From the NCBI GenBank assembly GCA_027081275.1, contig JALWKV010000152.1:6820-70819 (forward strand): a DNA stretch of 64,000 bases, read 5' to 3'. The position numbers and the translations under genes were made by a program. The notes below the pieces were generated by a model. That model searched no databases. It was not told the DNA's origin and worked only from the letters and a program-made list of their open reading frames with translations. Origin of the DNA: Gammaproteobacteria bacterium. Its GTDB lineage: Bacteria > Pseudomonadota > Gammaproteobacteria > UWMA-0217. How positions within the stretch are numbered: the stretch's first letter is position 1; the number at the start of each line of letters is the position of its first letter. Positions 1 to 64,000 of this stretch are shown here, one piece after another.

Positions 1-1
1 G

Positions 2-577
2 GTGCTCGCCGGCGGCTCGACGCCAAAGGTCGCCTACGCCCAACTGGCCGAGACGACGCAGCAGTGGGAAAAATGGTCGCTCTACTACGGCGACGAACGC
101 TGCCTGCCGCCGGGCGATCCCGAGCGCAACAGCCACATGGTCATCGAAACCGGGCTGGCGCATCGCGCCGGCCGGCATTTCCCCATCCCCGCCGAACGCG
201 GCCCACAGCAGGGCGCAGCCGAATATGCGCCGCTGGTGGATGCCGCCCGACCGTTCGACATGGTGCTGCTCGGCATGGGCGAGGACGGCCACACCGCCAG
301 CCTCTTCCCCGGCCACCCGCTAGATGATGCGCAGGCCTCCGTCATCCCCGTTCACGATGCCCCCAAACCGCCGCCCGATCGCATCTCCCTCACCGCGACG
401 GCATTGCAGGACAGCACGGAGATCATCGTCATCGTCACCGGCAAGGAAAAGGCCGACGCCCTGCGCCGCTGGCTCGACGGCGAAGCGCTGCCCATCGCAC
501 AGGTTACCGCCGGCGCAATAGGCCGCGTCAGCGTCGTCACCGACCAGCGGGAGGTGCTGGAGACGTTTTCGATATGA
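2..577 (+). CDS. pgl: 6-phosphogluconolactonase, C-terminal part (5' end lies outside the window)
   Basis: ORF translation matches the Pgl family (…GGSTPKVAY…GDERCLP…GMGEDGHTASLFPG…). Stop at 575-577. Confidence 0.8.
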   Translation: MLAGGSTPKVAYAQLAETTQQWEKWSLYYGDERCLPPGDPERNSHMVIETGLAHRAGRHFPIPAERGPQQGAAEYAPLVDAARPFDMVLLGMGEDGHTASLFPGHPLDDAQASVIPVHDAPKPPPDRISLTATALQDSTEIIVIVTGKEKADALRRWLDGEALPIAQVTAGAIGRVSVVTDQREVLETFSI

Positions 578-604
578 CATCGTTGGCAGGGATAACGATA
601 AATT

Positions 605-870
605 CGGTAACTACTCAGCGCCCAGCCCGCTGCCGTGCGCCCCTACCCGAGAGTAATGGCGTCACCACGAAGCACCGTTGTTGAATCCCCCTCGGTCCCC
701 CTTTCGCGAAAGGGGGAAGAAAAGGCCTCCCTTGACGAAGGGAGGTTTGGAGGGATGAATACCTCGGCGTCGGAGCCGGCAGCGTGTCCTGTCACGTAGT
801 CAGGGCATAAGTTACTTGGAAGCTGGTTCACAAACTCGCCTGTAACTGCTCAGATTGCCCCTGAAATCCG
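605..870. repeat. Repeat family A copy A1 (~230-260 bp structured intergenic repeat with several hairpins)
   Basis: Near-identical to 41058-41262 and partly to 37852-37938 and 4663-4725. Shared strings include taactactcagcgcc, ggcgtcaccacgaagcaccgttg, gaagggaggtttggagggatgaa and aagttacttggaagc. Confidence 0.5.
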
Positions 871-1479
871 CGGGAATGTCGCGTGGAATGCGGGGTGCTG
901 CCCGATCAGCGCGAGTGCATCGTGCAGCAGTGTCTTGCCCGGTTCGGTCACATGCCAGGTGGAGGCGCCGGAGGGGTGGGGCAGCGGGATCACGTCGATG
1001 GTCCTGTCGTGGGAAGCGATCTGGTGTTTTTCTCCGATCACCTCGCGCAGTGTCTTGAAATCGAGAAAGCGGCCGATGGCCAGTTTGCCGACGGGGATGA
1101 TCAGCTCGGGCCGGAGAATGTCGATTTCGCCGTCGAGCCATTTTGCGCAGCGTTCGATCTCGTCGGCGTCGGGGACGCGATCGCCGCCGCGCGGTTTCTT
1201 GCCGGGAAAGCAGCGGCAGACGGCGCTCATGTAGACGCGGCTGCGAAATTGCCTTTCATCGACGCCGATCGTTTCGAACCAGCGGAACAGGGTCTTGCCG
1301 GCGGTCCAGGCGAAGGGGCGATGGACCTCGATCTCCTTTTCTCCCGGCGCCTGTCCGACCAGCAGTATTTTCGCCGCCACCGGCTCGCCGTGGACCGGTG
1401 GGCCGTGCATCTTCGGGCAGGCGTGGCAGGTTTCCAGTGCGTGCTGCAGCTGGCGCAGTTTGCGAGTGGTCGCGTCCAA
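850..1479 (-). CDS. Uracil-DNA glycosylase, family 4 (Fe-S type). Probable TTG start at 1479.
   Basis: Motifs ETCHACP…GEPVAAKILLVGQAPGEKE…HPSGAS are typical of family-4 UDG. There is no in-frame ATG upstream of the Cys motif. The upstream gene stops at 1487. Confidence 0.65.
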   Translation of the reverse strand: MDATTRKLRQLQHALETCHACPKMHGPPVHGEPVAAKILLVGQAPGEKEIEVHRPFAWTAGKTLFRWFETIGVDERQFRSRVYMSAVCRCFPGKKPRGGDRVPDADEIERCAKWLDGEIDILRPELIIPVGKLAIGRFLDFKTLREVIGEKHQIASHDRTIDVIPLPHPSGASTWHVTEPGKTLLHDALALIGQHPAFHATFPRISGAI

Positions 1480-1486
1480 GCCGAAA

Positions 1487-2164
1487 TTATCCGCTGGATT
1501 TCTGTCGGGCCGCTTTCTCGATGACCGCCATCTGCGGTTCGGCGAAGGCGGTGGAGCGGCCCTGCTGCCGCAGCCTGTCCAGCAGCGCGGCGGCGTCGTC
1601 GCGAATGACGGCGCACTGCTCGGGGGTGAAGATCTCGAGGGCCTGTTCCAGCAGCGCGACGTGTTCGGACAGCAGCGTGGCGGCGAGTTCTTCCGCCTCG
1701 ATCGGAGACTGCTCGCTGACGATGTCGGCGAGCAGCGGGTTGCCGAGCAGGGTGTAGTGCATGGCGCGGGCATTGTCTTCCTCTTCCAGCATGGCGAGGG
1801 CGGCCGGATCGTTCTGCGCGTTCTTGTAGATGGCCTGCATCATCGGCGCCATCAGCTTCTGGATCGCATCGTGGATCGGCTCCAGTTCGCCCGGCAGCGT
1901 CGCGCTGGACTCGAAGGCCTGGTCGAGCCGCGACTTGAGGTCGAGCACGTCCTGCGTTTCCGCCTGGGGCTCCAGCGCGGCGATGTCCTGCACCAGCTTT
2001 TCGAAATCGGCGATGAAGGCGTTGTAGTCCTGCTCGTCGGCCTCGCGCGCCGCGGCGACGGTTTCTGCGGTGACGCTGTCGAAATCGTCGAACAGTGGAT
2101 TGTTGTGCTTGCGCTTGAGGTGGCGTTCACGCGCGCCCGGGCGGGCGCTCCAGAGGATGCTCAT
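1487..2164 (-). CDS. Hypothetical acidic, helical protein
   Basis: 225-aa ORF with an ATG preceded by aggaaa at the RBS distance. I could not assign a family. Confidence 0.5.
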   Translation of the reverse strand: MSILWSARPGARERHLKRKHNNPLFDDFDSVTAETVAAAREADEQDYNAFIADFEKLVQDIAALEPQAETQDVLDLKSRLDQAFESSATLPGELEPIHDAIQKLMAPMMQAIYKNAQNDPAALAMLEEEDNARAMHYTLLGNPLLADIVSEQSPIEAEELAATLLSEHVALLEQALEIFTPEQCAVIRDDAAALLDRLRQQGRSTAFAEPQMAVIEKAARQKSSG

Positions 2165-2192
2165 CTACTTTTTCCTGTTTCCAATTCATGCT

Positions 2193-2252
2193 GGTGCATA
2201 AAATGCATCCTACGCCTTTGGATCGGGTGTAGGGTGCATTCCATGCACCGAC
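2193..2252. repeat. REP-like palindromic element pair (family C), two units in inverted orientation
   Basis: ggtgcataaaatgcatcctac and gtagggtgcattccatgcaccgac. Each unit is an internal palindrome GGTGCAT-N3-ATGCACC. Related copies at 8834-8894 and 31140-31163. Confidence 0.45.
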
Positions 2253-2274
2253 CGGGCCTTGCGACAATCCTCCG

Positions 2275-2910
2275 TCACGGTGCGAGCCGGACGATGTCCC
2301 ACCCATTCTTGGTGCGCCGATATTCGAAGCGGTCGTGCAGGCGGTTGGGTCGGCCCTGCCAGAATTCGACCTTTTCCGGGACGACGCGAAAACCGCCCCA
2401 GAAGTCGGGCAGCGGCACCTTGCCGCTTCTGAATTTCCGCTTCATTTCATCGAGCTTCATGTCGAGTATCTTGCGGCTGGTGATGACCTCGCTCTGGTTC
2501 GACACCCAGGCGCCGAGCTGGCTTCCGTGGGGACGGGTCAGAAAATATCGCATCGACTCGGCCGTCGATATTTTCTCCGCCCGGCCGCTGATTTCAATCT
2601 GCCGTTCCAGTTCGGTCCACGGAAACAGTAGGCAGACGTTGGGGTTGCCGTCGATCTCCCGCGCCTTCTGGCTGCCGTAGTTGGTGAAGAAGACGAAGCC
2701 CTTTTGGTCGAAGGTTTTCAGCAGCACGGTGCGCAGCGAGGGCTTGCAGTCGGCTGAGACCGTCGCCAGCGTCATGGCGTTGGGGTCGGTGATGCCGGCG
2801 CGGCTGGCCTGCTCGAACCACTTTTCGAACTGGCTGACCGGATTGGCCGCGAGATCGTCGCGGTGGAGGCCGCCGCGGTTGTATTCGCGGCGGTAGTCGC
2901 TGATGTCCAT
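2275..2910 (-). CDS. pdxH: Pyridoxamine 5'-phosphate oxidase
   Basis: MDISDYRREY…FWQGRPNRLHDRFEYRR…VRLAP is canonical PdxH. ATG at 2908-2910. Confidence 0.9.
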   Translation of the reverse strand: MDISDYRREYNRGGLHRDDLAANPVSQFEKWFEQASRAGITDPNAMTLATVSADCKPSLRTVLLKTFDQKGFVFFTNYGSQKAREIDGNPNVCLLFPWTELERQIEISGRAEKISTAESMRYFLTRPHGSQLGAWVSNQSEVITSRKILDMKLDEMKRKFRSGKVPLPDFWGGFRVVPEKVEFWQGRPNRLHDRFEYRRTKNGWDIVRLAP

Positions 2911-2923
2911 TGCAGCGCGCCGC

Positions 2924-4725
<1,802 letters not shown>

Positions 4726-4889
4726 CAGTTCAAGGCAGAATCGCACCGCCATCCATGGCTCCTTGCGAAATACAGTCCATCCATGGACATAAATGTGAGT
4801 TTACAAATGTAAATGACCATTTTCGAACGCAGAAATGGCGGGCTTCAGGAGTGAGCTGGGCAGTTACGCGGTATGTTAAGCTTTTTTGC

Positions 4890-5372
4890 ATGAGATGGCC
4901 CGACGTTTGTCATATTTGCGAAAGCCCTCGCCCGGGGAGTTTTTCCGCGCTGATGGAGATGTACGAGCAGAACTACATCCGCCTGCGCTGCCTCTGTCCG
5001 GACATTCGTGCCCTGACGGGGCACCATGTGTCGCGCGTGCCGGGGGCGCACGACCTGCATCTGATGGTGCAGGAGCAGGCGCGCCACACCACGACGCTCA
5101 AGCTCACCTACATGATGGACAGCGGCGAGCTGCGTCCGGACGTGATGCTGCGCATCTATCACGACGCCCTCCAGGCCGAGGTGCTGAGCCGGCGCTGCCA
5201 GCTCAACGGCGTGGTCATGCAGGCCGAGCGCAGTCCTACCCAGGCGGCGCTGGCCTGTCGCTGGAAGATCAATCGCTTCCTCTACAAGTGGCTCAACTAT
5301 GTGGGCCGGCAGGGACATGGCTTTCGCGATGCCGTGTCGCAGGACTGCGTCTGCGATCTCTGCGAAGCCTGA
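4890..5372 (+). CDS. DUF1249 (YqiB-like) family protein
   Basis: …SFSALMEMYEQNYIRLRCLCPDI… aligns with the E. coli YqiB N-terminal region. The start could instead be the ATG at 4952. Confidence 0.6.
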   Translation: MRWPDVCHICESPRPGSFSALMEMYEQNYIRLRCLCPDIRALTGHHVSRVPGAHDLHLMVQEQARHTTTLKLTYMMDSGELRPDVMLRIYHDALQAEVLSRRCQLNGVVMQAERSPTQAALACRWKINRFLYKWLNYVGRQGHGFRDAVSQDCVCDLCEA

Positions 5373-5406
5373 TGAAGTCCGATAGCGGAACCGGAGAGTA
5401 GAAACG

Positions 5407-6102
5407 ATGCCTGAAATCCTCGTTACCGGCGCCAACCGCGGCATCGGCCTGGAGCTGGCCCGGCAGTACGCCGCCGACGGTTGGCGCGTCAATGCCTGCT
5501 GCCGCGATCCCGAGGGCGCCGGCGAGCTGCGCTCGCTCGCCGCCTCGGCCGATGGCCGGATCGTGCTGCACCGGCTGGACGTGACCGACGATGACCAGAT
5601 CGCCGCGCTGGCCGCTCGTCTCAATGGCCGGCCGATCGACATCCTGTTCAACAACGCCGGCGTCTACGGCCAGGTCGACGCCTGGTTCGGCAACACGCGC
5701 CGTGACGACTGGCTGGCGGCGCTGAACGTCAACACCATCTCGCCGATGAAGGTGATGGAGGCGCTGGTGGACAACGTCGCCGACAGCGAGCTGAAGCTCA
5801 TCGCCACGCTCAGCAGCAAGATGGGCAGCATGGCCGACAACCGCTCCGGCGGCAGCTACGTCTATCGCTCCACCAAGGCGGGGCTCAACGCCGTCATGGT
5901 CAGCGCCGCCCACGACCTGAAACCGCGCGGCATCACCGCGGTCATACTCCATCCCGGCTGGGTGCGCACCGACATGGGCGGCCCGAACGGGGAGATCTCG
6001 GCCGCCGAGTCGGTTGCGGCGATGCGCCGCACGCTGTCGCGCGTCGGCCCGGAGGATGCCGGCAGCTTCTATGAGATCGACGGCTCGATCATCCCGTGGT
6101 GA
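5407..6102 (+). CDS. Short-chain dehydrogenase/reductase (SDR) family oxidoreductase
   Basis: TGANRGIG Rossmann motif and a YRSTK catalytic motif. RBS ggagag precedes the ATG. Confidence 0.8.
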   Translation: MPEILVTGANRGIGLELARQYAADGWRVNACCRDPEGAGELRSLAASADGRIVLHRLDVTDDDQIAALAARLNGRPIDILFNNAGVYGQVDAWFGNTRRDDWLAALNVNTISPMKVMEALVDNVADSELKLIATLSSKMGSMADNRSGGSYVYRSTKAGLNAVMVSAAHDLKPRGITAVILHPGWVRTDMGGPNGEISAAESVAAMRRTLSRVGPEDAGSFYEIDGSIIPW

Positions 6103-6203
6103 GCCTGTTCCGAGGACAGAAATCAACCTTTTCGGGGGCGGGTGGCATCAGGCCGGAGACAAGCGGTAGCGCGGCTTGCGGGAATATCAGAAAAAACTGA
6201 TAT

Positions 6204-6240
6204 TTATTCTTGACTATTTTGCTCGGGTATTGGTAGACTC
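6204..6240 (+). promoter_or_regulatory. Putative iscR promoter (-35 TTGACT at 6210-6215, -10 TAGACT at 6234-6239) overlapped by an IscR type-1-like box
   Basis: ATTCTTGACTATTTTGCTCGGGTAT resembles the type-1 IscR motif ATASYYGACTRWWWYAGTCRRSTAT with about two mismatches. It lies ~60 bp upstream of iscR. Confidence 0.45.
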
Positions 6241-6296
6241 GATCCAGATATCACCCAGGATGGTCTGGGTGAACGTACTACCCAAGGAGTAGAATC

Positions 6297-6773
6297 ATGA
6301 AGCTTTCAACCAAAGGTCGTTATGCCGTAACGGCAATGATGGATCTGGCGATCCACGATCGCGAAGGCCCGGTCACCCTGGCGGAGATTTCGCAGACCCA
6401 GGGCATTTCGCTCTCTTATCTCGAACAACTTTTCGCCAAGCTGCGCAAGCGCGGACTGGTCGAAGGCGTGCGCGGCCCCGGCGGCGGCTACCGTCTGGCG
6501 CGGATGCCCAACCGCATAACCGTAGCGGAAATAATCACCGCAGTCGACGAGAACGTCGATGTCATGCGCTGCCACGGTGACGGCAACTGTCAGGACGGCG
6601 AGCGCTGCCTTACCCATGAGCTGTGGCAGGAGCTGAGCCAGCGCTTGTACGAGTTTCTCGACGGCATTACGCTGGATCAGTTCGTCGAGCGGCCCGAGAT
6701 CCGCGAGATCGCGCGGCGGCAGGACGAGGAATCCAAGCGCATGAACTTCGTCTTCCCGCGTCCCGCAGCCTGA
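6297..6773 (+). CDS. iscR: Fe-S cluster assembly transcriptional regulator IscR
   Basis: [18 protein letters not shown]… Rrf2 family with C92/C98/C104-type cysteine ligands. It is the first gene of the isc operon. Confidence 0.9.
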
Positions 6774-6790
6774 GTAACCGGAGAAACACC

Positions 6791-8011
6791 ATGTCCGTAA
6801 AACTCCCGATTTATCTGGATTACAGCGCAACCACGCCGGTGGACGAGCGAGTCGCCGAGAAGATGAACGAGTGTCTGACCATCGACGGCGTGTTCGGTAA
6901 TCCGGCGTCGCGCAGCCATGCCTTTGGCTGGGCTGCCGACGAGCGCGTGGAGAATGCTCGCAGGCAGGTGGCGGAGCTGGTCAACGCCGATCCCAAGGAG
7001 ATCGTCTGGACCAGCGGCGCAACCGAAAGCGACAACCTTGCGATCAAGGGCGCGGCCCACTTCTATCGCAAGAAGGGACAGCACATCATCACCTGCAAGA
7101 CCGAGCACAAGGCGGTGCTCGATACCTGCCGTCATCTCGAGCGCGAGGGCTACGAGGTGACCTATCTCGACCCCGAGGAGAACGGCCTGATCGATCTGGC
7201 CAGGCTCGAGGCGGCGATCCGCGACGACACCATTCTCGTGTCGATCATGCACGTCAACAACGAGATCGGCGTCATCCAGGACATCGAGGCCATCGGCGAG
7301 CTGTGCCGCGATCGCGGCGTCATCTACCACGTCGACGCCGCCCAGAGCGCCGGCAAGGTGCCGATCGACCTGCAGCAGCTGAAGGTCGACCTGATGAGCT
7401 TTTCGGCGCACAAGATCTATGGCCCGAAGGGCGTCGGCGCGCTCTACGTGCGGCGCCGGCCGCGGGTCCGCATCGAGGCGCAGATGCATGGCGGCGGTCA
7501 CGAGCGGGGCATGCGTTCCGGTACGCTGGCGACGCACCAGTGCGTCGGCATGGGTGAAGCCTTCCGCATCGCCGGCGAGGAAATGGCGAGCGAGAACGAG
7601 CGCATCCTGACGCTGCGCAACCGCCTCTGGGACGGTTTCAAGGACATGGAAGAGGTCTACCTCAACGGTGATCTGGAACACCGCGTCGCCGGCAATCTCA
7701 ACGTCAGCTTCAACTTCGTCGAGGGCGAAAGCCTGATCATGGCGCTGAAGGATCTGGCGGTATCGAGCGGATCGGCCTGTACCTCCGCATCGCTGGAGCC
7801 GAGCTACGTGCTGCGCGCCATCGGCCGCGACGACGAGCTCGCGCATTCATCGATCCGCTTTTCCATCGGCCGGTACACGACCGCCGAGGAGATCGAATAC
7901 ACGATCACCAAGGTGCGCGATGCCATTACCAAACTCCGTGAACTGTCCCCGCTGTGGGAGATGTATCAGGATGGGGTCGATCTCAAGTCGATCCAGTGGG
8001 CGGCGCACTAG
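6791..8011 (+). CDS. iscS: Cysteine desulfurase IscS
   Basis: [18 protein letters not shown]…[12 protein letters not shown]…[19 protein letters not shown]… ends …SIQWAAH. Confidence 0.95.
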
Positions 8012-8069
8012 GCAGGATCAGGCCGCTCTCCGCCGGGGAGCGGCAGAACAGTTTTAGAGGTGTACGAAA

Positions 8070-8459
8070 ATGGCATACAGTGAAAAGGTAATCGATCACT
8101 ACGAGAATCCGCGCAACGTCGGCGTGCTCGACAAGGACGCCGAGGATGTGGGCACCGGCATGGTCGGCGCGCCCGCCTGCGGCGACGTGATGCGGCTGCA
8201 GATCAAGGTCAACGACGATGGCGTCATCGAGGACGCCAAGTTCAAGACCTACGGCTGCGGCAGCGCCATCGCCTCCAGCAGCCTGCTGACCGAATGGGTC
8301 AAGGGCAAGACGCTGGAAGAGGCGGCGCAGATCAAGAATTCCGACATCGCGGAAGAGCTGGCCTTGCCCCCGGTCAAGGTTCACTGCTCCGTTCTGGCGG
8401 AAGATGCGATCAAGGCGGCCATCGAGGACTATCAGGGCAAGCGCAAGCGCGACGCCTGA
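8070..8459 (+). CDS. iscU: Fe-S cluster scaffold IscU
   Basis: MAYSEKVIDHYENPRNVG…GAPACGDVM…LPPVKVHCSVLAEDAIKAAI. Confidence 0.95.
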   Translation: MAYSEKVIDHYENPRNVGVLDKDAEDVGTGMVGAPACGDVMRLQIKVNDDGVIEDAKFKTYGCGSAIASSSLLTEWVKGKTLEEAAQIKNSDIAEELALPPVKVHCSVLAEDAIKAAIEDYQGKRKRDA

Positions 8460-8486
8460 GCGGTCGGCAACGGAACGGTTCTGATC

Positions 8487-8810
8487 ATGGCGATTACATT
8501 GACCGATGCGGCCGCGGACCGCATCAAGCAGTTTCTGGAGAAACGCGGCTCCGGCCTCGGTCTGCGGCTCGGCGTCAAGACGACCGGCTGCTCCGGCATG
8601 GCCTACGTGCTCGAGTTCGTCGATGAGCTGGACGAGCACGATACCGTGTTCGAGGACAAGGGCGTCAAGATCATCGTCGATCCGAAGAGCCTGACCTATC
8701 TCGATGGCACCGAGCTGGATTTCGCCCGCGAGGGCCTCAACGAGGGGTTCAAGTTCAACAACCCCAACGAGGCCGATCGCTGCGGCTGTGGAGAAAGCTT
8801 TACCGTTTGA
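8487..8810 (+). CDS. iscA: Fe-S cluster insertion protein IscA
   Basis: …GCSGMAY…[14 protein letters not shown] is the A-type carrier signature. Confidence 0.9.
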
Positions 8811-8833
8811 GGCTATTCTTCGCAGGCGCAGTC

Positions 8834-8894
8834 GGTGCGTGGAACGCACCCTACGCTCTCTCGAAAGGTTGTAGGGTGCATTTCATGCACCAAC
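8834..8894. repeat. REP-like palindromic pair (family C) between iscA and hscB
   Basis: ggtgcgtggaacgcaccctac and gtagggtgcatttcatgcaccaac. Confidence 0.4.
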
Positions 8895-8941
8895 GATGAT
8901 TGCAGGTGTTTTGCAATTCGATGCCAACGACTGTTATCCAA

Positions 8942-8969
8942 AGCCGGCCCGCGCCGGCTTTTTTCTTCC
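8942..8969 (+). terminator. Rho-independent terminator-like hairpin inside the isc operon, upstream of hscB
   Basis: gccggc-ccgc-gccggc followed by tttttt. Confidence 0.5.
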
Positions 8970-8987
8970 AACCCTGGCGTTCCTGTC

Positions 8988-9530
8988 ATGGCCATTGATC
9001 TTGCGAAAAACTATTTCGAACTCTTCTCGCTGCCGGTCGATTTCGATATCGATCCGGCCGAGCTTGGCGAGAGGTATCGTGCCTTGCAGCAGGATGTGCA
9101 CCCCGACCGCTTTGCCGCCGCCGACGCGCGGGCCCAGCGTATCTCGGTGCAGAGCACGACCCATCTCAATGAGGCCTACGAAACGCTGAAGGACCCGCTG
9201 CGCCGCGGCTTCTACATGCTGAAGCTTCGCGGCGCCGGTTCCGACACGCACGAGTACACGACCTCCGATGGCGCCTTTCTGATGCAGCAGCTGGAGCATC
9301 GCGAGGCGCTGGAGGAAATTCCGCGGAAGGATGACCCCTTCGAGGCGCTCGATGCGCTGCGGGACACCATCGACGCCGAGGAGCGCGAGCAGATGGCCGC
9401 TTTCCGTCGGGCCTGGGATGCGGGAGACTATGAGGCGGCGAACGACGCGCTGACGAAGGTGATGTTCATTCGCCGGCTGCAACGGCAGATCGATGAAACC
9501 GAAGAGCGGCTCGAAGACGAGCTGGACTGA
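8988..9530 (+). CDS. hscB: Co-chaperone HscB
   Basis: [22 protein letters not shown]…HPDRF has a J-domain HPD motif. Confidence 0.85.
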
Positions 9531-9532
9531 CT

Positions 9533-11407
9533 ATGGCGCTACTACAGATTTCCGAACCCGGCATGTCCACCGCGCCGCACCAGCGCAGGCTGGCGGCAGG
9601 CATCGACCTCGGCACCACCAATTCGCTGGTGGCCTCGGTGCGCAGCGGCGTCGCCGAGACGCTGCCGGACGAACAGGGACGGCACCTGCTGCCGTCGGTG
9701 GTCTACTACCGCAACGATGGCCCGCCGCTGGTGGGCTACGAGGCGCTGCAGAAGGCTGACGAGGATCCGCACAACACCATCGCCTCGATCAAGCGGCTGA
9801 TGGGGCGCAGCGCGGCCGACCTCAAGACGCTGGGCGGCCAGCTTTCCTACCGCATCGCCGATACCGACAGCAATGTGCCGCGCATCGTCACCGCTGCGGG
9901 CGAGAAGACGGCCGTCGAGGTCTCCGCCGACATTCTCGCGGCGCTGAAGCGGCGCGCCGAGGAGACGCTCGGCGGTGAGCTGGAGGGGGTCGTCATCACC
10001 GTGCCGGCCTATTTCGACGACGCGCAGCGGCAGGCGACGAAGGACGCCGCCAAGCTGGCCGGGCTGAACGTGCTGCGGCTGCTCAACGAGCCGACGGCCG
10101 CCGCTGTCGCCTACGGGCTGGAGAGCGGCGACGAAGGCGTCATCGCGGTCTATGACCTCGGCGGCGGCACCTTCGATATCTCCATTCTGCGCCTGCACAA
10201 GGGCGTGTTCGAGGTGCTGGCCACCGGCGGCGATTCGGCGCTCGGCGGTGACGATCTCGACCACGCCGTGGCCGAATGGATGCTGGCGCAGGCCGGCATC
10301 GAACAGTCCGATGACCCGCAGCTGATGCGCCGTTTCCTCACCGCCGCTCGCAAGGCGAAAGAGGCGCTGACCGACAGCCCGGCGACGACGATCGAGGTCG
10401 AACTCCCCGATGGCGGCCAGTGGCGCGGCGAGCTGACGCGCGAGCGGTTCGACGAGCTGGTGCGGCCGCTGGTGAAGAAGACCGTCGGCGCCTGTCGTCG
10501 CGTGCTGCGCGACGCCGGCGTGAAGAAGGACGAGGTGCGTGAGGTGGTCATGGTCGGCGGTTCGACCCGCGTGCCGCTGGTGCGCGAGATGGTCGGCGAA
10601 TTCTTCGGGCGCGAGCCGCTGGTGAGCATCGATCCCGACAAGGTCGTGGCCGTCGGCGCGGCGATCCAGGCCGATGTGCTGGTCGGCAACAAGCCCGACG
10701 GCGAACTGCTGCTGCTCGACGTGATCCCGCTGTCGCTCGGCATCGAGACCATGGGCGGGCTGGTGGAGAAGATCATCCCGCGCAACACGACCATCCCGGT
10801 GGCGCGGGCGCAGGAGTTCACCACCTACAAGGACGGCCAGACGGCGATGGCAATCCACGTCGTCCAGGGCGAGCGGGAGCTGGTCTCGGACAACCGCTCG
10901 CTGGCCCGTTTCGAGCTGCGCGGCATCCCGCCGATGGTGGCCGGCGCGGCGCGCATTCTGGTGACCTTCCAGGTCGACGCCGACGGTCTGCTGAACGTCT
11001 CGGCGCGGGAGGAGACCAGCGGCGTCGAGGCGTCGATCACCATCAAGCCTTCGTATGGCCTGTCGGACGAGGAGATCGAGTCGATGCTGCGCGAGTCGAT
11101 GGAGCATGCGCGGGAGGACATGGAGGCGCGGATGCTGCGCGAGCAGCAGGTCGAGGCCGACCGCGTCGTCGAGGCGCTCGACGCGGCGCTGGCGAAGGAT
11201 GGCGACGAGCTGCTCTCCGCCGACGAGAAGGCCCGTATCCTAGAGGCGCGCGAGAAACTGATCGAGACCCGCAACGGCAGCGACACGGCTGCCATCAAGG
11301 ATGCCATCAAGCAAGTCGAGAAGGCCGCCGAGATCTATGTAGAGCGGCGCATGAACGCCAATATCCGCCAGGCGATGGCGGGTCACAATGTGGAAGAATT
11401 CGAGTAA
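9533..11407 (+). CDS. hscA: Fe-S protein assembly chaperone HscA (Hsp70 family)
   Basis: …[14 protein letters not shown]…DLGGGTFD…. Confidence 0.95.
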
Positions 11408-11414
11408 AACCGCC

Positions 11415-11753
11415 ATGCCCAAACTGATCTTTCTGCCCCACGAGAATCTTTGTCCCGAAGGCGCCGTCATCGACGCCGAGCCGGGTACGACTATCTGCGA
11501 TGCCGCGCTGGCCAACGGCATCGAAATCGAGCACGCCTGCGAGAAGTCCTGCGCCTGCACCACCTGTCACGTCTATGTGCGCGAGGGATTCGACTCGCTC
11601 AACGAGGCCAGCGACGAGGAGGAGGACATGCTCGACAAGGCATGGGGCGTCGATCCCGACTCCCGCCTCAGCTGCCAGGCGGTCGTCGACAGCGAGGATC
11701 TGGTCGTCGAGATTCCAAAGTACACGATCAACATGGTTTCCGAGAATCACTAA
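11415..11753 (+). CDS. fdx: [2Fe-2S] ferredoxin of the isc operon
   Basis: MPKLIFLPHE…CEKSCACTTCHVYV…. Confidence 0.9.
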   Translation: MPKLIFLPHENLCPEGAVIDAEPGTTICDAALANGIEIEHACEKSCACTTCHVYVREGFDSLNEASDEEEDMLDKAWGVDPDSRLSCQAVVDSEDLVVEIPKYTINMVSENH

Positions 11754-11773
11754 GAAATCACTAGAGGTGCATC

Positions 11774-11974
11774 ATGGGTCTGAAATGGACCGACACGCTG
11801 GACATCGCCATCGAGCTGGACGAAAAGCATCCCGACGTGGATCCGCTGAAGATCAATTTCGTCGACCTGCGCAACTGGGTCATCGAGCTCGACGACTTCG
11901 ACGACGACCCGGACCATTCCGGCGAGAAGATTCTGGAGGCCATTCAGATGGCCTGGATCGAGGAGCGGGAGTGA
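11774..11974 (+). CDS. iscX: Fe-S assembly protein IscX
   Basis: MGLKWTDTLDIAIELDEKHPDVDPL…. Confidence 0.85.
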   Translation: MGLKWTDTLDIAIELDEKHPDVDPLKINFVDLRNWVIELDDFDDDPDHSGEKILEAIQMAWIEERE

Positions 11975-11981
11975 CCAACCC

Positions 11982-12074
11982 TAGCCGGCATTTCTCACCA
12001 CCCTTCTTCTGCGACGTTCCAATGGCGCGCCCTTGATCCGTCTCGCTACGAACGCTGGTGAGAAATGCCGGCTA
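11982..12074. mobile_element. MITE-1 copy 1: internally deleted (~89 bp) with both terminal inverted repeats intact, flanked by TA
   Basis: TA|gccggcatttctcaccaccc…ggtgagaaatgccggc|TA. The ends match the full-length copies and ~90 bp of the centre is missing. It starts 8 nt after the iscX stop. Confidence 0.6.
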
Positions 12075-12134
12075 GCCGACGGTGCCGCGTTGCAGCCCGG
12101 GCTGCCTGCCAGTAGAATCCGCGAACCTTGCTAA

Positions 12135-12265
12135 GGACCTCTGAACAATTCATCCCTGAATTGTCAGAGGACGAAAAACGAAAAGTGCGATTTCCGTTTT
12201 TCTCACAGAATCGATCGCTTGAGGCGCTCGATTCTGGCGGCACTTGACCCACATGGATGCGGGGA
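12135..12265. repeat. Degenerate, inverted copy of repeat family B (hairpin array)
   Basis: The reverse complement, ctgtgagaaaaacggaaatcgcacttttcgtttttcgt, matches the fourth hairpin of B1/B2. It also contains palindromes cagaatcga…tcgattctg and cctctgaacaattca…tgaattgtcagagg. Confidence 0.3.
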
Positions 12266-12457
12266 ATGCAGGTATTGCAGGAGCAGATACCTGCCCGTGT
12301 GCCGCAGGAAAGTCTGATTTGATCAGACTTTCCTCGAATACCTCGCGCAATGGCGCGGCAAGGCCGGATTTCGGTGCAGCGGAATACTGCGTGACGAACA
12401 CGAAAATGACGTGGTTGTGGACCGAAAGTCGACCGGGCCGAGCCGTTGCGTCCCCGC

Positions 12458-12495
12458 AAACCCGCGATCCGTCGCGGGTTTATGTTATCTTTTTC
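12458..12495 (+). terminator. Terminator-like hairpin upstream of ndk
   Basis: acccgcga-tccg-tcgcgggt followed by ttatgttatcttttt. Confidence 0.35.
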
Positions 12496-12517
12496 CATTG
12501 AAATCTGGAGTTTCCCC

Positions 12518-12949
12518 ATGGCGATCGAACGCACCATTTCCATCATCAAGCCCGACGCAGTAGCCAAGAATGTCATTGGCGACATCTACAACCGCTTCGA
12601 GCAGGCCGGTCTGAAAATCGTCGCGGCAAAGATGAAGCACCTGAGCCGCCGCGAGGCCGAGGGCTTCTACGCCGTGCACAAGGAGCGTCCCTTCTTCAAC
12701 GATCTGGTCGAGTTCATGACCTCCGGTCCGGTGATGATTCAGGTGCTCGAAGGTGAAAACGCCATCGCCAAGAACCGCGAGCTGATGGGCGCCACCAATC
12801 CCGCCGAGGCCGCGCCGGGCACGATCCGCGCCGATCATGCCTCCACCATCGACGAGAATGCGGTACACGGTTCCGATGCGCCCGAAACCGCGGCCACCGA
12901 GATCGCCTATTTCTTCTCGACGATCGAAATCTGCCCCCGCACCCGTTGA
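12518..12949 (+). CDS. ndk: Nucleoside diphosphate kinase
   Basis: [15 protein letters not shown]…NAVHGSD…. Confidence 0.95.
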
Positions 12950-12976
12950 GCGGGCGCCCGATGTCGGAGTAACCGT

Positions 12977-14079
<1,103 letters not shown>

Positions 14080-14083
<4 letters not shown>

Positions 14084-14820
14084 AACGCGCCCCGCTCGTC
14101 ATTCTGCTCCTGCTGCTGGCGCCGATGCTGGCCTCCTGCGTCGGCAACCGCGCCAAGGTGGACAAGCCGCGGGTGGCCGAGCTCAATACCCGGCTGGGGC
14201 TGGAATACCTCGGCCAGGGACGGCTCGATCTGGCGCGGATCAAGCTGGCGCGGGCGCTCGAGGCCGAGCCGAGGTCGGCGTCGGTGAACTGGGCCAATGC
14301 GCTGCTCTACGAAAAGCTGGGCGAGACCGAGAAGGCCGAATCCTTCTTCCGCAAGGCGCTGCGCGCCGATCCCGATTCCTCCGAGGCGCACAACAATTTC
14401 GGTGCGTTTCTCTGCGAGCAGGAGCGCTTCAAGGAGGGGGTGAAGCATTTCGAGAAGGCCGCCGCCAATCCGCTCTATCCGACGCCCGAGTATGCCCTGG
14501 CCAATGCCGGTCTCTGTCTGCTCGATGCCGGTGACGAGGCGCGCGCCGAGGCATTTTTTCGCAAGGCGCTGGAGCGCAACCCCAACTATGCGCGGGCGCT
14601 CTACCAGATGGCGTTGCTGACCTACAATCAGAAGCGCTACCTCTCGTCGCGCGCCTACCGCGAGCGTCTCGAAGCGGTACTGAAGAAAAAGGATCCGAGG
14701 GTGTTGTGGCTCTGCGTCGTTACCGAGCGGGCGATGAGCAACTACGACGACGCGGATCGTTGTGAGAAGGTTCTGAAAACCACATTCCCCGATACCAAGG
14801 AAGCCTCATCGCTGTACTGA
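14080..14820 (+). CDS. pilW: Type IV pilus biogenesis/stability lipoprotein PilW (PilF), TPR
   Basis: Signal peptide and lipobox LASC, followed by TPR repeats. It sits at the conserved position between rlmN and rodZ. Confidence 0.8.
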
Positions 14821-15830
14821 TGGAAGAGTCGAGCAACAACTTCGGTGCGCTGTTCCGCGCGGTCCGCGAACAGGCGGGGCGTCAGCTTTCCGACATGGCG
14901 GCGGAGTTGCACATCAATATCGCGCATCTGCAGGCGCTGGAAGACGAGCAGTTCGAGCAGCTGCCCAGCCACGCCTTTGCGCGCGGCTATATCCGCGCCT
15001 ACTGCCGGGCGCTGGAGACCGATCCCGAGCCGCTGCTGAAAGCCTATCTGCGCAGCGCCCCGCGGCTGGAGGAGTGGCACGCCAGCCAGCCGATCGACGA
15101 AGAGATGCGAGCCTCGCGTCTGCCGCTGGTGCTGGGCACGGCGGCGGTGGCGGCGACGGTGGTGGCGCTGTTCGTCGTCTGGTTCCTCGGCAGCGGCTAT
15201 CTGCGGAAGGAGCCGACCGTGGTCGACGAGGCGCAGCCTGCCGACGTCATACCGACACCGATCGTCGCAGCCGCACCGGTGGCCCGGCCCGAGCCGTCCG
15301 TCGGGGCAGTGCCGGCGGGCGAGGAGAGCGACCCGACGCCAGCCGCTGCCGATCAGCCGGAGCAAGAGGAGCAGAAAGCGGACGAAGAGGCTGCGGATGA
15401 CAAGGCCGATGCAGCGGAAAAAACCGGGGCCGAGGACTCGCCGGCTCCGGCTAAGGAAGAAAAGAACGAATCGCGCGGCGAACAGGAAGAGGCCGCATCC
15501 GACAAGCCGGCGCCCAAGCGGGGCAAGCCGGATCCCGACGATCCCGATATCATTCGCGCGCCGCAAGGCAATGACAGGGTGGAGATCACGCTCAAGGACA
15601 AGTCCTGGGTCGATATCCGCGACGCCAATGGCTATCGCCTGCTGCACGGGCTCTATCTGCCCGGCGCCAGCAAGACGCTGCTGGGCAAGGCGCCGTTTCA
15701 GGTCTTTCTCGGCAACGCGCCGGCGGTGGAGCTGAAGGCCGGGGGCAAGCCGTTCGACCTCAGCGGTTTCGTGCGCAGCAACAACACCGCCCGTTTCGCC
15801 GTTCTCAAGCAGCAATCCAACAAACGATAA
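14820..15830 (+). CDS. rodZ: Cytoskeleton protein RodZ-like (HTH then TM then low-complexity periplasmic region)
   Basis: N-terminal XRE-type HTH, a TM helix and a Pro/Ala/Glu-rich linker. The gene order matches the conserved cluster. Confidence 0.7.
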   Translation: MEESSNNFGALFRAVREQAGRQLSDMAAELHINIAHLQALEDEQFEQLPSHAFARGYIRAYCRALETDPEPLLKAYLRSAPRLEEWHASQPIDEEMRASRLPLVLGTAAVAATVVALFVVWFLGSGYLRKEPTVVDEAQPADVIPTPIVAAAPVARPEPSVGAVPAGEESDPTPAAADQPEQEEQKADEEAADDKADAAEKTGAEDSPAPAKEEKNESRGEQEEAASDKPAPKRGKPDPDDPDIIRAPQGNDRVEITLKDKSWVDIRDANGYRLLHGLYLPGASKTLLGKAPFQVFLGNAPAVELKAGGKPFDLSGFVRSNNTARFAVLKQQSNKR

Positions 15831-17117
15831 ATGGCAAAGCAGATCCAATCCATCCGCGGGATGCACGACATCCTGCCAGACGAGAGCGGCCAGTGGTTCT
15901 GGCTCGAAAGCCGCGCGCGCCTCATCCTCGAACGCTACGGCTACCGCGAGATTCGCACACCGATCGTGGAGAAGACCGAGCTGTTCAAGCGCTCGATCGG
16001 CGAGGTCACCGATATTGTCGAAAAGGAGATGTACACCTTCGAGGACCGCAACGGCGACAGCCTCAGCCTGCGTCCCGAGGGCACGGCGAGCTGCGTGCGC
16101 GCCGGCATTCAGCACGGCCTGTTCCACAACCAGCAGCAGCGGCTCTGGTATCAGGGGCCGATGTTTCGCCACGAGCGGCCGCAGAAGGGGCGCTATCGGC
16201 AGTTCCAGCAGATCGGTGTCGAGACCTTCGGCTTTGCTGGCCCGGAGATCGAGGCGGAGCTGATCGCGCTGTCGAAACGGCTCTGGGACGAGCTCGGCAT
16301 CGACGACGTCACGCTGGAGCTGAACACGCTGGGCACGCCGGAGAGCCGCCGCGCCTACCGCGAGGTGCTGGTGGCCTTCTACGAGGCCAACCGCGACCAG
16401 CTCGACGAGGACAGCCTGCGGCGGCTGGACGGCAACCCGCTGCGGATACTCGACAGCAAGAACCCGCAGATGCAGGCGCTCAACGAAGGTGCGCCGTCGC
16501 TGCACGATCACCTCGACGACGAGTCGAAAGCCCACTTCGAGATGCTCTGCCGCCTGCTCGACGACATCGGCATCGACTACCGCCTTAACCTCCGTCTGGT
16601 GCGCGGGCTGGACTACTACTCGCACACCGTCTTCGAATGGACCACCACCTCGCTTGGGGCGCAGGGCACCGTCTGCGCCGGCGGTCGCTACGATGGCCTG
16701 GTGACGCAGCTCGGCGGCAGGCCGACACCGGCGGCCGGTTTCGCCATGGGCGTCGAGCGTCTGCTGGAGCTGATCCGGGTGCGGCAGGGCGAGCAGGGCG
16801 CCTATCGTCCCGATGCCTATCTGCTGCTGGCGGGCGAGGCGGCGCAGCAGGCCGGCTTCGCGCTCGCCGAACGGCTGCGGGGCGATCTGCCGGCGCTGAA
16901 GCTGCAGGTCAATATCGGCGGCGGCAGTTTCAAGGCGCAGATGAAGCGGGCCGACAAGAGCGGCGCCGACGTGGCGCTGATCGTCGGCGACGACGAGTTG
17001 GCCGCCGGCCATGTCACCGTCAAGCCGCTGCGAGATCGAGACGCCGCGCAGCAGACCGTTCCCTATGATAGTGTTCGCGCCATACTGGAAGCGCGTGGAG
17101 AAACCCGAGATGACTGA
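15831..17117 (+). CDS. hisS: Histidine--tRNA ligase
   Basis: [18 protein letters not shown]…. Confidence 0.95.
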
Positions 17118-17760
17118 TTACGCAACCGACGAACAGAAAGTCGAGGAGCTGAAGAAGTGGTGGAACGAGAACGGCAACTACCTGATCGGTGGCGTCGTTC
17201 TCGGCCTGGCGATCCTGTTCGGCTGGAACTGGTGGAAGGATTACAAGGAGGAGCGCGCGCGCACCGCGTCCGGTCTCTTCTTGCAACTGGAGCAGGCCGT
17301 GGCGGCGGCGGACGACGAGCGCGCCCGGGTGCTGGAATCTCAGCTCACCGGCGACTATGGCGCCACCCCCTATGCGGCTGCCGCGGAACTGGCAATGGCG
17401 AAGCTGGCTGTCGACCGGAACGACCTTGGCGCCGCCGAGCTCTATCTGCGTTCGGCCGTCGAACTGGCCGATCAGGACGAGCTGCGCGAACTGGCCGAGC
17501 TGCGTCTGGCCCATGTGCTGACGGCGGCCGGCAAGAGTGGCGATGCGTTGGCCATTCTCGACCGCGAGTGGAACGCGGCCTGGACCTCGCTGCGCGAGGA
17601 GTTGCGCGGTGACGCCTATGCCGCCCAGGGCAAGCTGGAAGAGGCGCGTCAGGCCTATGACAAGGCGCTGCTGACGGCCGGTGGTCCGGCCAGCTTTCTG
17701 CGGTTCAAGCGTGATGCGCTGGGCGATGCGCCCGCGTCGGCCGGGGAGGGCGCTTCTTGA
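17110..17760 (+). CDS. yfgM: YfgM-like membrane-anchored TPR protein
   Basis: [39 protein letters not shown]… The ATG overlaps the hisS stop. Confidence 0.75.
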
Positions 17761-18893
17761 GACGGATTGCGCTACTGCTGATGACGCTGCTGCTGGGCGG
17801 CTGCGCTGCCACCGACAATGTCGCGCCGCCGACGGCGCTGACGCCGATCGACGAAACGCTGGAGACAATGAAGCTCTGGTCGCGCGACACCGGCAATGGC
17901 GAGGGCGGCCTGTTCCAGCGCCTGCAGCCGCGCGTCGAGAACGGCAAGGTCTTTGTCGTCAGCCAGGCGGGGGAATTCAGCGCCTGGAGCGAGGCCGGCA
18001 AGCCGCTGTGGAAGACCAAGCTGAAATCCTCGGCGACCGCAGGCGTCAATGGCGGCAGCGGCATCGTCGCGGCCGGCCGGGAAGAGCGGATCGTCGCCGC
18101 GCTGTCGCCCGAGGATGGCTCGCTGCGCTGGGAGCAAAACCTCACCAGCGTCGTCACGGCGCTGTCGCGCGTCGATCAGGGCGTGCTGGTGGCGCGTAGC
18201 GGGGATGGTTACATCTTCGGCCTCGATGCCGACAGCGGCAAGCTGCTGTGGAAGATCAACCGCAGCGTACCGGCGCTGTCGATCCACGGCCAGAGCGAGC
18301 CGCTGCTGGCCGGCGGGGCGGTGCTGGTCGGGCTCGACAACGGCAGGTTGCTGCTGGCGTCGCTGAAGGATGGTCGCGTCGCCTGGGAGAAGGTGGTCGC
18401 CATTCCCAGGGGGCGCAGCGAAATCGAGCGCATGGTCGATATCGACGGCCCGCTGGCGCTGAAGGGCGCCATCGTCTTCGTCGTCACCTACCACGGCAAG
18501 GTCGCCGCCATCGACGCGCGCAACGGCAAGACGCTGTGGATGCACGACGCCTCCAGCGTCACCGGCGTCACCGAGGCCGGCGGCCGCGTGCTGTTCAGCG
18601 ACGACAACAGCCTCGTCTGGTCGCTCGATGAACGCACCGGCACGCCCATCTGGAAGCAGGAGGCGCTCAAGTTCCGCCGCCTGACCCGCCCGGTCGCCGT
18701 CGGCGACTATCTCGTCGTCGGCGATTTCGAGGGCTATCTGCACTGGCTCGACGCCGCCACCGGCAAGATCGTCGCCCGCGATCGCGCCAGCCACAGCGCC
18801 ATCCTGGCCGCGCCGGTGGTCGAGGGCGGCAGGGTCTACGTGCTGGCTGCCGACGGCAAGCTCAGCGCCTGGGAGATCGGCGGCGGCAAATGA
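17757..18893 (+). CDS. bamB: Outer membrane protein assembly factor BamB (PQQ-like beta-propeller lipoprotein)
   Basis: Lipobox LLGGCA and repeated PQQ-like motifs. Confidence 0.85.
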
Positions 18894-20287
18894 GCACCGT
18901 CATCGCGCTGGTCGGGCGTCCCAATGTCGGCAAGTCCACGCTGTTCAACCAGCTCACCCGTTCCCGCGACGCCATCGTCGCTGACTTTCCGGGACTGACG
19001 CGTGATCGTCAGTATGGCTTTGGCAAGCTCGGCGGCCACTATCTGGTCATCGACACCGGCGGCCTTGGCGAGGAGAGCGAGGCGATCGACGATCTGATGT
19101 CGGAGCAGACGCGCCAGGGCATCGAGGAGGCCGACCGAATCATCTGGCTGCTCGACGCCCGCGCCGGCCTGACGCCAGGCGACGAGGCGATCGCCGAATC
19201 GCTGCGCCGCAGCGGCAAGCCGGTCTATCTCGCCGTCAACAAGACCGACGGGCTCGATGCCGAGCAGGCGATGGCCGAATTCCACGGCCTGGGTTTCTCC
19301 ACGCCGATGCCGATCGCCGCCTCCCACGGTCGCGGCCTGCAGAAGCTGATGGAGGTGGTGCTGGAAGGCAGCGACGCGCTCGACGCCGAACCCACCGAGG
19401 AAGAGAAAGCCCTGGCCGGCATCCGCATCGCCTTCGTCGGCCGACCCAACGTCGGCAAGTCCACATTGCTCAACCGCATTCTCGGCGAGGAGCGCGTCGT
19501 CGTCAGCGATGTGCCGGGCACCACGCGCGACAGCATCTCCGTGCCGTTCGAGCGCGACGGCCAGCGCTACACACTGATCGACACCGCCGGCATCCGCCGT
19601 CGCGGCAAGGTCAAGGAGACGGTGGAGAAGTTCAGCATCGTCAAGACGCTGGCCTCGATCGAGGCCGCCGATGTCGCCATCCACCTCATCGATTGCCACG
19701 AGGGCATCACCGATCAGGATGTCAGCCTGATCGGCCTGTCGGTCAATGCCGGCAAGTCGGTCATCGTCTGTCTCAACAAGTGGGACGGACTCGGCGAGGC
19801 AGAGAAGGAGAAGCTGAAAAAGGAGTATGCGCGCCGGCTGGCCTTCCTCGACTTCGCCGAGCACTACACCATTTCCGCGCTGCACGGCACCGGCGTCGGC
19901 CTGCTGTTCGACGCCGTCAAGCGCGCCTGGCGCTCGGCCACCATCGACATCCCGACCACCCGCATGACGCGGCTGCTGGAGATGGCCGTCGCGCGCCACC
20001 AGCCGCCGATGGTGCGGGGGCGACGCATCAAGCTGCGCTACGCTCACCAGGGAGGGCGCCGGCCGCCGGTCATCGTCATCCACGGCAACCAGACCGAGCG
20101 CGTGCCGGCCGCCTACAAGCGCTATCTGGAAAACTTCTTCCGCAGCCAGCTCAAGCTCGTGGGCACCCCGATCCGCATCGAGTTCAAGACGACGGAGAAT
20201 CCCTTTGCCCGTCGCAAGGGCCGCAAGAGCAAGGCGCCGGCTCAGGCGCGTGGGGGAAGCACCACGCGGCGGGGCAGGGGGCACTGA
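18890..20287 (+). CDS. der: Ribosome biogenesis GTPase Der (EngA)
   Basis: Two GTPase domains, GRPNVGKST twice. Confidence 0.95.
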
Positions 20288-20398
20288 TTGCTGCCGATGT
20301 CGCTGCGTTTGAAGCGGCCACAGCGATTGGTCACGCGAATGGACGTGTCGGTCAACCCCCCGGCCGGGCCGAGAAGCGCAGGAAAAGCGGGATGACCG

Positions 20399-20421
20399 GG
20401 GCGGCATTTTTCGCCCTTTTT
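20399..20421 (+). terminator. Putative rho-independent terminator of der
   Basis: gggcg-N8-cgccc followed by ttttt. Confidence 0.4.
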
Positions 20422-20636
20422 CGTTGCTGGAGGCAAAAAGGGACTCGGCTCCTCGGGAGGGAGCCGAAACCCGCAGGACGCCAGCCATGCCTGTAAATCC
20501 GGCAGAGCGGGAAAAGGAAGCAACGACCCCGTTCTCCCGTCATTCCGGGCGGAGTGAAACGGAGACCCGGAATCCAGTACCTCGGCATGGATTCCCGCTT
20601 TCGCGGGAATGACGGTGGGGGCTGACAAAGATGGGT

Positions 20637-20694
20637 TAACCCGGATTTCTCACCACCCTTCTACTGCGACGTTCCAATGGCGTGCCCTGGCTGG
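20637..20694. mobile_element. MITE-1 copy 2: truncated, one end only (~56 bp)
   Basis: TA|acccggatttctcaccacccttctactgcgacgttccaatggcgtgccctggctgg, then the similarity is lost. Confidence 0.45.
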
Positions 20695-20727
20695 GCCGCC
20701 TGTCGTCCAGCCGAACCGGCGATGATA

Positions 20728-21786
20728 TTACCTCTTTGCCCCCTTCTGAATGCTGCCGAAATCCCTGACCCATGGCGCCGCGTTGCCGGCGCGTTGCCGC
20801 AGCGCCTGCTGGGCGGTGCGGGCCAGTGACAGGGTGGGGTAGTCGCCCTGATAGACGATGTAGCGGTTGCCGAGATGCTGGATGGCGACCGGCGGGCGGA
20901 GTCCGCCGGCGGCCTGTCGCGCCGCGTCGAGGCTGCCGTAGCTGCCGATCTGGATGGTGTAGTGGCTCGGGTTGCGCGTCGTCAGCCAGCTTTCATCGTG
21001 GAAACCGGGGGCGGCGCCGGTGGTTCTCTGGGCGACGGGGCTGAGCGCTTCGGCCTGCTGCCGTTCGGGGCTGTCGGGGAAGGCGCTGCGCAGCTTCTCG
21101 ACATAGGCGGCAACGCCGGCGGGGTTGCCCAGCGCCTGTTCGATGCGGGCGCCGAGCAGTAGCGTCTTGGGGGTGTGGACCGCGTGGTTGAGGTACTGGT
21201 CGAGCCAGGTGCTGGCTTCGACCGGCTTGCCCTTGTCGAGGCTGAGGCTGGCGAGTTGGTAGAGGGCGGTGGGCAGTCCGCTGTTCTGCTGGACGGCCTT
21301 TTTCAGCAGCGCTTCGGCCAGTTGCGGGTCGCCGGCGCGGCGGGCGCAGAGGCCGGCGTTGGTCCAGGCGATCTCGGGCACCGGATTGTTGTCGAGGCTG
21401 GCGGCGCGGGCGAAGGTCTGCTGCGCCTCGTCCCAGCGCTTCTGGCTGCAGAAAAAACCGGCCTGGTTGTTGAGCAGGGCGGGGGCGTCGGGCGTGAGTT
21501 GCAGGGCGCGGCGAAAGGCCTTTTCCGCCCCCTCCGGCTGGTCGAGGCGCTGGTTGATGAGGCCGACCAGACCCCAGGCTTCGGCGTTGGCGGGATTCTT
21601 CTCGACGGCGGCCGAGGCGAGTTCGAAAGCCTGCATCAGCTGCCTGTTGCGGTAGGCGGTGACGGCCTGGCGGTAGAGCTGGCCGGAGGCGGCGATGGCT
21701 TCGCCGGTGACGTTGCCGCCGCCGGGGCCGCCGGTCGTTGCGCAGCCGGCCAGCAGCAGGATGGTGAGCAGTAGCAGTGATCGCAT
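20728..21786 (-). CDS. TPR-repeat lipoprotein with a C-terminal SPOR (peptidoglycan-binding) domain
   Basis: Lipobox LLAGCA and TPR repeats. The C-terminal ~80 aa are SPOR-like (…YTIQIGSY…A…). Confidence 0.7.
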   Translation of the reverse strand: MRSLLLLTILLLAGCATTGGPGGGNVTGEAIAASGQLYRQAVTAYRNRQLMQAFELASAAVEKNPANAEAWGLVGLINQRLDQPEGAEKAFRRALQLTPDAPALLNNQAGFFCSQKRWDEAQQTFARAASLDNNPVPEIAWTNAGLCARRAGDPQLAEALLKKAVQQNSGLPTALYQLASLSLDKGKPVEASTWLDQYLNHAVHTPKTLLLGARIEQALGNPAGVAAYVEKLRSAFPDSPERQQAEALSPVAQRTTGAAPGFHDESWLTTRNPSHYTIQIGSYGSLDAARQAAGGLRPPVAIQHLGNRYIVYQGDYPTLSLARTAQQALRQRAGNAAPWVRDFGSIQKGAKR

Positions 21787-22007
21787 GGCTGGGCTCCGGT
21801 TGTGGGATAACCCCCTCTCCCTTTAGGGAGAGGGCCGGGGAGAGGGTGAATACAGCCGGCTCGCCGGACAGGCTTCGCTCTGCCCGGGCCGCGGGAATGA
21901 ATGCGGAAGGGTATCACGCTGCCGGAATCCGCCGCTATATCGCCGGCGGTCATATCGGGTACACTCCGAAGTCCTCCGTGGCTATTCGATAGGGTGTCGT
22001 TCGCACG

Positions 22008-22214
22008 ATGTTTCAGACTGGAGATGAGCAACTGAAGCAGGAGCTGTTCGATCTGCGCCTGGAACATGGCGGCCTCAACGAGCTGATCGACCGCATGGCG
22101 CATGATCCCACCGTGGATCAGCTGCAGCTGGCGCGGCTGAAGAAGCGCAAGCTCCAGCTCAAGGACGCGATCAAGAAGCTCGAAAGCAAGCTGATCCCCG
22201 ATATCGACGCCTGA
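22008..22214 (+). CDS. DUF465 (YdcH-like) family protein
   Basis: MFQTGDEQLKQELFDLRLEH…LKKRKLQLKDAI… is a typical DUF465 pattern. Confidence 0.7.
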   Translation: MFQTGDEQLKQELFDLRLEHGGLNELIDRMAHDPTVDQLQLARLKKRKLQLKDAIKKLESKLIPDIDA

Positions 22215-22217
22215 CCG

Positions 22218-23294
22218 GTGCCCCTTCTCCACGTCGTCATCTCCGCCCACGGCTATGGGCATCTCTCCCAGATCGCGCCCGTGATCAACGGCCTGCATGG
22301 CGCCGTTGCCGGCCTCGATGTGACGGTGCAGACCGAGATACCCCGCGCCCTCATCGAAAAACGCCTCGATTGCCCGTTCCGCCAGTTGGCGCGGACCGCC
22401 GACATCGGCATGCTGATGGATGGGCCGACGGTGATTCGCTGGGAGGAGAGCCTGCGCGCCTACCAGTCCTTCCACCGCGACTGGGACAGTCATATGGAGG
22501 CGCAGACGGCGATCTTCTCCGCGAATCGTCCCGATCTGGTGCTGACCGACATTCCCTGCCTGCCGCTGGTGGCGGCGAAGTCGCTCGGCATTCCCGCCGT
22601 CGCCTACAGCTCGCTGAACTGGGTGGACATCATCGAGGTAAACGAGCGGATCGCCGACCGGATGCGTCCCGAGCTGGCGGCGATGCGCGACGCCTACCGC
22701 CAGGCGGACTGCTTCATCCAGCCGGAGCCGTCGATGCCGATGCCGTGGCTGGAAAGGCGCTGTCCGGTCGGGCCGGTGATGCTGGTGGGCGAGAACATTC
22801 GCCCCCGGATCGACGCCGATCTGGGGCTCGCGCCCGGCGACAGGCTGGTGCTGGTCAGCCTGGGCGGCATTCCGCTGGCCGACCGGCTCGAGTGCTGGCC
22901 CGCGCTGCCGGGCGTGCACTGGATGATCGCCGACAGCGCGGCGCGCGAGCGCGACGACGTCCATCTCTGGCACGAAGCGCAATACCGCTTCATCGACGTG
23001 CTGGCCTCGGCCGATCTGGTCATTACCAAGCCCGGCTACGGCATGTTCACCGAAATTGCCGCCGTCGGCCTGCCGGCGCTCAATATCGCCCGTCCCGACT
23101 GGGGCGAGTCGGCCGTGCTGGAGCAGTGGCTCGGCGCCCGCACCGCGCTGCGCACCATCCCGCTCCAGCAGCTGCTCGAGGGCGACATCGCGGCCGAGGT
23201 GGCCGGGCTGTTGGCGGCCGGTCGTTCCGCGCCGACGCCGCCGACCGGCATCGCCGAAGCCGTTGCGTTGCTGCAGCGCTATTTCGGCACTTGA
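22218..23294 (+). CDS. Putative GT-B fold glycosyltransferase (MurG/UDP-glycosyltransferase-like). GTG start 3 nt after the DUF465 stop.
   Basis: N-terminal HGYGHLSQ motif and C-terminal …LVITKPGYGMFTEIAAVGLPAL… are GT-B hallmarks. The family is unassigned. Confidence 0.55.
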   Translation: MPLLHVVISAHGYGHLSQIAPVINGLHGAVAGLDVTVQTEIPRALIEKRLDCPFRQLARTADIGMLMDGPTVIRWEESLRAYQSFHRDWDSHMEAQTAIFSANRPDLVLTDIPCLPLVAAKSLGIPAVAYSSLNWVDIIEVNERIADRMRPELAAMRDAYRQADCFIQPEPSMPMPWLERRCPVGPVMLVGENIRPRIDADLGLAPGDRLVLVSLGGIPLADRLECWPALPGVHWMIADSAARERDDVHLWHEAQYRFIDVLASADLVITKPGYGMFTEIAAVGLPALNIARPDWGESAVLEQWLGARTALRTIPLQQLLEGDIAAEVAGLLAAGRSAPTPPTGIAEAVALLQRYFGT

Positions 23295-23366
23295 TCCGTT
23301 TCCCGCCGAGTCGTGATTCATGGCATGATGCGGCGCACAGATGGAACACGATTCAGGAGACCCCGA

Positions 23367-23932
23367 TGAAACTGAACTACTGGCTGGCTGGCATGCTGCT
23401 TGGCCTTGCCTGCGGCGCGCAGGCCGCGGAATTCGAGCTGGCGCTGAGCAAGGACAGCGCGGCGATCGACATTCTCAACGACTCGGCCATGCTCGGCAGC
23501 GGCGGCGCCGAGCTGAGCTTCGGCGGGCTCTACAACGACGCCGACGATATCGAGGCGCACATCGGCCTGCTGGTTCGCGGCGTGCCGGCGGGTGAGCAGC
23601 CGTTCAGCTTTGGCCTCGGCGGCCGGATCTATTTCGCGAACCTGGACGAAGCCGACGCCAGCGTCGGCGCGCTGGCGCTCGGCGCCGGGGCCCGCTATCT
23701 CATTCCCGGCAATATTCCGATGACCGTCGGCGCCGATGTCTATTTCGCGCCGGGCATCACCACCTTCAGCGATGGCGAGGATCTGCTCGATCTGAAAATC
23801 CGTTTCGAGGCCGATGTGCTGCCGTCTGCCACCGCCTTCATCGGTTACCGCAATGTGGTCGTCAATATCGAGGATGGGCCGAGCTACGATATCGACGAAA
23901 ACGTCCACCTCGGCATCAGGATTCTTTTCTAG
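23367..23932 (+). CDS. YfaZ-family outer membrane beta-barrel protein
   Basis: Signal peptide, a ~180-aa barrel with alternating hydrophobic residues, and a C-terminal …LGIRILF. Confidence 0.7.
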
Positions 23933-23934
23933 CC

Positions 23935-24354
23935 ATGAGCAGCAGCGACCGTCCGGAAGTGGCTTTCGGCGATGTGCTCGTCCGTGAGGCGGGCGATCCC
24001 TATCGCAACGAGGTTTTCACCCATTCCCACCGGCTGATCGTCGACGAGCCGGTGCCCAAGGGCGGCAACGACGAAGGCCCTCGGCCGACCGAACTGCTGC
24101 TGGCGGCGCTCGGCAGCTGCATCAGCATCACGCTGCGGATGTACGCCGAGCACAAGGGCATCGACGCCGGCCCCATCAGCGTGGCGGTCAGCCGTGACCC
24201 GAAACAGCCGACGACATTCCAGGTCGATGTCCAGGTTAAGGGCGATCTCGATGAGGCGCAGCTCAAGCGCATGCGCGCCATCGCCGGCAAATGCCCGGTG
24301 CACAAGCTGCTGACTTCCGATCTGGAAATCGTCCGAACGCTCAATGGAAAATGA
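23935..24354 (+). CDS. OsmC/Ohr family protein
   Basis: …PTELLLAALGSC…AIAGKCPVHKLL…. Confidence 0.8.
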   Translation: MSSSDRPEVAFGDVLVREAGDPYRNEVFTHSHRLIVDEPVPKGGNDEGPRPTELLLAALGSCISITLRMYAEHKGIDAGPISVAVSRDPKQPTTFQVDVQVKGDLDEAQLKRMRAIAGKCPVHKLLTSDLEIVRTLNGK

Positions 24355-24373
24355 TTTGACGAGGTAATCCAAC

Positions 24374-24949
24374 ATGGCACGCACACCCTCGACCATGCTC
24401 GAACTGGGCACTCCGGCGCCCGCCTTCTCTCTCCCCGAACCGGCGACGGGCAAGACCGTCAGCCTCGACGATTTCGCCGGCGAGCCGCTGCTGGTGGCGT
24501 TCATCTGCAACCACTGTCCCTACGTGATTCGCATCCTCGACGGCTTTATCGATTTCGCCCGCGAATATCAGCAAAAGGGGCTGAAGATCGTCGCCATCAA
24601 CGCCAACGACGTGGCCAACTATCCCGACGACAGCCCCGAAAAAATGGCGGCGCTGGTCAGGGAAAAGAATATTCCCTTTCCCTATCTCTTCGACGAGAGC
24701 CAGGAGAGCGCCAAGGCCCACCAGGCCGCCTGCACGCCCGATTTCTTTCTTTTCGATCGCGACGGCAAGCTGGTCTATCGCGGCCAGTTCGACTCGGCCC
24801 GGCCACGCAACGACGAGCCGGTGACCGGCGCGGACCTGCGCCGCGCCGCCGACGCCGTGCTGGCCGGCGAAACGCCCGACCCCGACGCGCAGATTCCCAG
24901 CCTAGGCTGCAATATCAAGTGGAAACCGGGGAACGAGCCGGACTATTAA
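24374..24949 (+). CDS. Thioredoxin-fold thiol-disulfide oxidoreductase (AhpC/TSA-like)
   Basis: CNHCPY active site in a thioredoxin fold. Confidence 0.75.
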   Translation: MARTPSTMLELGTPAPAFSLPEPATGKTVSLDDFAGEPLLVAFICNHCPYVIRILDGFIDFAREYQQKGLKIVAINANDVANYPDDSPEKMAALVREKNIPFPYLFDESQESAKAHQAACTPDFFLFDRDGKLVYRGQFDSARPRNDEPVTGADLRRAADAVLAGETPDPDAQIPSLGCNIKWKPGNEPDY

Positions 24950-24977
24950 TCGTTTCATAAATGTCCGCATGCATGGA

Positions 24978-25466
24978 TTATGCAAGACTTTCCCGAATAT
25001 ATTTGGTGCTTTTCATCTCGAAGAAGCTCTTGATCAGGGATCTGCTTTTTTGGATTGAGCGTAATATTCGAGTCAACGCATCTTTCATGGCGTCCTTGCT
25101 CGCAACGGGAAGTTTCGATAGCCGCGCCCTGGCATGGTTCCAGACCTGCTCATCCAGATTGAATTCCGGCGAATAAGGCGGCAAGAAGGCCATGATGATT
25201 TCCCCTTTCTCAGAGTCCTTCTGCGCCTTGATGAAGTGCTGCGTTTCCTTACTATGGTGATATCGTGCGTTGTCGACAATCACGATAATCGGTTTTCCCG
25301 CATCGCCTCTGAGCTGCTTGAGAAACTCGATAAAGCGCTTGGAATTCATCTTGCCCTCGATGAAGCTGAAGCGCATATCGCCCCGCGGGGTGACGCCACT
25401 GATCACGCTGAGCCCAAAACGACCGCCACTGTCCTTTACGACCGGCGTCTCTCCCAGTGATTTCGA
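24978..25466 (-). mobile_element. IS630-family transposase gene remnant (only the C-terminal ~160 codons of the DDE domain; pseudogene)
   Basis: …KDSGGRFGLSVISGVTPRGDMRFSFIEGKMNS…IIVIVDNARYHHSKE…MAFLPPYSPEFNLDEQVWNHA… The frame is closed by a stop at 25467-25469 and the local GC content is low. Confidence 0.75.
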
Positions 25467-25533
25467 TTATTGACTGATTTTCCCGGCCTTGCAGAGATGG
25501 CTTGATCAGCGTAACGGCGCGTAATGGCGTTCT

Positions 25534-26328
25534 TCAGGGTTTCCCCATCAACCGCTGCATCTCCTGCATCGGGTTGAACTGTTTGTAGTCCTTGCCCGGC
25601 CGGAACTGACTGTCGGCGAGTGTCTTCGACTCGATCTTGCTGACGATGACGTGGTTGTTGTTGCGCAGATCCTTCACTTCCATCGGGAAGCCGTCGAGGT
25701 CGGGGGAGAGGCTTTCGGCGAATTTCTCGGCGGCGGGGCCGGTCATGCGCGAGGTCTTCTTCGCCAGCTCGCGCGACAGGCGGAACATCTTCTGCATTGT
25801 CCGATAGTCGCTGTCGGGGATGCCGGCGGCCCCGGGTTTGGCGACGCAGGCCTCGGCGGTTTTTTGGCCATCGGTGATGACGTCGGTAAGGGTGCAGGGA
25901 ATGCCGTTGACCTCGATGACGCTGCGGGTGGGGCGGATCTCCACCTTCGGCAGCTTTTCCGGCAGCGTCGGCGTGAGGCCCAGTTGCTGTTCCAGCATCT
26001 TGCGCTGCTCCGGCGGCAGCTTCTCCAGTTGCGCCATCATCGTCTGCTTCATCATGTCCATCATCGAGACGGTCTGGTCGATGGTGCGGCTGTCGAGCTG
26101 GAAGTAGCTCTTGTCCCGGTCGTTGATCATCGTCACCGTGCCGCTGGCCGTGTCCATAACGAGGCGGCCCTGCCGTTCGGGCGCGAGGATCATCACCTTG
26201 CTGCCGTGAATGGCCATGCGCTCGGGCGAGCCGGGGGCGTTGGTCTTGAAGTGGATGACGGTATCGGCCGCGACGCTGGTGGCGGCCAGCGCGGTGATGA
26301 TGGCGGTGGTCGTTGCAATGTGCTTCAT
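25534..26328 (-). CDS. Secreted hypothetical protein with a signal peptide (possibly DUF4412-like)
   Basis: MKHIATTTAIITALAATSVAA signal. Its stop overlaps the upstream gene start by 4 nt. Confidence 0.6.
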   Translation of the reverse strand: MKHIATTTAIITALAATSVAADTVIHFKTNAPGSPERMAIHGSKVMILAPERQGRLVMDTASGTVTMINDRDKSYFQLDSRTIDQTVSMMDMMKQTMMAQLEKLPPEQRKMLEQQLGLTPTLPEKLPKVEIRPTRSVIEVNGIPCTLTDVITDGQKTAEACVAKPGAAGIPDSDYRTMQKMFRLSRELAKKTSRMTGPAAEKFAESLSPDLDGFPMEVKDLRNNNHVIVSKIESKTLADSQFRPGKDYKQFNPMQEMQRLMGKP

Positions 26329-27887
26329 GCGTTCTCCCTGATGGTATCGGCAATGGCGTCGGCATCGACCGGCTTGCCGGTATCGACCTCGATCTCGCGT
26401 AGCCCGTCGGGTACCGGCTCGATGTGATCGAGCTGATGGCGCAGTACGTCGATTCCGGCGTCGGAGATGTTGTCGGCCTCATTGGCGCGGTCTCGCAGCC
26501 GTTGTTCGAGAATCTCGCGATCTGCTGTGGTGGTGACGACGGTCAGCGGAATGTTGCTGGCGGCGGCCAGCTCGGCAAAGGGCGCGATCTGCGACTGCTT
26601 GAGGAAGGTGGCATCGACGATGACGGGATAGCCGGCGGCCGTGAGCCGGTCGGTGAGATCGAGCAGGCGGGCATAGGTTTTTTCGGTCAGCTCGGGGGCG
26701 TAGAGGCCGGCGTTCAGCTCGCCGCTGTTCTCGGTCTGATCGGCGAACAGCCGCTTGCGCTCGCGGTCGGAGCGGACGCGAAAGGCGCCGAGGCTTTCCA
26801 GCAGTTGCTGCCCCAGCGTCGATTTGCCGCTGGCCGAGACGCCGCGCATCAGCACGATGGCGGGGCTCTGCCGGCGGGTGAAGCGTTCGGCCAGATCGCT
26901 GTAGCTCTGGTAGGCGGCGGTGACCTGCTTGCGTTCTTCGTCGGACAGCTTCTGCGCCAGCCGGAAGCCGGCGATCTTGGCCCGCACCAGCGCGCGATAG
27001 ACCTGGTAGAAGCGCAACAGCCGCAGCCCTTCGTAGTCGCCGGTGTTCTCGATGTAGCGGTTCATCAGTCGCTGCGCCATGCCGGGCTGGTCGCGGTCGC
27101 TCAGGTCCATCGTCAGAAAGGCCATTTCGCTGATGACGTCGATCCAGCGGAAGGCGTCGTTGAACTCGATGCCGTCGAAGATCACCACCTCGCCATCGAC
27201 CAGCGTGATATTGCCGAGATGCATGTCGCCGTGGCATTCACGGATGAAGCCGCCGGCCTTGCGTTCGGCCAGCAGCGCCTCGAGCTTGCGGTATTCCGCC
27301 TCGGACCAGGCCTCCAGCCGGTCGAGCTGATCGAGCTGGGCGTCATCGCTCAGCAGCGGTCGGATCTGCTCGAAGTTCTGCGCCACCGGCGCCCAGACCG
27401 ACTCGGGGCTGCCGAGCGGCGTTTCGTCGCCGGCGACGGCGGCGCGGGCGTGGAAGTCGGCAACGATGTCGGCGATCGAGTCGATGATGTCGTTGCCGAC
27501 CTTGCCGGCGGCCAGCAGCTTGTCGAGCAGCTGGCTCTGGTCGAAGCGGCGCATCTTCACCGCGTAGTCGATGACCTCGCTGTCGCCGCCGATGCGGGGC
27601 GCGTCGAGGCTGCCGGTGATCGCCACGGTGTCGAGGTAGATCTGTGGCGCCAGCCGGCGGTTGAGGCGGATCTCCTCTTCGCAGAAGTGCTTGCGGTCGG
27701 CGAGCGCGAGGAAGTTGAGGAAGCCGAAGTCGAGCGGCTTCTTGATCTTGTAGGCATAGTCACCGGCCAGCAGCACCGACGAGATATGCGTCTCGAGCAC
27801 CTCGATGTCGTCGGCCGGATGGAGAAAGGGTTTCTGCTCCTTCAGCGCCTTGACCAGCTGCGTGTGTTGTTCGAGATTGATTTCCAT
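26325..27887 (-). CDS. Bifunctional aminoglycoside-phosphotransferase-like kinase / AAA-family (P-loop) ATP-binding protein
   Basis: The N-terminal half has a kinase fold (HGDMHLGNI…D…). The C-terminal half is a P-loop domain (GVSASGKST). Confidence 0.75.
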   Translation of the reverse strand: MEINLEQHTQLVKALKEQKPFLHPADDIEVLETHISSVLLAGDYAYKIKKPLDFGFLNFLALADRKHFCEEEIRLNRRLAPQIYLDTVAITGSLDAPRIGGDSEVIDYAVKMRRFDQSQLLDKLLAAGKVGNDIIDSIADIVADFHARAAVAGDETPLGSPESVWAPVAQNFEQIRPLLSDDAQLDQLDRLEAWSEAEYRKLEALLAERKAGGFIRECHGDMHLGNITLVDGEVVIFDGIEFNDAFRWIDVISEMAFLTMDLSDRDQPGMAQRLMNRYIENTGDYEGLRLLRFYQVYRALVRAKIAGFRLAQKLSDEERKQVTAAYQSYSDLAERFTRRQSPAIVLMRGVSASGKSTLGQQLLESLGAFRVRSDRERKRLFADQTENSGELNAGLYAPELTEKTYARLLDLTDRLTAAGYPVIVDATFLKQSQIAPFAELAAASNIPLTVVTTTADREILEQRLRDRANEADNISDAGIDVLRHQLDHIEPVPDGLREIEVDTGKPVDADAIADTIRENA

Positions 27888-28074
27888 TATATTTCGCTTC
27901 CCCGTTGGTCGAGATCGCCGCGGCCGGCGGCGTGTCCTCTGTCAGATGATTGTGGATTGGCCCGTGCTTCGGTCAGTCCGATCCGGGCGGCCCATTGGCC
28001 GGCAATGATAGACTAGCGACACTGTCCCCTCAAAAAACACCGAGTCAGTTTCCCCCAACCCTGCTGAACCTCCC

Positions 28075-30465
28075 ATGACCCGATCCCGAAAGAAAAAGCC
28101 GACCCGCAAACGGGGCGCCGCGCGCCTCTGGCGCATTCTGCTGTGGCTGTTGCTGATCGGCGTGCTGCTGGGGCTGGTGGTGGGCCTGCCGTGGGTGTGG
28201 AAGCTGGACAGGACCGTCACCTCCCGTTTCGAGGGGAACCGCTGGGAGTTGCCGGCGCGGGTCTATGCGCGGCCACTGGAGCTTTACGCCGGGCTGAAGC
28301 TGTCGCCGGCGATGATGAAGCGGCAGCTCGAATGGCTCAATTACGTCAAGGTTCATGCCGTGCGCAGGCCGGGGGAGTACCACCTCCGCGGCGGGCGTTT
28401 CGATATCCATACCCGCAGCTTTCGCTTTCCGGACGAACGGCAGCCGGCGCGGCACATCGTCGTCACCATCGCCGATGGCAGAGTCGCTGCGGTGAAGGAT
28501 GCCGCCACCGGCAAGGCGCTGCCGCTGTTCCGGCTGGAGCCGGTGCGCATCGCCAATATCTACCCGCGCCACAACGAGGATCGCCTGCTGGTCAAGCTCG
28601 AGGAGGTGCCGCCGCTGCTGGTCGAAGCGCTGCTGAAGGTGGAGGACAAGGCCTTCTACCAGCACCACGGCGTGCGGCCGACGTCGATCATTCGCGCCAT
28701 GATCGCCAATCTGAAGGCGGGACGGACGGTACAGGGCGGCAGCACGCTGACGCAGCAGCTGGTGAAGAACTTCTTCCTCTCCAACGAGAAGACCATCATT
28801 CGCAAGCTCAACGAGGCGGTGATGGCGCTGCTGCTGGAGTGGCGCTACGACAAGAACGAAATTCTCGAAGCCTATCTGAACGAGATCTACCTAGGCCAGG
28901 ACGGCGCGCGCGCGGTGCACGGCTTCGGGCTCGCCAGCCAGTTCTACTTCCAGCGCTCGCTGTCGGAGCTGACGCCGGAGCAGCTATTGCTGCTGGTGGG
29001 GATGGCCAAGGGCGCCTCCTATTTCGATCCGCGCCGCCATCCGCAGCGGGCGCGGGCGCGGCGCGACGTGGTCATCCAGGTGCTGGTGCGCGAGGGGGTG
29101 ATCGGCGAGGACGCGGGAGAGATCCTGATGCAGCGGCCGCTCGGCGTGACGCGCAAGGCGCCGTCGAGCGTGACGCGCTACCCGGCCTTCCTCGATCTGG
29201 TGCGGCGGCAACTGCGGCGCGACTACCGCGACGAGGATCTGCGCAGCGAGGGGCTGATCATCTTCACCACGCTCGACCCCGAGATCCAGCACCAGACCGA
29301 GAACGCCATCATCCGCCAGCTGGCGAAGATCGAGAAGGATCGCGGCATCGAGTCCGGCAGCCTGCAGGCGGCGATGATGGTCGCGTCGGTGGATCAGGGC
29401 GAGGTGCTGGCCTCCGTCGGCGGTCGCGATCCGGGCTATGCCGGCTTCGATCGCACGCTGGACATGAAGCGGCCGATTGGCTCGATGGTCAAGCCGGCCT
29501 ACTATCTGGCGGCGCTGGCCCATCCGCGCATCTACAACCTGCTGACGCCGCTGGATGATTCGGAGCTGGAGCTGGAGCTGCCGAACGGCGATGTCTGGAC
29601 GCCGCGAAACTACGACGGCGAATCGCATGAGCATGTCAGCGTCATCCGCGCGCTGGTCCACTCCTACAATATCGCCAGCGTGCGGCTGGGGCTGGCGGTC
29701 GGCGTCGACAACGTGGTGAAGATGCTGCGCGCGCTAGGCGTTACCAGCCATATCAATGCTTATCCGGCGCTGCTGCTCGGCGCGCTGGAGATCCCGCCGT
29801 TCGAGGCGCTGCAGATGTACCAGACCATTGCCGCCAACGGCTACCGCACGCCGCTGCGGGCGATACTGGCGGTGGTCGATCAGCAGGGTGAGACGCTGCA
29901 GCGCTATCCGCTGGAGGTGGAGCAGGCGGTGCCGTCGGAGCCGGTGTTCCTGCTCACCACCGCCCTGCAGCAGGTGACGCGGCGCGGTACGGCGCGGGCG
30001 TTGCAATACCTGCTGCCGCAGGATCTCGCGGTGGCGGGCAAGACCGGCACCACCAATGACCTGCGCGACAGCTGGTTCGCCGGGTTTTCCGGCACCCACG
30101 TGGCCGTGACCTGGGTCGGACGGGACGACAACCAGTCCACTGGCCTGACCGGCTCCTCCGGCGCGCTGCGGGTCTGGGCCGATGCCATTCGCCGGCTCGA
30201 CACCGCGCCGCTCACGCCGGTAGAGCCCGATACCGTACAATGGGCGATGGCCGATATCGAATACGGCCTGCTGACCGATGGCGACTGCGGCGATCCGGTC
30301 TGGCTGCCGTTTCTGCCTGGCTCGGTCTTGCCCGGCAAGCTCGACTGTGATGCCCTGCGGCAGGGGCAGGAAGAGGCGGCCCAAGGCAGCACCCGCATAT
30401 TCACCACCGAACCGACCACGAAGATCCCGCGAGGGGGCATCAGAAGATGGGGAACGCATCAGTGA
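28075..30465 (+). CDS. mrcB: Penicillin-binding protein 1B (bifunctional glycosyltransferase/transpeptidase)
   Basis: Basic N-terminus then TM, a UB2H-like region, GT51 motifs (EDKAFYQHHG, GGSTLTQQL) and TP motifs (SMVK, SYN, KTGT). Confidence 0.9.
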   Translation: MTRSRKKKPTRKRGAARLWRILLWLLLIGVLLGLVVGLPWVWKLDRTVTSRFEGNRWELPARVYARPLELYAGLKLSPAMMKRQLEWLNYVKVHAVRRPGEYHLRGGRFDIHTRSFRFPDERQPARHIVVTIADGRVAAVKDAATGKALPLFRLEPVRIANIYPRHNEDRLLVKLEEVPPLLVEALLKVEDKAFYQHHGVRPTSIIRAMIANLKAGRTVQGGSTLTQQLVKNFFLSNEKTIIRKLNEAVMALLLEWRYDKNEILEAYLNEIYLGQDGARAVHGFGLASQFYFQRSLSELTPEQLLLLVGMAKGASYFDPRRHPQRARARRDVVIQVLVREGVIGEDAGEILMQRPLGVTRKAPSSVTRYPAFLDLVRRQLRRDYRDEDLRSEGLIIFTTLDPEIQHQTENAIIRQLAKIEKDRGIESGSLQAAMMVASVDQGEVLASVGGRDPGYAGFDRTLDMKRPIGSMVKPAYYLAALAHPRIYNLLTPLDDSELELELPNGDVWTPRNYDGESHEHVSVIRALVHSYNIASVRLGLAVGVDNVVKMLRALGVTSHINAYPALLLGALEIPPFEALQMYQTIAANGYRTPLRAILAVVDQQGETLQRYPLEVEQAVPSEPVFLLTTALQQVTRRGTARALQYLLPQDLAVAGKTGTTNDLRDSWFAGFSGTHVAVTWVGRDDNQSTGLTGSSGALRVWADAIRRLDTAPLTPVEPDTVQWAMADIEYGLLTDGDCGDPVWLPFLPGSVLPGKLDCDALRQGQEEAAQGSTRIFTTEPTTKIPRGGIRRWGTHQ

Positions 30466-31094
30466 CGAGAATTCCCGCGGCGGCGCTGCTGCTGGCCGCC
30501 GCGCTGCTGGGCGGCTGCGCCGGCGGCCCGACGCAGACCCGCATCCCCCGCCCGGGGCCGGTTGTGGCGCCGCAGCCGCAACCGACCAGCCCGCCCGCCG
30601 AGGCGGAGCCGGAGGTTCAGACCATGCCGCTCGAACGCGGCGAGGTGCCACGCCCGCAGGCCCTGCCGCAACCCGAGCCGATGTATCCGCCCGAGCCGTT
30701 GCCGGAACAGCCTCCGGAAGGAGCGCCCACGGCTGTCGAAACCGTGCCGCTGTCGGACAACCCGGTCGTCGTCAGCCTGCTGGAGCAGGCCGACGGTTTC
30801 GCCGCCAGCGGCCAGCTCGACCGCGCCGCCGCCAGCGTCGAGCGGGGGCTGCGCATCGCGCCGAAGGATGCGTCGCTGTGGCAGAAACTGGCGCGGATCC
30901 GGCTGGAGCAGGGACGCTACCACCAGGCCGAATCGCTGGCGAAGAAATCCATCGCGCTGGCCCGCGGCCGTCCCGGCATGATTGCCGACAACTGGAAGAT
31001 CATCGCCGAGGCGCGCCGCGCCGCCGGTGACGAAGCGGGCGCCCGCCGCGCGCTGGAGAAGATGCTGCAATACTCCGGCGGGATGACTCGCTAG
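30447..31094 (+). CDS. lpoP: LpoP-like lipoprotein (candidate PBP1B activator): lipobox, Pro-rich linker, TPR-like C-terminal domain
   Basis: LLGGCAGG lipobox, then a PQPQPT/PEP-rich disordered stretch and a helical TPR-like domain. It overlaps the 3' end of mrcB by 19 nt, as LpoP does with ponB in Pseudomonas. Confidence 0.55.
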   Translation: MGNASVTRIPAAALLLAAALLGGCAGGPTQTRIPRPGPVVAPQPQPTSPPAEAEPEVQTMPLERGEVPRPQALPQPEPMYPPEPLPEQPPEGAPTAVETVPLSDNPVVVSLLEQADGFAASGQLDRAAASVERGLRIAPKDASLWQKLARIRLEQGRYHQAESLAKKSIALARGRPGMIADNWKIIAEARRAAGDEAGARRALEKMLQYSGGMTR

Positions 31095-31139
31095 GAGGCT
31101 GTCCGACTTAACCGTTTGAAGCGAAAATTCGTGGGAGAT

Positions 31140-31163
31140 GTAGGGTGCATTCCATGCACCGAC
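31140..31163. repeat. REP-like palindromic unit (family C)
   Basis: gtagggtgcattccatgcaccgac is identical to the unit at 2229-2252. Confidence 0.4.
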
Positions 31164-31214
31164 TGCGTCAGCGGATATATCCAATAATCAATAACTTGCG
31201 ATAGCCTCCGAGAC

Positions 31215-31490
31215 TCAGCGCTCGAAAGAATCGTAGTGACCGCCAATGGCGAAAATGTAGATATGCGTGTCGTCGAACTTGTAAATGAGCCGGTCCTTTT
31301 GACTGAGTCGTCTCGACCAGAAACCGGTAAGGTTGTGTCGAAGCGCTTCGGGCTTTCCCAGGCCGGAAGTCGGGTCGCCGCGCAACATCTCTTTCAATAT
31401 CGCGCAAAGATTCTTGTGCAACCGCTTGTCCCGCTGCCGCAGGTTTTCATACACCTCCCATGTCCTTCCCTCAAACACCAGTGATCTCAT
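31215..31490 (-). CDS. yoeB: YoeB/Txe-family toxin
   Basis: …GLGKPEALRHNLTGFWSRRLSQKDRLIYKF… matches E. coli YoeB almost residue for residue. Confidence 0.85.
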   Translation of the reverse strand: MRSLVFEGRTWEVYENLRQRDKRLHKNLCAILKEMLRGDPTSGLGKPEALRHNLTGFWSRRLSQKDRLIYKFDDTHIYIFAIGGHYDSFER

Positions 31491-31743
31491 CCAACTGCTC
31501 TTTGCTGGGGGTGTATCCGCCGCCGGCGCTATGGGTGGCGCTGGATTCGGCGATCTGGCGCATCAGTGAGCTATTCTGGAGCACGTACAAGGTTTCCTGG
31601 TCGCGCTCCCAGTCCTCCGCGCTGACCACGACGAAATCCGCTCCCCGGCGGCGGGTGACGCGAAGCGGCAAGTGCTGGTTGACCACCTGGTCAACGAAGC
31701 TTTTCAGGCTCTCTCGGAATTTGTTAACGGTTGTGGTATCCAT
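31471..31743 (-). CDS. yefM: YefM/Phd-family antitoxin
   Basis: MDTTTVNKFRESLKSFVDQVVNQHLPLRVTRRRGADFVVVSAEDWE… It overlaps the yoeB start by 20 nt. Confidence 0.8.
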   Translation of the reverse strand: MDTTTVNKFRESLKSFVDQVVNQHLPLRVTRRRGADFVVVSAEDWERDQETLYVLQNSSLMRQIAESSATHSAGGGYTPSKEQLDEITGV

Positions 31744-31863
31744 CTCGGGATGCCTCATAATGTACGGTAACTCCGTACAGTATATAGGGGGCGTGCGGAC
31801 CATGCCATACCGCCGATTTCTCCATGCTCCGCGCTCGCACCGCATAGGGATAGGCTAGCCCTG

Positions 31864-33816
31864 GTGCCCGACGAGCTGACAGCGCCGCCACTGACCGTCG
31901 AGACCGTGCTGGGGGAGGCGGGGTTGCTCAGCCGCGCCATCCCCGGTTTTGCCGTGCGGCAGGGCCAGCTCGACATGGCATCAGCGGTACAGCGCGCCAT
32001 CGACCGGCGCGAGGTGCTGGTGGCCGAGGCGGGCACCGGCATCGGCAAGACCTTCGCCTATCTGGTGCCGGCGCTGCTGGGCAAGGGCAAGGTCATCGTT
32101 TCCACCGGCACCCGGCACCTTCAGGATCAGCTCTTTCGCAAGGATCTGCCTACGCTGCTCGACGCGCTCGGGTTGCGCGTCAACGCGGTGCTGCTCAAGG
32201 GGCGCGCCAACTATCTCTGCCTCTACCGGCTGGAGCAGGCGTTGCAGGGCTCGCGCCAGCGCGGTCATCAGGACTTCCGCCTGCTGCGCGAGCTGGACGA
32301 CTGGCGCCGCGTCACGGACTCCGGCGATCGCGTCGATTTCCCGCTGATGGCCGAGGATCATCCGCTCTGGCCGCGCGTGACCTCGACGGTGGAGAACTGT
32401 CTCGGCCAGGAGTGCCCCGACTACGGCAAATGCTTCGTCGTCCGCGCCCGCAAGGCGGCGCACGATGCCGACATGGTCGTCATCAACCACCATCTGTTCT
32501 GCGCCGATCTGGCGCTGAAGGACACCGGCTTCGGCGAACTGCTGCCGGTGGCCGACGCCATCGTCATCGATGAGGCCCATCAGCTGCCGGAGACGGCGAT
32601 CCGCTTCTTCGGCGAATCGCTGTCGAGCCGGCAGTTGCAGGATCTGGGGCGCGACGCGTTGGTCGAGGCGCATACCGAGGCGCCCGACATGCCCGATCTG
32701 ATCGACGCCGCCGACGCGCTGCCGGTGGCGGTCAACCGTTTCCGGCTGACGCTGGGGCTACAGGCCGGGCGGCGCGTGGCCTGGCAGCCGCTGCGGCGCA
32801 GTCGGCGTGTCGAGGCGGCCTGGAAGGAATTGCAGGCGGTGCTGGCCGAGTTGCTGGCCCAGCTCGACGAGGCGGCCATCCGCAGTCAGGGCTTGCAGAC
32901 CTGCTTTCGCCGCGCCCAGTTGATGCTGGCGCAGGCGAAGGAGCTGAACGAAGCGCAGGAGCAACGCATCCAGTGGCTGGAGACGAGCCGCCAGGGCTTT
33001 GTCCTCAACAACACGCCCTACGATGTGGCCGATACCTTTGCCCGTCACATGGAGATGCTCGACGCCGCCTGGGTGTTCACCTCGGCGACGCTGGCGGTGG
33101 GGGAGGATTTCAGCCACTTCACCCGGCGGCTGGGGCTGACCGAATTCCATAGCGGTCAGTGGGAAAGCCCCTTCGACTACGCCAACAACGTGCTGATGCT
33201 GCTGCCGCCGGGCATGCCCGCGCCGGCCTCGCGCGACTACCCGCGCCGCTTCTGCGAACTGGCGCAACGGCTCATCGACGCCACCGCCGGCGGCGTCTTT
33301 CTGCTGTTCACCAGCCACCGCATGCTGCAGGAGGCCCACGCCATCTTGCGTCACCGCGTCGGGCGTGAACTGCTGGCGCAGGGCGAGGCGCCGCGGCAGG
33401 ATCTGATCGACCGCTTTCGCGAACTCGGCAACGCCGTGCTGCTCGGCACCATGGGCTTCTGGGAGGGGGTCGATGTGCGCGGCGACGCGCTTTCCTGCGT
33501 CATCATCGACAAGCTGCCGTTCGCCTCGCCCGGCGATCCCGTCATGGAAGCGCGGCTCGAAGCGCTGCGCAAACGCGGCGGCAACCCCTTCATGGACTAC
33601 CAGCTGCCGCAAGCCGTCATCAGCCTCAAACAGGGCGCCGGACGGCTCATCCGCGGCGTCGAGGATCGCGGCCTGCTGGTGCTCTGCGACCCCCGCCTGA
33701 CGCAGAAACCCTACGGCAAACGCTTCCTCGCCAGCCTGCCGCAGATGCCGGTGGTGCGCGAGGTCGACGAAGCGGTGTGGTTTCTGGAGCACGTGGTGGG
33801 TGGGGCGGTCGACTGA
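31864..33816 (+). CDS. yoaA: ATP-dependent DNA helicase, DinG/YoaA family (probable GTG start)
   Basis: Walker A AGTGIGKT, a DEAH-like box VIIDEAHQL, and Fe-S Cys residues in the HD1 insert. It sits adjacent to tsaB, as yoaA does to yeaZ in E. coli. Confidence 0.8.
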   Translation: MPDELTAPPLTVETVLGEAGLLSRAIPGFAVRQGQLDMASAVQRAIDRREVLVAEAGTGIGKTFAYLVPALLGKGKVIVSTGTRHLQDQLFRKDLPTLLDALGLRVNAVLLKGRANYLCLYRLEQALQGSRQRGHQDFRLLRELDDWRRVTDSGDRVDFPLMAEDHPLWPRVTSTVENCLGQECPDYGKCFVVRARKAAHDADMVVINHHLFCADLALKDTGFGELLPVADAIVIDEAHQLPETAIRFFGESLSSRQLQDLGRDALVEAHTEAPDMPDLIDAADALPVAVNRFRLTLGLQAGRRVAWQPLRRSRRVEAAWKELQAVLAELLAQLDEAAIRSQGLQTCFRRAQLMLAQAKELNEAQEQRIQWLETSRQGFVLNNTPYDVADTFARHMEMLDAAWVFTSATLAVGEDFSHFTRRLGLTEFHSGQWESPFDYANNVLMLLPPGMPAPASRDYPRRFCELAQRLIDATAGGVFLLFTSHRMLQEAHAILRHRVGRELLAQGEAPRQDLIDRFRELGNAVLLGTMGFWEGVDVRGDALSCVIIDKLPFASPGDPVMEARLEALRKRGGNPFMDYQLPQAVISLKQGAGRLIRGVEDRGLLVLCDPRLTQKPYGKRFLASLPQMPVVREVDEAVWFLEHVVGGAVD

Positions 33817-33834
33817 GTGAGGGATGCAGTATGC

Positions 33835-34320
33835 TCAGACGCCCTTGCGGCGAATCTTCGTCAGCAGATCCAGCGAAATTCTGTAGCCGTTGGCTCTCAT
33901 CGTTTCGATGGCCGCCTCCGCGCTGGGCAGGCGGCCCTTTTTCTCGGCCAGAGCCAGCAGACGAGCGGTGCCGATAAAATCGATCCTGTACTTACGCGCC
34001 TGCTTTCTTGCCAGCCTGTCGTCCATGATGAGCAGCGGCGTCTCGTAGCGCAGCGCCAGGCCTGTTGCCTGCTTCTCGCCCTCACCGAGACTGCGGGGCA
34101 GGGGTGGGAAGTCTTCCGCGGCGATGCTCTCGACGACCAGCACCGACGACGCAATGGCCTGCGTGATTTTCCGCGCATCCGCATTGTCCTTTGCGGTGCA
34201 CTCATGCTGGACTGCTGGCGGCAGGTGAACTCTGCCGAACAGCTGCTGTAGCAGATTCAGCAGATCAGCCTTGGCAAGCGCGATCAGCGGCACGGCGTCG
34301 GCTATGACGACTGGAGCCAT
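33835..34320 (-). CDS. DUF3368 / PIN-like domain protein (putative toxin of a UPF0175-DUF3368 pair)
   Basis: COG2405-type sequence. It overlaps the upstream UPF0175 gene by 19 nt. Confidence 0.6.
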   Translation of the reverse strand: MAPVVIADAVPLIALAKADLLNLLQQLFGRVHLPPAVQHECTAKDNADARKITQAIASSVLVVESIAAEDFPPLPRSLGEGEKQATGLALRYETPLLIMDDRLARKQARKYRIDFIGTARLLALAEKKGRLPSAEAAIETMRANGYRISLDLLTKIRRKGV

Positions 34321-34643
34321 GTGTCGAGATCCGTCGTTTCCTCTTCGGTGGTTTCGTCCTTGCGGACGACGTCGATATCGAGGCTGGCGAGGTGTTCGAC
34401 GAATTCGCTCAGCGACAGTCCGCTCAGCTTGGCGGCTGCGCCCAGAGACATCACGCCATCACGGTAGAGCACCGATGCCAGTGCCGGGCGGAGGCTTTCC
34501 TCGGTTTCCGACAGCGTCTTCTCCAGGTGCAACAGGACGGCGTCCGGCTCATTCCCTTTCAGAATCAGCACGGGTTCCTCGCGGGCGTGGCGCAATGCGA
34601 GCGACGGATTTTTCTTCAGGTTGCGGACATTTGTGGCGAACAT
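34302..34643 (-). CDS. UPF0175-family protein (putative antitoxin partner)
   Basis: …LLHLEKTLSETEESLRPALASVLYRDGVMSLGAAAKLSGLSLSEFVEHLASLDIDV…. Confidence 0.6.
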   Translation of the reverse strand: MFATNVRNLKKNPSLALRHAREEPVLILKGNEPDAVLLHLEKTLSETEESLRPALASVLYRDGVMSLGAAAKLSGLSLSEFVEHLASLDIDVVRKDETTEEETTDLDTWLQSS

Positions 34644-34782
34644 CGGTCTTGAGCCTTGCGTGTGGCCTATAAGGCGTAGTCTACACTATGTAGGTCCACA
34701 TACCCACTGTCTGCGGTGGCGGTTTTGTGCCCCAATCAATAGAATCCCGGACTGATGACCAGCCCGCCGAGCCCTCTGTCCC

Positions 34783-35475
34783 ATGAACATCCTCGCCATC
34801 GATACCGCCACCGAAGCCTGTTCCGCCGCCCTCTTGAGCGACGGTGAAACGGCCTCGCGCTTTGAGCTGGCGCCACGTCGTCATACCGAGCTGCTGCTGC
34901 CGATGGTCGATGAGCTGCTGGCCGAGGTGGGCATGGCCCTGTCGGCGCTCGATGCGGTCGCCTTTGGACGTGGCCCGGGCTCGTTCACCGGCGTGCGGAT
35001 CGCGACGGCAACGGCGCAGGGCATCGCCTATTCGGCCGATCTGCCGGTGGTGCCGGTTTCGACGCTGGCGGCGATCGCGCAGGCAGCGATGGATCGGCGG
35101 AATGCCCTGGCGGTTGCCTGTGCCATGGATGCGCGGATGGGGGAGGTCTACTGGGCGACTTTCCGCCGGGGCGCCGATGGGCTGGCCGAGCTCGAGGGAG
35201 AGGCGCGGGTGCTGCCGCCATCCGACGTGCCACTGCTCGAAGAAGGTATCTCCTGGCATGGAGCGGGTAGCGGCTGGGAGGCCTACCATGAGGCACTGAT
35301 CATACGCCTCGGCGCAACGCCGGCGACGCTCGATACCAAGGCGCTCCCTCACGCCGCGACGATCGCCCGTCTCGCCGCCGCGGCCTTTACACGTGGCGAG
35401 GCCGTTTCAGCCGCGGAGGCGCTGCCAGTCTATCTGCGCAACAAGGTGACGCATCAGCGGACACCCCAGATGTAG
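34783..35475 (+). CDS. tsaB: tRNA threonylcarbamoyladenosine biosynthesis protein TsaB
   Basis: MNILAIDTATEACSAALL…. Confidence 0.9.
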   Translation: MNILAIDTATEACSAALLSDGETASRFELAPRRHTELLLPMVDELLAEVGMALSALDAVAFGRGPGSFTGVRIATATAQGIAYSADLPVVPVSTLAAIAQAAMDRRNALAVACAMDARMGEVYWATFRRGADGLAELEGEARVLPPSDVPLLEEGISWHGAGSGWEAYHEALIIRLGATPATLDTKALPHAATIARLAAAAFTRGEAVSAAEALPVYLRNKVTHQRTPQM

Positions 35476-35686
35476 GGCGGATCAAGGAGCACTGCGACGG
35501 ATCCGCCGGAACGAACCTGCCCAAGGCGTGATGTGGTTGGCGGTAAATGGCGTTACTGGCGTGTGCCGGGTTGGATAGGGCGTGGTGTGCTAAACAGGAC
35601 GGTGGGGTTGATGCGTTAGGTGTGACTTTGTGGCAGAGCCCAATGCCGGATCCGCTGCGCTTGATCCGGCCTACGGTGCTGGTTCG

Positions 35687-35923
35687 TCAATTACACTCGG
35701 CCCTTGCCGTCTCCAGCTCCCGGGCAAGGCCCGCCCACAGGGAAGATCGATACTGGCCCAGCGCTTCGACATCGGAACGCGGTACCTTGCGAAGAATGAC
35801 GTGATCACCCTCCACTTCGAGCTCCAACCGGTCACCGGGCTCGATGCCGAGTTGCCGACGGATCTTTGCCGGCAAGACGAGCTGAGACTTCTTGCTGAGT
35901 GTCGATATGGCCATGAGGATCAA
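35687..35923 (-). CDS. AbrB/MazE/SpoVT-family antitoxin-like DNA-binding protein (orphan)
   Basis: …SQLVLPAKIRRQLGIEPGDRLELEVEGDHVILRKV… is a swapped-hairpin domain. No toxin ORF is recognisable in the 200 bp downstream. Confidence 0.6.
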   Translation of the reverse strand: MILMAISTLSKKSQLVLPAKIRRQLGIEPGDRLELEVEGDHVILRKVPRSDVEALGQYRSSLWAGLARELETARAECN

Positions 35924-36108
35924 CCAGTTTGCTTTACCTCTATGTAAGGCAGTTAGGTTTGCATTGCAAGCTGACGCCTTTCAGATGCGCTGACTGAAAT
36001 CACCCCACTCCCGCCCTTATCCCCAGTCGGCGCATGGTTCTTGCCGTTGCTGATTTCGTCTATAGTCACGCTTTGCGATCACACCGAATGGACAAGAGGA
36101 GACAATAA

Positions 36109-36606
36109 ATGGCCACCATCACGCTGGAAGGCAACGAAATCCACACCAATGGCGATCTGCCCGAGATCGGCGCCAGCGCGCCCGACTTCAAGCTGACGAC
36201 GAAGGATCTGAACGATGTCTCGCTGGCCGACTTCGCCGGCAAGAAGAAGCTGCTCAATATCGTGCCGAGCCTCGACACCGGCATCTGCGCCATGTCGACG
36301 AAGAAGTTCAACGACGCAGCCAGGGGGCGGGACGATGTGGTGTTCCTCACCATCTCTTCCGATCTGCCGTTTGCTCAGGGCCGTTTCTGCGAGGCGGAGC
36401 ACATCGACGCCGTGCAGACGCTGTCGATGATGCGCGACAAGAACTTCGCCAAGGACTACGGCGTGCTGATCACCGACGGGCCGCTGGCCGGCATCACGGC
36501 GCGCGCCGTGGTGGTGCTCGATGCCGGCAACAAGGTGGTCTACACCGAGCTGGTGCCGGAAATCGTACAGGAGCCGGACTACGACAAGGCGCTCGCCGCG
36601 CTCTGA
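36109..36606 (+). CDS. tpx: Thiol peroxidase (atypical 2-Cys peroxiredoxin)
   Basis: …[15 protein letters not shown]…. Confidence 0.9.
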
Positions 36607-37387
36607 CGCCGCTGGTCGAGCTGCTGTCGCTGGGCGAGGCGTTTCTCGATGTCAGCGACTCGCCGCACTGTAACGGCAGCGCCATGCTCATCGCCGCCGA
36701 GATTCGTCGCCACATCCGCGAACAGGAAGGGTTGACGGCCTCGGCTGGCATCGCGCCCAACAAATTTCTCGCCAAGGTCGCTTACGACTGGAACAAGCCC
36801 GACGGTCAGAAGGTGGTGCGGCCGGAGGAGGTCGATGCCTTCGTCGGCGCGCTGTCGGTGGAGCGCATTTTCGGTGTTGGCAAGGTGACGGCGCGGAAAC
36901 TGCATGCAATGGGCATCGCCACCTGCACCGATCTGCAGCACTGGCCCATCGAGGAGCTGGAGGCCCGCTTTGGCCGCTTCGGCAGGCGCCTTCATGAACT
37001 CAGTCGCGGCATCGAGATCGGCCCGTCAAGCCCGTGCGGCGACGCAAGTCGCTCAGCGTCGAGGATACCTTCGCACGTGATCTGCCCGGCGTCGCCGCCT
37101 GCGATGCCGAGCTCGTCATGCTTCATGCCGAGCTGCTGCGACGGCTGGAAAGATTGTCGGGCGGGCAGGACGGCCGGATCGCCTCGCTTTGTCTTAAGCT
37201 CCGCTTCGATGATTTCACCGCGACCACCGCGCAGATGCCGGGCTTCGAACCCGAACTGGCGCATTACCGCGAACTGCTGCGCAAGGCCTGGTCGCGCGGC
37301 AGGCGTCCGGAGCGACTGGTCGGCGTCGGCGTTCGTTTCGGCTGCGGTGATCGTTTGCGCCAGCTCCCGCTGGATTTGTCCGCGTAG
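36607..37387 (+). pseudogene. dinB: DNA polymerase IV (dinB) remnant: N-terminal ~95 codons missing, 1-bp frameshift near 37020
   Basis: The translation starts directly after the tpx stop as PLVELLSLGEAFLDVSDSPHCNGSAMLIAAEIRRHI…ASAGIAPNKFLAKVAYDWNKPDGQ. This aligns from about residue 95 of DinB. The downstream homology RRRKSLSVEDTFARD… continues in another frame. Confidence 0.75.
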
Positions 37388-37410
37388 CTGTCGTGCGGTC
37401 TGGAAATGAA

Positions 37411-37818
37411 TCAGGCCCGACAATGTCTCCCACGTGGATCGAAGGGGTCGAGCATGTTCCTGCAAAACCACCGTGCGAGCGAACCCCGCCAGCTGTCGTC
37501 GTCGAGCCATCGGCTGCAGCGGTTGGTAAACAGCCACTCGCGAGGCAGTTCGACAAAAAACAGGGTTCCGAAAATTGCATTGAAAAGCATGTCGAGAGGA
37601 TATCCGACGGCCAGTACGCTATACGCCCAGAAGCGGGAAAAGGGCGTCAGCTTGTTTCTGTTGCGCGCGAGGTTCATTACGGCCAGGTAGTGAACCCAGG
37701 TGACCTGGAGTAGCGCATAGAGGTGAATCACGATCATGACAGGCCATGCGTTGTGCCAAAGATCGAGATAGTTTCGCCATATGTTTGACAAGGCATGAAT
37801 GGCGTTGCTGATGTTCAT
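37411..37818 (-). CDS. Hypothetical Trp-rich small protein (probable membrane protein) in a low-GC pocket
   Basis: 135-aa ORF with GC well below the local average. I could not assign a family. Confidence 0.45.
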   Translation of the reverse strand: MNISNAIHALSNIWRNYLDLWHNAWPVMIVIHLYALLQVTWVHYLAVMNLARNRNKLTPFSRFWAYSVLAVGYPLDMLFNAIFGTLFFVELPREWLFTNRCSRWLDDDSWRGSLARWFCRNMLDPFDPRGRHCRA

Positions 37819-37851
37819 GTGTGATCCGGGGATGTCATTCGTAATTTCCGG

Positions 37852-37938
37852 CGTAACTACCCAGCGCCGCAGCCCGCTGCCGCGCGCCCATGCATGAAAG
37901 TAACGGCGTTACCACGAAGCACCGTTGCTGAACCCCTC
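37852..37938. repeat. Repeat family A copy A3 (5' part only; interrupted by MITE copy 3)
   Basis: ggcgtaactacccagcgcc…ggcgttaccacgaagcaccgttgctgaacccctc, then the MITE begins at the TA. Confidence 0.45.
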
Positions 37939-38120
37939 TAGCCCGAATTTCTCACCAACGTTCGTAGCGAGACGGCACAAGGGTGCGGCATGGGTGACTT
38001 TTGCGACCGAGGAGCGCGCAGGCATAGCCGGCACTATATCGAGCACTCCGACCAAGCGAAAGCCACCCAGGGCGTGCCATTGGGCCGTCGCAGTAGAAGG
38101 ATGGCGAGAAATGCGGGCTA
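37939..38120. mobile_element. MITE-1 copy 3 (full length, 178 bp plus TA flanks)
   Basis: TA|gcccgaatttctcaccaacgttcgtagcgagacgg…ccgtcgcagtagaaggatggcgagaaatgcgggc|TA. It has terminal inverted repeats and a long internal palindrome. Confidence 0.7.
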
Positions 38121-38134
38121 GATTCCCTTTGGAA

Positions 38135-38305
38135 GAGGTTGTCGCAAAAGTGATAACTTTGCGGCAACCTCACGCAGCACAAGGATGTGTTGCCAGAAAC
38201 AACGACAATAAGTCGTTATTTCTGTGAGAAAAGGAAAAATCGCACTTTTTCCTTTTCGTGTGTCGCAAAATCCTGGAGGGACTTTTGCGACACCTTCTGG
38301 AAGAG
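38135..38305. repeat. Repeat family B copy B1: array of four consecutive perfect hairpins
   Basis: The stems are ttgtcgcaaaagt/aactttgcggcaa, agaaacaacgac/gtcgttatttct, gaaaaggaaaaa/tttttccttttc and gtgtcgcaaaa/ttttgcgacac. It is ~90% identical to 58078-58250. Confidence 0.5.
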
Positions 38306-38496
38306 GGTATCGCAAAACGCTCTCCCACGAGGGAGAAGGCGTTGGGAGGCCGGTTCAAGCGCAGCTGAACCGGCAGCAGTGTTGCCACGAAGTCGCGCCG
38401 TTGCCCGATCCGCTACGGCTTGATCGGGCCTACTTCTTCTTGCGATAACCTCAAGGGGGAGGGGGCCATACCCTCTTTTCAGGCGGGTTGTCGCTG

Positions 38497-38955
38497 TCAG
38501 GCGGCATGCGTCTGATACTTCTCCTTCATCTCACGCGCCTTGCGCGCCTCTTCCGGCGAGTAGGCCCGGCCCTGCCACAGCATGGTGTAGGCCGTCTCCT
38601 CGTTGCCGTTCTCGCACAGCGCCAGCACATCCCTGAACAGCGGCTGGAAGCTATCGCTCTTGTGTGAAGCCTCGTGCTCCTCGAAGGAGTTCCAGAAGGT
38701 GATGATCAGCGCCTCGCGATCCTTCAGCTCGGTATCGACGGCGCGACCGGCAGTGGAGCCCTCGTTGGAGATCTGGCCGCTGTTCAGGGCGACGAAGCCG
38801 CCAATGAAGCCGGTGTCGGAATGATAGGTCTTGACGTTTTCGCAGAGCAAGGCGACCCGCTCTTGCAGATCGTCGATCGTGTATTCCGGCTTCAGAATGA
38901 CCCGGTTGACGGTGACGACCCCGTTGGGATTGAAGTTGGGAATCAGATTGTTCAT
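38497..38955 (-). CDS. Hypothetical protein with a C-terminal ABM-like (Dabb) monooxygenase-type motif
   Basis: …LIITFWNSFEEHEASHKSDSFQ… resembles the ABM-domain signature. An AT-rich divergent promoter region lies upstream. Confidence 0.45.
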   Translation of the reverse strand: MNNLIPNFNPNGVVTVNRVILKPEYTIDDLQERVALLCENVKTYHSDTGFIGGFVALNSGQISNEGSTAGRAVDTELKDREALIITFWNSFEEHEASHKSDSFQPLFRDVLALCENGNEETAYTMLWQGRAYSPEEARKAREMKEKYQTHAA

Positions 38956-39128
38956 CGCTGTTACCTCTCTGTTGATCCAGAATATCGGTATGTACTGATA
39001 ATTATTGTTGACCATATTACTCGGTAATGATCGCGAGTAAATAAACCCTGTAAATATAGATATAAATATAATTGATTGGATGGGTTTCGAGTTGAGATGT
39101 GCGCAGCTTGCTGGAATACTGTGACCCC

Positions 39129-39755
39129 ATGAGTGAATTGAAATACCTCTTCGACAAGAATCGCGCCTGGGCCGAGAGCATCACTGCCCGGGATCCCGAC
39201 TTCTTCCAGCGTCTTTCGCAGCAGCAGGCGCCGGACTATCTCTGGATCGGCTGTTCCGACAGCCGTGTCCCGGCCAACCAGATCGTCGACCTGCCGCCGG
39301 GTGAAGTCTTCGTTCACCGCAATATCGCCAATGTCGTCGTCCATACCGACCTCAACTGCCTCTCGGTGCTGCAGTTCGCCGTCGATGTTCTTCGCGTCAA
39401 GCACATCATCGTCTGTGGCCACTATGGCTGCGGTGGGGTGAAGGCGGCGCTGGAGAACAGCGAACACGGCCTGATCGACAACTGGTTGCGGCACATCAAG
39501 GACGTCATCCGCTTCAATGCCGATCAGTTCGATGGCCTCAGTCACGCGGAAAAGCTGGATCGGCTCTGCGAACTCAACGTCAAGGAGCAGGTCATCAACA
39601 TCAGCAACACCACCATCGTCCAGAATGCCTGGAAACGTGGCGACGACCTGACGGTGCATGGCTGGATCTACAACATCGAGAACGGCATCCTGCGCGACCT
39701 GGCCCACTATGATCCCGAGGAGGCGCCTTTCCGGGATCCCGTTCCCAAGCCGTAA
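39129..39755 (+). CDS. can: Beta-class carbonic anhydrase
   Basis: …WIGCSDSRVP…HYGCGGV…. Confidence 0.9.
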   Translation: MSELKYLFDKNRAWAESITARDPDFFQRLSQQQAPDYLWIGCSDSRVPANQIVDLPPGEVFVHRNIANVVVHTDLNCLSVLQFAVDVLRVKHIIVCGHYGCGGVKAALENSEHGLIDNWLRHIKDVIRFNADQFDGLSHAEKLDRLCELNVKEQVINISNTTIVQNAWKRGDDLTVHGWIYNIENGILRDLAHYDPEEAPFRDPVPKP

Positions 39756-39763
39756 CGAGATCC

Positions 39764-40897
39764 CTAGCGATCCCCGAAACAGACTCCGACCCGCCGCGCG
39801 CTTTCGATCCACGGGTGGTCTGGCGGCACCAGTTTCTTGTTGCCGGCGACCTGTTCCAGTGGAACCGGTTCCGTGCTGTCGCCGCGGGCCGCGACCATGA
39901 CGCCCGAAAGCCCGTCGTCGATGTATTCGGCGCAGGCTGTGCCGAGCCGGGTGGCGAGCAGGCGGTCGCCGGCCGACGGGGTGCCGCCTCGTTGCAGGTG
40001 GCCGAGTATCGTGGGGCGTGACTCCAGCCCGGTCATCTGCTCCAGCCGGTGCGCCAGTTTCATCGTGTGGCCGACGTAATCCGCTTCCAGCGCCTTCAGT
40101 TCGGCCTTGATTTCTTTGCGCTGTTTCTTGTCTTCGCTGGCTTCCGCGTTGGCCAGCGCGGCTTCCAGCCGCGCGCGGGTGGCGGCCTGCTCGGTATCGA
40201 CGGCGCCTTCGGCAACGGCGACGATGCTGAAGTTCTTGCCGTTCTTGACGCGATGGCTGATGGCGTCGGCGATGGCCTCGAAGGAGTAGGGGATCTCAGG
40301 CAGCAGGATCACGTCGGCGCCGCCGGCGATCCCGGAGCCGAGCGCGAGCCATCCGGAGCGGTGCCCCATGATCTCGACCACGATGATGCGATGGTGACTG
40401 TGGGCGGTGCTGTGGAGGCGGTCGATGGCGCCAGTGGCGATGCCGAGCGCGGTGTCGAAACCGAAGGTGGTGTCGGTCATGCCGACGTCGTTGTCGATCG
40501 TCTTCGGCAGCGTGATGACGTTGAGCCCCTTCTGCGCCAGTTGCAGCGCGTTCTTCTGCGTGCCGCCGCCACCGAGACAGACCAGCATGTCGAGGTGGTT
40601 GCGATGGTAGTTCTCGACGATCAGATCGGTCATGTCCTGCGTTTTGCCGGCGATCTTCATCTTGTGCGGCTTGTCCCGGCTGGTGCCGAGGATCGTCCCG
40701 CCGATGGTGAGAATGCCGGACAGCACGCTGCCGCCGAGATCGACGCTGCGGTTTTCCACCAGCCCACGGAAGCCGTCGCGAAAGCCGATGACGCGCATGC
40801 CGAAGGCTTCCTGCGCGGCCTTGCCGACGCCGCGAATGGCGGCATTGAGTCCGGGGCTGTCGCCGCCGGCGGTGAGGATCCCGATGCGCTTGGTCAT
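39764..40897 (-). CDS. pfk: 6-phosphofructokinase (ATP- or PPi-dependent)
   Basis: [24 protein letters not shown]…MGHRSGWLA… The ORF extends N-terminally, but the conserved start is at 40897. Confidence 0.85.
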
Positions 40898-41057
40898 GGC
40901 CCAGTTCTCCGGTTGGTCGAGGCTTGAGTCGGATCTTGCCGGGCAACGCCACTGCTCGCCCACAGCCTCGTTCATGGTGTGGTTTTGTGCTTTGCGCATT
41001 ATGCCCGAAAGGGACCGGTTGGAAGAACCTGTGCAGCCGGTGTCTGCCCGCAGCGTA

Positions 41058-41262
41058 TAGTTACAGGGTAACTACTCAGCGCCCCGCCCGCTGCCGCGCC
41101 CCCATACATAGAAGTAGCGGCGTCACCACGAAGCACCGTTGCAATCCCCCTTTGGGGGCTGAGGCCTCCCTCTTGGCGAAGGGAGGTTTGGAGGGATGAA
41201 GGCTTCGGTGGTGGAGTCGGCAGTAGGTCTTGTCACGTATCGGTATTAAGTTACTTGGAAGC
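41058..41262. repeat. Repeat family A copy A2
   Basis: About 85% identical to 605-835. Confidence 0.5.
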
Positions 41263-41309
41263 CGGCGTGAGAAATTTCCGCCCGGCGGCTGCCGGGCAGG
41301 GAAGAAGGC

Positions 41310-43259
<1,950 letters not shown>

Positions 43260-43380
43260 GGGTGGTGCTCCTTGGATCTTTGATGGGTGCGGGTGGCCCG
43301 CGATGGCAGTCGCAATAGGCGGTCTATATTACCACTAACCCCTGCTGTCGGCAGGGTCAAAAGCGTCCGGTGGCGGCGCC

Positions 43381-44085
43381 TCAGTACCGCAGCACGCGCC
43401 GCAGCGGCGGCGCCTTTTTCCGGCCCATCAGGTCCGCCTCCACCAGAAACAGCTCGGCCGTGGCGATGGCGTCGCAGAGGGCGTTGTGGGCCGCGTAGCG
43501 CGGCAAGCCATGATGCTCGCGCAGGCGGAACAGGCGCAGCTCCGACGGATCGTAGCCCGCCGGCATCATGTCCATCCGTCGCTTGGCCATGTAGAGCGTA
43601 TCGATCATCGGCAGCAGCGGCGCCATGCCGTAGAGCCGCTTGCAGGCGGCTGTGAGAAAGTCTTTCTCGATGCGGCCGAAATGCACCAGCATCACCCGTC
43701 CGGCGAGCGCGCCGAGCAGATTCTCGACGACCGATTCCAGCGGCTCGCCCGCGTCCTTGTGGCTGTCGGTGATCTGGTGGATGACGACGTTCTTCTCGTC
43801 GAGGTCGGCGTCGCTACGCACCACCATGTGATGCGCGCTCGACAGCAGGATCTCGCCGCCGTCCATGCGCACGTGGCCGACGCTGAGAATATGCGCCGTT
43901 GCCGGTTCGAGCCCGGTGGTCTCGAAATCGACGGCGAGGATCGGCGTCCGGTCGAGCGGCGTCGCGGGATCGGGAAAGGGCGTGGCGAGGAAGTCACGCA
44001 GCGGCCCGGGCGGGGCCTTGGCCAGCAGCCGCTTGCGTCGCGCTTCCAGTCCCAGCCAGCGATCGAGCAGGCGCGGCGTCATCAC
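43381..44085 (-). CDS. DEDD-family 3'-5' exonuclease (DnaQ-like)
   Basis: …ILAVDFETTGL…H…D motifs. Its start overlaps the upstream gene stop (ATGA). Confidence 0.75.
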   Translation of the reverse strand: MMTPRLLDRWLGLEARRKRLLAKAPPGPLRDFLATPFPDPATPLDRTPILAVDFETTGLEPATAHILSVGHVRMDGGEILLSSAHHMVVRSDADLDEKNVVIHQITDSHKDAGEPLESVVENLLGALAGRVMLVHFGRIEKDFLTAACKRLYGMAPLLPMIDTLYMAKRRMDMMPAGYDPSELRLFRLREHHGLPRYAAHNALCDAIATAELFLVEADLMGRKKAPPLRRVLRY

Positions 44086-45932
44086 ATGCGGTAGCGGGAT
44101 TCCAGCGTCGCCTGCATCGTCTGGATCACCTTGAAGGCGTCCTTCAGATGCTCGCGTTCCAGCCGCGAGATCTCCTTCGGCGACATGAAATTGTCCGGTG
44201 CCTCGTCACGCTGGATCTGCCTTGCCTGATGCTCCAGCCGCAGGATGCCGATGAACTCCAGCGCATCGAGCAGGTTGGCCGCGCCGGATTCGCTCAGCGT
44301 CGGCGTGCCGGCCGCCGCCTGCAGCCGTTCGATGGTGTTGACGGCGGGAATCCCCTCGGACAGCGCGTAGATCCGAGCCAGATCGACCACCGGCGCGATG
44401 CCGTTGTGTTTCAGATCGAGCGTGTCGTTGTGCTTGCCGTCGTGGATCAGCACGAAATCGCGAAAGAAGCCGAGCGGTGGCCGCAGCTTCAGCGCATTGT
44501 GGGTCAGATGGGCGAGGAACAGCGTGCTTTCGGGCGTCTGCGCCAGCATGTTTTCGCGGATCTGTTCCAGCAGCGTCGCCTCGCCGTGGATGGCGCGCAG
44601 GTCGAAGAAGATGCTGGAGTACATCAGCGCCTTCGGCTCCGGTGTATTGATCCAGCTGTTGAAATAGCCCTGCCAGACCGACTGCGTCTGGCGCCAGCGC
44701 GGGTTCTTCGCCATGACGTCGCCGGGGCAGTAGACATAGCCGCATTCGTTCAGCCCGTCGCAAACGAAGTCGGCGACCTGCTCGAACCAGGGCTCGTCGG
44801 CCTTCTCCAGCGCATCCGAGATGATCATGCCGTTGTCCTGATCCGAGTGGGACGTCTGCTCCCGCCGGGCGTGCGAGCCGGCGGCGACCCAGGCGTAGGG
44901 AACCGGCGGCGGTCCGAACTTCTCCTCGGCCAGTTGCAGCAGGCGGCGCGTCAACGCCGAAGTGATCGAGGTGACGACCTTGCCGACGTGATCGGGTGTC
45001 GCGCTCTGGTTGACGAGTTGCACCTGCAGGCGGGGAATGGTGGTGCTCAGCTCCTTCAGCGTGTCGATATCGGCGGCGCGATGGATGGCGCTGGAGAGAT
45101 AGGCGACATTGCGTCCCTCCAGCCGCATCAGATCCGAGATGCTCACCACGCCCTCGACGCGGTTGTCGTCGATGACCGGCAGGTGGTGGATGTGCTTGCG
45201 CGTCATCGTCATCAGCGCGTCGAAGGCATTGGCGTCGCTGCTGGTGGTGACCATTTCGGTGGTCATGATGGTGTCGACCGGGTTGGCCGGGGACTTGCCG
45301 GTGGCGACGCAGCGGCGGGTGATGTCCTTGTCGGTGACGATGCCGCGCGGCGCGTCATTGTCGACGACGATCAGCGACGACACGCTGGCGTCCCGCATCC
45401 GGATCGCCGCTTCGTGGATGCTGCTGCCGGCGTCGACGGTGACGGCCGGTTTCTGCATCACTTCGCCCACCAGCATTGTCGTCAGCCGCGGCGAGGCCGA
45501 GGCCGCCTCCTGGCGCGAGGCCATGGCCTGGTTCAGTCGCTGCGAGGCGGTATTGCGGATGAAGGCGAGCACGCTGGAATCATTGCCGACCGCGGCGTTG
45601 AGCGAGTCGCAATCGACGGTGTAGGCAAGCGTGTCCTCGTCGACGCTGACGCGGAACTTGTCGCCACCGTCGGCGAGGCAGAAGCTGGTGCAGACATCGC
45701 TCTCGCCCAGTTTGCCCAGCAGTGTGCCTTTCCGGGAACGCAGGCTCAGTGCCCCCTTGCGGATGATGTAGAGCCGTTCCTCATCGGCATTGTCGGGTGG
45801 CAGGGCGGAGCCGGCGCGGAAGTAGCGGATCGTGATCTTGTCCAGCAACCGGTCGATGCTGCCGGGTTCAAGGCGGTCGAAGGGGGGAATGGCGGCGATG
45901 AAATCACGGATTTCCTTCAGTTCGATTTCCAT
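44082..45932 (-). CDS. Cyclic-nucleotide-binding / tandem CBS / DUF294 putative nucleotidyltransferase
   Basis: N-terminal cNMP-binding fold, two CBS motifs, then DUF294 and DUF294_C. This is the usual partner of the exonuclease near acs. Confidence 0.8.
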   Translation of the reverse strand: MEIELKEIRDFIAAIPPFDRLEPGSIDRLLDKITIRYFRAGSALPPDNADEERLYIIRKGALSLRSRKGTLLGKLGESDVCTSFCLADGGDKFRVSVDEDTLAYTVDCDSLNAAVGNDSSVLAFIRNTASQRLNQAMASRQEAASASPRLTTMLVGEVMQKPAVTVDAGSSIHEAAIRMRDASVSSLIVVDNDAPRGIVTDKDITRRCVATGKSPANPVDTIMTTEMVTTSSDANAFDALMTMTRKHIHHLPVIDDNRVEGVVSISDLMRLEGRNVAYLSSAIHRAADIDTLKELSTTIPRLQVQLVNQSATPDHVGKVVTSITSALTRRLLQLAEEKFGPPPVPYAWVAAGSHARREQTSHSDQDNGMIISDALEKADEPWFEQVADFVCDGLNECGYVYCPGDVMAKNPRWRQTQSVWQGYFNSWINTPEPKALMYSSIFFDLRAIHGEATLLEQIRENMLAQTPESTLFLAHLTHNALKLRPPLGFFRDFVLIHDGKHNDTLDLKHNGIAPVVDLARIYALSEGIPAVNTIERLQAAAGTPTLSESGAANLLDALEFIGILRLEHQARQIQRDEAPDNFMSPKEISRLEREHLKDAFKVIQTMQATLESRYRM

Positions 45933-46009
45933 CGCGGGCCTCGTCTGGGTGGGATGGGAAGCTTGTCACGCGACGTTAACGCTTCGGCCCGGTCGGATCA
46001 ATGCGTGTC

Positions 46010-46350
46010 CTTGTTGGCGGGTGGTGAACCCGAGGGTTAGCGGACCGGAGCTGATTGGCACCCCAAGAGGCAGCTTTTCCATTCATAGTTACCGATTCTT
46101 CTCCGCGTCCTCCGCGGCTCCGCTGAGCAAGCAAATCCTCGGTTCACACGGAGGCGCGGAGACGCGGAATCCGCACGGTTGTTTACGATACCCTTGTTTT
46201 CTGGATTCCAGGTTAGTGAACCAAAGTCGATTGGCAACCCAAGAGGCAGTTTTTCCATTCATAGTTACCGATCCTTCTCCGCGTCCTCCGCGGTTCCGCT
46301 GAGCAAGCAAATCCTCGGTTCACACGGAGGGGTCGGGACGCGGAAGAGGG
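46010..46350. repeat. Tandem repeat family D (~177-bp units, about 2.5 copies; a degenerate copy lies at ~46905-47030)
   Basis: ttggcaccccaagaggcagcttttccattcatagttaccgattcttctccgcgtcctccgcgg… recurs at 46054 and 46231. Each unit carries a ~14-bp imperfect stem. Confidence 0.5.
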
Positions 46351-46908
46351 GCGGTAGTTATTGACGATACGCTGAACGCCCTCTTTGAAGGTGGCTGCGC
46401 CGAAATTGATGAGTAGACCCACCGGAAGATTCATCAAACGAAGATAAGTGAGCACCTGCTTTGGGTGGACGGCAGTCATTTTTTCCACGGACTTTAATTC
46501 CACGATGATGCGGTTTTCCACCAACAGATCCAGGCGCCACCCTTCTTCAAAACGCATCCCGTCATATTCGAATGCCACGACCTTCTGTCTTTCGACTTTC
46601 AGGCCACGTCTAGCCCGCATTTCTCACCACCCTTCTACTGCGACGTTCCAATGGCACGCCCTGGCTGGCTTTCGCTCGGTCGGAGTGCTCGACATAGTGT
46701 CGGCTATGCCTGCGCGCTCCTCGGTCGCGAAAGCCACCCATGCCGCACCCTTGATCCGTCTCGCTACGGACGGTGGTGAGAAATGCGGGCTAGCCAAATC
46801 CCGGTAGAGTACAGCTTCATAGACAGACTCCAGAAGACCGGGGCCAAGGCCGGCATGCAGTCTGTAAGCCGTATCCACGATCATCCCGGTAATATCATCG
46901 ATTTCCAC
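46213..46908 (-). pseudogene. GxxExxY-family (PD-(D/E)XK-like) gene split by MITE-1 copy 4; the 3' end runs into the D repeats
   Basis: N-terminal piece MEIDDITGMIVDTAYRLHAGLGPGLLESVYEAVLYRDLA and C-terminal piece RRGLKVERQKVVAFEYDGMRFEEGWRLDLLVENRIIVELKSVEKM…LLINFGAATFKEGVQRIVNNY. Removing the 178-bp element and one TA restores a continuous frame …LYRDLARRGLKVERQ…. Confidence 0.7.
46611..46792. mobile_element. MITE-1 copy 4 (full length, opposite orientation), inserted in the GxxExxY gene
   Basis: TA|gcccgcatttctcaccacccttctactgcgacgttccaatgg…cggtggtgagaaatgcgggc|TA. Confidence 0.7.
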
Positions 46909-47034
46909 TATTCAATGTCCTCCGCGTTCTCCGCGTCTCTGCGTGAGTTTCCCCAAGCAAGGTGGCGCCTTCTGCCCCGAACTGTTTGATTATTATCCCG
47001 TGAACCCGAGGGAGGGATTCTCGGTTACAAAGTG

Positions 47035-47058
47035 AAAAGGCTCCCGAAGGAGCCTTTT
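47035..47058. terminator. Bidirectional rho-independent terminator downstream of actP
   Basis: aaaa-ggctcc-cgaa-ggagcc-tttt. Confidence 0.6.
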
Positions 47059-47084
47059 CACACGGTACGGCAATGGATCTTTTG

Positions 47085-48815
47085 TCAGTGATCCGCCGCC
47101 GCGCCAGCACCCGCCGGAACCCGGAAGTTCTCGACCATGCGCTGGATGTGGTCGGGCGCCGGTCCCGTGACTTTCGATACCGCGTAGGCGACGGCAAAGT
47201 TGACGATCGCGCCAACCACGCCGAAGGCCTTGGGATCGATGCCGAGGAACCAGTTCTTCGGCATGCCCATCATGAACTCCGTGCCCTTGATGAACATGAT
47301 GCCGTGGTGCTGGAACACGTACAGCAGCGTGATGCCCATGCCGGCGACCATGCCGGCAACGGCGGCCTTGCTGCCGATGTTCTTGGAGAAGATCCCCATC
47401 ATCAGCGCCGGGAATATCGATGCCGCGGCGAGGCCGAACGCCAGCGCCACCGTTCCCGCCGCGAAGCCGGGCGGATTGAGCCCAAGATAGCCGGCCAGCA
47501 GGATCGACAGCGTCATGACGATGCGACTGGCGAGCAGTTCGCCCCGTTCGCTGATGCCCTTGACGAAGACGCCCTTCATCAGGTCATGCGAGATCGACGA
47601 CGATATCGCCAGCAGCAGTCCGGCCGCGGTCGACAGCGCTGCGGCCAGACCACCGGCGGCCACCAGCGCGATGACCCAGTTGGGCAGGTTGGCGATTTCC
47701 GGGTTGGCCAGCACCATGATGTCGCGGTCGACCTTGACCATCTCGTTCTTCTCCTTGTCGGCGACATACTGGATCTTGCCGTCGCCGTTCTTGTCCTCGA
47801 ACTTCAGCAGGCCGGTTTTCTCCCAGTTCTTGAACCACTGCGGACGCTCGGCGTAGACGAGGTTTTCACCCGGCGCCGGCTCGATGGTGTGGTGCAGGTT
47901 CAGTCGGGCCATGGCGCCGACGGCCGGGGCGACGGTGTAGAGCAGGGCGATGAAGACCAGCGCCCAGCCGGCCGAGGAGCGCGCCGCCTTGACCGAGGGC
48001 ACGGTGAAGAAGCGCATGATGACGTGCGGCAGACCGGCGGTGCCGATCATCAGCGACATCGTGTAGGCGAACATGTTGAGCATGCTGCCGAGCTTGGCCG
48101 TGGTGTACTCCTTGAAGCCGAGATCGGTGACGATCAGGTCCAGCTTGTCGAGCAGATACATGTCGGTGCCGACCATCTTGCTGCCGAGGCCGATCTGCGG
48201 GAACGGGCTGCCGGTCAGCTGCAGCGAGATGAACACCGCGGGAACGGTGTAGGCGAAGATCATCACGCAGTACTGGGCGATCTGGGTGTAGGTGATGCCC
48301 TTCATGCCGCCGAGTACGGCGTAGACCCAGACCACGCCCATGCCAATGAACAGGCCGATGGCGTAGTCCACTTCGAGAAAGCGGCCGAAGGCGACGCCGA
48401 TGCCCTTCATCTGGCCGATGACATAGGTCAGCGAGGCAATGATCAGGCAGACGACGGCCACGATCCGCGCCGTCTGCGAGTAGTAGCGATCGCCGATGAA
48501 CTCCGGCACCGTGAACTTGCCGTGCTTGCGCAGATAGGGCGCCAGCAGCATGGCGAGCAGCACGTAGCCGCCGGTCCATCCCATCAGGAATACCGAGCCG
48601 CCGTAGCCGAGAAAGGCGATCAGACCGGCCATCGAGATGAACGACGCCGCGCTCATCCAGTCGGCGCCGGTGGCCATGCCGTTGAGGATAGGATGCACGC
48701 CCTTGCCGGCGACATAGAACTCGCTAGTCGAGGAAGCGCGGGCCCACCAGGCGATGGCGAAGTAGAGGCCGAACGTGCCGAATACGAATATGTACGTTAG
48801 CGTTTGCAGATCCAC
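47085..48815 (-). CDS. actP: Cation/acetate symporter ActP (SSS family)
   Basis: 576-aa polytopic SSS transporter directly downstream of a yjcH-like gene. Confidence 0.9.
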   Translation of the reverse strand: MDLQTLTYIFVFGTFGLYFAIAWWARASSTSEFYVAGKGVHPILNGMATGADWMSAASFISMAGLIAFLGYGGSVFLMGWTGGYVLLAMLLAPYLRKHGKFTVPEFIGDRYYSQTARIVAVVCLIIASLTYVIGQMKGIGVAFGRFLEVDYAIGLFIGMGVVWVYAVLGGMKGITYTQIAQYCVMIFAYTVPAVFISLQLTGSPFPQIGLGSKMVGTDMYLLDKLDLIVTDLGFKEYTTAKLGSMLNMFAYTMSLMIGTAGLPHVIMRFFTVPSVKAARSSAGWALVFIALLYTVAPAVGAMARLNLHHTIEPAPGENLVYAERPQWFKNWEKTGLLKFEDKNGDGKIQYVADKEKNEMVKVDRDIMVLANPEIANLPNWVIALVAAGGLAAALSTAAGLLLAISSSISHDLMKGVFVKGISERGELLASRIVMTLSILLAGYLGLNPPGFAAGTVALAFGLAAASIFPALMMGIFSKNIGSKAAVAGMVAGMGITLLYVFQHHGIMFIKGTEFMMGMPKNWFLGIDPKAFGVVGAIVNFAVAYAVSKVTGPAPDHIQRMVENFRVPAGAGAAADH

Positions 48816-48826
48816 GTCAGTCTCTC

Positions 48827-49078
48827 CTAATCTTCATGAACATTGTATTTGCGGTCGATCGCATTCATGCGCCAGGCATAGAAGAAGATCAGCACGACAA
48901 AAACGTAGATGGAACCCTGCTGGGCGAACCAGAAGCCGAGCTTGTAGCCTCCAAGGCGGTATTGATTGAGCACGTCCACGAGCAGGATGCCGCAGACAAA
49001 CGAGACGAGGAACCAGATGGTCAGGCAGAAAGCCATCAGGCGGAGGTTCGCACGCCAGTATGAGTTGTTTGGACTCAT
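48827..49078 (-). CDS. yjcH: DUF485 inner-membrane protein (YjcH-like)
   Basis: 83 aa with two TM helices, upstream of actP. Confidence 0.8.
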   Translation of the reverse strand: MSPNNSYWRANLRLMAFCLTIWFLVSFVCGILLVDVLNQYRLGGYKLGFWFAQQGSIYVFVVLIFFYAWRMNAIDRKYNVHED

Positions 49079-49762
49079 CGGTAGTCTCCTAATGTATCGT
49101 TATTGGGACAGACCGTGACACCTGCTGGCAGTGCAGTGGGGCGATGCAGACGGATGGGATGTGGCCGGTTCCGTGATGGCGGGAGGGTTGGTGGAACGCC
49201 CGTCGCAAACACCATCGGCCGGAATCAGACAATCGTCATCGAATCTTCAACTCGCTTGATGTTTGCATGGCAACAGGCTTCTCGGACCTGATTTATCGTT
49301 GTGTGAGGAGGTCGCAAGCGCGAAAGCCTTTGCGGCATCCTCGGGCGGCGGGCGGATCTCCGCCATTTTCCGGCAGCAGTCCCTCGACTCTCCGTGCCCG
49401 CCGTTCGGAGCAATCCGGCTGGGTCGGGTGGCGGCCCTGACGGCGCTCTCGAGTAGTGCCGGCTCATCGCTGCAACCGGCCCGCCGATGTTAGCCAGTTC
49501 ACAAAACCGGAACAATCGGCAATTCCGCATCGTAATAGTGTGTATTCCTCCGGTCAATGATTGATGGATATCGTTTCCCCGTGGATGGCTTCGCTACAGG
49601 CCCCGTGCGAGCGTTCGACCGCCTCGTCCCGTCTCCACGCAGCAGGTTCGGGGGCGTCATTTGCCGTGGTGATACCGCCGCCGTGAGCGGGAACTGGCCA
49701 TCGTCGGTGCCGATAACCTATGCTTTCATAGCAATTACGCCCCATATCCGTTTTTTCCCTGC

Positions 49763-51454
49763 ATGCCCATGATGCTGGAATCCTCCGCGCTCCGACGCCT
49801 GTATCGGTGGCTGCGAACGCCGCTCGAATATCTGCTGTTCGCGCTGCTGCTGGCCTGGCTGAGCAAGCGTTTCTGGCGCGCCGACGGCCTGCCGCCGCTG
49901 TCGTGGCACTGGAGCCCGGAGTTGCCGCTGGCGCTCTATCTCTATTTTCTGCTCCGCAGTTTTCTGCCGCGCGGCCGTTACCGTGGCCTGCTGGCGGCCG
50001 TGCCGGTGGTGCTGATCTATCTTTTTCTCGATGTCTACTACCTGCTGCTCGGTCGCGTCTTTCGCCTCAGCGAGCTGCAGGAGGTGCCGGAGATGATCGA
50101 TGTGCTGCCGTGGTATCAGTCGCTGGGGATCGCGCTGGTGGTGGGACTGCCGCTGCTGCTGGTGGCATCGCGACTGCACTGGCCCGGATGGCGCCGGGCG
50201 GCGGTTGCGCTGGCGCCGCTGCTCTTGCTGGTGGCGGTGATCGCCTGGCGGCCGGGCTGGTTCCTGCGGGGTTTCGATGCCGTGGCGCGGCCGCCGGTGG
50301 TCTGGTCGGACTACTACTCCGTGGGCGCCAACGGGCGCATGACGATGGTGCTCTACCAGACGGCCCGCCGTCGGCAGGCGCTGCAATCGCTGGCCGGATA
50401 TCGTGATGACGCCGCCTATGAGGCCGGTTTCCAGCGGCGGCTGGCGCAGTTGCGGCGGATCGAGGCGCGGCGCAACGTCCATCTGCTGATGCTGGAGAGC
50501 TTCTTCGATCCCAAACGGCTGGAGAATGTCCGCTTCAGCCGCGACCCGCTGCATCCCGACTTTCGCCGTCTGCTGGCCGGCGGCGTCGGCGAATTGTCGC
50601 GCTCGCCGGTCTACGGCGGCTACACGGCGCAGGCCGAGTTCGAGGTGCTCTGCGGCGTGCCGGCGCGGCAGACCTTCGGCACGATCGAGTTCAATCTCTT
50701 CACCGGCGCGCGCATCCACTGCATGCCTGATGCGCTGGCGGCGATCGGCTATCGCACCGTGGCCACGGAGGGGTTCAAGCCGGAGTTCTTCAATGCCCGG
50801 GCGGCGCTGAAGGGCGTCGGATTCGACGAGATCCACTTCCCGCGCGAATACGCGCCGGCCGACAACAGCTACCTCTCCACCGGTGATGTCGAGGTCGAGC
50901 AGTACATGTTCGACGATGTACTGCTGCGGCAGAACCGGGCCTATATCGGCAGCCTGGAAGGGCCGGTGCTGAACTACGTCATGACCATCTACGGCCATCT
51001 TCCGTTCAAGCTGGACGAGACGCTGCGGCCGCGTCTGATCGAAGCCGCCGGCGGGCCGGTCAACGACGATCTGCTGACCATCGCCAACCAGATCTGGTAT
51101 CGCAGCAAGGCCGTTGCCGACCATATCGAGGCGCTGCGCAAGAACGATCCCGACAGCATCATCGTCGTGCTCGGCGACCATCTGCCGCCGATGCCGGAAG
51201 GGAAGGGAAAGTATGACGAGATGGGCTATCTGCCTGGCCATGAGCAGAGCAGCAAGCTGACGCTGCTGGCGGTGTTCGACCGCGGCCGGCAGGTACCGGT
51301 CGAGGCGTTCCACCACTACGATGTGCCGGCGCTGATCTATCGGCTGCTGCTCGACGGCGATTATTGCGAGACCGAGTCCTGCCGCCCGCGTTCGGAGGTG
51401 GAACTGCAACAAGACTACCGCCGCCTGATGGCGCACGCCGTCGGCAAGCCCTGA
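49763..51454 (+). CDS. LTA-synthase / sulfatase-family membrane protein (alkaline-phosphatase superfamily; OpgB-like phosphoglycerol-transferase candidate)
   Basis: N-terminal multi-TM region and a C-terminal sulfatase-like domain. Its TGA stop lies inside the first bases of MITE copy 5. Confidence 0.7.
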   Translation: MPMMLESSALRRLYRWLRTPLEYLLFALLLAWLSKRFWRADGLPPLSWHWSPELPLALYLYFLLRSFLPRGRYRGLLAAVPVVLIYLFLDVYYLLLGRVFRLSELQEVPEMIDVLPWYQSLGIALVVGLPLLLVASRLHWPGWRRAAVALAPLLLLVAVIAWRPGWFLRGFDAVARPPVVWSDYYSVGANGRMTMVLYQTARRRQALQSLAGYRDDAAYEAGFQRRLAQLRRIEARRNVHLLMLESFFDPKRLENVRFSRDPLHPDFRRLLAGGVGELSRSPVYGGYTAQAEFEVLCGVPARQTFGTIEFNLFTGARIHCMPDALAAIGYRTVATEGFKPEFFNARAALKGVGFDEIHFPREYAPADNSYLSTGDVEVEQYMFDDVLLRQNRAYIGSLEGPVLNYVMTIYGHLPFKLDETLRPRLIEAAGGPVNDDLLTIANQIWYRSKAVADHIEALRKNDPDSIIVVLGDHLPPMPEGKGKYDEMGYLPGHEQSSKLTLLAVFDRGRQVPVEAFHHYDVPALIYRLLLDGDYCETESCRPRSEVELQQDYRRLMAHAVGKP

Positions 51455-51625
51455 TCTCACCACAGTTCGTAGCGAGACGGATCAAGGGTGCGGCATGGGT
51501 GGTTTTCGCGACCGAGGAGCGCGCAGGCATAGCCGACACTATGTCGAGCACTCCGACCGAGCGAAAGCCAGCCAGGGCGCGCCATTGGAACGTCGCAGTA
51601 GGAGGGTGGTGAGCAATCCGGGCTA
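51446..51625. mobile_element. MITE-1 copy 5 (left end slightly diverged) wedged between two convergent genes
   Basis: aa|gccctgatctcaccacagttcgtagcgagacgg…ggtgagcaatccgggc|TA. The left end contains the TGA of the + gene. The right TA is part of the TAG of the - gene. Confidence 0.6.
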
Positions 51626-54277
51626 GTGACGGCTCGATGCCGTCGCGCCGATATCGGGCTTGCGATCTTCCGGCTTGCCGAGCGGAGCCATCGCGCCGAT
51701 GAGGCCGGCGGGAAGGCCGGGGAGACTGCTGATCAGGCTCATCGCCACCGATGCTGCGTAGGGGATCGCCTGCACCAGCAGCATCACCACCCAGATGCGG
51801 ATGTCCGGCATCGCGAAGCCGTGGACCATCCACAGGCCCCAGGCGCCGGTCAGCATGGCGATCAGCAGCAGCAGTTCTTCGCGAGCATGGTTGAGCGCCT
51901 GCAGAAAAGCCGAATGGCTGGCCATTTTCGGGGTGCGGAAAAAACCGAGCTTGCTGTTGGTAAAGCCCGTTATCACGGCGCGCGAGATGCCGTGGGCCAG
52001 CGCCAGCCCGGCGATGGCGGCGCCGATGCTCTGGCGCAGGTTGGCGCGCACCTTGAGCTGGTAGAGAAAGGTCAGTTTGATGATTTTGAAGGCGAACAGC
52101 GCCAGCGGAAACAGCGCGAACATCATCAGCGGCGGATCGAAGCGCTCGGGCAGCACGATCATGCCGACGGTCCAGGCCAGCGCGGTGAGGTTGATGATCA
52201 GGCTGAGGCCGTCTGAGACCCAGGGCAGCCAGCCGGCGATGAAATGATAGCGCTGACCGCGCGTCAGTTGCGTCGGCTTCAGTCCCGTCAGTTCGCCGAA
52301 GTGGCGGCGCATGATCATCATCGCGCCATAGGCCCAGCGGAAACGCTGCTTCTTGAAGTCGAGAAAGTTGTCCGGAATCAGTCCGCGACCATAACTGACG
52401 GGAACGTACTGCGCCTTGTAGCCGTGCTCGAACACGCGCAGCCCCAGCTCGGCATCCTCGGTGATGCACCATTCGCTCCAGCCGCCGACCTCCTGCAGCA
52501 CCGACTTGCGGATCATCGTCATCGTGCCGTGCTGGATGATGGCGTTGCGTTCGTTGCGTGTCACCATGCCGATCTGGAAGAAGCCGCGATACTCGGCGTG
52601 GCACATGGCCTTGAACAGGTTTTCGCCGCCGTCGCGATAGTCCTGCGGCGCCTGCATGATCGCCAGTTCCGGATCGTCGGCGAAGGCCGCCGCCAGATCC
52701 CTGAGCCAGTCGCGCTCGACAATGTAGTCGCTGTCGATCACGGCGACGACGCTGGCGCGCGGGTCGGTCTGCGCCAGCGCCACGTTCATGGCGCCGGCCT
52801 TGAAGCCCGCCAGCTTTTCGTAGTGGAAGAAGCGGAAGCGCGGCCCGAGCTTTTCACAGTGGTCGCGCACCGGCTGCCACAGTGCCGGATCGGTGGTGTT
52901 GTTGTCGATCAGCACCACCTCGAAGCGGGGGTAGTCGAGCGCCGCCAGCGCGTTCAGCGTCTGCTTCAGCATCTCGGGCGGCTCGCTGTAGGCCGGGATG
53001 TGCACCGAGACGAAGGGCAGCGCATCGTCGGCGAGCCGTGGCGGCGCGTAGGCGCGGCGCGTCTTGCCGATCCACAGCGCCTCGGCCCACTCGTGGGCTT
53101 CGGCCAGCAGCACCATGATCAGCCCCAGCACCGCCAGCAGCATGACCAGGCCGAGCACGATGCTGCTCCAGGTCAGGTATTGCGCGGTATAGCGGTAGAT
53201 GAGCCAGACCGTGGCCGTGACGGCGGCAAAGGTAACGATGGCGAGAAAGCCGCGACCGACCGAATTGAGGTTGTGGTCGCTGCGCAGCATCGGCCCGAGC
53301 ACCAGCACGGCGAAAACGACCGAGATCGCGGCCAACAGCCGCCACTGTGGAATCTCGACCACCGGCGCGGTGAACGAGAACTTGGGATTGCGCTCAACGT
53401 CGTAGAGCCCCCAGTAGGCGCCGGCGCCGCCTTCCGTTTTGGTCTTCCATGGCTGGTCGAAGGCTTCGATGATGAAGTAGTCCCAGCCCTCGTTCTCCGC
53501 CAGCGCGAGGAAGCGCTTGAGAAACATCGCCTCGTTGCTCAGTGACGGCACCGCGCCCTCGCGCTGACGCCCGTTGCTGGGCCAGCCCACCTCGCCGATG
53601 ACGATCGGCTTGCCCGGATAGGCGGCCTGCAGCTCGCGATAGCGTTGCAGCAGATAGGGCACGGCGGCGTCGGCCGGCAGCCCCTCCCAATAGGGCAGCA
53701 GGTGGACGGCGATGAAATCGACGCGCTGGACCAGCTCGGGATGCTTCAGCCAGATGTGCCACGGTTCCGCCGTGCTCACCGGCATCGGCAGCGAGCGGCG
53801 CACGCGGTCCAGATAGGTCGCCAGCCGGTCGACAGTCAGCGTATTCGTCAGTAGCGTCTCGTTGCCGATGATGACGCGGTCGACCGTGTCCCAGTTCTCG
53901 CGCGCCGCGCCGATCAGCCGCTTCAGCTCCACCGTGTCCTCGGAGACATTGCCGGTCAGATGGGCGCCTAGCGTCACCTTCATGCCGTGCGCCTTGGCCA
54001 GACGCGGGATCTGCACCAGATCGGCCTTGACGGTATAGGTGCGGATGTTCTCGACCTCCCCGTTCAGCAAGGCGAGATCCTCGTCGATCTGCGCGGTGGT
54101 GGGATAGCGGTTCTTCGCCGGGTCATGCTCGGCGCGCAGAGGCGAGAAGGAAACGCCCTGCAGCGTATGCGGCCAGGCGGGATCGTTGTCGCCCGGGTGG
54201 TTGAACGCTGCCCAACCGAGAACCGTCAAGGTCGCAACGATGAGATAGAGCAACAGATTAGATAAGGGGATCTTCAC
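51623..54277 (-). CDS. ndvB: NdvB-like fusion protein: N-terminal GH17-like glycoside hydrolase/transglycosylase plus C-terminal GT2 processive glycosyltransferase (candidate cyclic beta-1,3-glucan synthase). GTG at 54277 or TTG at 54298.
   Basis: N-terminal TM anchor, a GH17-like domain (…VIIGNETLL…IGEVGWPSNG…), multiple TM helices, and GT2 motifs IDSDY (DxD) and QRFRWAYG (QxxRW). This is the same architecture as P. aeruginosa NdvB. Confidence 0.7.
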   Translation of the reverse strand: MKIPLSNLLLYLIVATLTVLGWAAFNHPGDNDPAWPHTLQGVSFSPLRAEHDPAKNRYPTTAQIDEDLALLNGEVENIRTYTVKADLVQIPRLAKAHGMKVTLGAHLTGNVSEDTVELKRLIGAARENWDTVDRVIIGNETLLTNTLTVDRLATYLDRVRRSLPMPVSTAEPWHIWLKHPELVQRVDFIAVHLLPYWEGLPADAAVPYLLQRYRELQAAYPGKPIVIGEVGWPSNGRQREGAVPSLSNEAMFLKRFLALAENEGWDYFIIEAFDQPWKTKTEGGAGAYWGLYDVERNPKFSFTAPVVEIPQWRLLAAISVVFAVLVLGPMLRSDHNLNSVGRGFLAIVTFAAVTATVWLIYRYTAQYLTWSSIVLGLVMLLAVLGLIMVLLAEAHEWAEALWIGKTRRAYAPPRLADDALPFVSVHIPAYSEPPEMLKQTLNALAALDYPRFEVVLIDNNTTDPALWQPVRDHCEKLGPRFRFFHYEKLAGFKAGAMNVALAQTDPRASVVAVIDSDYIVERDWLRDLAAAFADDPELAIMQAPQDYRDGGENLFKAMCHAEYRGFFQIGMVTRNERNAIIQHGTMTMIRKSVLQEVGGWSEWCITEDAELGLRVFEHGYKAQYVPVSYGRGLIPDNFLDFKKQRFRWAYGAMMIMRRHFGELTGLKPTQLTRGQRYHFIAGWLPWVSDGLSLIINLTALAWTVGMIVLPERFDPPLMMFALFPLALFAFKIIKLTFLYQLKVRANLRQSIGAAIAGLALAHGISRAVITGFTNSKLGFFRTPKMASHSAFLQALNHAREELLLLIAMLTGAWGLWMVHGFAMPDIRIWVVMLLVQAIPYAASVAMSLISSLPGLPAGLIGAMAPLGKPEDRKPDIGATASSRH

Positions 54278-55145
54278 GGGTTCCCGATGGCATGCCAATG
54301 AGGAGGGTCGAAGATTCTATCGCGTCCGTGGGATCGAAACGTCGAAGGTTTCACAGCGACCGCTTTGATTTCAGTTGTTTACAACTGAAGGTGTCTCGAG
54401 CCGCTTCCTCGGACGGGATGTCGTGCATTCGACCCGAAAGCCACTGCGGAAAACCGTGAACCATTGTCAGCGCCATCATAACGCATGCGGTTCCGGTGAT
54501 TGAACCCGTCGGATGATACTCGGGAAGGTGGAGAGAAGTGCGGAGGGGTTTTTAAGAGGCCCAAAAATAAAGCTGACGCCGAAGCGCCAGCTCAGGTCCA
54601 GCCCCCACTGGAATACAAGGACCGGGTCAAAACGAACATGTCGTCAATAGGGACGACCGTTTCCGGCAACGCACTCAGCCAGCACTCTGCAACCAACCCC
54701 CGTTGTTACACAATGCTGATACGCCACCGGCCTGACTGATGTCGTCCCGGTGTGTGGATGCCGCCCTGGCGGGAGGCCCCCGTCCGGCCGTTCTTGTTCG
54801 ACCCGGTAAAATGGCAGAAGAACGGATGAACGACCTTCTGCAGCCACGGCATTGATGACCCAACCGCCATGACTGGGGATAATTTAACAAGCGATGACAA
54901 TGGTTACAGTAACCCGTGACAACTAGTCGAAATGTTTCAATAATAGAAGCCGTGTCTACAGCGCTGATGTAACGTGTTGAAAGAACGGTGGATATCCGTT
55001 ACCCGACTAGGGTTCTCCCGGATGGGTGGGATTAGCCCCAATGGGCTAGTTTGCCCATAGGGGTGCTGGTGCTGGACATGTGTGGCCTTATGATATCGCT
55101 GCGGTGCAACGGCGCTGTTCTTGCGGGGTTGCGATTGGGCGGGGG

Positions 55146-55817
55146 ATGACATTGAGATTTCTGGTAGCCGATGATCACGAACTGATACGCGAGGGATTGA
55201 GCGCCCAGTTGCGGACGATCAATCCCGACGCGCAAGTCGTCTCCGCGGCGAGTCTCGACGAGATGTGGGACGAGGTCGAGCGCGAAGGCGCGGTCGACCT
55301 GCTGCTGCTGGATCTCGGCATGCCCGGCGGCGACGGCATGTCGGCGCTGGCGCGGCTCTGCAACCGCTATCCGGAGATGCCGGTCGCCGTTGTCTCCGCC
55401 TCCGAGGATCGCGCCACGATCGAAAAGGCCATCGACCACGGCGCGGCAGGGTACATTCCCAAGTCAATGGCGATGAACGTCATGGTGAACGCCATCCGCC
55501 TCATCCTGTCGGGGGGCGTCTACCTGCCGGAAACGCTGTTGCGCGGCAAGGGCGATGCTCCCACGAAGCCCGATGACGCTTCCCGCGGTGACGAACGGAT
55601 CACGCCCGAGTCGCTGACCCAGCGTCAGATCGACGTGCTCTGCCTGATGTGCGAAGGTCTCTCCAACAAGGAGATCGCCCGTCGGCTCGGCATATCCCCC
55701 CACACAGTCAAGATCCATGTCGCGGCGGTATTGAAAGGGTTGCATGCAGACAACCGAACGCAGGCCACGCGCCTTGCGGACAAGTACGGCCTGTGCTCAG
55801 GGCGCGGCTCGGCATAG
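55146..55817 (+). CDS. NarL/FixJ-family (LuxR-type HTH) response regulator
   Basis: REC domain (…VADDHELIREG…DLGMPGGDG…) with a C-terminal LuxR HTH (…EGLSNKEIARRLGISPHTVKIHV…). Confidence 0.85.
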   Translation: MTLRFLVADDHELIREGLSAQLRTINPDAQVVSAASLDEMWDEVEREGAVDLLLLDLGMPGGDGMSALARLCNRYPEMPVAVVSASEDRATIEKAIDHGAAGYIPKSMAMNVMVNAIRLILSGGVYLPETLLRGKGDAPTKPDDASRGDERITPESLTQRQIDVLCLMCEGLSNKEIARRLGISPHTVKIHVAAVLKGLHADNRTQATRLADKYGLCSGRGSA

Positions 55818-55927
55818 GAGTCTGTCCAGCCGGATTCGCCCCCTGTGGTTTTCGCTTCAAACAACCTGGTCGGACCGCCCTGGGCAACAGGGTGGCGTGA
55901 CGCACCTCCCCACTACGGACAGAAGAA

Positions 55928-58078
55928 ATGATCGAGAACTCCATGGAGAGTCAATCACGGGCAGCGGCGGCAAGCGGTGGCGTGTTTCACCGCAGCTGCT
56001 GCCGCCCGCTCGCCGGCAAGCCACGCATTGGCGCCGCGCTCGGCGCGCTGCTGGCCGGTTTCGGTGGCGTGGTGGATGCCGCTGAAATGGCCACCGACGG
56101 CGAGGAAGCCTTCCTCGCCGACATCCCCATCGTCATGTCGGCCACGAGGCTGCCGCAGCCGCTGCTGGAATCGCCGGTCTCGACCACGGTCATCACCCGC
56201 GAGATGATCGAGGATTCCGGCTTCAACCAGCTTGCCGACGTATTCCGGCTCGTGCCCGGCTTTCAGGTCGCCCACGCCACCGGCGGACACTTCGTCGTCG
56301 CCTACCATGGCCAGGAATTCACGCTGGCCTCCCGGCTCGAGGTGCTGATCGACGGCCGTTCCGTCTACGGCAACATCCTCTCCAGCGTGCAGTGGAACAC
56401 GCTGGGCGTCGCGCTGGAGGACATCGAGCGGATCGAGGTGATCCGCGGGCCGAACGCGCCGGTGTTCGGCGCCAACGCCATGGTGGCCACCATCAATATC
56501 ATCACCCGACAGCCCTACGCCGAGTCGGGAACCTGGATCGACGCCACCGCCGGCTCGATCGGCACCCGCGACCTGCTGCTGCGCCATGCCGCAACCGCCG
56601 GCGCGCTGGATTACCGCCTCAGCCTGGGCTGGAAGCAGAATGACGGCTTCGACGTGGCCCCTGGAATGGGGCCGGATTTCGACGATACGCGTCTTGGCAG
56701 CCTCACCTTTCGCGGCGCCTGGTCGCCCTCCAGCATCGACGATGTCGATATCCAGTTCGGCTACACCGGCGGCGAATCCGCGACGCTGGAGCCGAAGCCC
56801 GATGCATTGCAGACCGACCACGATGGCGATGCCAGATCCCATTACCAGTTCATCCGCTGGACGCGGTCGCGGTCGATGGATGATGAACTCCACCTGCAGT
56901 TCTATCACAACTACAACGACCAGCACGATGGTTCCGAGCTGGGGCCGATTTCGGCGTATATCGGCATATTGCCGGCACAGGTGCCCCTTGCCATCGGCGG
57001 CCGGCCGGATCAGTCGATCGCGGTCTACTACGGCGAGGGGACCTCGGAGCGCTACGATCTCGAATTGCAGCGGCGTCTGCGCATGTCCGATTCCCTGCGG
57101 ATGGTCTGGGGCACGGGATTCCGCCTCGACCGGCTGCGCAGCAAGCCGCATCTGAACCGGGACGGCTTCGTCGACAACCCGTCGGCGCGGATGTTCGGCA
57201 ACGCGGAGTGGTCGCTGAGCGACGACCTCTCCCTCCACCTCGGCGCCATGGTGGAGCACAACGACGTGGCGGGGCCGTTCGGCTCGGCGCGAATCGCCGC
57301 CAACTGGCGCCTCGCGCGCGATCAGGCGGTGCGTGCCAGCATCAGCTCGACCCAGCGCAGTCCGTCGATCATTGAACAGGAGTGGGACTTCCTGCTGCGC
57401 TTCAATGACGGCGCGCCGCTGAACCAGATCTTCTACTCGCCCGGCGATCTCGATCCGGAACGGCTCGTGGCCGTGGAGCTCGGCTACGCCTACATCCCGG
57501 TGGACGGACATCTGCAGTTCGATGCCAAGGTCTTTCGCGAGCGGGCGACCGACATCATCTCCAACTACCGCGATCTCGATTTTCCCGACCCGTTTCTCCA
57601 GGATGGCGTCGAGATCAACATGAATGACGACAGCTATCGCGTCAGCGGCGTGGAGGGCGCGCTGCGCTGGCGGTCGGGGCCACACGACCTGCTCACGTTC
57701 CAGTATTCGCTGACGAAAAGCCACCGTGATCTCTACCGCGGCGGCGATGATGAACCAATACGCATCGAGCACACCGCCACGCCCCGGCGGACATGCAGCC
57801 TGCTGTACACGCACCATTTTCCCGCCGATGTCAGCGCCAGCCTCGGTTACTACTACCGTTCCGCCGTCAAGTGGATCGGCGATGGCGACAAGACGGACGG
57901 CCACAAACGAGTCGATCTGCGGATCGGGAAAACATTCTCGAGCAAGCGGCTGGAGGGCAATATCGACCTGATCGTGCAGAACATCGGGGAGGACTATCAG
58001 GAATACATCAGCGAAAAAGAGAAACGAACGACGTTCAAGACGCGCTATTTCGTCAGGGCCGGCCTCCATTTCCAGTAG
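55928..58078 (+). CDS. TonB-dependent receptor (plug plus 22-strand barrel)
   Basis: Signal-like N-terminus, a plug motif region, and a C-terminal …RAGLHFQ with terminal aromatic residues. Confidence 0.85.
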   Translation: MIENSMESQSRAAAASGGVFHRSCCRPLAGKPRIGAALGALLAGFGGVVDAAEMATDGEEAFLADIPIVMSATRLPQPLLESPVSTTVITREMIEDSGFNQLADVFRLVPGFQVAHATGGHFVVAYHGQEFTLASRLEVLIDGRSVYGNILSSVQWNTLGVALEDIERIEVIRGPNAPVFGANAMVATINIITRQPYAESGTWIDATAGSIGTRDLLLRHAATAGALDYRLSLGWKQNDGFDVAPGMGPDFDDTRLGSLTFRGAWSPSSIDDVDIQFGYTGGESATLEPKPDALQTDHDGDARSHYQFIRWTRSRSMDDELHLQFYHNYNDQHDGSELGPISAYIGILPAQVPLAIGGRPDQSIAVYYGEGTSERYDLELQRRLRMSDSLRMVWGTGFRLDRLRSKPHLNRDGFVDNPSARMFGNAEWSLSDDLSLHLGAMVEHNDVAGPFGSARIAANWRLARDQAVRASISSTQRSPSIIEQEWDFLLRFNDGAPLNQIFYSPGDLDPERLVAVELGYAYIPVDGHLQFDAKVFRERATDIISNYRDLDFPDPFLQDGVEINMNDDSYRVSGVEGALRWRSGPHDLLTFQYSLTKSHRDLYRGGDDEPIRIEHTATPRRTCSLLYTHHFPADVSASLGYYYRSAVKWIGDGDKTDGHKRVDLRIGKTFSSKRLEGNIDLIVQNIGEDYQEYISEKEKRTTFKTRYFVRAGLHFQ

Positions 58079-58250
58079 AGGTTGCCGCAAGAGCGATTAC
58101 TTTGCGACACCCTCGCGCAGCACAAGGATGTGCTGCCAGAAACAACGACGACAAGTCGTTGTTTCTGTGAGAAAAGGAAAAATCGCACTTTTTCCTTTTC
58201 GTGTGTCGCAAAGTCCTGGACGGACTTTTGCGACACCCTCCAGTAAAGGG
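58078..58250. repeat. Repeat family B copy B2 (array of four hairpins), beginning at the TonB-dependent receptor stop codon
   Basis: gaggttgccgcaagagcgattactttgcgacacc…agaaacaacgacgacaagtcgttgtttct…gaaaaggaaaaatcgcactttttccttttc…gtgtcgcaaagtcctggacggacttttgcgacac. Confidence 0.5.
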
Positions 58251-58280
58251 CGGCAACTGGCGCGACTCGAACCGGTCGAC

Positions 58281-58462
58281 TAGCCCGGATTTCTCACCAC
58301 CGTTCGTAGCGAGACGGATCAAGGGTGCGGCATGGGTGGCTTTCGCGACCGAGGAGCGCGCAGGCATAGCCGACACTATGTCGAGCACTCCGACCGAGCG
58401 AAAGCCAGCCAGGGCGTGCCATTGGGACGTCGCAGTAGAAGGGTGGTGAGAAATCCGGGCTA
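58281..58462. mobile_element. MITE-1 copy 6 (full length)
   Basis: TA|gcccggatttctcaccaccgttcgtagcgagacgg…ggtggtgagaaatccgggc|TA. Confidence 0.7.
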
Positions 58463-58719
58463 GTGGTAAAGACAATATATCAATAGTTGCAAGAGTAGCT
58501 GCGTTCCTGGCGGTGCATATAAATGCATCTTTGGACCAGAGGGTGCGTTCTACGTACCGTCTGGGCCTGCGGGAATATCTGCAACCCCTATATCAACATG
58601 GGACGCATGCGTACGTGTATCGCGGACCGCATATTGAAAGTGGTGGGACTGATGAGCAGTACAGGGAAGCAGGAAGACATACCGGATAGCGCAATCGACA
58701 TGAAATCCTAGAGACGCGC

Positions 58720-59709
58720 GTGTTTCTTCGGCGCCACATCGTAGGCTGTTCGCGGCTGGCCGCCTTGCTGCTGGCCGTATTGCTGCTGACTGCGCCGGCG
58801 GTGGTCGTGGCGGGGCGTGCCGAGGCGGATATCTATGTCGTGCTGAGCAACGATACGGAGGAATACCGGCAGATCGAAAAGCGGATCGTCGAAGGCCTGC
58901 GGGACTCCCGTCACTACGGTAAGCGACTGCGCACGATGCTGGCGGCGTCGCTGGACCCGTCGCGTCCGGGTCACTGGCCGGCGGCGGACGCCGAGGTCGT
59001 CGTCGCCGTCGGCATGCGCGCGCTGAAGGCGCTGCTCGAAGGGCCGCCCGGTTTCCCGATCTATGCCGTGTTCGTGCCCTACGCCAGCTACCATGCGCTG
59101 TTGGATGAGTCGGCGTCCGGGGCCGGGGCACCGCGCCGGCGGCATCTTTCCGTGCTCTATCTCGATCAGCCGCCGCGGCGACAGCTGGAGCTGGCGGCGA
59201 CCATCGACCGATCCTTTCGCCGGCTCGGCATCCTGCTGTCGGAGGATTCGCCGATCGATGTCGCTGCGCTGCGGGAGGCGGCGGCGGATCTCGGTCTGAC
59301 GCTGCGGCCGGTGCGCGTGTCCGAGCGCCGGGACGTGGTGCCGGCGCTCAAGCGCGTCCAGCGCCGGATCGATCTGCTGATCACGGTTTTCGATCCGGCC
59401 ATCATCAGCACGCAGTCACTGCGGCAGATTCTCTATTTCTCCTACAACCGGCGTCTGCCGGTCATCGGCTATTCACGGGCGATGGTTCGCGCCGGCGCCT
59501 TGGCCGCGGTCTACTCCGATGCCGGACAGGTGGGCAGGCAGGCGGCGGAGACGCTGATCGAGGCGCTGGACCGCAGCCCGATCGGCCTGCCGCCGAGCGC
59601 ATTCCCCGACTATTTCAGCGCCAGCTGCAACGAGGCCGTGCGCGCCTACTTCAACCTTCCTGCCGACTGCAATCTGGAGGGCTTGGCGCGCGGCGGGGAA
59701 GGGCGCTGA
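58720..59709 (+). CDS. Periplasmic PF04392/COG2984-type ABC-substrate-binding-like protein (putative ligand-binding partner of the downstream kinase). GTG start.
   Basis: Signal peptide and an SBP-like fold (…IYVVLSND…LLITVFDPAII…VIGYSRAMVRAGALAAVYSD…). Its stop lies 1 nt before the kinase ATG. Confidence 0.65.
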   Translation: MFLRRHIVGCSRLAALLLAVLLLTAPAVVVAGRAEADIYVVLSNDTEEYRQIEKRIVEGLRDSRHYGKRLRTMLAASLDPSRPGHWPAADAEVVVAVGMRALKALLEGPPGFPIYAVFVPYASYHALLDESASGAGAPRRRHLSVLYLDQPPRRQLELAATIDRSFRRLGILLSEDSPIDVAALREAAADLGLTLRPVRVSERRDVVPALKRVQRRIDLLITVFDPAIISTQSLRQILYFSYNRRLPVIGYSRAMVRAGALAAVYSDAGQVGRQAAETLIEALDRSPIGLPPSAFPDYFSASCNEAVRAYFNLPADCNLEGLARGGEGR

Positions 59710-59710
59710 G

Positions 59711-62410
59711 ATGAAGAGCCGCATCCGTTTCCAGCACAACTGGGGCATCCGCCGGCGGGTGCTGTTCCTGGCGGTGGTGCCGATGGTGCTGGTCTCGATC
59801 ATGATCGGTTTCTACCTCACCAAGGCGCATATCGACTACATGCGCCGGACGATGGACGAGCATGGCCATGAAATCGCACGGAATCTCGGGTTCGCCGCCG
59901 AGTTCAGCCTGCTGATCGACGATCGCGAACGGCTGCAGCAGATCGTCGATCGCGCCTTCTTCGGCCCCGAGATCGACGCGGTCATGATTCTCGACCGTCA
60001 CGGTGACGTGGTGGCGAGGCGGGTGCGTGAGGGGGTCGACGCATTCCTGGAGGGGGGCGGCGAGCGCCGCCCAATGGAAGTCTATTCTTTCGACGTGATC
60101 TCCACGGCCTCGGGAACGGGGGAGAGCGAGGAGCTGCGCGCCGCCGGCGAGAGCCGCCGTTTCGGTCGCGTGCTCGTCTATCTTTCGCGTGATCATCTGG
60201 CCAGCGCAGCGGGGGAGGTCGTCGTTCGCAGCACGCTGTTCATTCTCTTTGGCCTGCTGTTCGCGTCGCTGCTGGCGCTGCTGCTGGCGCGGGAGCTGCT
60301 GGCGCCGATCCAGCGCATCATCGATCTCGTGGGGCGGGTGCAGCGGGGCGATCTTTCGTCGCGCCTGGCGCGCAGGAGCGGCGCCGAGCTGGGCGAGCTG
60401 GAGCAGGGCATCAACAGCATGGTGCGGACCATCGAAAACTCCCAGCAGGATCTCGAAGCGCGCGTCGCCGAGGCCACCGCCGCGCTGCAGAAGACCGTGG
60501 CCGAGCTGCGCGAGAAGGGGGCGGCGCTGGAGGCCTCGCGGCGCGAGGCGGTCGAGGCGGGGCAGGCGCGGGAGCGCTTTCTGGCGCTGGTCAGCCACGA
60601 GTTGCGTACCCAGCTCAACGCCATCGTCGGCTTCGCCGAGCTGCTGGAGAAGGCGCCGGAGGCGCGCCAGAGCCACGAGTATGTACAGATCATCCACAGC
60701 GCCAGTCAGCAACTGCTGGCGATCATCGACGACGTGCTCAGCTATTCCGGCCTCAATGCCGGCACGCTCCAGGTAGAGCAAAAGCCGTTCAGTCCCGAGC
60801 CGGTGCTGGAGGATGTCGTCTCGCTGCTCAGTCGCGACGCCCACCGCAAGGGGCTGGAACTGGTGCTGATGATCCACCGCGACACGCCGCGCTGCGTCGT
60901 CGGCGATCCGGTGCGCTTCAGCCAGGTGGTGACCAACCTGCTGATCAACGCCATCAAGTTTACCGACAGCGGCGAGATCATCGTCGTCTCCGAATCGGTG
61001 GATGATGGCCACGGCGGGCGTCAGCTGCTGGTCTCGGTGGACGACTCCGGCATCGGCATCCGCGACGGCATTCGCGACTCGCTGTTCGAGCCCTTCGTGC
61101 AGGGCGACAGCTCGATCCAGAAGCGTTTCGGCGGCACCGGGCTCGGGCTGTCCATCTCCCGTTCGCTGATGGAGAAAATGGGGGGACGGATCTGGCTCGA
61201 CGAAAGCACGCTGGGCGGCAGCCGTTTCTGTCTGGTGCTGGCGACGGCGGATGTCGAGGCGGTCGATGCCGACGATGGCCTGCGCAACGCGCTGGTCGGC
61301 CACAAGGCGCTGGTGGCCGACAGCCACGCCGTCTCCCGGCGCGCGATCAAGAACACCCTGCTGCATTTCGGCATGCAGGTCTTCCTGCAGCCGCGTGGCC
61401 GCTCGCTGGAGGCGGTGATTCGCGAGGCGGCAGACGCCGGCGGGCCCTTCGACGTGCTCGTCGTCGGCGGCAAGGCAGACGAATTTCCGCGCGCGCGAAT
61501 GCGGCAGTTGCAGCGGCTCGCCGCCGATACCGGCGTTCGCATCGTCGTGCTGATCAGCGACGAGGACCAGATCCGGGACAAGTGCGAAATGGTCGAGGCG
61601 GGCGTCTGCCTCACCGTATCGACCAAGCCGATTCGCCGCCATCGCCTGCTGGAGAACCTGCGTCAGGTGCTCGATTGCGGCGTGGCGACGCCGCCCGAAC
61701 CGACGCCGGAGGCGCCGGCCGAGACCGACACGGGCGCGATGCCCGGCATCACCGCACTGATCGCCGACGACAACGAGTTCTCGCGGCAGCTGCTGCAGAT
61801 CAGTCTGGCGCGTCACGGCGTTGCTGTCGAGGCCAGCGAGGACGGCTTCGAGCTGCTGGAGAAGGCGCGGCAGAGGCAGTACGACATCATCTTTCTCGAC
61901 ATCAACATGCCGGCGATGGACGGGCTGTCGGTAGCGCGCCTGATCCGCGAGGAGACCGTCAACAATCTCACGCCGCTGGTCGCCGTCACCGCCGACCTCT
62001 ACACCTCGGAGGCGAAGTCGACGCGCCAGGCGCTGTTCGACGCGACGCTGTTCAAGCCGGTCAAGCCCGATGAGGTCGGCGCCGTCGTCGACAGCCTGCT
62101 TGAGCGCCGCGCGGCGCCATCGGCGGATGACGCCGATGCGCGGGAGGACGACAACCTCTGGACCCAGGCGCGCTTTTCCGCCGCGCTCGACGAGCAGCTC
62201 GAGCTGCTGCGGCAGGCGGCGCGGGACGGCGACCGGGAGCGGTTGCGGCAGGTGGCCCACCAGATCAACGGCCTGACCGGCTACTTCGGCCACGAGACCC
62301 TGTCGCGGCAGGGCCGGCTGCTGGAAGTGCAGGCGCTGACGGCCAGCGACGACGAACTCGCCGAGCTGATCGCCGCCTTGCGCGAGGCGGCCGCATCGGC
62401 CGTGTCGTAA
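59711..62410 (+). CDS. Unorthodox hybrid sensor histidine kinase (TM1, ~150-aa periplasmic segment, TM2, HAMP, HisKA, HATPase, pseudo-receiver, REC, HPt)
   Basis: H-box SHELRTQLNAI, an N/G1/G2 HATPase region, a receiver with DDNEF…DINMPAMDG…K, and a C-terminal HPt motif HQINGLTGYFG. Confidence 0.85.
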   Translation: MKSRIRFQHNWGIRRRVLFLAVVPMVLVSIMIGFYLTKAHIDYMRRTMDEHGHEIARNLGFAAEFSLLIDDRERLQQIVDRAFFGPEIDAVMILDRHGDVVARRVREGVDAFLEGGGERRPMEVYSFDVISTASGTGESEELRAAGESRRFGRVLVYLSRDHLASAAGEVVVRSTLFILFGLLFASLLALLLARELLAPIQRIIDLVGRVQRGDLSSRLARRSGAELGELEQGINSMVRTIENSQQDLEARVAEATAALQKTVAELREKGAALEASRREAVEAGQARERFLALVSHELRTQLNAIVGFAELLEKAPEARQSHEYVQIIHSASQQLLAIIDDVLSYSGLNAGTLQVEQKPFSPEPVLEDVVSLLSRDAHRKGLELVLMIHRDTPRCVVGDPVRFSQVVTNLLINAIKFTDSGEIIVVSESVDDGHGGRQLLVSVDDSGIGIRDGIRDSLFEPFVQGDSSIQKRFGGTGLGLSISRSLMEKMGGRIWLDESTLGGSRFCLVLATADVEAVDADDGLRNALVGHKALVADSHAVSRRAIKNTLLHFGMQVFLQPRGRSLEAVIREAADAGGPFDVLVVGGKADEFPRARMRQLQRLAADTGVRIVVLISDEDQIRDKCEMVEAGVCLTVSTKPIRRHRLLENLRQVLDCGVATPPEPTPEAPAETDTGAMPGITALIADDNEFSRQLLQISLARHGVAVEASEDGFELLEKARQRQYDIIFLDINMPAMDGLSVARLIREETVNNLTPLVAVTADLYTSEAKSTRQALFDATLFKPVKPDEVGAVVDSLLERRAAPSADDADAREDDNLWTQARFSAALDEQLELLRQAARDGDRERLRQVAHQINGLTGYFGHETLSRQGRLLEVQALTASDDELAELIAALREAAASAVS

Positions 62411-62443
62411 TGGAGCGTCTTGCGAGGGGGGCGCCGCTCGACG

Positions 62444-63646
62444 TCATTCCGTGGCGGTATCGCGGCGGTAGAGATACTTCAGCAGAAAAGGCGGCAGCAG
62501 CGTCGTCAGCGCGATGACGATGATCATGCCGGCGTAGACCTCGTTGTCGAAGATGCCGCTGCTGCGTCCCAGCTCGGCGAAGATCAGCCCCACCTCGCCC
62601 CTTGGGGTCATGGCCACGCCGATGCGGATCTTGCGCGCCAGCGGCTCCCCGATGAAGGCGGCACCGGCGAACTTGCCGATCACCGCCGCGAGCAGGAACA
62701 GCAGCGAAAAGCTCCAGATGAAGGCCGAGCTCCAGTCGATCTCGCGCAGGTTCAGCGACAGCCCCACCATGACGAAGAAGATCGGCGTGAACAGCTGGAT
62801 GATCGGCCGCATCTCGTTCTCGATGCGCTCGGAGAAGCGGGGCTCGTTGTGCAGGGCGATGCCGAACGGCAGGAAGAAGCGACGCGACAGCGCCAGTCCG
62901 GCGGCGAAACCGCCGAGCAGCTCCGGTGCGCCCATTTCGTGCGCCAGCCAGGCGAACAGCAGCACCAGCGAGACCATGGCGGTGGGAATCAGACCGGGCG
63001 TTTCGGAAACGTCGTCGAAGCGCTTGACCAGCACCGAGATCAGCCGCGCCGCCACCGGCGCCAGCAGGAAGAAGAGGGTGATGAACATCAGCACCTGGGC
63101 GATGTTGATCAGTGTGATGCCGCCGCCGATGGAGAATTCGTAGAGCAGCGCCAGCAGCACGACGCCGAGAATGTCGTCGAGCACGGCGGCGCCGAGGACG
63201 ATCTGCCCCTCGCGGGAGTGACGCTGGTGCAGGTCGCTGAGCACGCGCACGGTGATGCCGATGCTGGTGGCGGTGAGGGCGCCGCCGATGAACAGCGACA
63301 CCAGCAGCGACAGCTCGAACAGCTGCCAGGCGAGCAAAAAACCGAGCACGAACGGAAAGATGAAGCCGGTCACAGCCACCGCCGACGAGGTGCGCCCGGT
63401 CTGGACCAGCTTGCGCAGGTCGGTTTCCAGTCCCACCTCGAACAGCAGCAGCAGGATGCCGATCTCCGCCAGCAGTTGCAGCACGTGGTTGGGCTCCAGC
63501 CAGCCGAGCAGGCTCGGGCCGAGCAGGATGCCGGCGCCGAGTTCGCCGATGACCGCCGGCGCGCCGAGGCGCACGGCGATTTCGGCAAGGATTCTGGCCG
63601 CGACCAGAATCAGCAGCAGGGAGAGAAAAAAGCTCTGGGCTTCCAT
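62444..63646 (-). CDS. Cation:proton antiporter (CPA1/CPA2, Na+/H+ exchanger-like)
   Basis: 400-aa polytopic protein with CPA-type motifs (…GEIGLIF…). Confidence 0.8.
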   Translation of the reverse strand: MEAQSFFLSLLLILVAARILAEIAVRLGAPAVIGELGAGILLGPSLLGWLEPNHVLQLLAEIGILLLLFEVGLETDLRKLVQTGRTSSAVAVTGFIFPFVLGFLLAWQLFELSLLVSLFIGGALTATSIGITVRVLSDLHQRHSREGQIVLGAAVLDDILGVVLLALLYEFSIGGGITLINIAQVLMFITLFFLLAPVAARLISVLVKRFDDVSETPGLIPTAMVSLVLLFAWLAHEMGAPELLGGFAAGLALSRRFFLPFGIALHNEPRFSERIENEMRPIIQLFTPIFFVMVGLSLNLREIDWSSAFIWSFSLLFLLAAVIGKFAGAAFIGEPLARKIRIGVAMTPRGEVGLIFAELGRSSGIFDNEVYAGMIIVIALTTLLPPFLLKYLYRRDTATE

Positions 63647-63677
63647 GGCGTCGAGGCGGAGCGTTGCGGAAACGGTG

Positions 63678-64000
63678 CTAGCGTAACAGCAGAACCGGCA
63701 CGCGGGCGTTGCGAATCATGCTGGTGGTGGTGCTGCCGACGAGGAAGCGGCGGATCACCGAATGGCCCCAAGCGCCCATGACGATCATGTCGATGTCGTG
63801 GTCGCGGCGATAGTCGCAGAGCGCCTTTTCCACCTCGCCGTCGCGCTGGCTCGCCGTGACCGCGAAGCCGGCGTTCTCCAGCTTCTGCCGCGCCCAGTCG
63901 AGCGCGGCGGGCTTGCCGCCGACCATGACGAGGTGGCATTCGACGCCGCGGAACAGCGGGCTGGCGGCCACCATTTCGACGCCCTTTCTCGTCGTCGCGC
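63678..64000 (-). CDS. Universal stress protein (UspA family), C-terminal part (5' end lies outside the window)
   Basis: …IVMGAWGHSVIRRFLVGSTTTSMIRNARVPVLLLR is a Usp C-terminal signature. Confidence 0.6.
   Translation of the reverse strand, partial: ATTRKGVEMVAASPLFRGVECHLVMVGGKPAALDWARQKLENAGFAVTASQRDGEVEKALCDYRRDHDIDMIVMGAWGHSVIRRFLVGSTTTSMIRNARVPVLLLR

Follow-up and report, generated by a model that had tools for sequence, protein, structure and literature searches.

DNA polymerase IV (Pol IV; NF002677, Pfam IMS, IMS_HHH and IMS_C) is the closest described counterpart of the locus considered here. In Escherichia coli the enzyme is composed of a palm (residues 1-10 and 74-165), fingers (11-73), a thumb (166-240) and a little finger (243-351). 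Its catalytic centre is formed by D8, D103 and E104, a D103N variant is without polymerase activity, and its clamp-cleft motif is 346-QLVLGL-351 (PMC4564189). The DinB/YfiT superfamily covered by another review (PMC6300522), which we set aside, is unrelated to Pol IV. The stretch of DNA analysed here (64,000 nucleotides from a contig of a Gammaproteobacteria bacterium, hereafter the window) carries at positions 36606-37387 the 3' 73% of dinB, the gene of Pol IV. This region resembles Pol IV in its orthology over E. coli residues 97-351 and in its syntenic position, and a thumb, a little finger and a clamp-binding-like C-terminus are recognisable in it. Unlike a functional Pol IV gene, it lacks codons 1-95 and a promoter, has glycine in the place of D103, and its frame is broken at the junction of thumb and little finger. 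We interpret it with considerable confidence as a non-functional dinB remnant at its ancestral position, which was left by a deletion between short repeats and subsequently drifted.

Bacterial pseudogenes formed by deletion between short direct repeats provide the second comparison. The locus shares with them an imperfect repeat of 9-10 bp, secondary lesions and intact orthologues in sister lineages, and it displays nothing unusual for such pseudogenes; worth noting are the removal of two further genes and the stop of the deletion exactly at the tpx stop codon. Such decay is ordinary, a textbook case of short-repeat deletion followed by drift.

Identity and extent of the dinB remnant

The whole 64-kb window was searched by tblastn with the E. 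coli DinB sequence. Two collinear segments were returned (joint E 1e-48): one pairs residues 97-230 with 36615-37016 (frame +3, 58% identity), the other pairs residues 231-351 with 37016-37378 (frame +2). Residues 1-96 found no homology anywhere in the window, and the same search of the 64 kb revealed neither a second Y-family gene nor an intact dinB paralogue. After repair of the frame, the remnant matches NCBIfam NF002677 (DNA polymerase IV, equivalog) with 286.7 bits (E 2.5e-85; cut-off 256 bits), limited to model positions 98-342 of 357. Pfam recognises IMS_HHH and IMS_C, and of IMS the C-terminal end alone (profile 89-147 of 148). These tblastn, NF002677 and Pfam results place the homology, the absence of the 5' part and the change of frame far beyond chance. 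The first-pass annotation had described a dinB pseudogene without its 5' part, with homology from the tpx stop onwards and a 1-bp frameshift, and this description agrees with the tblastn search using a full DinB (two collinear segments, switch from frame +3 to +2), with NF002677 and with the alignment of orthologues.

The homology to dinB begins at 36606, the A of the tpx TGA and thus the last base of that stop codon (Table 1). Downstream of the frameshift, the remnant retains a C-terminal clamp-binding-like motif, QLPLDL, at 37361-37378, and it ends with a TAG stop at 37385-37387. The upstream neighbour tpx is of full length: it matches the thiol-peroxidase equivalog NF001808 over positions 1-165 of 167 (237.9 bits; cut-off 123) and Pfam Redoxin with E 6.9e-32, and its length and C-terminus (…DYDKALAAL) recur in 10 of the 11 other sequences in the same 90% cluster. 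A tpx-DinB fusion or a product of stop-codon read-through was also considered and is ruled out by the frames, which differ (tpx +1, remnant +3 and +2).

Table 1. Positions of the dinB remnant, its lesions and its neighbours within the window
Feature	Position	Strand	Remarks
Orphan MazE/AbrB-type antitoxin gene	35687..35923	-	Pfam MazE_antitoxin E 2.7e-12; left neighbour of tpx
tpx (thiol peroxidase)	36109..36606	+	intact, 165 aa
Deletion scar ACGCCGCTGG	36606..36615	+	retained copy of the imperfect short direct repeat; junction of tpx with dinB codon 96
dinB remnant, part 1	36606..37015	+	frame +3; codons 96 to ~232 (P0001 numbering); distal palm and thumb; Pfam IMS, IMS_HHH and IMS_HHH_1; ~91% nucleotide identity to L001, L171 and L173
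Catalytic Asp to Gly, codon GGC	36633..36635	+	equivalent of E. coli D103; SLDEA to SLGEA
1-bp deletion	37015..37016	+	third base of an Asp codon gone; frame +3 to +2
dinB remnant, part 2	37016..37387	+	frame +2; little-finger domain; Pfam IMS_C E 2.6e-10
135-aa gene	37411..37818	-	intact, convergent with dinB; right-hand syntenic anchor
Repeat-rich non-coding filler	37849..38475	.	627 bp where the closest relatives have DUF1800 and DUF1501

Gene order in relatives and the deletion junction

Intact orthologues of the remnant are present in related populations. A protein search returned full-length DinB proteins of 354-355 aa with 91% (P0001), 83% (P0002) and 82% (P0003) identity to the repaired remnant. 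Five contigs (L171-L175) encode the 355-aa protein P0121, which differs from P0001 in one residue and is likewise 91% identical to the repaired remnant; one of these contigs, L172, bears the label hydrothermal-vent metagenome. Further contig scans of genomes and metagenomes added, among the matches listed, a partial contig (L093) with 100% identity to P0001 and more distant intact orthologues at 76% or less. The alignment of L001-L003, the contigs of P0001-P0003, with the window begins exactly at 36606. On L001 and L171-L175 the 355-aa DinB adjoins the same 135-aa gene as in the window, and in all close relatives this gene is the immediate downstream neighbour of dinB.

The arrangement on the other side of dinB is provided by L177, the closest relative at tpx, with 95.2% nucleotide identity over window positions 35680-36615. 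It carries a PIN toxin gene (-), a region homologous to the antitoxin gene, tpx, DUF188 (-), a DEAD-box helicase gene and the first 129 bp of dinB. L171-type contigs have the helicase gene, dinB, the 135-aa gene (-), DUF1800, DUF1501, a 152-aa gene (-) and carbonic anhydrase. In L004-L006, MAG contigs of more distant origin, tsaB, dinB and the carbonic-anhydrase region have matches to the window, and the gene calls of L004 read tsaB, DUF188, DEAD helicase, dinB, DUF1800, DUF1501, carbonic anhydrase. We therefore take this order as ancestral. In the nearest relatives dinB is thus preceded by the PIN toxin (-), a MazE-type antitoxin (-), tpx, DUF188 (-), the DEAD-box helicase and a REP-like element, and followed by the 135-aa gene (-), DUF1800, DUF1501, the 152-aa gene (-) and carbonic anhydrase. 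This arrangement was rebuilt from short metagenomic contigs of related, non-identical populations, in which L177 joins L172 and L173 through an overlap of 98% identity.

By comparison, approximately 2.4 kb are missing from the window; in the relatives this DNA starts at position 1327 of L177 and extends to the point that corresponds to position 2316 of L172. Gone with it are the hairpin that terminates tpx (-33.5 kcal/mol, z -4.3 in L177), the two genes for DUF188 and the DEAD-box helicase, the REP-like element, and codons 1-95 of dinB together with its promoter. No DUF188, DEAD helicase, DUF1800, DUF1501 or PIN toxin gene was found in the window by tblastn. The first-pass annotation had pictured a local replacement of the beginning of dinB by the end of tpx; comparison with L177 joined to L172 and L173 instead indicates a deletion of ~2.4 kb that took out two whole genes, with tpx intact and no fusion.

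Copies of a short repeat lie at both ends of the lost stretch: TGAC-CCGCTGG follows tpx in L177, and ACACGCCGCTGG is found at dinB codon 96 in L171, L172, L173 and L001. The junction reads CTCTGAC-CCGCTGGGAAC on the tpx side in L177, AATACACGCCGCTGGTCGAG on the dinB side in L171, L172, L173 and L001, and CTCTGACGCCGCTGGTCGAG in the window, whose sequence at the scar is TGACGCCGCTGGTCGAG. The microhomology in L177 is imperfect: the two copies have only AC strictly in common at the crossover, and a 1-nt indel separates it from the CCGCTGG that follows. It is likely that one event of illegitimate recombination or replication slippage removed the ~2.4 kb in the lineage of the window, with the crossover between the imperfect 9-10-bp direct repeat copies (AC-CCGCTGG over the tpx stop, ACGCCGCTGG at dinB codon 96). 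Because the repeat overlaps the tpx stop codon, such a deletion would end exactly at this codon and leave tpx intact. The remaining 3' part would then have drifted, with the 1-bp deletion at 37015/37016, the change of the second catalytic Asp to Gly and substitutions of other invariant residues. We infer both the single step of the deletion and this order of the lesions.

A mosaic or chimeric origin, with tpx seemingly L002-like and dinB L001-like, was considered and rejected: L177 is the closest relative at tpx and joins an L172-type dinB locus, and tpx and the dinB remnant are at similar synonymous distances from L002 (0.34 and 0.41, respectively).

Several observations concern the region upstream of dinB in the relatives. 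The sequences of L001 and L003 at this place differ from those of the other relatives, and L001 has a glycosyltransferase-like ORF there; the region 5' of dinB appears to be a rearrangement hotspot in the clade. A 53-bp palindromic REP-like element (…CCCTCTCCCTCAAGGGAGAGGGAG…) is found in the window at 21798-21850, and its homologue, with ~87% identity, lies directly 5' of dinB in L001 (443-495), L171 (851-903) and L173 (1501-1553). No LexA box of the gamma type (CTGT-N8-ACAG) was found upstream of dinB in L001-L006 or throughout the window.

Secondary lesions in the remnant

The site of the frameshift is evident from a MAFFT alignment, in which the window has GGCATCGA-GATCGG and L001, L002 and L003 have GGCATCGA[T/C]GATCG. 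The intact genes of L001-L003 encode G-I-D-D-R-P-V across this site, the frame switch seen by tblastn at 37016 matches it, and no homopolymer is present there. An extra g at ~37024-37028, as suggested by the first-pass annotation, restores the frame too; the orthologues L001-L003 place the lost base at 37015/37016. The frameshift separates the thumb from the little finger.

The catalytic centre is affected twice. D8, the fingers and the proximal palm were lost with dinB codons 1-95, and the alignment with L001-L003 begins at codon 96. The column equivalent to D103 is Asp in all 120 homologues and in E. coli (GAC or GAT in L001-L003), and the Glu of the catalytic Asp-Glu pair (E. coli E104) is kept in the window. 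The earlier statement that the palm with its active-site aspartates is absent therefore holds for the D8 equivalent, which is deleted; the D103 codon is present as GGC (Gly), and the part of the palm that corresponds to E. coli residues 95-165 is still encoded. The remnant has neither a start codon nor a promoter of its own, as its 5' end and the upstream region are deleted.

Further substitutions are found along the remnant. P101L, D105G and S155Y are specific to the window and lie in columns that are 100% conserved among 120 homologues; columns of 98-99% conservation are hit by P179S and V331E, one of 93% by R131H and one of 80% by F291C. At none of these seven columns is the residue of the window found in any of the 120 homologues. 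The seven substitutions at residues of 80-100% conservation may point to relaxed constraint. When codon changes are polarised against the outgroups L002 and L003, 12 non-synonymous and 10 synonymous changes fall on the window branch, compared with 6 and 10 on the L001 sister branch, a difference that is not significant on counts alone. Pairwise dN/dS is 0.31 between the window and L001 and 0.18-0.24 among intact genes, and the 12:10 of the window branch corresponds to a ratio of roughly 0.4. If a ratio of ~0.2 is assumed for an intact and ~1 for a dead gene, the inactivation would, as a rough estimate, fall within the last quarter or so of the window branch. Taken as a whole, the divergence of the remnant does not exceed that of its neighbours. 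Judged from its sequence, it appears unable to encode a polymerase, and the locus would make no Pol IV.

Alternative accounts and the surrounding locus

An intact dinB disguised by a chimeric join or a miscalled indel was also considered, as the source is metagenomic and sibling samples hold populations with intact dinB (L002, L003, L173 and L177), so that mis-joins are conceivable. The lesions are nevertheless base-identical in three assemblies. One of them, L085 (ENA ERZ23491300 scaffold_573, 50.4 kb), was recovered through exact-sequence look-ups of window proteins; it represents the same locus and is identical to the window over 36000-37900, including the junction and the frameshift. Elsewhere 38 aligned positions differ (34 substitutions and 4 one-base gaps), and a structural difference near 31040-31094 consists of ~155 extra bp in L085 at the 3' end of a TPR-protein gene, and because of these differences we regard L085 as a separate assembly of a near-identical strain. 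The other, L176, is an independent Logan assembly of the SRA run SRR13622958 (1408 bp) with 100% identity over 36492-37899, which covers both lesions. In addition, the 1-bp deletion lies outside any homopolymer, a deletion of this kind is not expected from a chimera between homologous dinB copies, and the catalytic Asp to Gly change and the six other changes at conserved residues are separate marks of decay. An assembly or sequencing error is thus very unlikely, to the point of being hardly credible. An alternative with somewhat more substance, if still unlikely, is a route in two steps, in which DUF188 and the DEAD-box helicase were lost first, resulting in an L002-like order of tpx, a 131-bp spacer and dinB, and a 416-bp deletion of the spacer and dinB codons 1-95 followed, the latter being essentially the local replacement proposed earlier. 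Such an order of tpx, 131 bp and an intact dinB does exist in the relative L002, the window is collinear with L002 on both sides of the junction, and the absence of L002 1370-1785 would result in the same junction. The L002 locus is like the window in that DUF188 and the DEAD-box helicase are gone and tpx is brought beside dinB. It is unlike the window in that dinB is intact: its deletion (L177 1372-3406) begins beyond the tpx terminator and stops ~10 bp short of the dinB start. On both flanks the window is also closer to L177/L172 (nucleotide identity of 95% at tpx and 91% at dinB) than to L002 (91% and 85%), with synonymous divergence at dinB of 0.14 and 0.41, respectively, and the repeat at the junction extends over 9-10 bp, imperfectly, in L177 and over only 1 bp in L002. 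Since both DUF188 and the DEAD helicase are still present in L177, the simplest explanation of their absence from L002 is an independent loss, and we treat it as such a separate event. We consequently retain the single deletion of ~2.4 kb as the preferred reading.

The other question is whether the remnant could still be used, either by translation of the little-finger ORF from tpx read-through as a beta-clamp-binding peptide or as a long 3' UTR of tpx. The ORF is open at 37034-37387 (117 aa, GTG start) or 37118-37387 (89 aa), it is called as a gene by two pipelines, and the clamp-binding-like motif QLPLDL is kept. Read-through itself is plausible given that the terminator hairpin of the L177-type tpx was deleted in the window; transcription of tpx probably continues into the remnant, in the direction of the convergent 135-aa gene. 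A scan for promoters and terminators found no convincing signals around the remnant, and tRNA and Rfam scans of the window returned nothing. Inspection of the sequence by eye, however, revealed no Shine-Dalgarno-like motif 5' of either start, at ~61% G+C chance is expected to produce open frames, and the little-finger ORF itself has window-specific changes at conserved residues (F291C, V331E). Retention of the motif is expected if the decay is recent. We therefore consider a remaining use of the remnant very improbable, and the 89-aa and 117-aa ORFs are likely pseudogene fragments rather than genes. Equally far-fetched in our view are an influence of the little-finger ORF on access to the beta clamp and an adaptive, recurrent loss of Pol IV and of the DEAD-box helicase in these vent populations, the latter idea deriving from the independent loss of the same helicase segment in L002.

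With a single deletion and subsequent drift as the preferred history of dinB, the surrounding genes indicate that the decay is not confined to it. In L177 a PIN-domain toxin gene (1-414, -; E 7.8e-17) lies immediately downstream of the antitoxin region. In the window this gene is gone except for ~17 nt, as homology to L177 begins only at 35680. On the other side, L171 2515-5821 has no counterpart in the window, L171 5822-7567 matches 38476-40227, and the filler at this position marks a second deletion at the same locus. Since the PIN toxin, DUF1800 and DUF1501 are also lost within 3 kb, we regard the region as a small patch of deletional decay that is not specific to dinB. The 135-aa gene between the two gaps encodes a protein without Pfam match that is 91% identical to the L171 copy, with a dN/dS of 0.13. 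Its synonymous divergence from L001 is 0.37, compared with 0.14 for the adjacent dinB remnant, and this higher divergence hints at recombination within the locus.

Several further features of the locus and of its assemblies were observed. The repeats of the filler form an interspersed intergenic family of ~85-185 bp, of which the unit 37937-38122 is ~69% self-complementary and MITE- or REP-like. Copies are present at 58077-58463 (58077-58240 and 58280-58463), 46609-46793, 51455-51626, 607-692 and 41068-41142, with more copies at 11981-12075 and 20637-20694, and a repeat copy at 35624-35672 lies at the breakpoint of the PIN-toxin loss. The neighbourhood is rich in toxin-antitoxin modules: within 6 kb upstream, pairs are found at 33835-34643 (-) and ~30975-31500 (-; L085 5107-5635), and the two types of pair are UPF0175 / Phd-like with DUF3368 and Phd/YefM with YoeB. 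The differences between the window and L085 are clustered at 27762-28032, 33895-33946, 38002-38068 and ~31040-31094, and they look like recombination tracts or strain mixtures. In L002, the stretch to compare with L177 1372-3406 is 1416-1490.

An effect of the loss of this polymerase on mutagenesis, which had been suggested earlier, is speculative, the search for translesion polymerases having covered the window. For annotation, the 89-aa and 117-aa ORFs that pipelines call at this locus would best be recorded as pseudogene fragments. The finding has little wider importance; it illustrates clearly how a short repeat can mediate a deletion, and it records the loss of Pol IV at its ancestral locus in an uncultured gammaproteobacterial population of hydrothermal vents, alongside a DEAD-box RNA helicase, DUF188, a PIN toxin, DUF1800 and DUF1501, which are kept in sister populations from sibling samples.

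Follow-up and report, generated by a model that had tools for sequence, protein, structure and literature searches.

The interrupted gene and its reconstruction

A minus-strand GxxExxY / PD-(D/E)XK gene running from 46908 to 46213 is broken by a 178-bp element at 46613-46790, which raises the question of what entered the gene, how and when it did so, and whether the gene could have outlived the event. We addressed this question within the window, i.e., the whole 64-kb stretch of DNA that was analyzed, and by comparison with sequences from other genomes. The explanation that accounts best for the locus as a whole, and that we hold to be very probable, is that a MITE inserted into a CTAG site split the GxxExxY gene after IS630-type mobilization, that the gene is dead, and that the adjoining D repeats do not represent a second hit.

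The 5' part of the gene (46794-46908, minus strand) extends from the GTG start at 46908-46906 to Leu38 and the first base of the Ala39 codon (46794-46792, minus strand), which is completed by G46793 and a TA copy at 46791-46792. This part holds the G24-x-x-E27-x-x-Y30 motif and two N-terminal helices (residues 3-21 and 27-40 in the AF2 model). The 3' part (46213-46611, minus strand) runs from Arg40 (AGA, 46611-46609) to the stop codon at 46215-46213 and carries the D67 / E77-x-K79 core, with a disordered tail past residue ~127. Both halves are thus located on the two sides of the element, just as the earlier note had placed them, and the gene is left here without an uninterrupted frame, being broken after codon 39. 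What can be read instead is an upstream ORF (46624-46908, minus strand) that starts MEIDDITGMIVDTAYRLHAGLGPGLLESVYEAVLYRDLA and encodes 94 aa, namely 39 native and 55 element-coded residues, and a downstream ORF (46213-46620, minus strand; MRA-RRGLKVERQKVVAFEYDGMRFEEG…) of 135 aa, consisting of MRA followed by Arg40 onward. The former is closed by an in-frame TGA (46624-46626, minus strand) inside the terminal repeat of the element (GGTGGTGAgaaATG), and the latter is opened by an in-frame ATG (46618-46620, minus strand) located one codon past this TGA in the same terminal repeat. The TGA is the only in-frame stop introduced by the insertion; the earlier description of several such stops was therefore right about the presence of a stop and wrong about the plural. 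A promoter and terminator scan of 45900-47150 returned no signal.

Removal of 180 bp restores a continuous frame of 171 codons (…LYRDLA|RRGLKVERQK…), as had been proposed for this ORF from the sequence. The rebuilt product aligns to TIGR04256 over profile positions 2-116 of 116 (2e-38, 131.3 bits, cutoff 35) and to PF13366 (PDDEXK_3) over its full length (2.3e-38, 131.6 bits, cutoff 22). Searched singly, the two fragments match TIGR04256 at positions 2-36 and 36-116, the halves joining at position 36, and an alignment with 21 intact homologs spans both halves with a gap-free junction. The motif of the rebuilt protein reads G24-L-L-E27-S-V-Y30, and D67, E77 and K79 are invariant across the homolog alignment. 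In the AF2 model, residues 1-127 are folded with confidence and the insertion point is located where helix 27-40 ends. The best Foldseek matches are Cas4 SSO0001 (E = 5e-4), lambda exonuclease and CinB, all with modest TM-scores (0.34-0.40), and a sequence search for solved structures gave no match. Model and Foldseek matches together point to a PD-(D/E)XK-like fold. To judge from these alignments, the rebuilt ORF is a full-length GxxExxY / PDDEXK_3 member, like the TIGR04256 / PF13366 family in its motif, its D…ExK core and its length, and unlike it in that this copy is interrupted. The family is among those listed as of unknown function by Steczkiewicz et al. (2012; PMC3424549), who also give multiple transfers of it between divisions. 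No GxxExxY relatives were found in viral contigs.

The inserted element and its copies

The inserted element is a non-autonomous MITE-type transposable element. Its core (46613-46790) is a gene-less stretch of 178 bp that forms a long imperfect hairpin throughout, and it is bounded by perfect terminal inverted repeats of 19 nt, the left one at 46613-46631 on the plus strand (GCCCGCATTTCTCACCACC) and the right one, its perfect complement, at 46772-46790 on the minus strand. When the flanking CTAG is included, the inverted repeat lengthens to 22 nt, with 100% complementarity between its arms (46610-46631 / 46772-46793). The presumed target duplication consists of a TA at 46611-46612, within the CTAG at 46610-46613, and a second TA at 46791-46792, within the CTAG at 46790-46793. 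The folding energy of the MITE as DNA is -54.6 kcal/mol (z = -7.9), and the hairpin arms co-vary across phyla, with changes on both sides in 19 of 48 pairs. Apart from the read-through frames the element holds no ORF with its own start codon, and one other frame is fully open. A known RNA family was rejected as the identity of either the MITE or the D units, an Rfam search with both having returned only sub-threshold chance matches. A size below ~300 bp, the lack of genes, terminal inverted repeats and several copies at unrelated sites are among the features by which MITEs are recognized, and all of these four are found here.

The 19-nt terminus is matched ten times in the window against 0.03 matches expected, and the terminal repeat is therefore not a product of chance. 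In total the window holds six MITE copies or fragments, five besides the one under discussion, and their flanks are unrelated. Two are full copies in intergenic positions with CTAG at both ends (58280-58463, minus strand, 97.8% identical; 37938-38121, minus strand, 91.8% identical). A third (51455-51626, minus strand, 95.9% identical) has one decayed end, a fourth (11981-12075, plus strand) is internally deleted to 95 bp while keeping both terminal repeats and CTAG at either end, and the last is a 58-bp fragment of the left end alone (20637-20694, plus strand; TTAACCCGG…). Among the matches listed from species-representative genomes, more than 111 MITE stretches are distributed over at least five phyla, and their paired ends are mostly 184-185 bp apart. 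A terminus of 19-22 nt and a size class of 184-185 bp are common to these phyla, a spread that is unusually broad for a single MITE family. The wider interest of the element lies in this occurrence of one terminal repeat across at least five phyla without a known transposase. Its relevance to annotation is more immediate, since many uncultured Gammaproteobacteria and Acidobacteriota carry the 184-bp element, at which assemblies break.

Target site and mobilization

All nine intact MITE ends in the window fall in CTAG. This tetranucleotide occurs 28 times in the 64 kb, against 212 occurrences expected from composition and 77 from a Markov estimate, and 9 of the 28 are MITE ends; TA dinucleotides, by comparison, number 1007. 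The rarity of CTAG in the genome, together with the strong preference for it, explains the landing sites of the element and would account for its presence in this gene.

The net gain at the site is exactly 180 bp. Given that duplication of TA, CTA or CTAG predicts an identical empty site here, this locus alone cannot separate a TA from a CTAG duplication, and the other copies have to be consulted. Among the matches listed, 16 of 66 elements have CTAG at one end and CTAA (12), CTAT (3) or CTAC (1) at the other, and variation at the opposite end's outer base is seen in 19 of the 66, against 1-7 at adjacent positions. Because this outer base varies across the 66 elements, TA is favored over a 4-bp duplication, and a TA duplication is most likely the best reading of these ends. 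The earlier note had already proposed it; the proposal draws its support from the other copies and not, as claimed, directly from this site. The IS630 family is characterized by TA duplication and cut-and-paste transposition (PMC2170065), and the same paper cites Tenzen and Ohtsubo (1991) for its target, 'TA in the 5'-CTAG-3' sequence'. Insertion at TA with CTAG preferred, and outer-base variation that fits a 2-bp duplication, are what the present MITE displays.

The same insertion could be ascribed to a transposase that resembles IS5 rather than IS630, duplicates 4 bp at YTAR/CTAG and moves an element of 176 bp (CCCGC…GCGGG). IS5 targets YTAR with a 4-bp duplication, CTAG…CTAG surrounds every intact copy in the window, and the removal of 176 + 4 bp yields the same empty site as that of 178 + 2 bp; moreover, the search for an IS630 transposase with such termini was negative in the window, the 111 loci listed, plasmids and viral contigs. 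The opposite ends in CTAA, CTAT or CTAC, however, and the position of the outer base as the most variable of the terminus, form a pattern that would not be expected from a 4-bp duplication, and we consider this alternative quite unlikely.

The search for a mobilizing partner covered several sources. In the window there is no autonomous element with these termini and no IS630, IS21 or IS1380-like transposase. At the genome loci listed, inward ORFs beside unpaired termini are ordinary genes and include no parent transposase. A clustering of 1529 ORFs from the 111 loci (those among the matches listed, many of whose contigs stop at the repeat) did recover IS630, IS21 and IS1380-like transposases, but these have other termini or are not adjacent, and the IS630 transposases of MITE-bearing Bryobacterales genomes have different terminal repeats. 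BLAST of the MITE termini against plasmids gave chance matches only, viral contigs gave no match, and neither source contained an autonomous partner. Pairs of filled and empty sites among the fetched loci turned out to be paralogous repeats only, without a TA at the site.

In the preferred explanation, an IS630/Tc1-mariner-type DDE transposase whose gene lies elsewhere would have moved the MITE by cut-and-paste into the TA of CTAG (codons GCT|AGA, Ala39/Arg40), with duplication of the TA and the gain of 180 bp. The element is like MITEs derived from IS630/Tc1-mariner transposons, both bacterial IS630-type ones and the plant Stowaway, in being small and gene-less, in ending in terminal inverted repeats, in having a hairpin-like body and numerous dispersed copies, and in its insertion at TA with CTAG preference. 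It is unlike IS630-type MITEs in that no autonomous partner was found in the sources above, the IS630 copies of MITE-bearing genomes having other terminal repeats, and in that one terminus and one size class are distributed over at least five phyla. The Correia elements of Neisseria, to our knowledge confined to that genus, are hairpins of 100-160 bp with ~26-bp inverted repeats and TA duplication that lie dispersed between genes and at times change the expression of neighboring ones. The present element has no sequence relationship to them, and the copy discussed here interrupts a coding sequence. Rickettsia palindromic elements (RPE) are likewise palindromic and are inserted in coding genes in multiples of three bases, with the frame kept and the insertion translated within the host protein. 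In contrast, the frame used here contains a TGA, so that the protein is cut and the repeat is not translated as part of a complete host protein. Since another frame of the MITE is fully open, an RPE-like outcome would be possible in a different phase.

Age of the insertion

The earlier note had called the insertion recent. In the window the element is intact and neither half of the gene has decayed, which agrees with that view, but a relative that is 94-96% identical has the same CTAG filled and the collections searched yielded no empty allele. This relative, L001, is an independent metagenome contig (JGI assembly) in which an element sharing the terminus occupies the CTAG and the junction between terminus and Arg40 is identical. 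Only the outer 27 nt of its element match the window MITE, the interior being different; the interior was rejected as the end of a group II intron, there being no Rfam signal. It may be that the two lineages harbor different elements or that L001 is a chimera.

All five substitutions between the window gene and that of L001 are nonsynonymous, including an L→W change at a conserved core position, although this 5:0 count is statistically weak (about 0.24 under neutrality). Among four changed residues, L001 has the family consensus in three where the window does not. We infer from the L001 comparison that the insertion, or at least the occupation of the site, is older than the split from this ~95% identical relative.

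The predicted empty allele reads …GATTTGGCTAGACGTGGC…, and the junction predicted for the intact allele is …TTGGCTAGACGT…. An empty site with a single TA, for which the earlier note had proposed to look in sister strains, was absent from the collections searched (protein search, metagenome scan and contigs with the neighbor genes). The protein search with the rebuilt ORF recovered no intact relative above 87% identity, and the intact relatives at 83-87% were rejected as the empty allele, being paralogs in another operon, between DUF4391 and a methyltransferase gene. L001 was the sole match in the metagenome scan with the right flank, and contigs with identical neighbor genes end at repeats, from which no empty site could be recovered.

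One alternative is that the two lineages were struck independently at the same CTAG hot spot by different family members, in which case the window insertion may indeed be recent. The L001 element is unrelated to the window MITE past the outer 27 nt, CTAG sites are scarce and strongly preferred, and the window copy, which shares 97.8% identity with another copy, has both terminal repeats in perfect form. Against these points, two independent strikes at a single site, out of the roughly 24 CTAG available per 64 kb, are improbable, the differences in the 3' half are all nonsynonymous, as would be expected if both had been pseudogenes since before the split, and the L001 interior could have arisen by nested insertion or by a join made in assembly. 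We regard independent strikes as rather unlikely.

L001 also bears on the suspicion that a repeat-induced misjoin in the metagenome-assembled genome placed the MITE between gene fragments. The source contig carries many repeat copies, and other assemblies of the region break at neighboring repeats. The independent L001 assembly nevertheless has the identical terminus-Arg40 junction. Moreover, the flanks can be joined with base precision into a single ORF typical of the family, something that a misjoin at random would not bring about, and such an artifact is scarcely credible.

Fate of the gene

The insertion keeps the frame, yet the far terminal repeat reads TGA in it, which ends translation after the native residues and the element-coded extension. 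The helices of the GxxExxY motif would be cut off from the sheet that bears D67 / E77-x-K79, and after the split from the L001 relative the 3' half would have drifted without constraint. We infer that the split gene is dead.

A functional two-piece nuclease might be imagined instead, in which translation stops at the TGA and restarts at the ATG three bases on, and the 94-aa and 135-aa products assemble. The stop and restart codons are one codon apart in the same frame, GGTGGTGAgaaATG contains a Shine-Dalgarno-like GGTGA/GGAG run, neither half has a frameshift or an internal stop, and the 135-aa ORF was predicted as a protein by gene callers in two assemblies (P0001 and P0069). However, the break falls at a helix end in a compact single domain (AF2 model) and adds 55 foreign residues, the substitutions since the L001 split, with the L→W change among them, are all nonsynonymous, and the agreement of frame is a one-in-three chance. 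Also, in 21 of 66 elements elsewhere (among the matches listed) an A replaces the T of the restart ATG; this codon is thus not a conserved feature of the element family and was ruled out as a selected one. A working two-piece enzyme is accordingly very unlikely, and the dead gene remains the preferred reading. For annotation, the gene calls in P0001 and P0069 mean that the 3' fragment of an interrupted gene is being reported as a protein.

A MITE that knocks out a gene is an ordinary kind of event, and the present site is a very clean one. Its value is modest and lies in a textbook-clean knockout, in which the target (TA in CTAG) and the net size of 180 bp can be read from a protein alignment.

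The GxxExxY cassette and the D units

GxxExxY genes are bracketed by conserved inverted repeats of ~25-30 bp with CGCGGAG-like units. At this locus, the right inverted repeat of the cassette (46320-46346; TCCGCGTCCCGACCCCTCCGTGTGA on the minus strand) encodes the conserved SASPRLRVN tail, and the left one (46918-46947; CTCACGCAGAGACGCGGAGAACGCGGAGGA on the minus strand) ends 9 nt upstream of the GTG start. D unit 1 of the 176-bp tandem array (46211-46359, minus strand) overlaps the last codons of the gene and the right inverted repeat. D unit 2 (46035-46183, minus strand) consists of a left-repeat-like segment, a remnant of the last ~25 GxxExxY codons (LPLGLPIDFGSLTWNPENKGIVNN) and a right repeat, and hhalign relates it to GxxExxY at 98% (E = 7e-14). 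The D units are truncated copies of such GxxExxY cassettes in a tandem array of variable length.

The locus had been described as doubly disrupted, with the 3' end of the gene running into the D repeats. Homologs from several phyla, however, conserve the ending …NNYxPSSASPRLRVN, and its SASPRLRVN portion is encoded by the right repeat of the cassette. A gene end of this form is what the family normally shows, and the D repeats do not disrupt the locus a second time.

Bracketing inverted repeats and truncated tandem copies are not mentioned in the GxxExxY literature that we found, a limited body that includes PMC3424549. It can tentatively be suggested, as a possibility well short of an even chance, that the locus nests two unrelated selfish systems, namely a GxxExxY mobile cassette, which may be undescribed, and a MITE of a cross-phylum hairpin family. 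The cassette would then be a PD-(D/E)XK gene of ~125 codons that moves between phyla and into operons and gives rise to gene-less 176-bp D units piling up in tandem. If confirmed, a very abundant family of unknown function would gain a biological role, that of an enzyme serving its own mobile element. For annotation, it matters that SASPRLRVN-type tails and the small ORFs of the D units represent translated repeat DNA and not protein features.

Reconstruction of the interrupted gene

The insertion is genuine, clean and of an ordinary kind: a MITE-type element interrupts, and probably inactivates, a small nuclease gene. Two minus-strand ORFs, arranged head to tail, span 46908-46213. The 5' ORF (46908→46624) starts with MEIDDITGMIVDTAYRLHAGLGPGLLESVYEAVLYRDLA and continues with unrelated residues, and the 3' ORF (46620→46213) reads MRA and then RRGLKVERQKVVAFEYDGMRFEEG…. 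Excision of 180 bp places GCT (Ala39) against AGA (Arg40) and yields a 171-codon frame. Aligned to the GxxExxY models, as proposed in the earlier note, its product scores 131 bits (cutoff 35, E = 2e-38) against NCBIfam TIGR04256 "GxxExxY protein", covering positions 2-116 of the 116-position profile, and also hits Pfam PF13366 (PDDEXK_3) at E = 2.3e-38. The separate fragments match TIGR04256 positions 2-36 and 36-116, and the gene halves therefore join without loss or overlap. When the rebuilt protein is aligned with 21 intact homologs, the junction is ungapped, and G24-x-x-E27-x-x-Y30, D67, E77 and K79 are all present. An AlphaFold model from the homolog alignment is confident for residues 1-127 and consists of two helices (3-21 and 27-40) followed by a sheet, with the insertion point where the second helix ends; its top structural matches are the PD-(D/E)XK nucleases Cas4 SSO0001, lambda exonuclease and CinB. 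Sequence search detected no solved structure for the rebuilt protein. Since profile matches, homolog alignment and model all support the rebuilt gene, the central observation of the earlier note, that a MITE splits a GxxExxY gene in frame and that the original ORF can be restored, is confirmed. The interrupted gene is a bona fide member of TIGR04256/PF13366, a family that Steczkiewicz et al. (2012, PMC3424549) list as one of unknown function that has been transferred many times between divisions.

Intact paralogs in three other assemblies (L002-L004) start with ATG; the same codon is ATA in the window (46903-46911), and the following GTG (46908-46906) is the sole usable start. A sub-threshold Rfam match to the Xanthomonas sRNA sX7 within the CBS/DUF294 gene (45199-45292, plus strand; 25.3 bits against a gathering threshold of 55, E = 0.044) is probably due to chance.

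Structure and copies of the element

The insert has the descriptive features of a MITE. With TA counted as the duplicated target and the C/G outside it as flank, 178 bp remain as the element itself (46613-46790). Its left inverted repeat including CTAG (CTAGCCCGCATTTCTCACCACC, 22 nt, 46610-46631) is 100% complementary to 46772-46793. The element is without a gene of its own and forms a long imperfect hairpin (DNA MFE -54.6 kcal/mol, z = -7.9), and no Rfam family matches it. The 64-kb window contains 10 matches to the 19-nt terminus of the element, against 0.03 expected. BLAST with the element located full copies at 58280-58463 (97.8% identity) and 37938-38121 (91.8%), a copy with one decayed end at 51455-51626 (95.9%), a 95-bp copy with an internal deletion at 11981-12075 and a 58-bp fragment retaining only the left end at 20637-20694. 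The flanks of all window copies are unrelated to one another, each intact end lies within CTAG, and the remaining copies seem intergenic.

The element behaves like an IS630/Tc1-mariner-derived MITE. It also resembles Correia elements, which form a hairpin and duplicate TA, as this element probably does. Rickettsia palindromic elements insert into genes in frame, as this MITE has done; unlike them, it carries a stop in the frame used.

Target site and transposition mechanism

The site had been read as direct support for a TA duplication. The interrupted gene settles only a net gain of 180 bp. Duplication of TA, CTA or CTAG would each imply an identical empty site (…TTGGCTAGACGT…), so that a TA duplication is compatible with this site but not proved by it. 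CTAG is scarce in the window, with 28 occurrences in 64 kb against 212 (composition) and 77 (Markov estimate) expected. Given that nine of these 28, one third, are MITE ends, against 1007 TA dinucleotides in the window, the element targets CTAG and not TA generally. Flanks were also compared in 66 paired elements of other genomes, one end of which was required to be CTAG. The opposite end was CTAG in 40, CTAA in 12, CTAT in three and CTAC in one, and its outer base varied in 19 of the 66, against 1-7 at adjacent positions. Judged from these flanks, the outer base of CTAG would act as flank rather than as duplicated target.

IS630-family elements transpose by cut-and-paste and duplicate TA (Feng and Colloms, 2007, PMC2170065), and the statement on target choice in that article gives the IS630 target as "TA in the 5'-CTAG-3' sequence" (Tenzen and Ohtsubo, 1991, as cited in PMC2170065). 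A TA duplication inside a preferred CTAG is thus the pattern described for IS630. No longer element bearing the MITE termini lies within the 64-kb window; among the matches listed, the ORFs beside unpaired termini in other genomes are ordinary genes; and plasmid and viral collections searched for a parent element returned nothing. The IS630-family copies in the fetched Bryobacterales loci end otherwise, with TTGAYTCCCGCATAATAT or GTACTAACTTGCG next to TA. The cognate autonomous element that also belongs to the definition of a MITE was thus absent from these searches. Because no transposase with the MITE termini was found, the case for an IS630-type mechanism comes from the target, which makes it a reasonably probable reading.

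In one of the loci matching the terminus (L063, 6700-6961), a MITE copy begins exactly at the TA flanking the right end of an IS630-family element (…CGCAACTAAGTAC-TA-GCCCGC…), so that the two share one TA target; the termini of that element are unrelated to the MITE's.

Distribution of the terminus

When one genome per species was scanned for exact matches to the terminus, more than 111 stretches were returned, a number that is itself a lower bound. Among the matches listed, most are from MAGs labelled Bryobacterales and Gammaproteobacteria, and the other labels are Alphaproteobacteria, "Deltaproteobacteria", Planctomycetota/Pirellulales, Terriglobia, Verrucomicrobiota, Polyangia and Omnitrophota. 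The 22-nt terminus is identical across at least five phyla (L005-L115, the loci matching CTAGCCSGSATTTCTCACCACC), and at least 67 stretches have an inverted partner 130-330 bp away, most commonly at 184-185 bp. Gammaproteobacterial and Bryobacterales element types are approximately 70% identical overall, and their arms co-vary, both sides being changed in 19 of 48 predicted pairs. A terminus shared across phyla without a known transposase is a more unusual aspect than the insertion itself.

In two Bryobacterales genomes (L009, ~5560-6540; L061, ~4610-5590) the termini lie 975 bp apart; a group II intron without an ORF (RF02003 at 82-86 bits, plus RF00029), nested in the MITE, accounts for the additional ~790 bp.

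Age of the insertion

The insertion had also been called recent, which agrees with its perfect termini, its 97.8% identity to another copy and two gene halves free of frameshifts and internal stops. Against this, the same CTAG is filled in L001, a JGI metagenome contig from a relative of the window lineage that is syntenic with the window and 94-96% identical in the flanks. The orthologous gene is broken there at the identical CTAG, and its element differs from the window's at one position in the outer 27 nt. L001 runs out after 110 nt of this element (L001 positions 1-110), whose remaining 83 nt have no match in the window, among the fetched loci or in Rfam; candidate explanations are a full-length relative, an insertion nested in the element, a separate hit at this CTAG and a join made in assembly. 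In the 100 codons that follow the junction, window and L001 differ at five bases, all five nonsynonymous. Of the four residues changed, three keep the family consensus in L001 but not in the window (e.g., L→W at a conserved core position), and in the fourth (tail P/L) neither lineage matches it. This pattern, although small in count, fits drift without constraint.

The comparison with sister genomes yielded no empty allele with a single TA. The best intact protein relatives are just 83-87% identical and have DUF4391 and N6_N4_Mtase genes on either side; scanning metagenomes with the right flank gave L001 alone; and the other assemblies that share identical neighbour genes are broken at the repeats. 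A recent origin of the insertion is therefore supported only in part.

Effect on the gene product

The element contributes 55 open codons in the gene's frame, and the in-frame stops attributed to it come down to a single TGA (46626-46624) within the far terminal repeat (GGTGGTGAgaaATG). An ATG one codon past it (46620-46618) starts a 135-aa ORF, and one other reading frame of the element is open throughout. Since this ATG is not conserved in the element family, its T being A in 21 of 66 elements of other genomes, the stop-restart arrangement is most likely incidental. The insertion parts the GxxExxY-motif helices from the sheet bearing D67/E77/K79, from which we infer that the interrupted gene is inactive.

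The GxxExxY gene as a cassette

The earlier note regarded the locus as doubly disrupted, the 3' end of the gene running into tandem D repeats, and this claim does not hold. Homologs from Planctomycetota, Acidobacteriota, Chloroflexota, Chromatiales and others extend beyond the Pfam domain with …NNYxPSSASPRLRVNQ, a tail that is disordered in the AlphaFold model and past which their ends vary (total lengths 137-192 aa); the C-terminal tail of the resident gene is thus normal for the family. The tail DNA is a conserved repeat, CTCCGCGTCTCCGCGCCTCCGCGTGA, with an inverted copy, (T)CACGCGGAGGCGCGGAGACGCGGAG, just 5' of the start codon. In the window the left and right repeats lie at 46918-46947 and 46320-46346, and the corresponding pairs are at 1207-1232/1629-1654 in L002 and, in three further cassette loci, at 1466-1484/1897-1915 (L117), 1467-1484/1894-1911 (L118) and 1385-1409/1884-1908 (L119). 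The arrangement recurs in the paralogs L002-L004, Allochromatium tepidum, an Acidobacteria MAG and a Chloroflexi MAG. The bracketing repeats, of ~19-26 bp with CGCGGAG-like units, accompany GxxExxY genes of at least four phyla; the left one stops a few bases before the start codon, and the right one is translated as the SASPRLRVN tail. Because the tail repeat has its inverted copy 5' of the start across window, paralogs and other phyla, the gene can be described, on this sequence evidence, as an inverted-repeat-bounded cassette. At 70-87% protein identity across phyla, it has the look of a mobile one, and the nuclease gene is probably selfish.

Between left-repeat-like sequence and a right repeat, each 176-bp D unit (46211-46359 and 46035-46183) retains, as a remnant, the final ~25 codons of a GxxExxY gene. 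Their peptide LPLGLPIDFGSLTWNPENKGIVNNRADSASPRLRVN aligns with the family C-terminus (hhalign, 98% probability, E = 7e-14), and their number differs, with two in the window and four in L001 (~377-1010). They are truncated cassette copies within a variable tandem array. The bracketing repeats are not mentioned in PMC3424549 or in the reverse-transcriptase preprint. The evidence for GxxExxY genes as repeat-bounded cassettes with miniature derivatives is, like the shared MITE terminus, more unusual than the insertion.

A 13-nt direct repeat, GTGAACCCGAGGG, at 46024-46036 and 47000-47012 flanks the whole cassette and D-unit array (chance expectation in the region ~0.01-0.03); its distal copy is not kept in L001. 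The nearest intact paralogs are equally placed in four assemblies (L002, 448-3613; L003; L004; L117, 1257-3441), flanked by genes for DUF4391 and an N6_N4 DNA methyltransferase. In L002 the start of the cassette and the DUF4391 stop overlap, and Allochromatium tepidum has a DUF4391 ORF of just 68 aa.

What the first reader, a model, noticed from the sequence alone, without database searches (positions are those of the whole stretch)
49763..54277. NdvB-like GH17-GT2 fusion convergent with an LTA-synthase-family transferase: candidate cyclic beta-1,3-glucan synthesis and substitution locus
The 884-891-aa protein combines an N-terminal GH17-like domain, several TM helices and a processive GT2 core with DxD and QxxRW motifs. 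P. aeruginosa NdvB has this architecture and makes cyclic beta-(1,3)-glucans. The convergent partner is a membrane-anchored alkaline-phosphatase-superfamily (LTA-synthase/OpgB-like) enzyme. Such enzymes add phosphoglycerol-type substituents to periplasmic glucans. The pair is bounded by a MITE on one side and a low-GC 840-bp non-coding region on the other, which suggests an accessory island.
Basis: partly seen in the sequence, partly recalled or inferred. Interest (0 to 1): 0.55.

Follow-up and report, generated by a model that had tools for sequence, protein, structure and literature searches.

The report
NdvB-type glucan synthase with partner transferase
Two back-to-back genes encode an ordinary relative of the Pseudomonas enzyme that makes periplasmic beta-1,3-glucan rings and a membrane enzyme that probably decorates those rings with a lipid-derived phosphate group; this makes it a testable candidate for a decorating enzyme nobody has identified.

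Summary
The two convergent genes are real. The minus-strand gene (51623-54277, 884 aa) is a full-length orthologue of P. aeruginosa NdvB/PA1163: 51% identity over 867 aa, a periplasmic GH17 domain with both catalytic glutamates, a GT2 core with all processive motifs and no PilZ domain. The plus-strand gene (49763-51454, 563 aa) is a multi-pass membrane enzyme of the LTA-synthase family. Its catalytic Thr and metal ligands are intact. Its nearest solved relatives are the phosphoglycerol transferases GacH and LtaS, and it is not an OpgB orthologue. NdvB is the only neighbour of this family that recurs across lineages. It was adjacent in 14 of 80 species genomes, in four different gene orientations, so a functional link is likely but not obligate. 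Two side claims fail. The MITE-like repeat lies between the two genes, as a recent 168-bp insertion, not beside them. There is also no sign of an accessory island. The "non-coding" 868 bp upstream of ndvB holds a conserved, structured RNA candidate of about 370 nt with no Rfam match. Overall this is a new member of a known kind. It is of moderate interest as a candidate for the unidentified substituent transferase of NdvB glucans.

The parts
49763..51454 (+). Gene for a 563-aa LTA-synthase-family (alkaline-phosphatase superfamily) membrane transferase. It has N-terminal TM helices (about aa 6-162) and an extracytoplasmic catalytic domain (aa 236-563, nt 50468-51451). Predicted active site: E245, T288, H412, D472, H473.
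   Evidence: ORF and translation. Pfam Sulfatase E 6e-17. Best PDB sequence hits are GacH at 3e-7, then LtaS. AF2 model pLDDT 89, with Foldseek top hits GacH, LtaP and LtaS. Active-site residues are invariant or nearly so in 28 homologues.
51455..51622 (.). 168-bp palindromic MITE-like repeat inserted between the two stop codons. It is absent at this junction in a 96-99% identical metagenome contig.
   Evidence: Copies at 58292-58459, 46614-46781 (-) and 37950-38117, plus two partial copies. DNA hairpin -49 kcal/mol, z -5.2. The empty site in L091 has only 4 bp between the stops.
51623..54277 (-). Gene for an 884-aa NdvB orthologue. Order of parts: signal-anchor TM, periplasmic GH17, 3 TM helices, cytoplasmic GT2, C-terminal TM channel region.
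   Evidence: 51% identity over 867 aa to P. aeruginosa PAO1 NdvB. 38% over 829 aa to Bradyrhizobium sp. BTAi1 NdvB-like. More than 7392 homologues with the same architecture. Hydropathy topology.
53369..54115 (-). GH17 beta-1,3-glucanosyltransferase-like domain (aa 55-303). Acid/base E140 lies in IGNETL and nucleophile E229 in EVGWPS.
   Evidence: PDB 4wtp RmBgt17A, E 2e-26, with both motifs aligned. Pfam PF00332. Motif positions. Motif definitions from PMC10237404 Table 3.
52151..53011 (-). GT2 processive synthase core (aa 423-709). Motifs: DNN 458-460, GFKAG 491-495, DSD 515-517, TED 606-608, QRFRW 644-648. A gating-loop-like FFRTPK lies at 779-784. There is no PilZ domain.
   Evidence: Pfam GT2 families at E 1e-24 to 1e-29. 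BcsA structures at E 3e-24. Motif positions.
54560..54926 (-). Conserved structured RNA candidate of about 370 nt, co-oriented with ndvB. It ends in an intrinsic-terminator hairpin (54570-54593) plus a T-run, about 290 nt upstream of the ndvB start. Whether it belongs to the module is inferred from synteny only.
   Evidence: 71-93% conserved in L091, L008, L009/L088 and L089, always upstream of ndvB. No conserved ORF. 108 pairs, 15 of them compensatory. 94% paired against 30-42% in slid controls. Fold z -4.0. Terminator. No Rfam hit at E<=1.
54370..54389 (.). Perfect palindrome TTCAGTTGT-TT-ACAACTGAA about 93 nt upstream of the ndvB start codon, a possible operator. Its core TCAGTTGTTTACA is conserved in L008 and L009.
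   Evidence: Sequence. Alignment. Not tested further.

Best explanation
This is a two-gene module for making and decorating periplasmic beta-1,3-glucan. The NdvB orthologue would polymerise UDP-glucose into beta-1,3-glucan at its cytoplasmic GT2 site and thread the chain through its own TM channel. Its periplasmic GH17 domain would then cut the chain and transglycosylate it into rings, possibly branched ones. The convergent LtaS-family enzyme, anchored by about 5 TM helices with its catalytic domain in the periplasm, would take a phospho-headgroup from a membrane phospholipid. The most likely headgroup is sn-glycerol-1-phosphate from phosphatidylglycerol, carried through a covalent Thr288 intermediate on a metal site formed by E245, D472 and H473. 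The enzyme would transfer it to glucose hydroxyls of the glucan, giving the anionic glucans known from P. aeruginosa. Shown here: domain architectures, catalytic residues, orthology to PA1163, structural kinship to GacH/LtaS, and recurrent gene adjacency. Inferred: the cyclic product, the donor lipid, the substituent, and that the glucan is the acceptor.
For: NdvB side:
- 51% full-length identity to PA1163.
- GH17 catalytic Glu motifs and all GT2 motifs present, and no PilZ.
- Hydropathy puts GH17 outside the membrane and GT2 inside.

Transferase side:
- GacH and LtaS are the top hits by sequence and by fold.
- E245, T288, H412, D472 and H473 align to GacH E488, T530, H650, D711 and H712. They are invariant or at least 90% conserved in the family.

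Coupling:
- NdvB is adjacent (<500 bp) in 14 of 80 species genomes, and in 10 of the 49 with enough flank.
- It is also adjacent in Magnetococcales L003/L004 and in L090 and L091.
- Convergent, divergent and both co-directional orders all occur.
- NdvB is the only neighbour shared across lineages.
- A second LtaS-family subfamily also sits near NdvB.

Literature:
- P. aeruginosa ndvB glucans are highly glycerol-phosphorylated.
- A membrane MdoB-like enzyme has been proposed but not identified, with a single adjacency example known (PMC10237404).
Against: - In 66 of 80 genome loci, including all Desulfobulbales and Desulfuromonadales, no ndvB lies within 10 kb.
- Close relatives carry either gene alone at the syntenic site (L007 and L089).
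- The two genes are convergent, so they are not co-transcribed.
- No product chemistry is available.
- The substituent cannot be read from sequence. pEtN transferases (MCR-1, BcsG) share the fold at lower scores, and Bradyrhizobium glucans carry phosphocholine (own knowledge).
- Whether genomes with the transferase but no adjacent ndvB carry ndvB elsewhere could not be tested.
Confidence: 0.58

Rival explanations
1. NdvB makes the glucan as described, but the LtaS-family neighbour works on a different acceptor such as lipid A/LPS core, another envelope glycan or a lipid. On this reading the adjacency reflects shared envelope-related genomic neighbourhoods and not a shared pathway.
For: Most family members are not next to ndvB. 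In Desulfobulbaceae the gene keeps a different lineage-specific neighbourhood of ACT-domain and UPF0210-like genes. L007 keeps the transferase without ndvB. The superfamily includes lipid A and cellulose pEtN transferases.
Against: NdvB is the only neighbour recurring across distant lineages, and it does so in four different orientations. That pattern is hard to get without selection for proximity. A second subfamily shows the same tendency. EptA/MCR-type enzymes score far below GacH and LtaS.
Confidence: 0.22
2. The pair is coupled, but the substituent is not phosphoglycerol. It could be phosphoethanolamine from PE, as with OpgE and BcsG, or another headgroup.
For: The alkaline-phosphatase fold is shared by pEtN transferases (MCR-1, ICR and BcsG). 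Substituents on periplasmic glucans differ between bacteria (own knowledge: phosphocholine in Bradyrhizobium, pEtN and succinate in E. coli).
Against: All top sequence and fold matches are GroP-transferring enzymes (GacH, LtaS, LtaP), and the GroP-site His (H412) is conserved. The nearest characterised NdvB product carries phosphoglycerol (PMC10237404 citing Sadovskaya 2010).
Confidence: 0.15
3. The synthase makes a linear or branched beta-1,3-glucan exopolysaccharide (curdlan- or laminarin-like) and not periplasmic cyclic glucans.
For: GH17 domains of this type act as glucanosyltransferases that can elongate or branch (RmBgt17A is the best PDB hit). Cyclisation has not been shown for any member by reconstitution (PMC10237404 says it needs experimental confirmation).
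Against: There is 51% full-length identity to PA1163, whose mutants lose cyclic beta-1,3-glucans (literature summarised in PMC10237404). No outer-membrane export genes lie next to it in the window.
Confidence: 0.12

Closest known systems
Pseudomonas aeruginosa NdvB (PA1163), the 'Orphan' GH17-GT2 cyclic beta-1,3-glucan synthase family
   Same: Same length class (884 vs about 870 aa) and the same order of signal anchor, GH17, 3 TM, GT2 and TM channel. 51% identity end to end. Identical motif set (VGNE-type, EVGWPS, DNN, DSD, TED, QRFRW, FFRTPK). No PilZ.
   Different: In pseudomonads ndvB sits next to dapE and no transferase gene is adjacent (PMC10237404). Here the gene is convergent with an LtaS-family gene and preceded by a conserved structured RNA candidate.
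Desulfofustis glycolicus DSM 9705 orphan(ndvB)-MdoB-homologue pair (noted in PMC10237404)
   Same: An NdvB-type gene lies immediately next to a sulfatase/MdoB-like membrane protein gene. The authors flagged it as a candidate substitution enzyme.
   Different: It was reported as the only known example and as co-directional. Here the pair is convergent, and the adjacency recurs in at least 17 further loci from Gamma- and Betaproteobacteria, Magnetococcales and Nitrospinota. Whether the D. glycolicus protein belongs to the same subfamily was not tested.
E. coli OpgB (MdoB) phosphoglycerol transferase I, and S. meliloti CgmB (own knowledge)
   Same: These are membrane-anchored alkaline-phosphatase-superfamily enzymes that move phosphoglycerol from phosphatidylglycerol onto periplasmic glucans. 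The window protein is remotely homologous over the catalytic domain (hhalign prob 92%, E 7.5e-7).
   Different: Only 22% identity over about 210-280 aa. The window protein is 563 aa against 763 aa and lacks the OpgB C-terminal region. No NCBIfam OpgB hit. OpgB acts on linear beta-1,2/1,6 OPGs made by OpgH, not on NdvB products.
GacH (S. pyogenes) and LtaS/LtaP (Staphylococcus, Listeria) glycerol-phosphate transferases
   Same: Closest solved structures by sequence and by fold. The Thr nucleophile, the Mn-site Glu/Asp/His and the GroP-site His are conserved. Architecture is a multi-TM anchor plus an extracellular domain.
   Different: About 18% identity. Those are Gram-positive enzymes acting on rhamnose-GlcNAc wall polysaccharide or building polyGroP chains. 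The window enzyme is from a Gram-negative organism, and its N-terminal TM region is conserved only within its own small family (290 representative clusters).
BcsA-BcsG (phosphoethanolamine cellulose)
   Same: This system follows the same logic: a processive GT2 synthase paired with an inner-membrane alkaline-phosphatase-superfamily enzyme that decorates the emerging glucan with a phospholipid headgroup. BcsG is a fold match (function from own knowledge).
   Different: BcsG transfers pEtN and scores much lower than GacH and LtaS. BcsA has PilZ and makes beta-1,4 chains, and the bcs genes form operons.
Bradyrhizobium NdvB/NdvC cyclic beta-1,3;1,6-glucan synthesis
   Same: A GH17-GT2 NdvB-like protein with the same architecture. 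38% identity over 829 aa to the BTAi1 protein A5EJ90.
   Different: It is more distant than the Pseudomonas enzyme. Bradyrhizobium uses extra genes (ndvC, ndvD) and phosphocholine substituents (own knowledge), and no ndvC/ndvD-like genes were seen here.

Membership tests
NdvB/PA1163-type GH17-GT2 glucan synthase | Full-length similarity to a genetically characterised member | tested here: met
   51% identity and 68% positives over 867 aa to PAO1 NdvB. That sequence was machine-read from S1 File of PMC10237404, so small OCR errors are possible.
NdvB/PA1163-type GH17-GT2 glucan synthase | N-terminal GH17 domain with acid/base Glu (VG[SN]E) and nucleophile Glu (E.GWP[ST]) | tested here: met
   IGNE140TL and E229VGWPS align to the RmBgt17A motifs. 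4wtp E 2e-26.
NdvB/PA1163-type GH17-GT2 glucan synthase | Processive GT2 core with D, DxD, TED and Q(Q/R)xRW, and no PilZ domain | tested here: met
   DNN 458, DSD 515, TED 606 and QRFRW 644. Pfam lists no PilZ.
NdvB/PA1163-type GH17-GT2 glucan synthase | Topology placing GH17 in the periplasm and GT2 in the cytoplasm | tested here: met
   Hydropathy gives TM 3-21, GH17, three TM helices at 314-391, GT2, then at least 4 TM helices. This is a simple hydropathy prediction only.
NdvB/PA1163-type GH17-GT2 glucan synthase | Product is a cyclic beta-1,3-glucan | not testable with these tools
   Needs glucan isolation with MS and NMR.
LTA-synthase / GacH-type glycerol-phosphate transferases (alkaline-phosphatase superfamily) | Multi-TM N-terminus plus extracytoplasmic sulfatase-fold domain | tested here: met
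   AF2 model (pLDDT 89) has helices 6-162 followed by an alpha/beta domain at 236-563. Pfam PF00884.
LTA-synthase / GacH-type glycerol-phosphate transferases (alkaline-phosphatase superfamily) | Catalytic Thr nucleophile and Glu/Asp/His metal ligands | tested here: met
   E245, T288, D472 and H473, plus H412, align to GacH E488, T530, D711, H712 and H650. They are invariant or at least 90% conserved in 28 homologues. The residue roles come from my own knowledge of the GacH and LtaS papers.
LTA-synthase / GacH-type glycerol-phosphate transferases (alkaline-phosphatase superfamily) | Closest structural neighbours are GroP transferases, not sulfatases or pEtN transferases | tested here: met
   Foldseek ranks 1-13 are GacH, LtaP and LtaS (E 2e-13 to 2e-9). 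MCR-1 follows at 1.5e-8, sulfatases at about 1e-6 and BcsG at about 6e-5.
LTA-synthase / GacH-type glycerol-phosphate transferases (alkaline-phosphatase superfamily) | Uses phosphatidylglycerol as donor and transfers sn-Gro-1-P | not testable with these tools
   Requires an enzyme assay.
OpgB (MdoB) phosphoglycerol transferase I orthologue | Matches the OpgB equivalog model, or shows full-length similarity to E. coli OpgB including the C-terminal region | tested here: not met
   No NCBIfam OpgB hit at E<=0.01. BLASTP gives 22% over 210 aa, E 8e-4. The profile match covers only OpgB residues 163-457 of 763.
BcsA cellulose synthase | Reaches the CelA/BcsA model cutoff and has a PilZ domain | tested here: not met
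   TIGR03030 scores 132 bits against a cutoff of 699, and NF008558 scores 89 against 992. No PilZ.
MITE (for the 168-bp repeat) | Short non-coding element with terminal inverted repeats, several copies, and an empty site in a relative | tested here: met
   Four full and two partial copies in 64 kb. TIR is about CTAGCCCGGATTTCTCACCAC. The empty site is in L091. The target-site duplication is unclear, because the left end is truncated at this copy.
Genomic (accessory) island | Atypical composition, mobility genes or tRNA at the borders, and absence from syntenic relatives | tested here: not met
   Gene GC is 0.63-0.69, like the neighbours. No tRNA. The left flank is syntenic in L007, L008, L009, L055 and L091, and the right flank in L089 and L091.

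The most novel reading that the evidence does not exclude
The roughly 370-nt conserved element directly upstream of ndvB (54560-54926, - strand) would be a previously undescribed structured RNA. It could be a riboswitch-like leader with its own terminator or a dedicated sRNA, and it would control NdvB glucan synthesis. The convergent LtaS-family gene would then encode the long-missing substituent transferase of NdvB-type glucans. Together they would form a three-part make, decorate and regulate module.
Probability: 0.2. Interest if true: 0.65.

Novelty: new member of a known kind. Interest (0 to 1): 0.4.

Why it matters
NdvB glucans of P. aeruginosa bind aminoglycosides and contribute to biofilm tolerance, and their anionic character comes from phosphoglycerol substituents. 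The enzyme that adds those substituents has not been identified. The only published lead is a single gene adjacency in Desulfofustis (PMC10237404).

This window and its relatives show that a small, distinct LtaS-family clade, plus a second related clade, repeatedly sits beside NdvB genes in unrelated lineages. That gives a concrete candidate family to test by deletion or co-expression.

The work also corrects the picture of the locus. It is core syntenic DNA with a recent MITE insertion, not an island. It further flags an unannotated structured RNA next to ndvB.

Tried and rejected
- **MITE in the flank.** I looked for a MITE or inverted repeat in 49079-49762. There is none, and no second copy in the window.
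- **Small genes in the non-coding region.** I looked for a conserved small ORF in 54278-55145. Reading frames are not conserved between relatives, so a small protein gene is rejected.
- **Rfam.** No hit at gathering thresholds for the whole window, and none at E<=1 for 54250-55100.
- **More RNA homologues.** A metagenome pattern scan with a 23-nt invariant block returned only the contig already held (L088 = L009). nhmmer on all held loci found no extra copies. A covariance model of the whole RNA was not built, because the alignment has more than 400 columns and calibration would exceed the tool's time limit.
- **L005.** The 871-aa neighbour of the transferase is not NdvB.
- **L090.** The 107-aa gene upstream of the transferase has no counterpart in the window.
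- **Recurrent neighbours.** Clustering the neighbours of the 83 transferase loci gave, apart from NdvB, only antisense shadow ORFs and lineage-restricted synteny blocks.
- **OpgB orthology.** Rejected.
- **Cellulose-synthase identity.** Rejected.
- **Island hypothesis.** Rejected.
- **Not possible here.** Genome-wide co-occurrence of the transferase with non-adjacent ndvB genes, and comparison with P. aeruginosa PA1115 and PA1689 or with S. meliloti CgmB, for which no sequences were available.

Full report
**1. What is at the coordinates**

Two long ORFs face each other.
- The + strand ORF is 49763-51454 and encodes 563 aa.
- The - strand ORF is 51623-54298 and encodes 891 aa from a TTG.
- The 98%-identical protein P0001 (884 aa) and the L008 orthologue both begin at the position of GTG 54277. 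The finding's end coordinate is therefore the likely true start.
- The window has no tRNA and no Rfam match at gathering scores.

**2. The synthase**

Domains and motifs:
- Pfam finds GT2 families (E 1e-24 to 1e-29) and a weak C-terminal piece of GH17.
- Against solved structures, residues 62-310 (891-aa numbering) match the fungal GH17 beta-1,3-glucanosyltransferase RmBgt17A at E 2e-26. Both catalytic motifs align: IGNE-T to VGSE-V, and GEVGWPS to SETGWPS.
- Residues about 412-663 match BcsA at E 3e-24.
- In 884-aa numbering the motifs are E140 (acid/base), E229 (nucleophile), DNN 458, GFKAG 491, DSD 515, QAPQ 542, IQHGT 581, TED 606, QRFRW 644 and FFRTPK 779.
- This is the motif set tabulated for the Pseudomonas 'Orphan'/NdvB family in PMC10237404.

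Topology and family:
- Hydropathy gives a signal-anchor helix, the GH17 domain, three TM helices, the GT2 domain and then at least four TM helices. That places GH17 in the periplasm and GT2 in the cytoplasm.
- The protein is 51% identical over 867 aa to P. aeruginosa PAO1 NdvB. That sequence was taken from the machine-read S1 File of PMC10237404.
- It is 38% identical over 829 aa to the Bradyrhizobium sp. BTAi1 NdvB-like protein.
- Cellulose-synthase models score far below their cutoffs and there is no PilZ domain.
- The family is very large. More than 7392 proteins were found at E<=1e-10, and the best 120 listed all carry the GT2 domains, most with a GH17 hit as well.
- The gene is therefore an ordinary NdvB orthologue.

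**3. The partner**

- It has a Pfam Sulfatase domain (aa 237-486, E 6e-17).
- The only NCBIfam hit is a weak one to LtaS, and there is none to OpgB.
- The best solved relatives by sequence are the phosphoglycerol transferase GacH (E 3e-7) and then LtaS.
- An AlphaFold model built on 28 homologues is confident (pLDDT 89, pTM 0.84). It shows long N-terminal helices (6-162) followed by an alpha/beta domain.
- Foldseek against the PDB ranks GacH, LtaP and LtaS first (E 2e-13 to 2e-9). MCR-1, sulfatases and BcsG follow well behind.
- In the GacH alignment E245, T288, H412, D472 and H473 fall on E488, T530, H650, D711 and H712. I know these from the GacH and LtaS literature as the metal ligands, the Thr nucleophile and a GroP-site His.
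- These residues are invariant or at least 90% conserved in the family alignment.
- E. coli OpgB is only a remote relative. BLASTP gives 22% identity over about 210 aa, and hhalign gives probability 92% over OpgB residues 163-457 of 763.
- The family is small and distinct. It has 290 representative clusters at E<=1e-30 among 1.84 billion, and the TM region is conserved along with the catalytic domain.

**4. Is the pairing meaningful?**

I scanned one genome per species with the family profile. 304 genomes carry a relative, and the best 80 loci were kept with up to 10 kb of flank.

An NdvB gene lies within 500 bp in 14 of the 80, and in 10 of the 49 loci with at least 3.5 kb on both sides. The arrangements are:

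| Arrangement | Loci |
|---|---|
| Convergent | L008, L009, L010, L011, L014, L015 |
| Divergent | L024, L029, L056, L076 |
| ndvB then transferase, same strand | L074, L081, L084 |
| Transferase then ndvB, same strand | L045 |

- These loci are labelled Thiotrichales, Chromatiales, other Gammaproteobacteria, Thiobacillus and Nitrospinota.
- Two Magnetococcales MAGs have the genes 8 bp apart on one strand.
- Metagenome contigs L090 and L091 have the convergent pair.
- When the neighbours of all 83 loci were clustered, NdvB was the only real gene shared across lineages. The other recurrent clusters were antisense shadow ORFs or blocks confined to one Desulfobulbaceae group.

A second, larger LtaS-family subfamily of about 600-660 aa is 35% identical to ours in the catalytic domain.
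- It also lies near NdvB in L093 (a CIA30 gene between) and L095 (ftsH between).
- It does not lie near NdvB in L094 or L096.
- It shares four contig lengths with the NdvB hit list.

Evidence against an obligate link:
- 66 of the 80 loci, including all Desulfobulbales and Desulfuromonadales, have no ndvB within reach.
- Among close relatives, L007 keeps the transferase in the same left-hand synteny but is followed by phosphoesterase and HAD genes.
- L089 keeps ndvB in the same right-hand synteny but is followed by a nitroreductase gene.

The link is therefore recurrent and orientation-independent, which argues for function. It is also facultative.

**5. Literature**

- PMC10237404 (Spiers et al. 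2023) proposes that the GT2 domain makes beta-1,3-glucan and that the GH17 domain cuts and cyclises it.
- It suggests an unidentified MdoB-like membrane enzyme adds the substituent.
- It lists only distant candidates in pseudomonads (PA1115, PA1689 and others).
- I found no paper in the library that identifies the transferase.

**6.

The repeat:
- The 168 bp between the two stop codons (51455-51622) is a repeat.
- Full copies lie at 58292-58459 (96% identical), 46614-46781 on the other strand (96%) and 37950-38117 (89%). There are two partial copies.
- It is an almost perfect long hairpin (DNA fold -49 kcal/mol, z -5.2) with terminal inverted repeats of about CTAGCCCGGATTTCTCACCAC.
- In contig L091, which is 96-99% identical, the two stop codons are 4 bp apart (TGA-ATCA-TTA). 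The element is therefore a recent insertion here, and it changes the ndvB stop codon from TAA to TAG.
- In L008 and L009 the gap is about 15 bp.
It is partly conserved intergenic DNA.

Synteny:
- The left flank is an acetate-use cluster of acs, a DUF294/CBS gene, DUF4212 and an SSF permease. It is syntenic in L007, L008, L009, L055 and L091.
- The right flank holds a LuxR-type response regulator, a TonB receptor, an ABC-type binding protein and a hybrid histidine kinase. It is syntenic in L089 and L091.
- Gene GC matches the neighbours, and the lower GC of the spacer is the same as in other intergenic stretches.
- There is no evidence for an island.

**7. The 'non-coding' 868 bp**

- Positions 54560-54926 are 71-93% conserved in L091, L008, L009 (= L088) and L089.
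- The element always lies upstream of ndvB and is co-oriented with it. The gene beyond it differs between loci: a response regulator in some and an Omp85-family gene in others. In L089 the transferase is absent.
- No reading frame is conserved.
- The element ends in a G+C-rich hairpin followed by a T-run on the - strand (54593-54570).
- RNAalifold predicts 108 pairs in 12 helices, including a long-range closing helix. 15 pairs show double compensatory changes among only five sequences.
- 94% of cells are paired, against 30-42% when partners are slid. No shuffle out of 500 reached the observed covariation score. The caveat is that the structure was derived from this same alignment.
- Many G-U pairs fix the - strand as the transcribed one.
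- The single sequence folds with z -4.0.
- Rfam has nothing, even at E<=1.
- The element is absent from the more distant L090, where the intergenic gap is 150 nt.
- It is a credible but narrowly distributed new structured RNA. Whether it is a leader of ndvB or a separate sRNA is open.
- A perfect palindrome at 54370-54389, 93 nt upstream of the ndvB start, may be an operator.

**8. Verdict**

- The partner should be described as an LtaS/GacH-like enzyme of an uncharacterised clade, not as OpgB-like.
- The substituent, probably phosphoglycerol, is inferred and not shown.
- The MITE and island statements are incorrect as written.
- The locus is a new member of a known kind. Its value is as a candidate for the unidentified transferase of NdvB glucans. 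The unannotated RNA next to ndvB is the most novel thing nearby.

Noticed in passing
window 54560-54926 (- strand): Conserved structured RNA candidate of about 370 nt with its own intrinsic terminator, always upstream of ndvB in close relatives (L091, L008, L009/L088, L089). It has no conserved ORF and no Rfam match. 15 compensatory pairs appear among 5 sequences.
   Followed up: partly
window 51455-51622; copies at 58292-58459, 46614-46781 (-) and 37950-38117; partial copies at 20640-20694 and 11985-12063: 168-bp palindromic MITE-like repeat family with TIR of about CTAGCCCGGATTTCTCACCAC. The copy between the two genes is absent from the 96-99% identical contig L091, so the insertion is recent. 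It could act as a bidirectional terminator.
   Followed up: yes
window 45937-47035: A segment of about 1.1 kb carrying a truncated PD-(D/E)XK_3 nuclease-family ORF (46213-46620, -) and a MITE copy. It is an insertion relative to L007, L008 and L009, where the DUF294/CBS gene abuts the SSF permease gene.
   Followed up: no
window 54370-54389: Perfect palindrome TTCAGTTGT-TT-ACAACTGAA 93 nt upstream of the ndvB start. Its core is conserved in L008 and L009. It is a possible regulator binding site.
   Followed up: no
L093 7317-9194 (-); L095 7001-8839: A second, larger LtaS-family subfamily of about 600-660 aa, with more than 1100 homologues including Thauera and Rhodocyclaceae. It also lies near NdvB genes, separated by a CIA30-domain gene (L093) or ftsH (L095), but not in L094 or L096.
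   Followed up: partly
L007 (whole locus) and L089 (whole locus): Close relatives split the pair. L007 keeps the transferase with the acetate-cluster synteny but has no ndvB. L089 keeps ndvB, the RNA, the response regulator and the TonB receptor synteny but has no transferase. The window arrangement joins the two syntenic blocks exactly at the gene pair.
   Followed up: partly
window 55146-62410 (+): A LuxR-type response regulator (likely start ATG 55146, not GTG 55080), a TonB-dependent receptor, an ABC-type substrate-binding protein and a hybrid histidine kinase (HAMP-HisKA-HATPase-REC-Hpt) lie divergent from ndvB. They are conserved with it in L089 and L091. A regulatory link to ndvB is possible but untested.
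   Followed up: no
window 41310-49078 (-): Acetate-utilisation cluster of acetyl-CoA synthetase, a DUF294/CBS nucleotidyltransferase, DUF4212 and an SSF (ActP-like) permease. It lies immediately upstream of, and divergent from, the transferase gene.
   Followed up: no

What the first reader, a model, noticed from the sequence alone, without database searches (positions are those of the whole stretch)
55146..62410. Four-gene sensing module: LuxR response regulator, TonB-dependent receptor, PF04392 periplasmic binding protein, unorthodox hybrid kinase; mobile elements have inserted between its genes
Four genes are co-oriented. They encode a NarL-type response regulator, a TonB-dependent outer-membrane receptor, a secreted PF04392/COG2984 SBP-like protein and a TM-anchored hybrid kinase. 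The SBP stop lies 1 nt before the kinase ATG. The kinase has a ~150-aa periplasmic segment followed by HAMP, HisKA, HATPase, a pseudo-receiver, REC and HPt. This architecture parallels known SBP-plus-kinase signalling pairs such as TorT/TorS and LuxP/LuxQ. The likely logic is that the outer-membrane receptor imports a ligand that the periplasmic SBP presents to the kinase. Pairings of a PF04392 SBP with a kinase or GGDEF protein recur in proteobacteria, but I am not aware of one that has been characterised. The intergenic space between the receptor and the SBP gene is filled by repeat B2 plus MITE copy 6. Repeat B2 starts at the receptor stop codon. These insertions may decouple transcription of the receptor from the SBP and kinase genes.
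Basis: partly seen in the sequence, partly recalled or inferred. Interest (0 to 1): 0.7.

Follow-up and report, generated by a model that had tools for sequence, protein, structure and literature searches.

The report
Outer-membrane receptor, binding protein, kinase sensor
Four neighbouring genes form a conserved but unstudied bacterial sensing unit in which an outer-membrane import channel and a periplasmic binding protein most likely feed a signal to a GacS-like kinase; the same input unit occurs in thousands of bacterial lineages wired to different outputs.

Summary
The response regulator (55146-55817), TonB-dependent receptor (55928-58078), PF04392-type binding protein (58720-59709) and unorthodox hybrid kinase (59711-62410) are all intact and co-oriented. 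One nucleotide separates the binding-protein stop from the kinase ATG.

The receptor-binding protein spacer carries repeat B2 and a 184-nt MITE. Both are missing from a relative that is 91% identical in DNA.

- PF04392 membership and fold are confirmed.
- A signal peptide is present.
- No ABC transporter genes are nearby.
- The gene neighbourhood is strongly conserved. A homologous sensor follows the binding-protein gene in 93 of 93 loci, and a receptor gene precedes it in 91 of 92.

New here:
- The kinase's periplasmic domain is homologous to the GacS detector domain (sCache_4).
- The same input trio is joined to different outputs: hybrid kinases, a HisKA_3 kinase, GGDEF and GGDEF-EAL proteins.
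- The binding-protein subfamily has about 3,300 clusters at 50% identity, with invariant polar residues around the predicted cleft.

I found no paper describing it. The best reading is a binding-protein-dependent sensor with receptor-gated ligand entry. The ligand, the targets and the physical contact remain inferred.

The parts
55146..55817 (+). NarL/FixJ-type response regulator (REC + GerE helix-turn-helix). Acidic pair D9/D10 and phospho-acceptor D56.
   Evidence: Pfam. Its best NCBIfam hits (ErdR 148 bits, NarL 112, UvrY/GacA 81) are all far below their cut-offs. Homologous regulators flank the module in 56 loci.
55928..58078 (+). TonB-dependent outer-membrane receptor, 716 aa. It has a signal peptide (…GFGGVVDA|AE), a TonB-box-like DIPIVMSATR, a plug at residues 79-185 and a barrel at 252-685. 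It has no N-terminal signalling extension.
   Evidence: Pfam. Its best NCBIfam hit is the TOL_0244 receptor family, at 207.8 bits against a cut-off of 645. A receptor gene lies immediately upstream of the binding-protein gene in 91 of 92 loci.
58077..58250 (+). Repeat B2, a 174-nt multi-hairpin repeat inserted at the receptor stop codon.
   Evidence: 90% identical to 38134-38307. Absent from L016. Strongly folding.
58280..58463 (+). MITE copy 6, 184 nt with 27-nt terminal inverted repeats.
   Evidence: 97.8% identical to 46610-46793 in the opposite orientation. Absent from L016. Folds into one long hairpin.
58619..58719 (+). Native ~100-nt leader of the binding-protein gene, conserved with the relative L016. 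This is the likely place of an internal promoter or regulatory site.
   Evidence: The blastn alignment with L016 resumes at 58619. The sequences were compared. That it is a promoter is inferred, not shown.
58720..59709 (+). Secreted PF04392-type two-lobed binding protein of 329 aa. The signal peptide covers residues ~1-36 (…AGRAEA|D).
   Evidence: Family-wide invariant residues G98, D149, Q150, R154, D225, S252, G259 and N304 sit at the ends of beta strands.
59711..62410 (+). Unorthodox hybrid histidine kinase of 899 aa with GacS/BarA-type architecture. Catalytic residues are H296, the N-box at 409, G1 at 445, G2 at 474, D730 and H850.
   Evidence: Pfam. NCBIfam BarA scores 458.8 bits, below its cut-off of 890.
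59828..60217 (+). Periplasmic detector domain of the kinase (residues ~40-169), between two transmembrane helices. It is sCache_4 / GacS-like.
   Evidence: Pfam sCache_4 is sub-threshold in the window protein (15.5 bits, E 0.015) and above threshold in relatives (L003 22.7 bits, L012 41.4 bits). The family profile matches the GacS periplasmic domain 5o7j at E 1.2e-14.
60281..60436 (+). HAMP domain.
60566..61240 (+). HisKA (residues 286-350) and HATPase_c (residues 398-510) kinase core.
61310..61660 (+). Degenerate receiver-like domain (pseudo-receiver). A Gly replaces the phospho-accepting Asp.
   Evidence: Sub-threshold only: Pfam Response_reg E 0.012 over profile positions 2-110 of 111, and CheY 3h1f E 0.055.
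61757..62083 (+). Receiver domain (D730).
62174..62389 (+). HPt domain (H850).

Best explanation
This is a three-part signal-input unit joined to a phosphorelay. The proposed steps are:
1. A scarce or bulky ligand crosses the outer membrane through the TonB-dependent receptor.
2. In the periplasm the secreted PF04392-type protein captures it in the cleft between its two lobes.
3. That protein does not feed an ABC transporter. It docks on the GacS-like sCache_4 detector domain of the kinase.
4. The signal passes through the HAMP domain and changes autophosphorylation at H296.
5. The phosphoryl group moves H296 -> D730 -> H850 and then to D56 of the adjacent NarL-type regulator, which changes transcription.

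Shown: the identity, integrity and order of the genes, the tight gene coupling, and family-wide conservation of the trio with interchangeable outputs.

Inferred: ligand import, ligand binding, contact between the binding protein and the kinase, the direction of regulation, and the target genes.

In this genome two repeat elements have recently widened the receptor-binding protein spacer from about 180 nt to 641 nt.
For: Gene identities.

Coupling of the binding-protein and sensor genes:
- One base separates them here.
- In relatives they overlap by 1-4 nt or lie 4 nt apart.

Synteny:
- A sensor with a homologous N-terminus lies directly downstream of the binding-protein gene in 93 of 93 testable loci.
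- A receptor gene lies directly upstream in 91 of 92.
- This still holds for the most distant hit, at 28% identity (L097).

Modularity: the same receptor + binding protein + sCache_4-HAMP input is fused to several outputs.
- An unorthodox kinase (window, L001, L003, L013).
- A hybrid kinase (L005 and 80 metagenome loci).
- A HisKA_3 kinase (L015).
- GGDEF-EAL (L011) and GGDEF (L012).
Adjacency to c-di-GMP enzymes cannot be explained as 'a regulator sitting next to its regulon'.

No ABC partner: an ATPase motif was found in only 2 of about 97 loci and nowhere in the window. The immediate neighbours here are a GH17/GT2 gene, a Na/H exchanger and a Usp gene.

Binding-protein fold: a confident two-lobed PF04392 fold. 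Invariant polar residues lie on the loops that follow the beta strands.

Detector domain: homologous to GacS 5o7j.

Precedent: kinases that depend on a binding protein are established (LuxPQ, TorTS, LytS/XylFII, HptSA, VirA/ChvE; review PMC8050422).
Against: - No experiment or complex model shows contact between the binding protein and the kinase. The structure tool would not accept a fused or paired construct.
- The ligand is unknown. The coordinates of the model were not available, so placing the conserved residues in the cleft rests on secondary-structure position only.
- One locus (L012) lacks the receptor, so the receptor is not strictly required.
- The receptors of L011 and L014 score better against heme-type receptor models than against the TOL_0244 family. 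The receptor partner is therefore not one tight orthologous group.
- 80 of the loci come from one Burkholderiales-like clade, so the counts overstate independence.
- In this genome a 641-nt structured spacer may separate expression of the receptor from that of the binding protein and kinase.
Confidence: 0.6

Rival explanations
1. Regulator next to its regulon. The kinase senses the ligand directly through its sCache_4 domain. The receptor and binding protein are simply uptake genes that it controls, as PfeS/PfeR control pfeA. The binding protein passes the substrate to an inner-membrane transporter encoded elsewhere.
For: - Two-component systems next to the receptor genes they control are well known (PfeSR-PfeA and PirSR-PirA; established knowledge).
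- PF04392 is otherwise an ABC substrate-binding family. Solved members bind Trp, Tyr or Phe.
- The GacS-type domain has a PDC fold, a fold that can bind small molecules itself (PMC5595915).
Against: - The same adjacency holds when the partner is a GGDEF or GGDEF-EAL enzyme, which has no DNA-binding output (L011, L012).
- The binding-protein and sensor genes overlap or nearly touch in all clades.
- No permease or ATPase lies nearby in about 95 of 97 loci.
- The subfamily is distinct from the transporter type: more than 290 bits for its members against 98 bits for 3lkv.
Confidence: 0.15
2. The binding-protein-like protein no longer binds a small ligand. It acts as a periplasmic accessory regulator of the kinase (compare YfiR-YfiN, CpxP-CpxA, ExoR-ExoS) and reports on the state of the envelope. 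The receptor serves as an outer-membrane anchor or stress sensor.
For: - The N-terminal lobe has diverged so far that Pfam matches only residues 167-283.
- The Massilia homologue matches no Pfam family at all.
- Partner-protein control of periplasmic sensor domains is common (established knowledge).
Against: - Invariant polar residues (D149, Q150, R154, D225, S252, N304) sit where type I binding proteins hold their ligands.
- The model keeps the full two-lobed fold.
- An energy-dependent import channel is conserved next to it in 91 of 92 loci.
Confidence: 0.12
3. The kinase is simply this organism's GacS/BarA orthologue, a global regulator. The neighbouring genes are incidental.
For: - The best NCBIfam hit is BarA (458.8 bits), followed by LetS.
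- The architecture is the same, including the degenerate receiver before the true receiver.
- The detector domain is homologous to that of GacS.
Against: - The score is about half the BarA equivalog cut-off of 890.
- The adjacent regulator scores 81 bits against a cut-off of 280 for UvrY/GacA.
- The neighbours are conserved across classes, so they are not incidental.
- Homologous detector domains occur on GGDEF proteins and on short kinases, which GacS orthologues never are.
Confidence: 0.08
4. In this particular genome the module is decaying. The B2 and MITE insertions have cut the receptor off from the binding protein and kinase, and the unit no longer works as one.
For: - The 641-nt spacer compares with 0-180 nt in relatives.
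- The inserted RNA folds at -219.7 kcal/mol, z = -13.8.
- The receptor ends in F-Q rather than in a terminal aromatic residue.
Against: - All four ORFs are full length with intact catalytic residues.
- No terminator-like site lies on the + strand in the spacer.
- The native ~100-nt leader of the binding-protein gene is retained.
- The F-Q end is shared with L016, which lacks the insertions.
Confidence: 0.05

Closest known systems
LuxP/LuxQ and TorT/TorS (sensor kinases that depend on a periplasmic binding protein)
   Same: - A secreted type I two-lobed binding protein is encoded directly upstream of a membrane hybrid kinase, with no transporter attached.
- LuxP appears among the distant fold matches (ranks 42 and 48).
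- TorS and LuxQ are among the kinase's NCBIfam hits.
   Different: - The binding protein belongs to PF04392, not Peripla_BP_4 or Peripla_BP_1.
- The detector domain is sCache_4, not LuxQ-periplasm or the TorS helical sensor.
- An outer-membrane TonB-dependent receptor is part of the unit.
- NCBIfam scores are far below the cut-offs: TorS 305 against 676, LuxQ 233 against 1200.
GacS/BarA/LetS unorthodox kinases
   Same: Same domain order: sCache_4, HAMP, HisKA, HATPase, degenerate receiver, REC, HPt. The detector domain is homologous to GacS 5o7j. BarA is the best NCBIfam hit.
   Different: - The score is below the equivalog cut-off.
- The regulator is encoded next to the kinase and is not of the UvrY/GacA type.
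- The kinase always comes with a receptor gene and a binding-protein gene, which gacS and barA are not known to do (my own knowledge).
PfeS/PfeR-PfeA and PirS/PirR-PirA of Pseudomonas; Bacteroides SusC/D with hybrid two-component systems
   Same: The logic of letting a ligand in through a TonB-dependent receptor and detecting it in the periplasm with a two-component sensor encoded beside the receptor gene (established knowledge).
   Different: Those sensors bind the imported ligand themselves. Here a separate binding protein is interposed, and the families are unrelated.
PF04392 ABC substrate-binding proteins (TrpX, S. pneumoniae 3LFT, V. cholerae VC_1101 3LKV, C. difficile CD0873)
   Same: Same Pfam family and fold.
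   Different: - Only 15-17% identity.
- TrpX equivalog score is 35 bits against a cut-off of 390.
- No permease or ATPase genes nearby.
- The cleft motifs differ. For example, VRAGA(L) here aligns with VEVGG(L) in 3lft and VERGA(I) in 3lkv, and S252 aligns with Ala in both.
NspS-MbaA and ScrB-ScrC of Vibrio (binding protein plus GGDEF-EAL enzyme)
   Same: The GGDEF and GGDEF-EAL members of this family (L011, L012) have the same logic: a periplasmic binding protein controlling a c-di-GMP enzyme (my own knowledge; partly covered by review PMC8050422).
   Different: Different binding-protein families and sensor domains, and no receptor gene.
P. aeruginosa PA1613-PA1612-PA1611 (a lead, not tested)
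   Same: - PA1611 is a hybrid kinase with a periplasmic PAS/Cache-like domain at residues 38-169 (PMC8694187).
- PA1612-PA1611 form an operon (PMC3462791).
- PA1613 was analysed among the iron-acquisition proteins in one paper (PMC9864456).
- PA1611 acts in the GacS/RetS network (PMC5595915).
   Different: I could not obtain the sequences. PA1612 is not listed as a PF04392 protein in the supplement of PMC9602780. Membership is therefore unproven.

Membership tests
PF04392 (ABC_sub_bind) binding-protein fold family | Score above the Pfam gathering threshold | tested here: met
   40.1 bits against 25.9, over residues 167-283 only. The family profile matches 3lkv at E 3.6e-27.
PF04392 (ABC_sub_bind) binding-protein fold family | Two-lobed type I periplasmic binding-protein fold | tested here: met
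   AF2 pLDDT 91.4, pTM 0.84. Foldseek matches 3lft, 3lkv, 6hni and 6hnj at E 5e-15 to 2.5e-13, with TM-score up to 0.71.
PF04392 (ABC_sub_bind) binding-protein fold family | Export signal | tested here: met
   The N-terminus has R4/R5/R12, a hydrophobic core at residues 13-30 and A-E-A at 34-36, read directly from the sequence. N-terminal hydrophobic segments are present across the family alignment. No signal-peptide predictor was available.
ABC importer of the TrpX type | Equivalog score for TrpX, and permease and ATPase genes adjacent | tested here: not met
   TrpX scores 35 bits against a cut-off of 390. No ORF in the 64-kb window has both a Walker A and an ABC signature motif, and only 2 of about 97 related loci do. 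The neighbours were identified by Pfam.
TonB-dependent receptors | Plug and 22-strand barrel domains, and a TonB box | tested here: met
   Plug 1.3e-18 and barrel 1.2e-25. DIPIVMSATR follows the signal peptide and is conserved in relatives.
TonB-dependent receptors | C-terminal aromatic residue (assembly signal) | tested here: inconclusive
   The protein ends …GLHFQ, with Q after the Phe. L016 has the same ending. L001 ends in F and L003 in Y.
NCBIfam NF053590, TOL_0244 family TonB-dependent receptor | Score above the curated cut-off of 645 bits | tested here: not met
   207.8 bits. This family is the best hit for 5 of 7 partner receptors, but none exceeds 210 bits.
BarA/GacS/LetS kinases | Equivalog score (NF008318 cut-off 890) | tested here: not met
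   458.8 bits. LetS scores 357.7 against a cut-off of 1650.
BarA/GacS/LetS kinases | sCache_4 periplasmic detector domain | tested here: inconclusive
   The window protein scores 15.5 bits against a cut-off of 22.1 (E 0.015). Relatives pass: L003 22.7 bits, L012 41.4 bits. The family profile matches GacS 5o7j at E 1.2e-14. Homology is therefore supported at family level.
BarA/GacS/LetS kinases | Cognate UvrY/GacA-type regulator | tested here: not met
   The adjacent regulator scores 81 bits against a cut-off of 280 for NF007018. ErdR and NarL score higher.
TorS/TorT | TorS equivalog score, and a TorT-type (Peripla_BP_1) partner | tested here: not met
   TIGR02956 scores 305 bits against a cut-off of 676.5. 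The partner is PF04392.
LuxQ/LuxP | LuxQ equivalog score, a LuxQ-periplasm domain, and a LuxP (Peripla_BP_4) partner | tested here: not met
   NF041947 scores 232.6 bits against a cut-off of 1200. No LuxQ-periplasm hit was found.
NarL/FixJ response regulators | REC with the phospho-acceptor Asp, plus a GerE helix-turn-helix | tested here: met
   Pfam. D9, D10 and D56 were read from the sequence.
Binding-protein-dependent sensor kinases (a functional class) | Physical, ligand-modulated contact between the binding protein and the sensor domain | not testable with these tools
   Only comparative evidence is available.

The most novel reading that the evidence does not exclude
The receptor + PF04392-like protein + sCache_4-HAMP trio is a widespread, uncharacterised signal-input cassette running from the outer membrane to the cytoplasm. 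It has been attached repeatedly to kinases and to c-di-GMP enzymes. Its invariant polar cleft suggests one class of ligand across thousands of lineages. It would also show that GacS-type detector domains, whose signal has eluded identification for decades, can work through a partner protein rather than by binding the signal directly.
Probability: 0.4. Interest if true: 0.75.

Novelty: new variant of a known kind. Interest (0 to 1): 0.6.

Why it matters
Sensing through a periplasmic binding protein (LuxPQ, TorTS) and detection of receptor-imported ligands (PfeSR, Bacteroides hybrid systems) are each known. A fixed three-part input unit that combines both does not appear in the literature I could search, nor in the 2021 review of binding-protein signalling.

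The unit uses a PF04392-type protein and a GacS-like detector domain. It is reused with kinase, GGDEF and GGDEF-EAL outputs. The binding-protein subfamily is large, at about 3,300 clusters of 50% identity.

Finding its ligand would assign a signal to many orphan sensors at once. It would also provide a tractable relative of the GacS detector domain, whose own signal is still unknown.

Tried and rejected
- **Broad genome scan.** The search for related loci with the 28- and 9-sequence binding-protein alignments failed because no stretch was conserved enough. The close-clade alignment returned only four MAG loci from the genome collection. The taxonomic spread in cultured genomes is therefore poorly sampled.
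- **Homologue searches.** The second search, with the binding-protein profile, listed mostly one Burkholderiales-like clade. The third, with the sensor N-terminal profile, was swamped by HAMP words and gave 7 uninformative hits.
- **Plasmid searches.** Searches with two other family members found nothing. Only two Massilia plasmids carry the unit.
- **PA1611 link.** I could not get the P. aeruginosa sequences, and PA1612 is not listed under PF04392 in one published table. This stays a lead.
- **Riboswitch as a ligand clue.** An Rfam scan of 54000-59000 at E <= 1 gave only one chance-level hit. The window has no tRNA genes.
- **Cluster look-up of 10 representatives.** It returned only metagenome and MAG names.
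- **TBDR 'disruption' in L016.** The apparent break in the receptor gene is a 100-N scaffold gap, not an insertion.
- **Covariance model of the neighbouring RNA element.** I did not attempt one, because about 330 positions would exceed the calibration limit. nhmmer was used instead.

Full report
**1. What is there**

Four co-oriented ORFs occupy 55146-62410 on the + strand. Pfam identifies them as follows:
- 55146-55817: a response regulator with REC and GerE domains.
- 55928-58078: a TonB-dependent receptor with Plug and barrel domains.
- 58720-59709: a PF04392 protein, 40.1 bits against a cut-off of 25.9, matching only its C-terminal half.
- 59711-62410: a kinase with HAMP, HisKA, HATPase_c, REC and Hpt domains.

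The kinase's catalytic residues are all present: H296, the N-box at 409, G1 at 445, G2 at 474, D730 and H850. The binding-protein stop (TGA, 59707-59709) is one base from the kinase ATG.

Between the ATPase and receiver domains lies a region (residues ~534-650) that resembles a receiver only weakly: Pfam E 0.012 along the full profile, CheY E 0.055. It has Gly where the phospho-accepting Asp belongs. 'Pseudo-receiver' is therefore plausible but not proven.

The kinase has two hydrophobic helices (about residues 17-39 and 170-192) around a periplasmic segment of about 130 residues.

**2. The repeats**

The 641-nt spacer between the receptor and binding-protein genes contains two repeats.
- Repeat B2 (58077-58250) has one other copy, at 38134-38307.
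- A 184-nt MITE (58280-58463) has 27-nt terminal inverted repeats. It is the sixth copy in the window.

A metagenomic relative, L016, is 91% identical in DNA across the module. It has 78 nt where the window has the 540 nt of 58079-58618. The insertions are therefore recent and specific to this lineage.

As RNA, the inserted stretch would fold at -219.7 kcal/mol (z = -13.8). No terminator-like site lies on the + strand. The last ~100 nt before the binding-protein gene are conserved with L016. Whether transcription is uncoupled cannot be decided from sequence.

The other two spacers of the module carry no repeats.

**3. The binding protein**

- A profile of the family matches the solved PF04392 proteins 3lkv and 3lft at E 3.6e-27 and 5.7e-23.
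- An AlphaFold model built with 28 homologues is confident (pLDDT 91.4).
- Its best structural matches are the same proteins and C. difficile CD0873. It is closest to the open form, 6hnj.
- The N-terminus is a typical signal peptide.

The protein is nevertheless far from the transporter-type members. Identity is 15-17%, and the TrpX equivalog scores 35 bits against a cut-off of 390.

An exhaustive profile search found 3,332 clusters (50% identity) at E <= 1e-30. The 150th best still scored 292 bits, against 98 bits for 3lkv. This is a large and distinct subfamily.

I aligned 166 family sequences, mostly representatives of 50%-identity clusters. G98, G259 and N304 are invariant. R154, Q150, S252, D225 and D149 are 92-99% conserved. 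All lie on loops that follow beta strands, which is where type I binding proteins hold their ligands.

**4. The kinase**

Its best NCBIfam hit is BarA (458.8 bits, cut-off 890), followed by LetS.

Pfam sCache_4 is just below threshold in the window protein. It is above threshold in relatives. A profile of ten sensor N-termini from different clades matches the solved periplasmic domain of P. aeruginosa GacS (5o7j) at E 1.2e-14.

The kinase is thus a paralogue of GacS/BarA with the same overall architecture. It is not the orthologue, because its regulator is adjacent and scores far below the UvrY/GacA cut-off.

**5. Neighbourhood**

| Locus | Source | Arrangement |
|---|---|---|
| L001, L003, L007-L010, L016 | metagenome contigs and gammaproteobacterial MAGs (three of L007-L010 titled uncultured Thiotrichales) | same four genes |
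| L005 | Rhodoferax ferrireducens | receptor, binding protein, sCache_4 hybrid kinase; convergent LuxR-type regulator |
| L011 | Rhodocyclaceae MAG | receptor, binding protein, sCache_4-HAMP-GGDEF-EAL |
| L012 | metagenome contig | binding protein, sCache_4-HAMP-GGDEF; no receptor |
| L013 | metagenome contig | receptor, binding protein, unorthodox kinase |
| L015 | Massilia sp. WG5 mobilizable plasmid | regulator, CPBP protease, receptor, binding protein, HAMP-HisKA_3 kinase |
| L097 | weakest hit (28% identity) | receptor, binding protein, HAMP-PAS kinase |

A metagenome scan added 80 loci from a Burkholderiales-like clade. I scored every locus with HMMs built from the seed proteins.
- A sensor with the homologous N-terminus lies directly downstream of the binding-protein gene in 93 of 93 testable loci.
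- A receptor gene lies directly upstream in 90 of 92.
- One of the two misses, L016, is a 100-N scaffold gap, and blastn shows the receptor gene there. That leaves 91 of 92.
- ORFs with ABC ATPase motifs occur in only two loci and nowhere in the window.
- The immediate neighbours in the window are a GH17/GT2 glucan-synthase-like gene, a Na/H exchanger and a Usp gene.

The 80 metagenome loci are one clade. The real weight of the evidence is about ten independent lineages with five different output architectures.

**6. How it most likely works**

The invariant part is the input: receptor, binding protein, sCache_4-HAMP. The output varies. Genes for c-di-GMP enzymes keep the same adjacency, and 'a regulator beside its regulon' cannot explain that.

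Three further observations fit the same reading. The binding-protein and sensor genes are tightly coupled. No transporter genes are present. Precedents exist in LuxPQ, TorTS, LytS/XylFII, HptSA and VirA/ChvE (PMC8050422).

The best explanation is that the binding protein is a co-receptor for the kinase and that the receptor controls the ligand's entry into the periplasm. The phosphorelay H296 -> D730 -> H850 -> regulator D56 follows from the intact motifs and from established knowledge of unorthodox kinases. The ligand, the contact and the targets are inferred. I put this at 0.6.

The rivals are:
- direct sensing by the kinase, with the receptor and binding protein as its regulon (0.15);
- a ligand-independent accessory protein (0.12);
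- a plain GacS orthologue (0.08);
- a decaying module (0.05).

**7. Comparison and novelty**

It works like LuxPQ or TorTS combined with receptor-gated entry, as in PfeSR-PfeA or the Bacteroides hybrid systems. It fails the membership tests for each of those families (see the membership table).

Full-text searches found no description of this association. The terms tried were PF04392, COG2984, ABC_sub_bind, sCache_4/DUF2222 and combinations of receptor, binding protein and kinase or cyclase. The 2021 review mentions neither TonB nor PF04392.

One lead from memory remains untested. P. aeruginosa PA1613-PA1612-PA1611 may be a member.
- PA1612-PA1611 is an operon.
- PA1611 has a periplasmic PAS/Cache-like domain at residues 38-169.
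- PA1613 was analysed among the iron-acquisition proteins in one paper.
- PA1612 is not listed as PF04392 in one published table.

If it is a member, the kinase side of the family has been studied, but its input has not.

I rate this a new variant of a known kind, with interest 0.6.

**8. Seen in passing**

The 850-nt spacer upstream of the regulator gene holds a conserved minus-strand non-coding element of about 325 nt (54554-54877). It ends in an intrinsic terminator. It is about 80% identical in loci whose proteins are only about 60% identical, and it has no Rfam match. It occurs only where a GH17/GT2 gene lies on its other side.

It may be a leader of that gene, or a small RNA controlled by the regulator.

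Noticed in passing
window 54554-54877, minus strand: A conserved non-coding element of about 325 nt ending in an intrinsic terminator (stem 54570-54593, then a T-run). It is about 80% nt identical in L001/L007 and conserved in blocks in L010, whose binding proteins are only 47-61% identical. RNAalifold predicts 93 pairs, 13 with compensatory changes. It has no Rfam hit. nhmmer finds it only in loci where a GH17/GT2 gene lies downstream on the same strand and the regulator gene lies divergently. It is a candidate leader/attenuator or small RNA.
   Followed up: partly
window 54902-54914: A perfect palindrome, GGTTAC-A-GTAACC, lies between the non-coding element and the regulator gene. It is flanked by direct TTGTCA(C/T) repeats and sits next to a promoter-like site at 54916-54944 (+). 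It could be a binding site for the LuxR-type regulator.
   Followed up: no
window 37938-38307 and 58077-58463: Both copies of repeat B lie right next to a MITE copy, but in the opposite order: MITE then B at 38 kb, B then MITE at 58 kb. This suggests that one element is a preferred target for the other, rather than a duplicated composite.
   Followed up: no
window 11978-12083, 20637-20694, 46610-46793, 51443-51626: Other MITE copies. 46610-46793 is 97.8% identical to copy 6 but inverted. 11978-12083 is an internally deleted version of about 106 nt. 51443-51626 fills the gap between a sulfatase-family gene and the GH17/GT2 gene.
   Followed up: partly
window 58064-58078: The receptor ends …GLHFQ, with a Gln after the usual terminal aromatic residue. 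L016, which lacks the insertions, has the same ending, so the repeat did not cause it. L001 ends in F and L003 in Y.
   Followed up: partly
window 59626-59628 and 59668-59670 (binding-protein C303 and C317): A pair of cysteines is conserved only in the close gammaproteobacterial clade (8 of 8 sequences) and is absent from the rest of the family. This may be a clade-specific disulfide.
   Followed up: no
L098 2906-6942: A distant PF04392-like protein (P0092) is encoded overlapping the end of a gene for a Ser/Thr protein kinase fused to an FGE-sulfatase domain. This suggests another kind of signalling partner for this binding-protein group.
   Followed up: no
L015 3033-9242 (Massilia sp. WG5 plasmid NZ_CP012641.2): The unit is carried on a mobilizable plasmid, with a CPBP intramembrane protease gene between the regulator and the receptor. 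The binding-protein homologue there matches no Pfam family.
   Followed up: partly
window 46035-46359; 606-798, 37853-37927 and 41067-41239: Further repeat families were not examined. One is a 149-nt tandem-like pair at 46035-46359. The others are 75-nt and 68-nt repeats shared between 0.6 kb, 37.9 kb and 41.1 kb.
   Followed up: no
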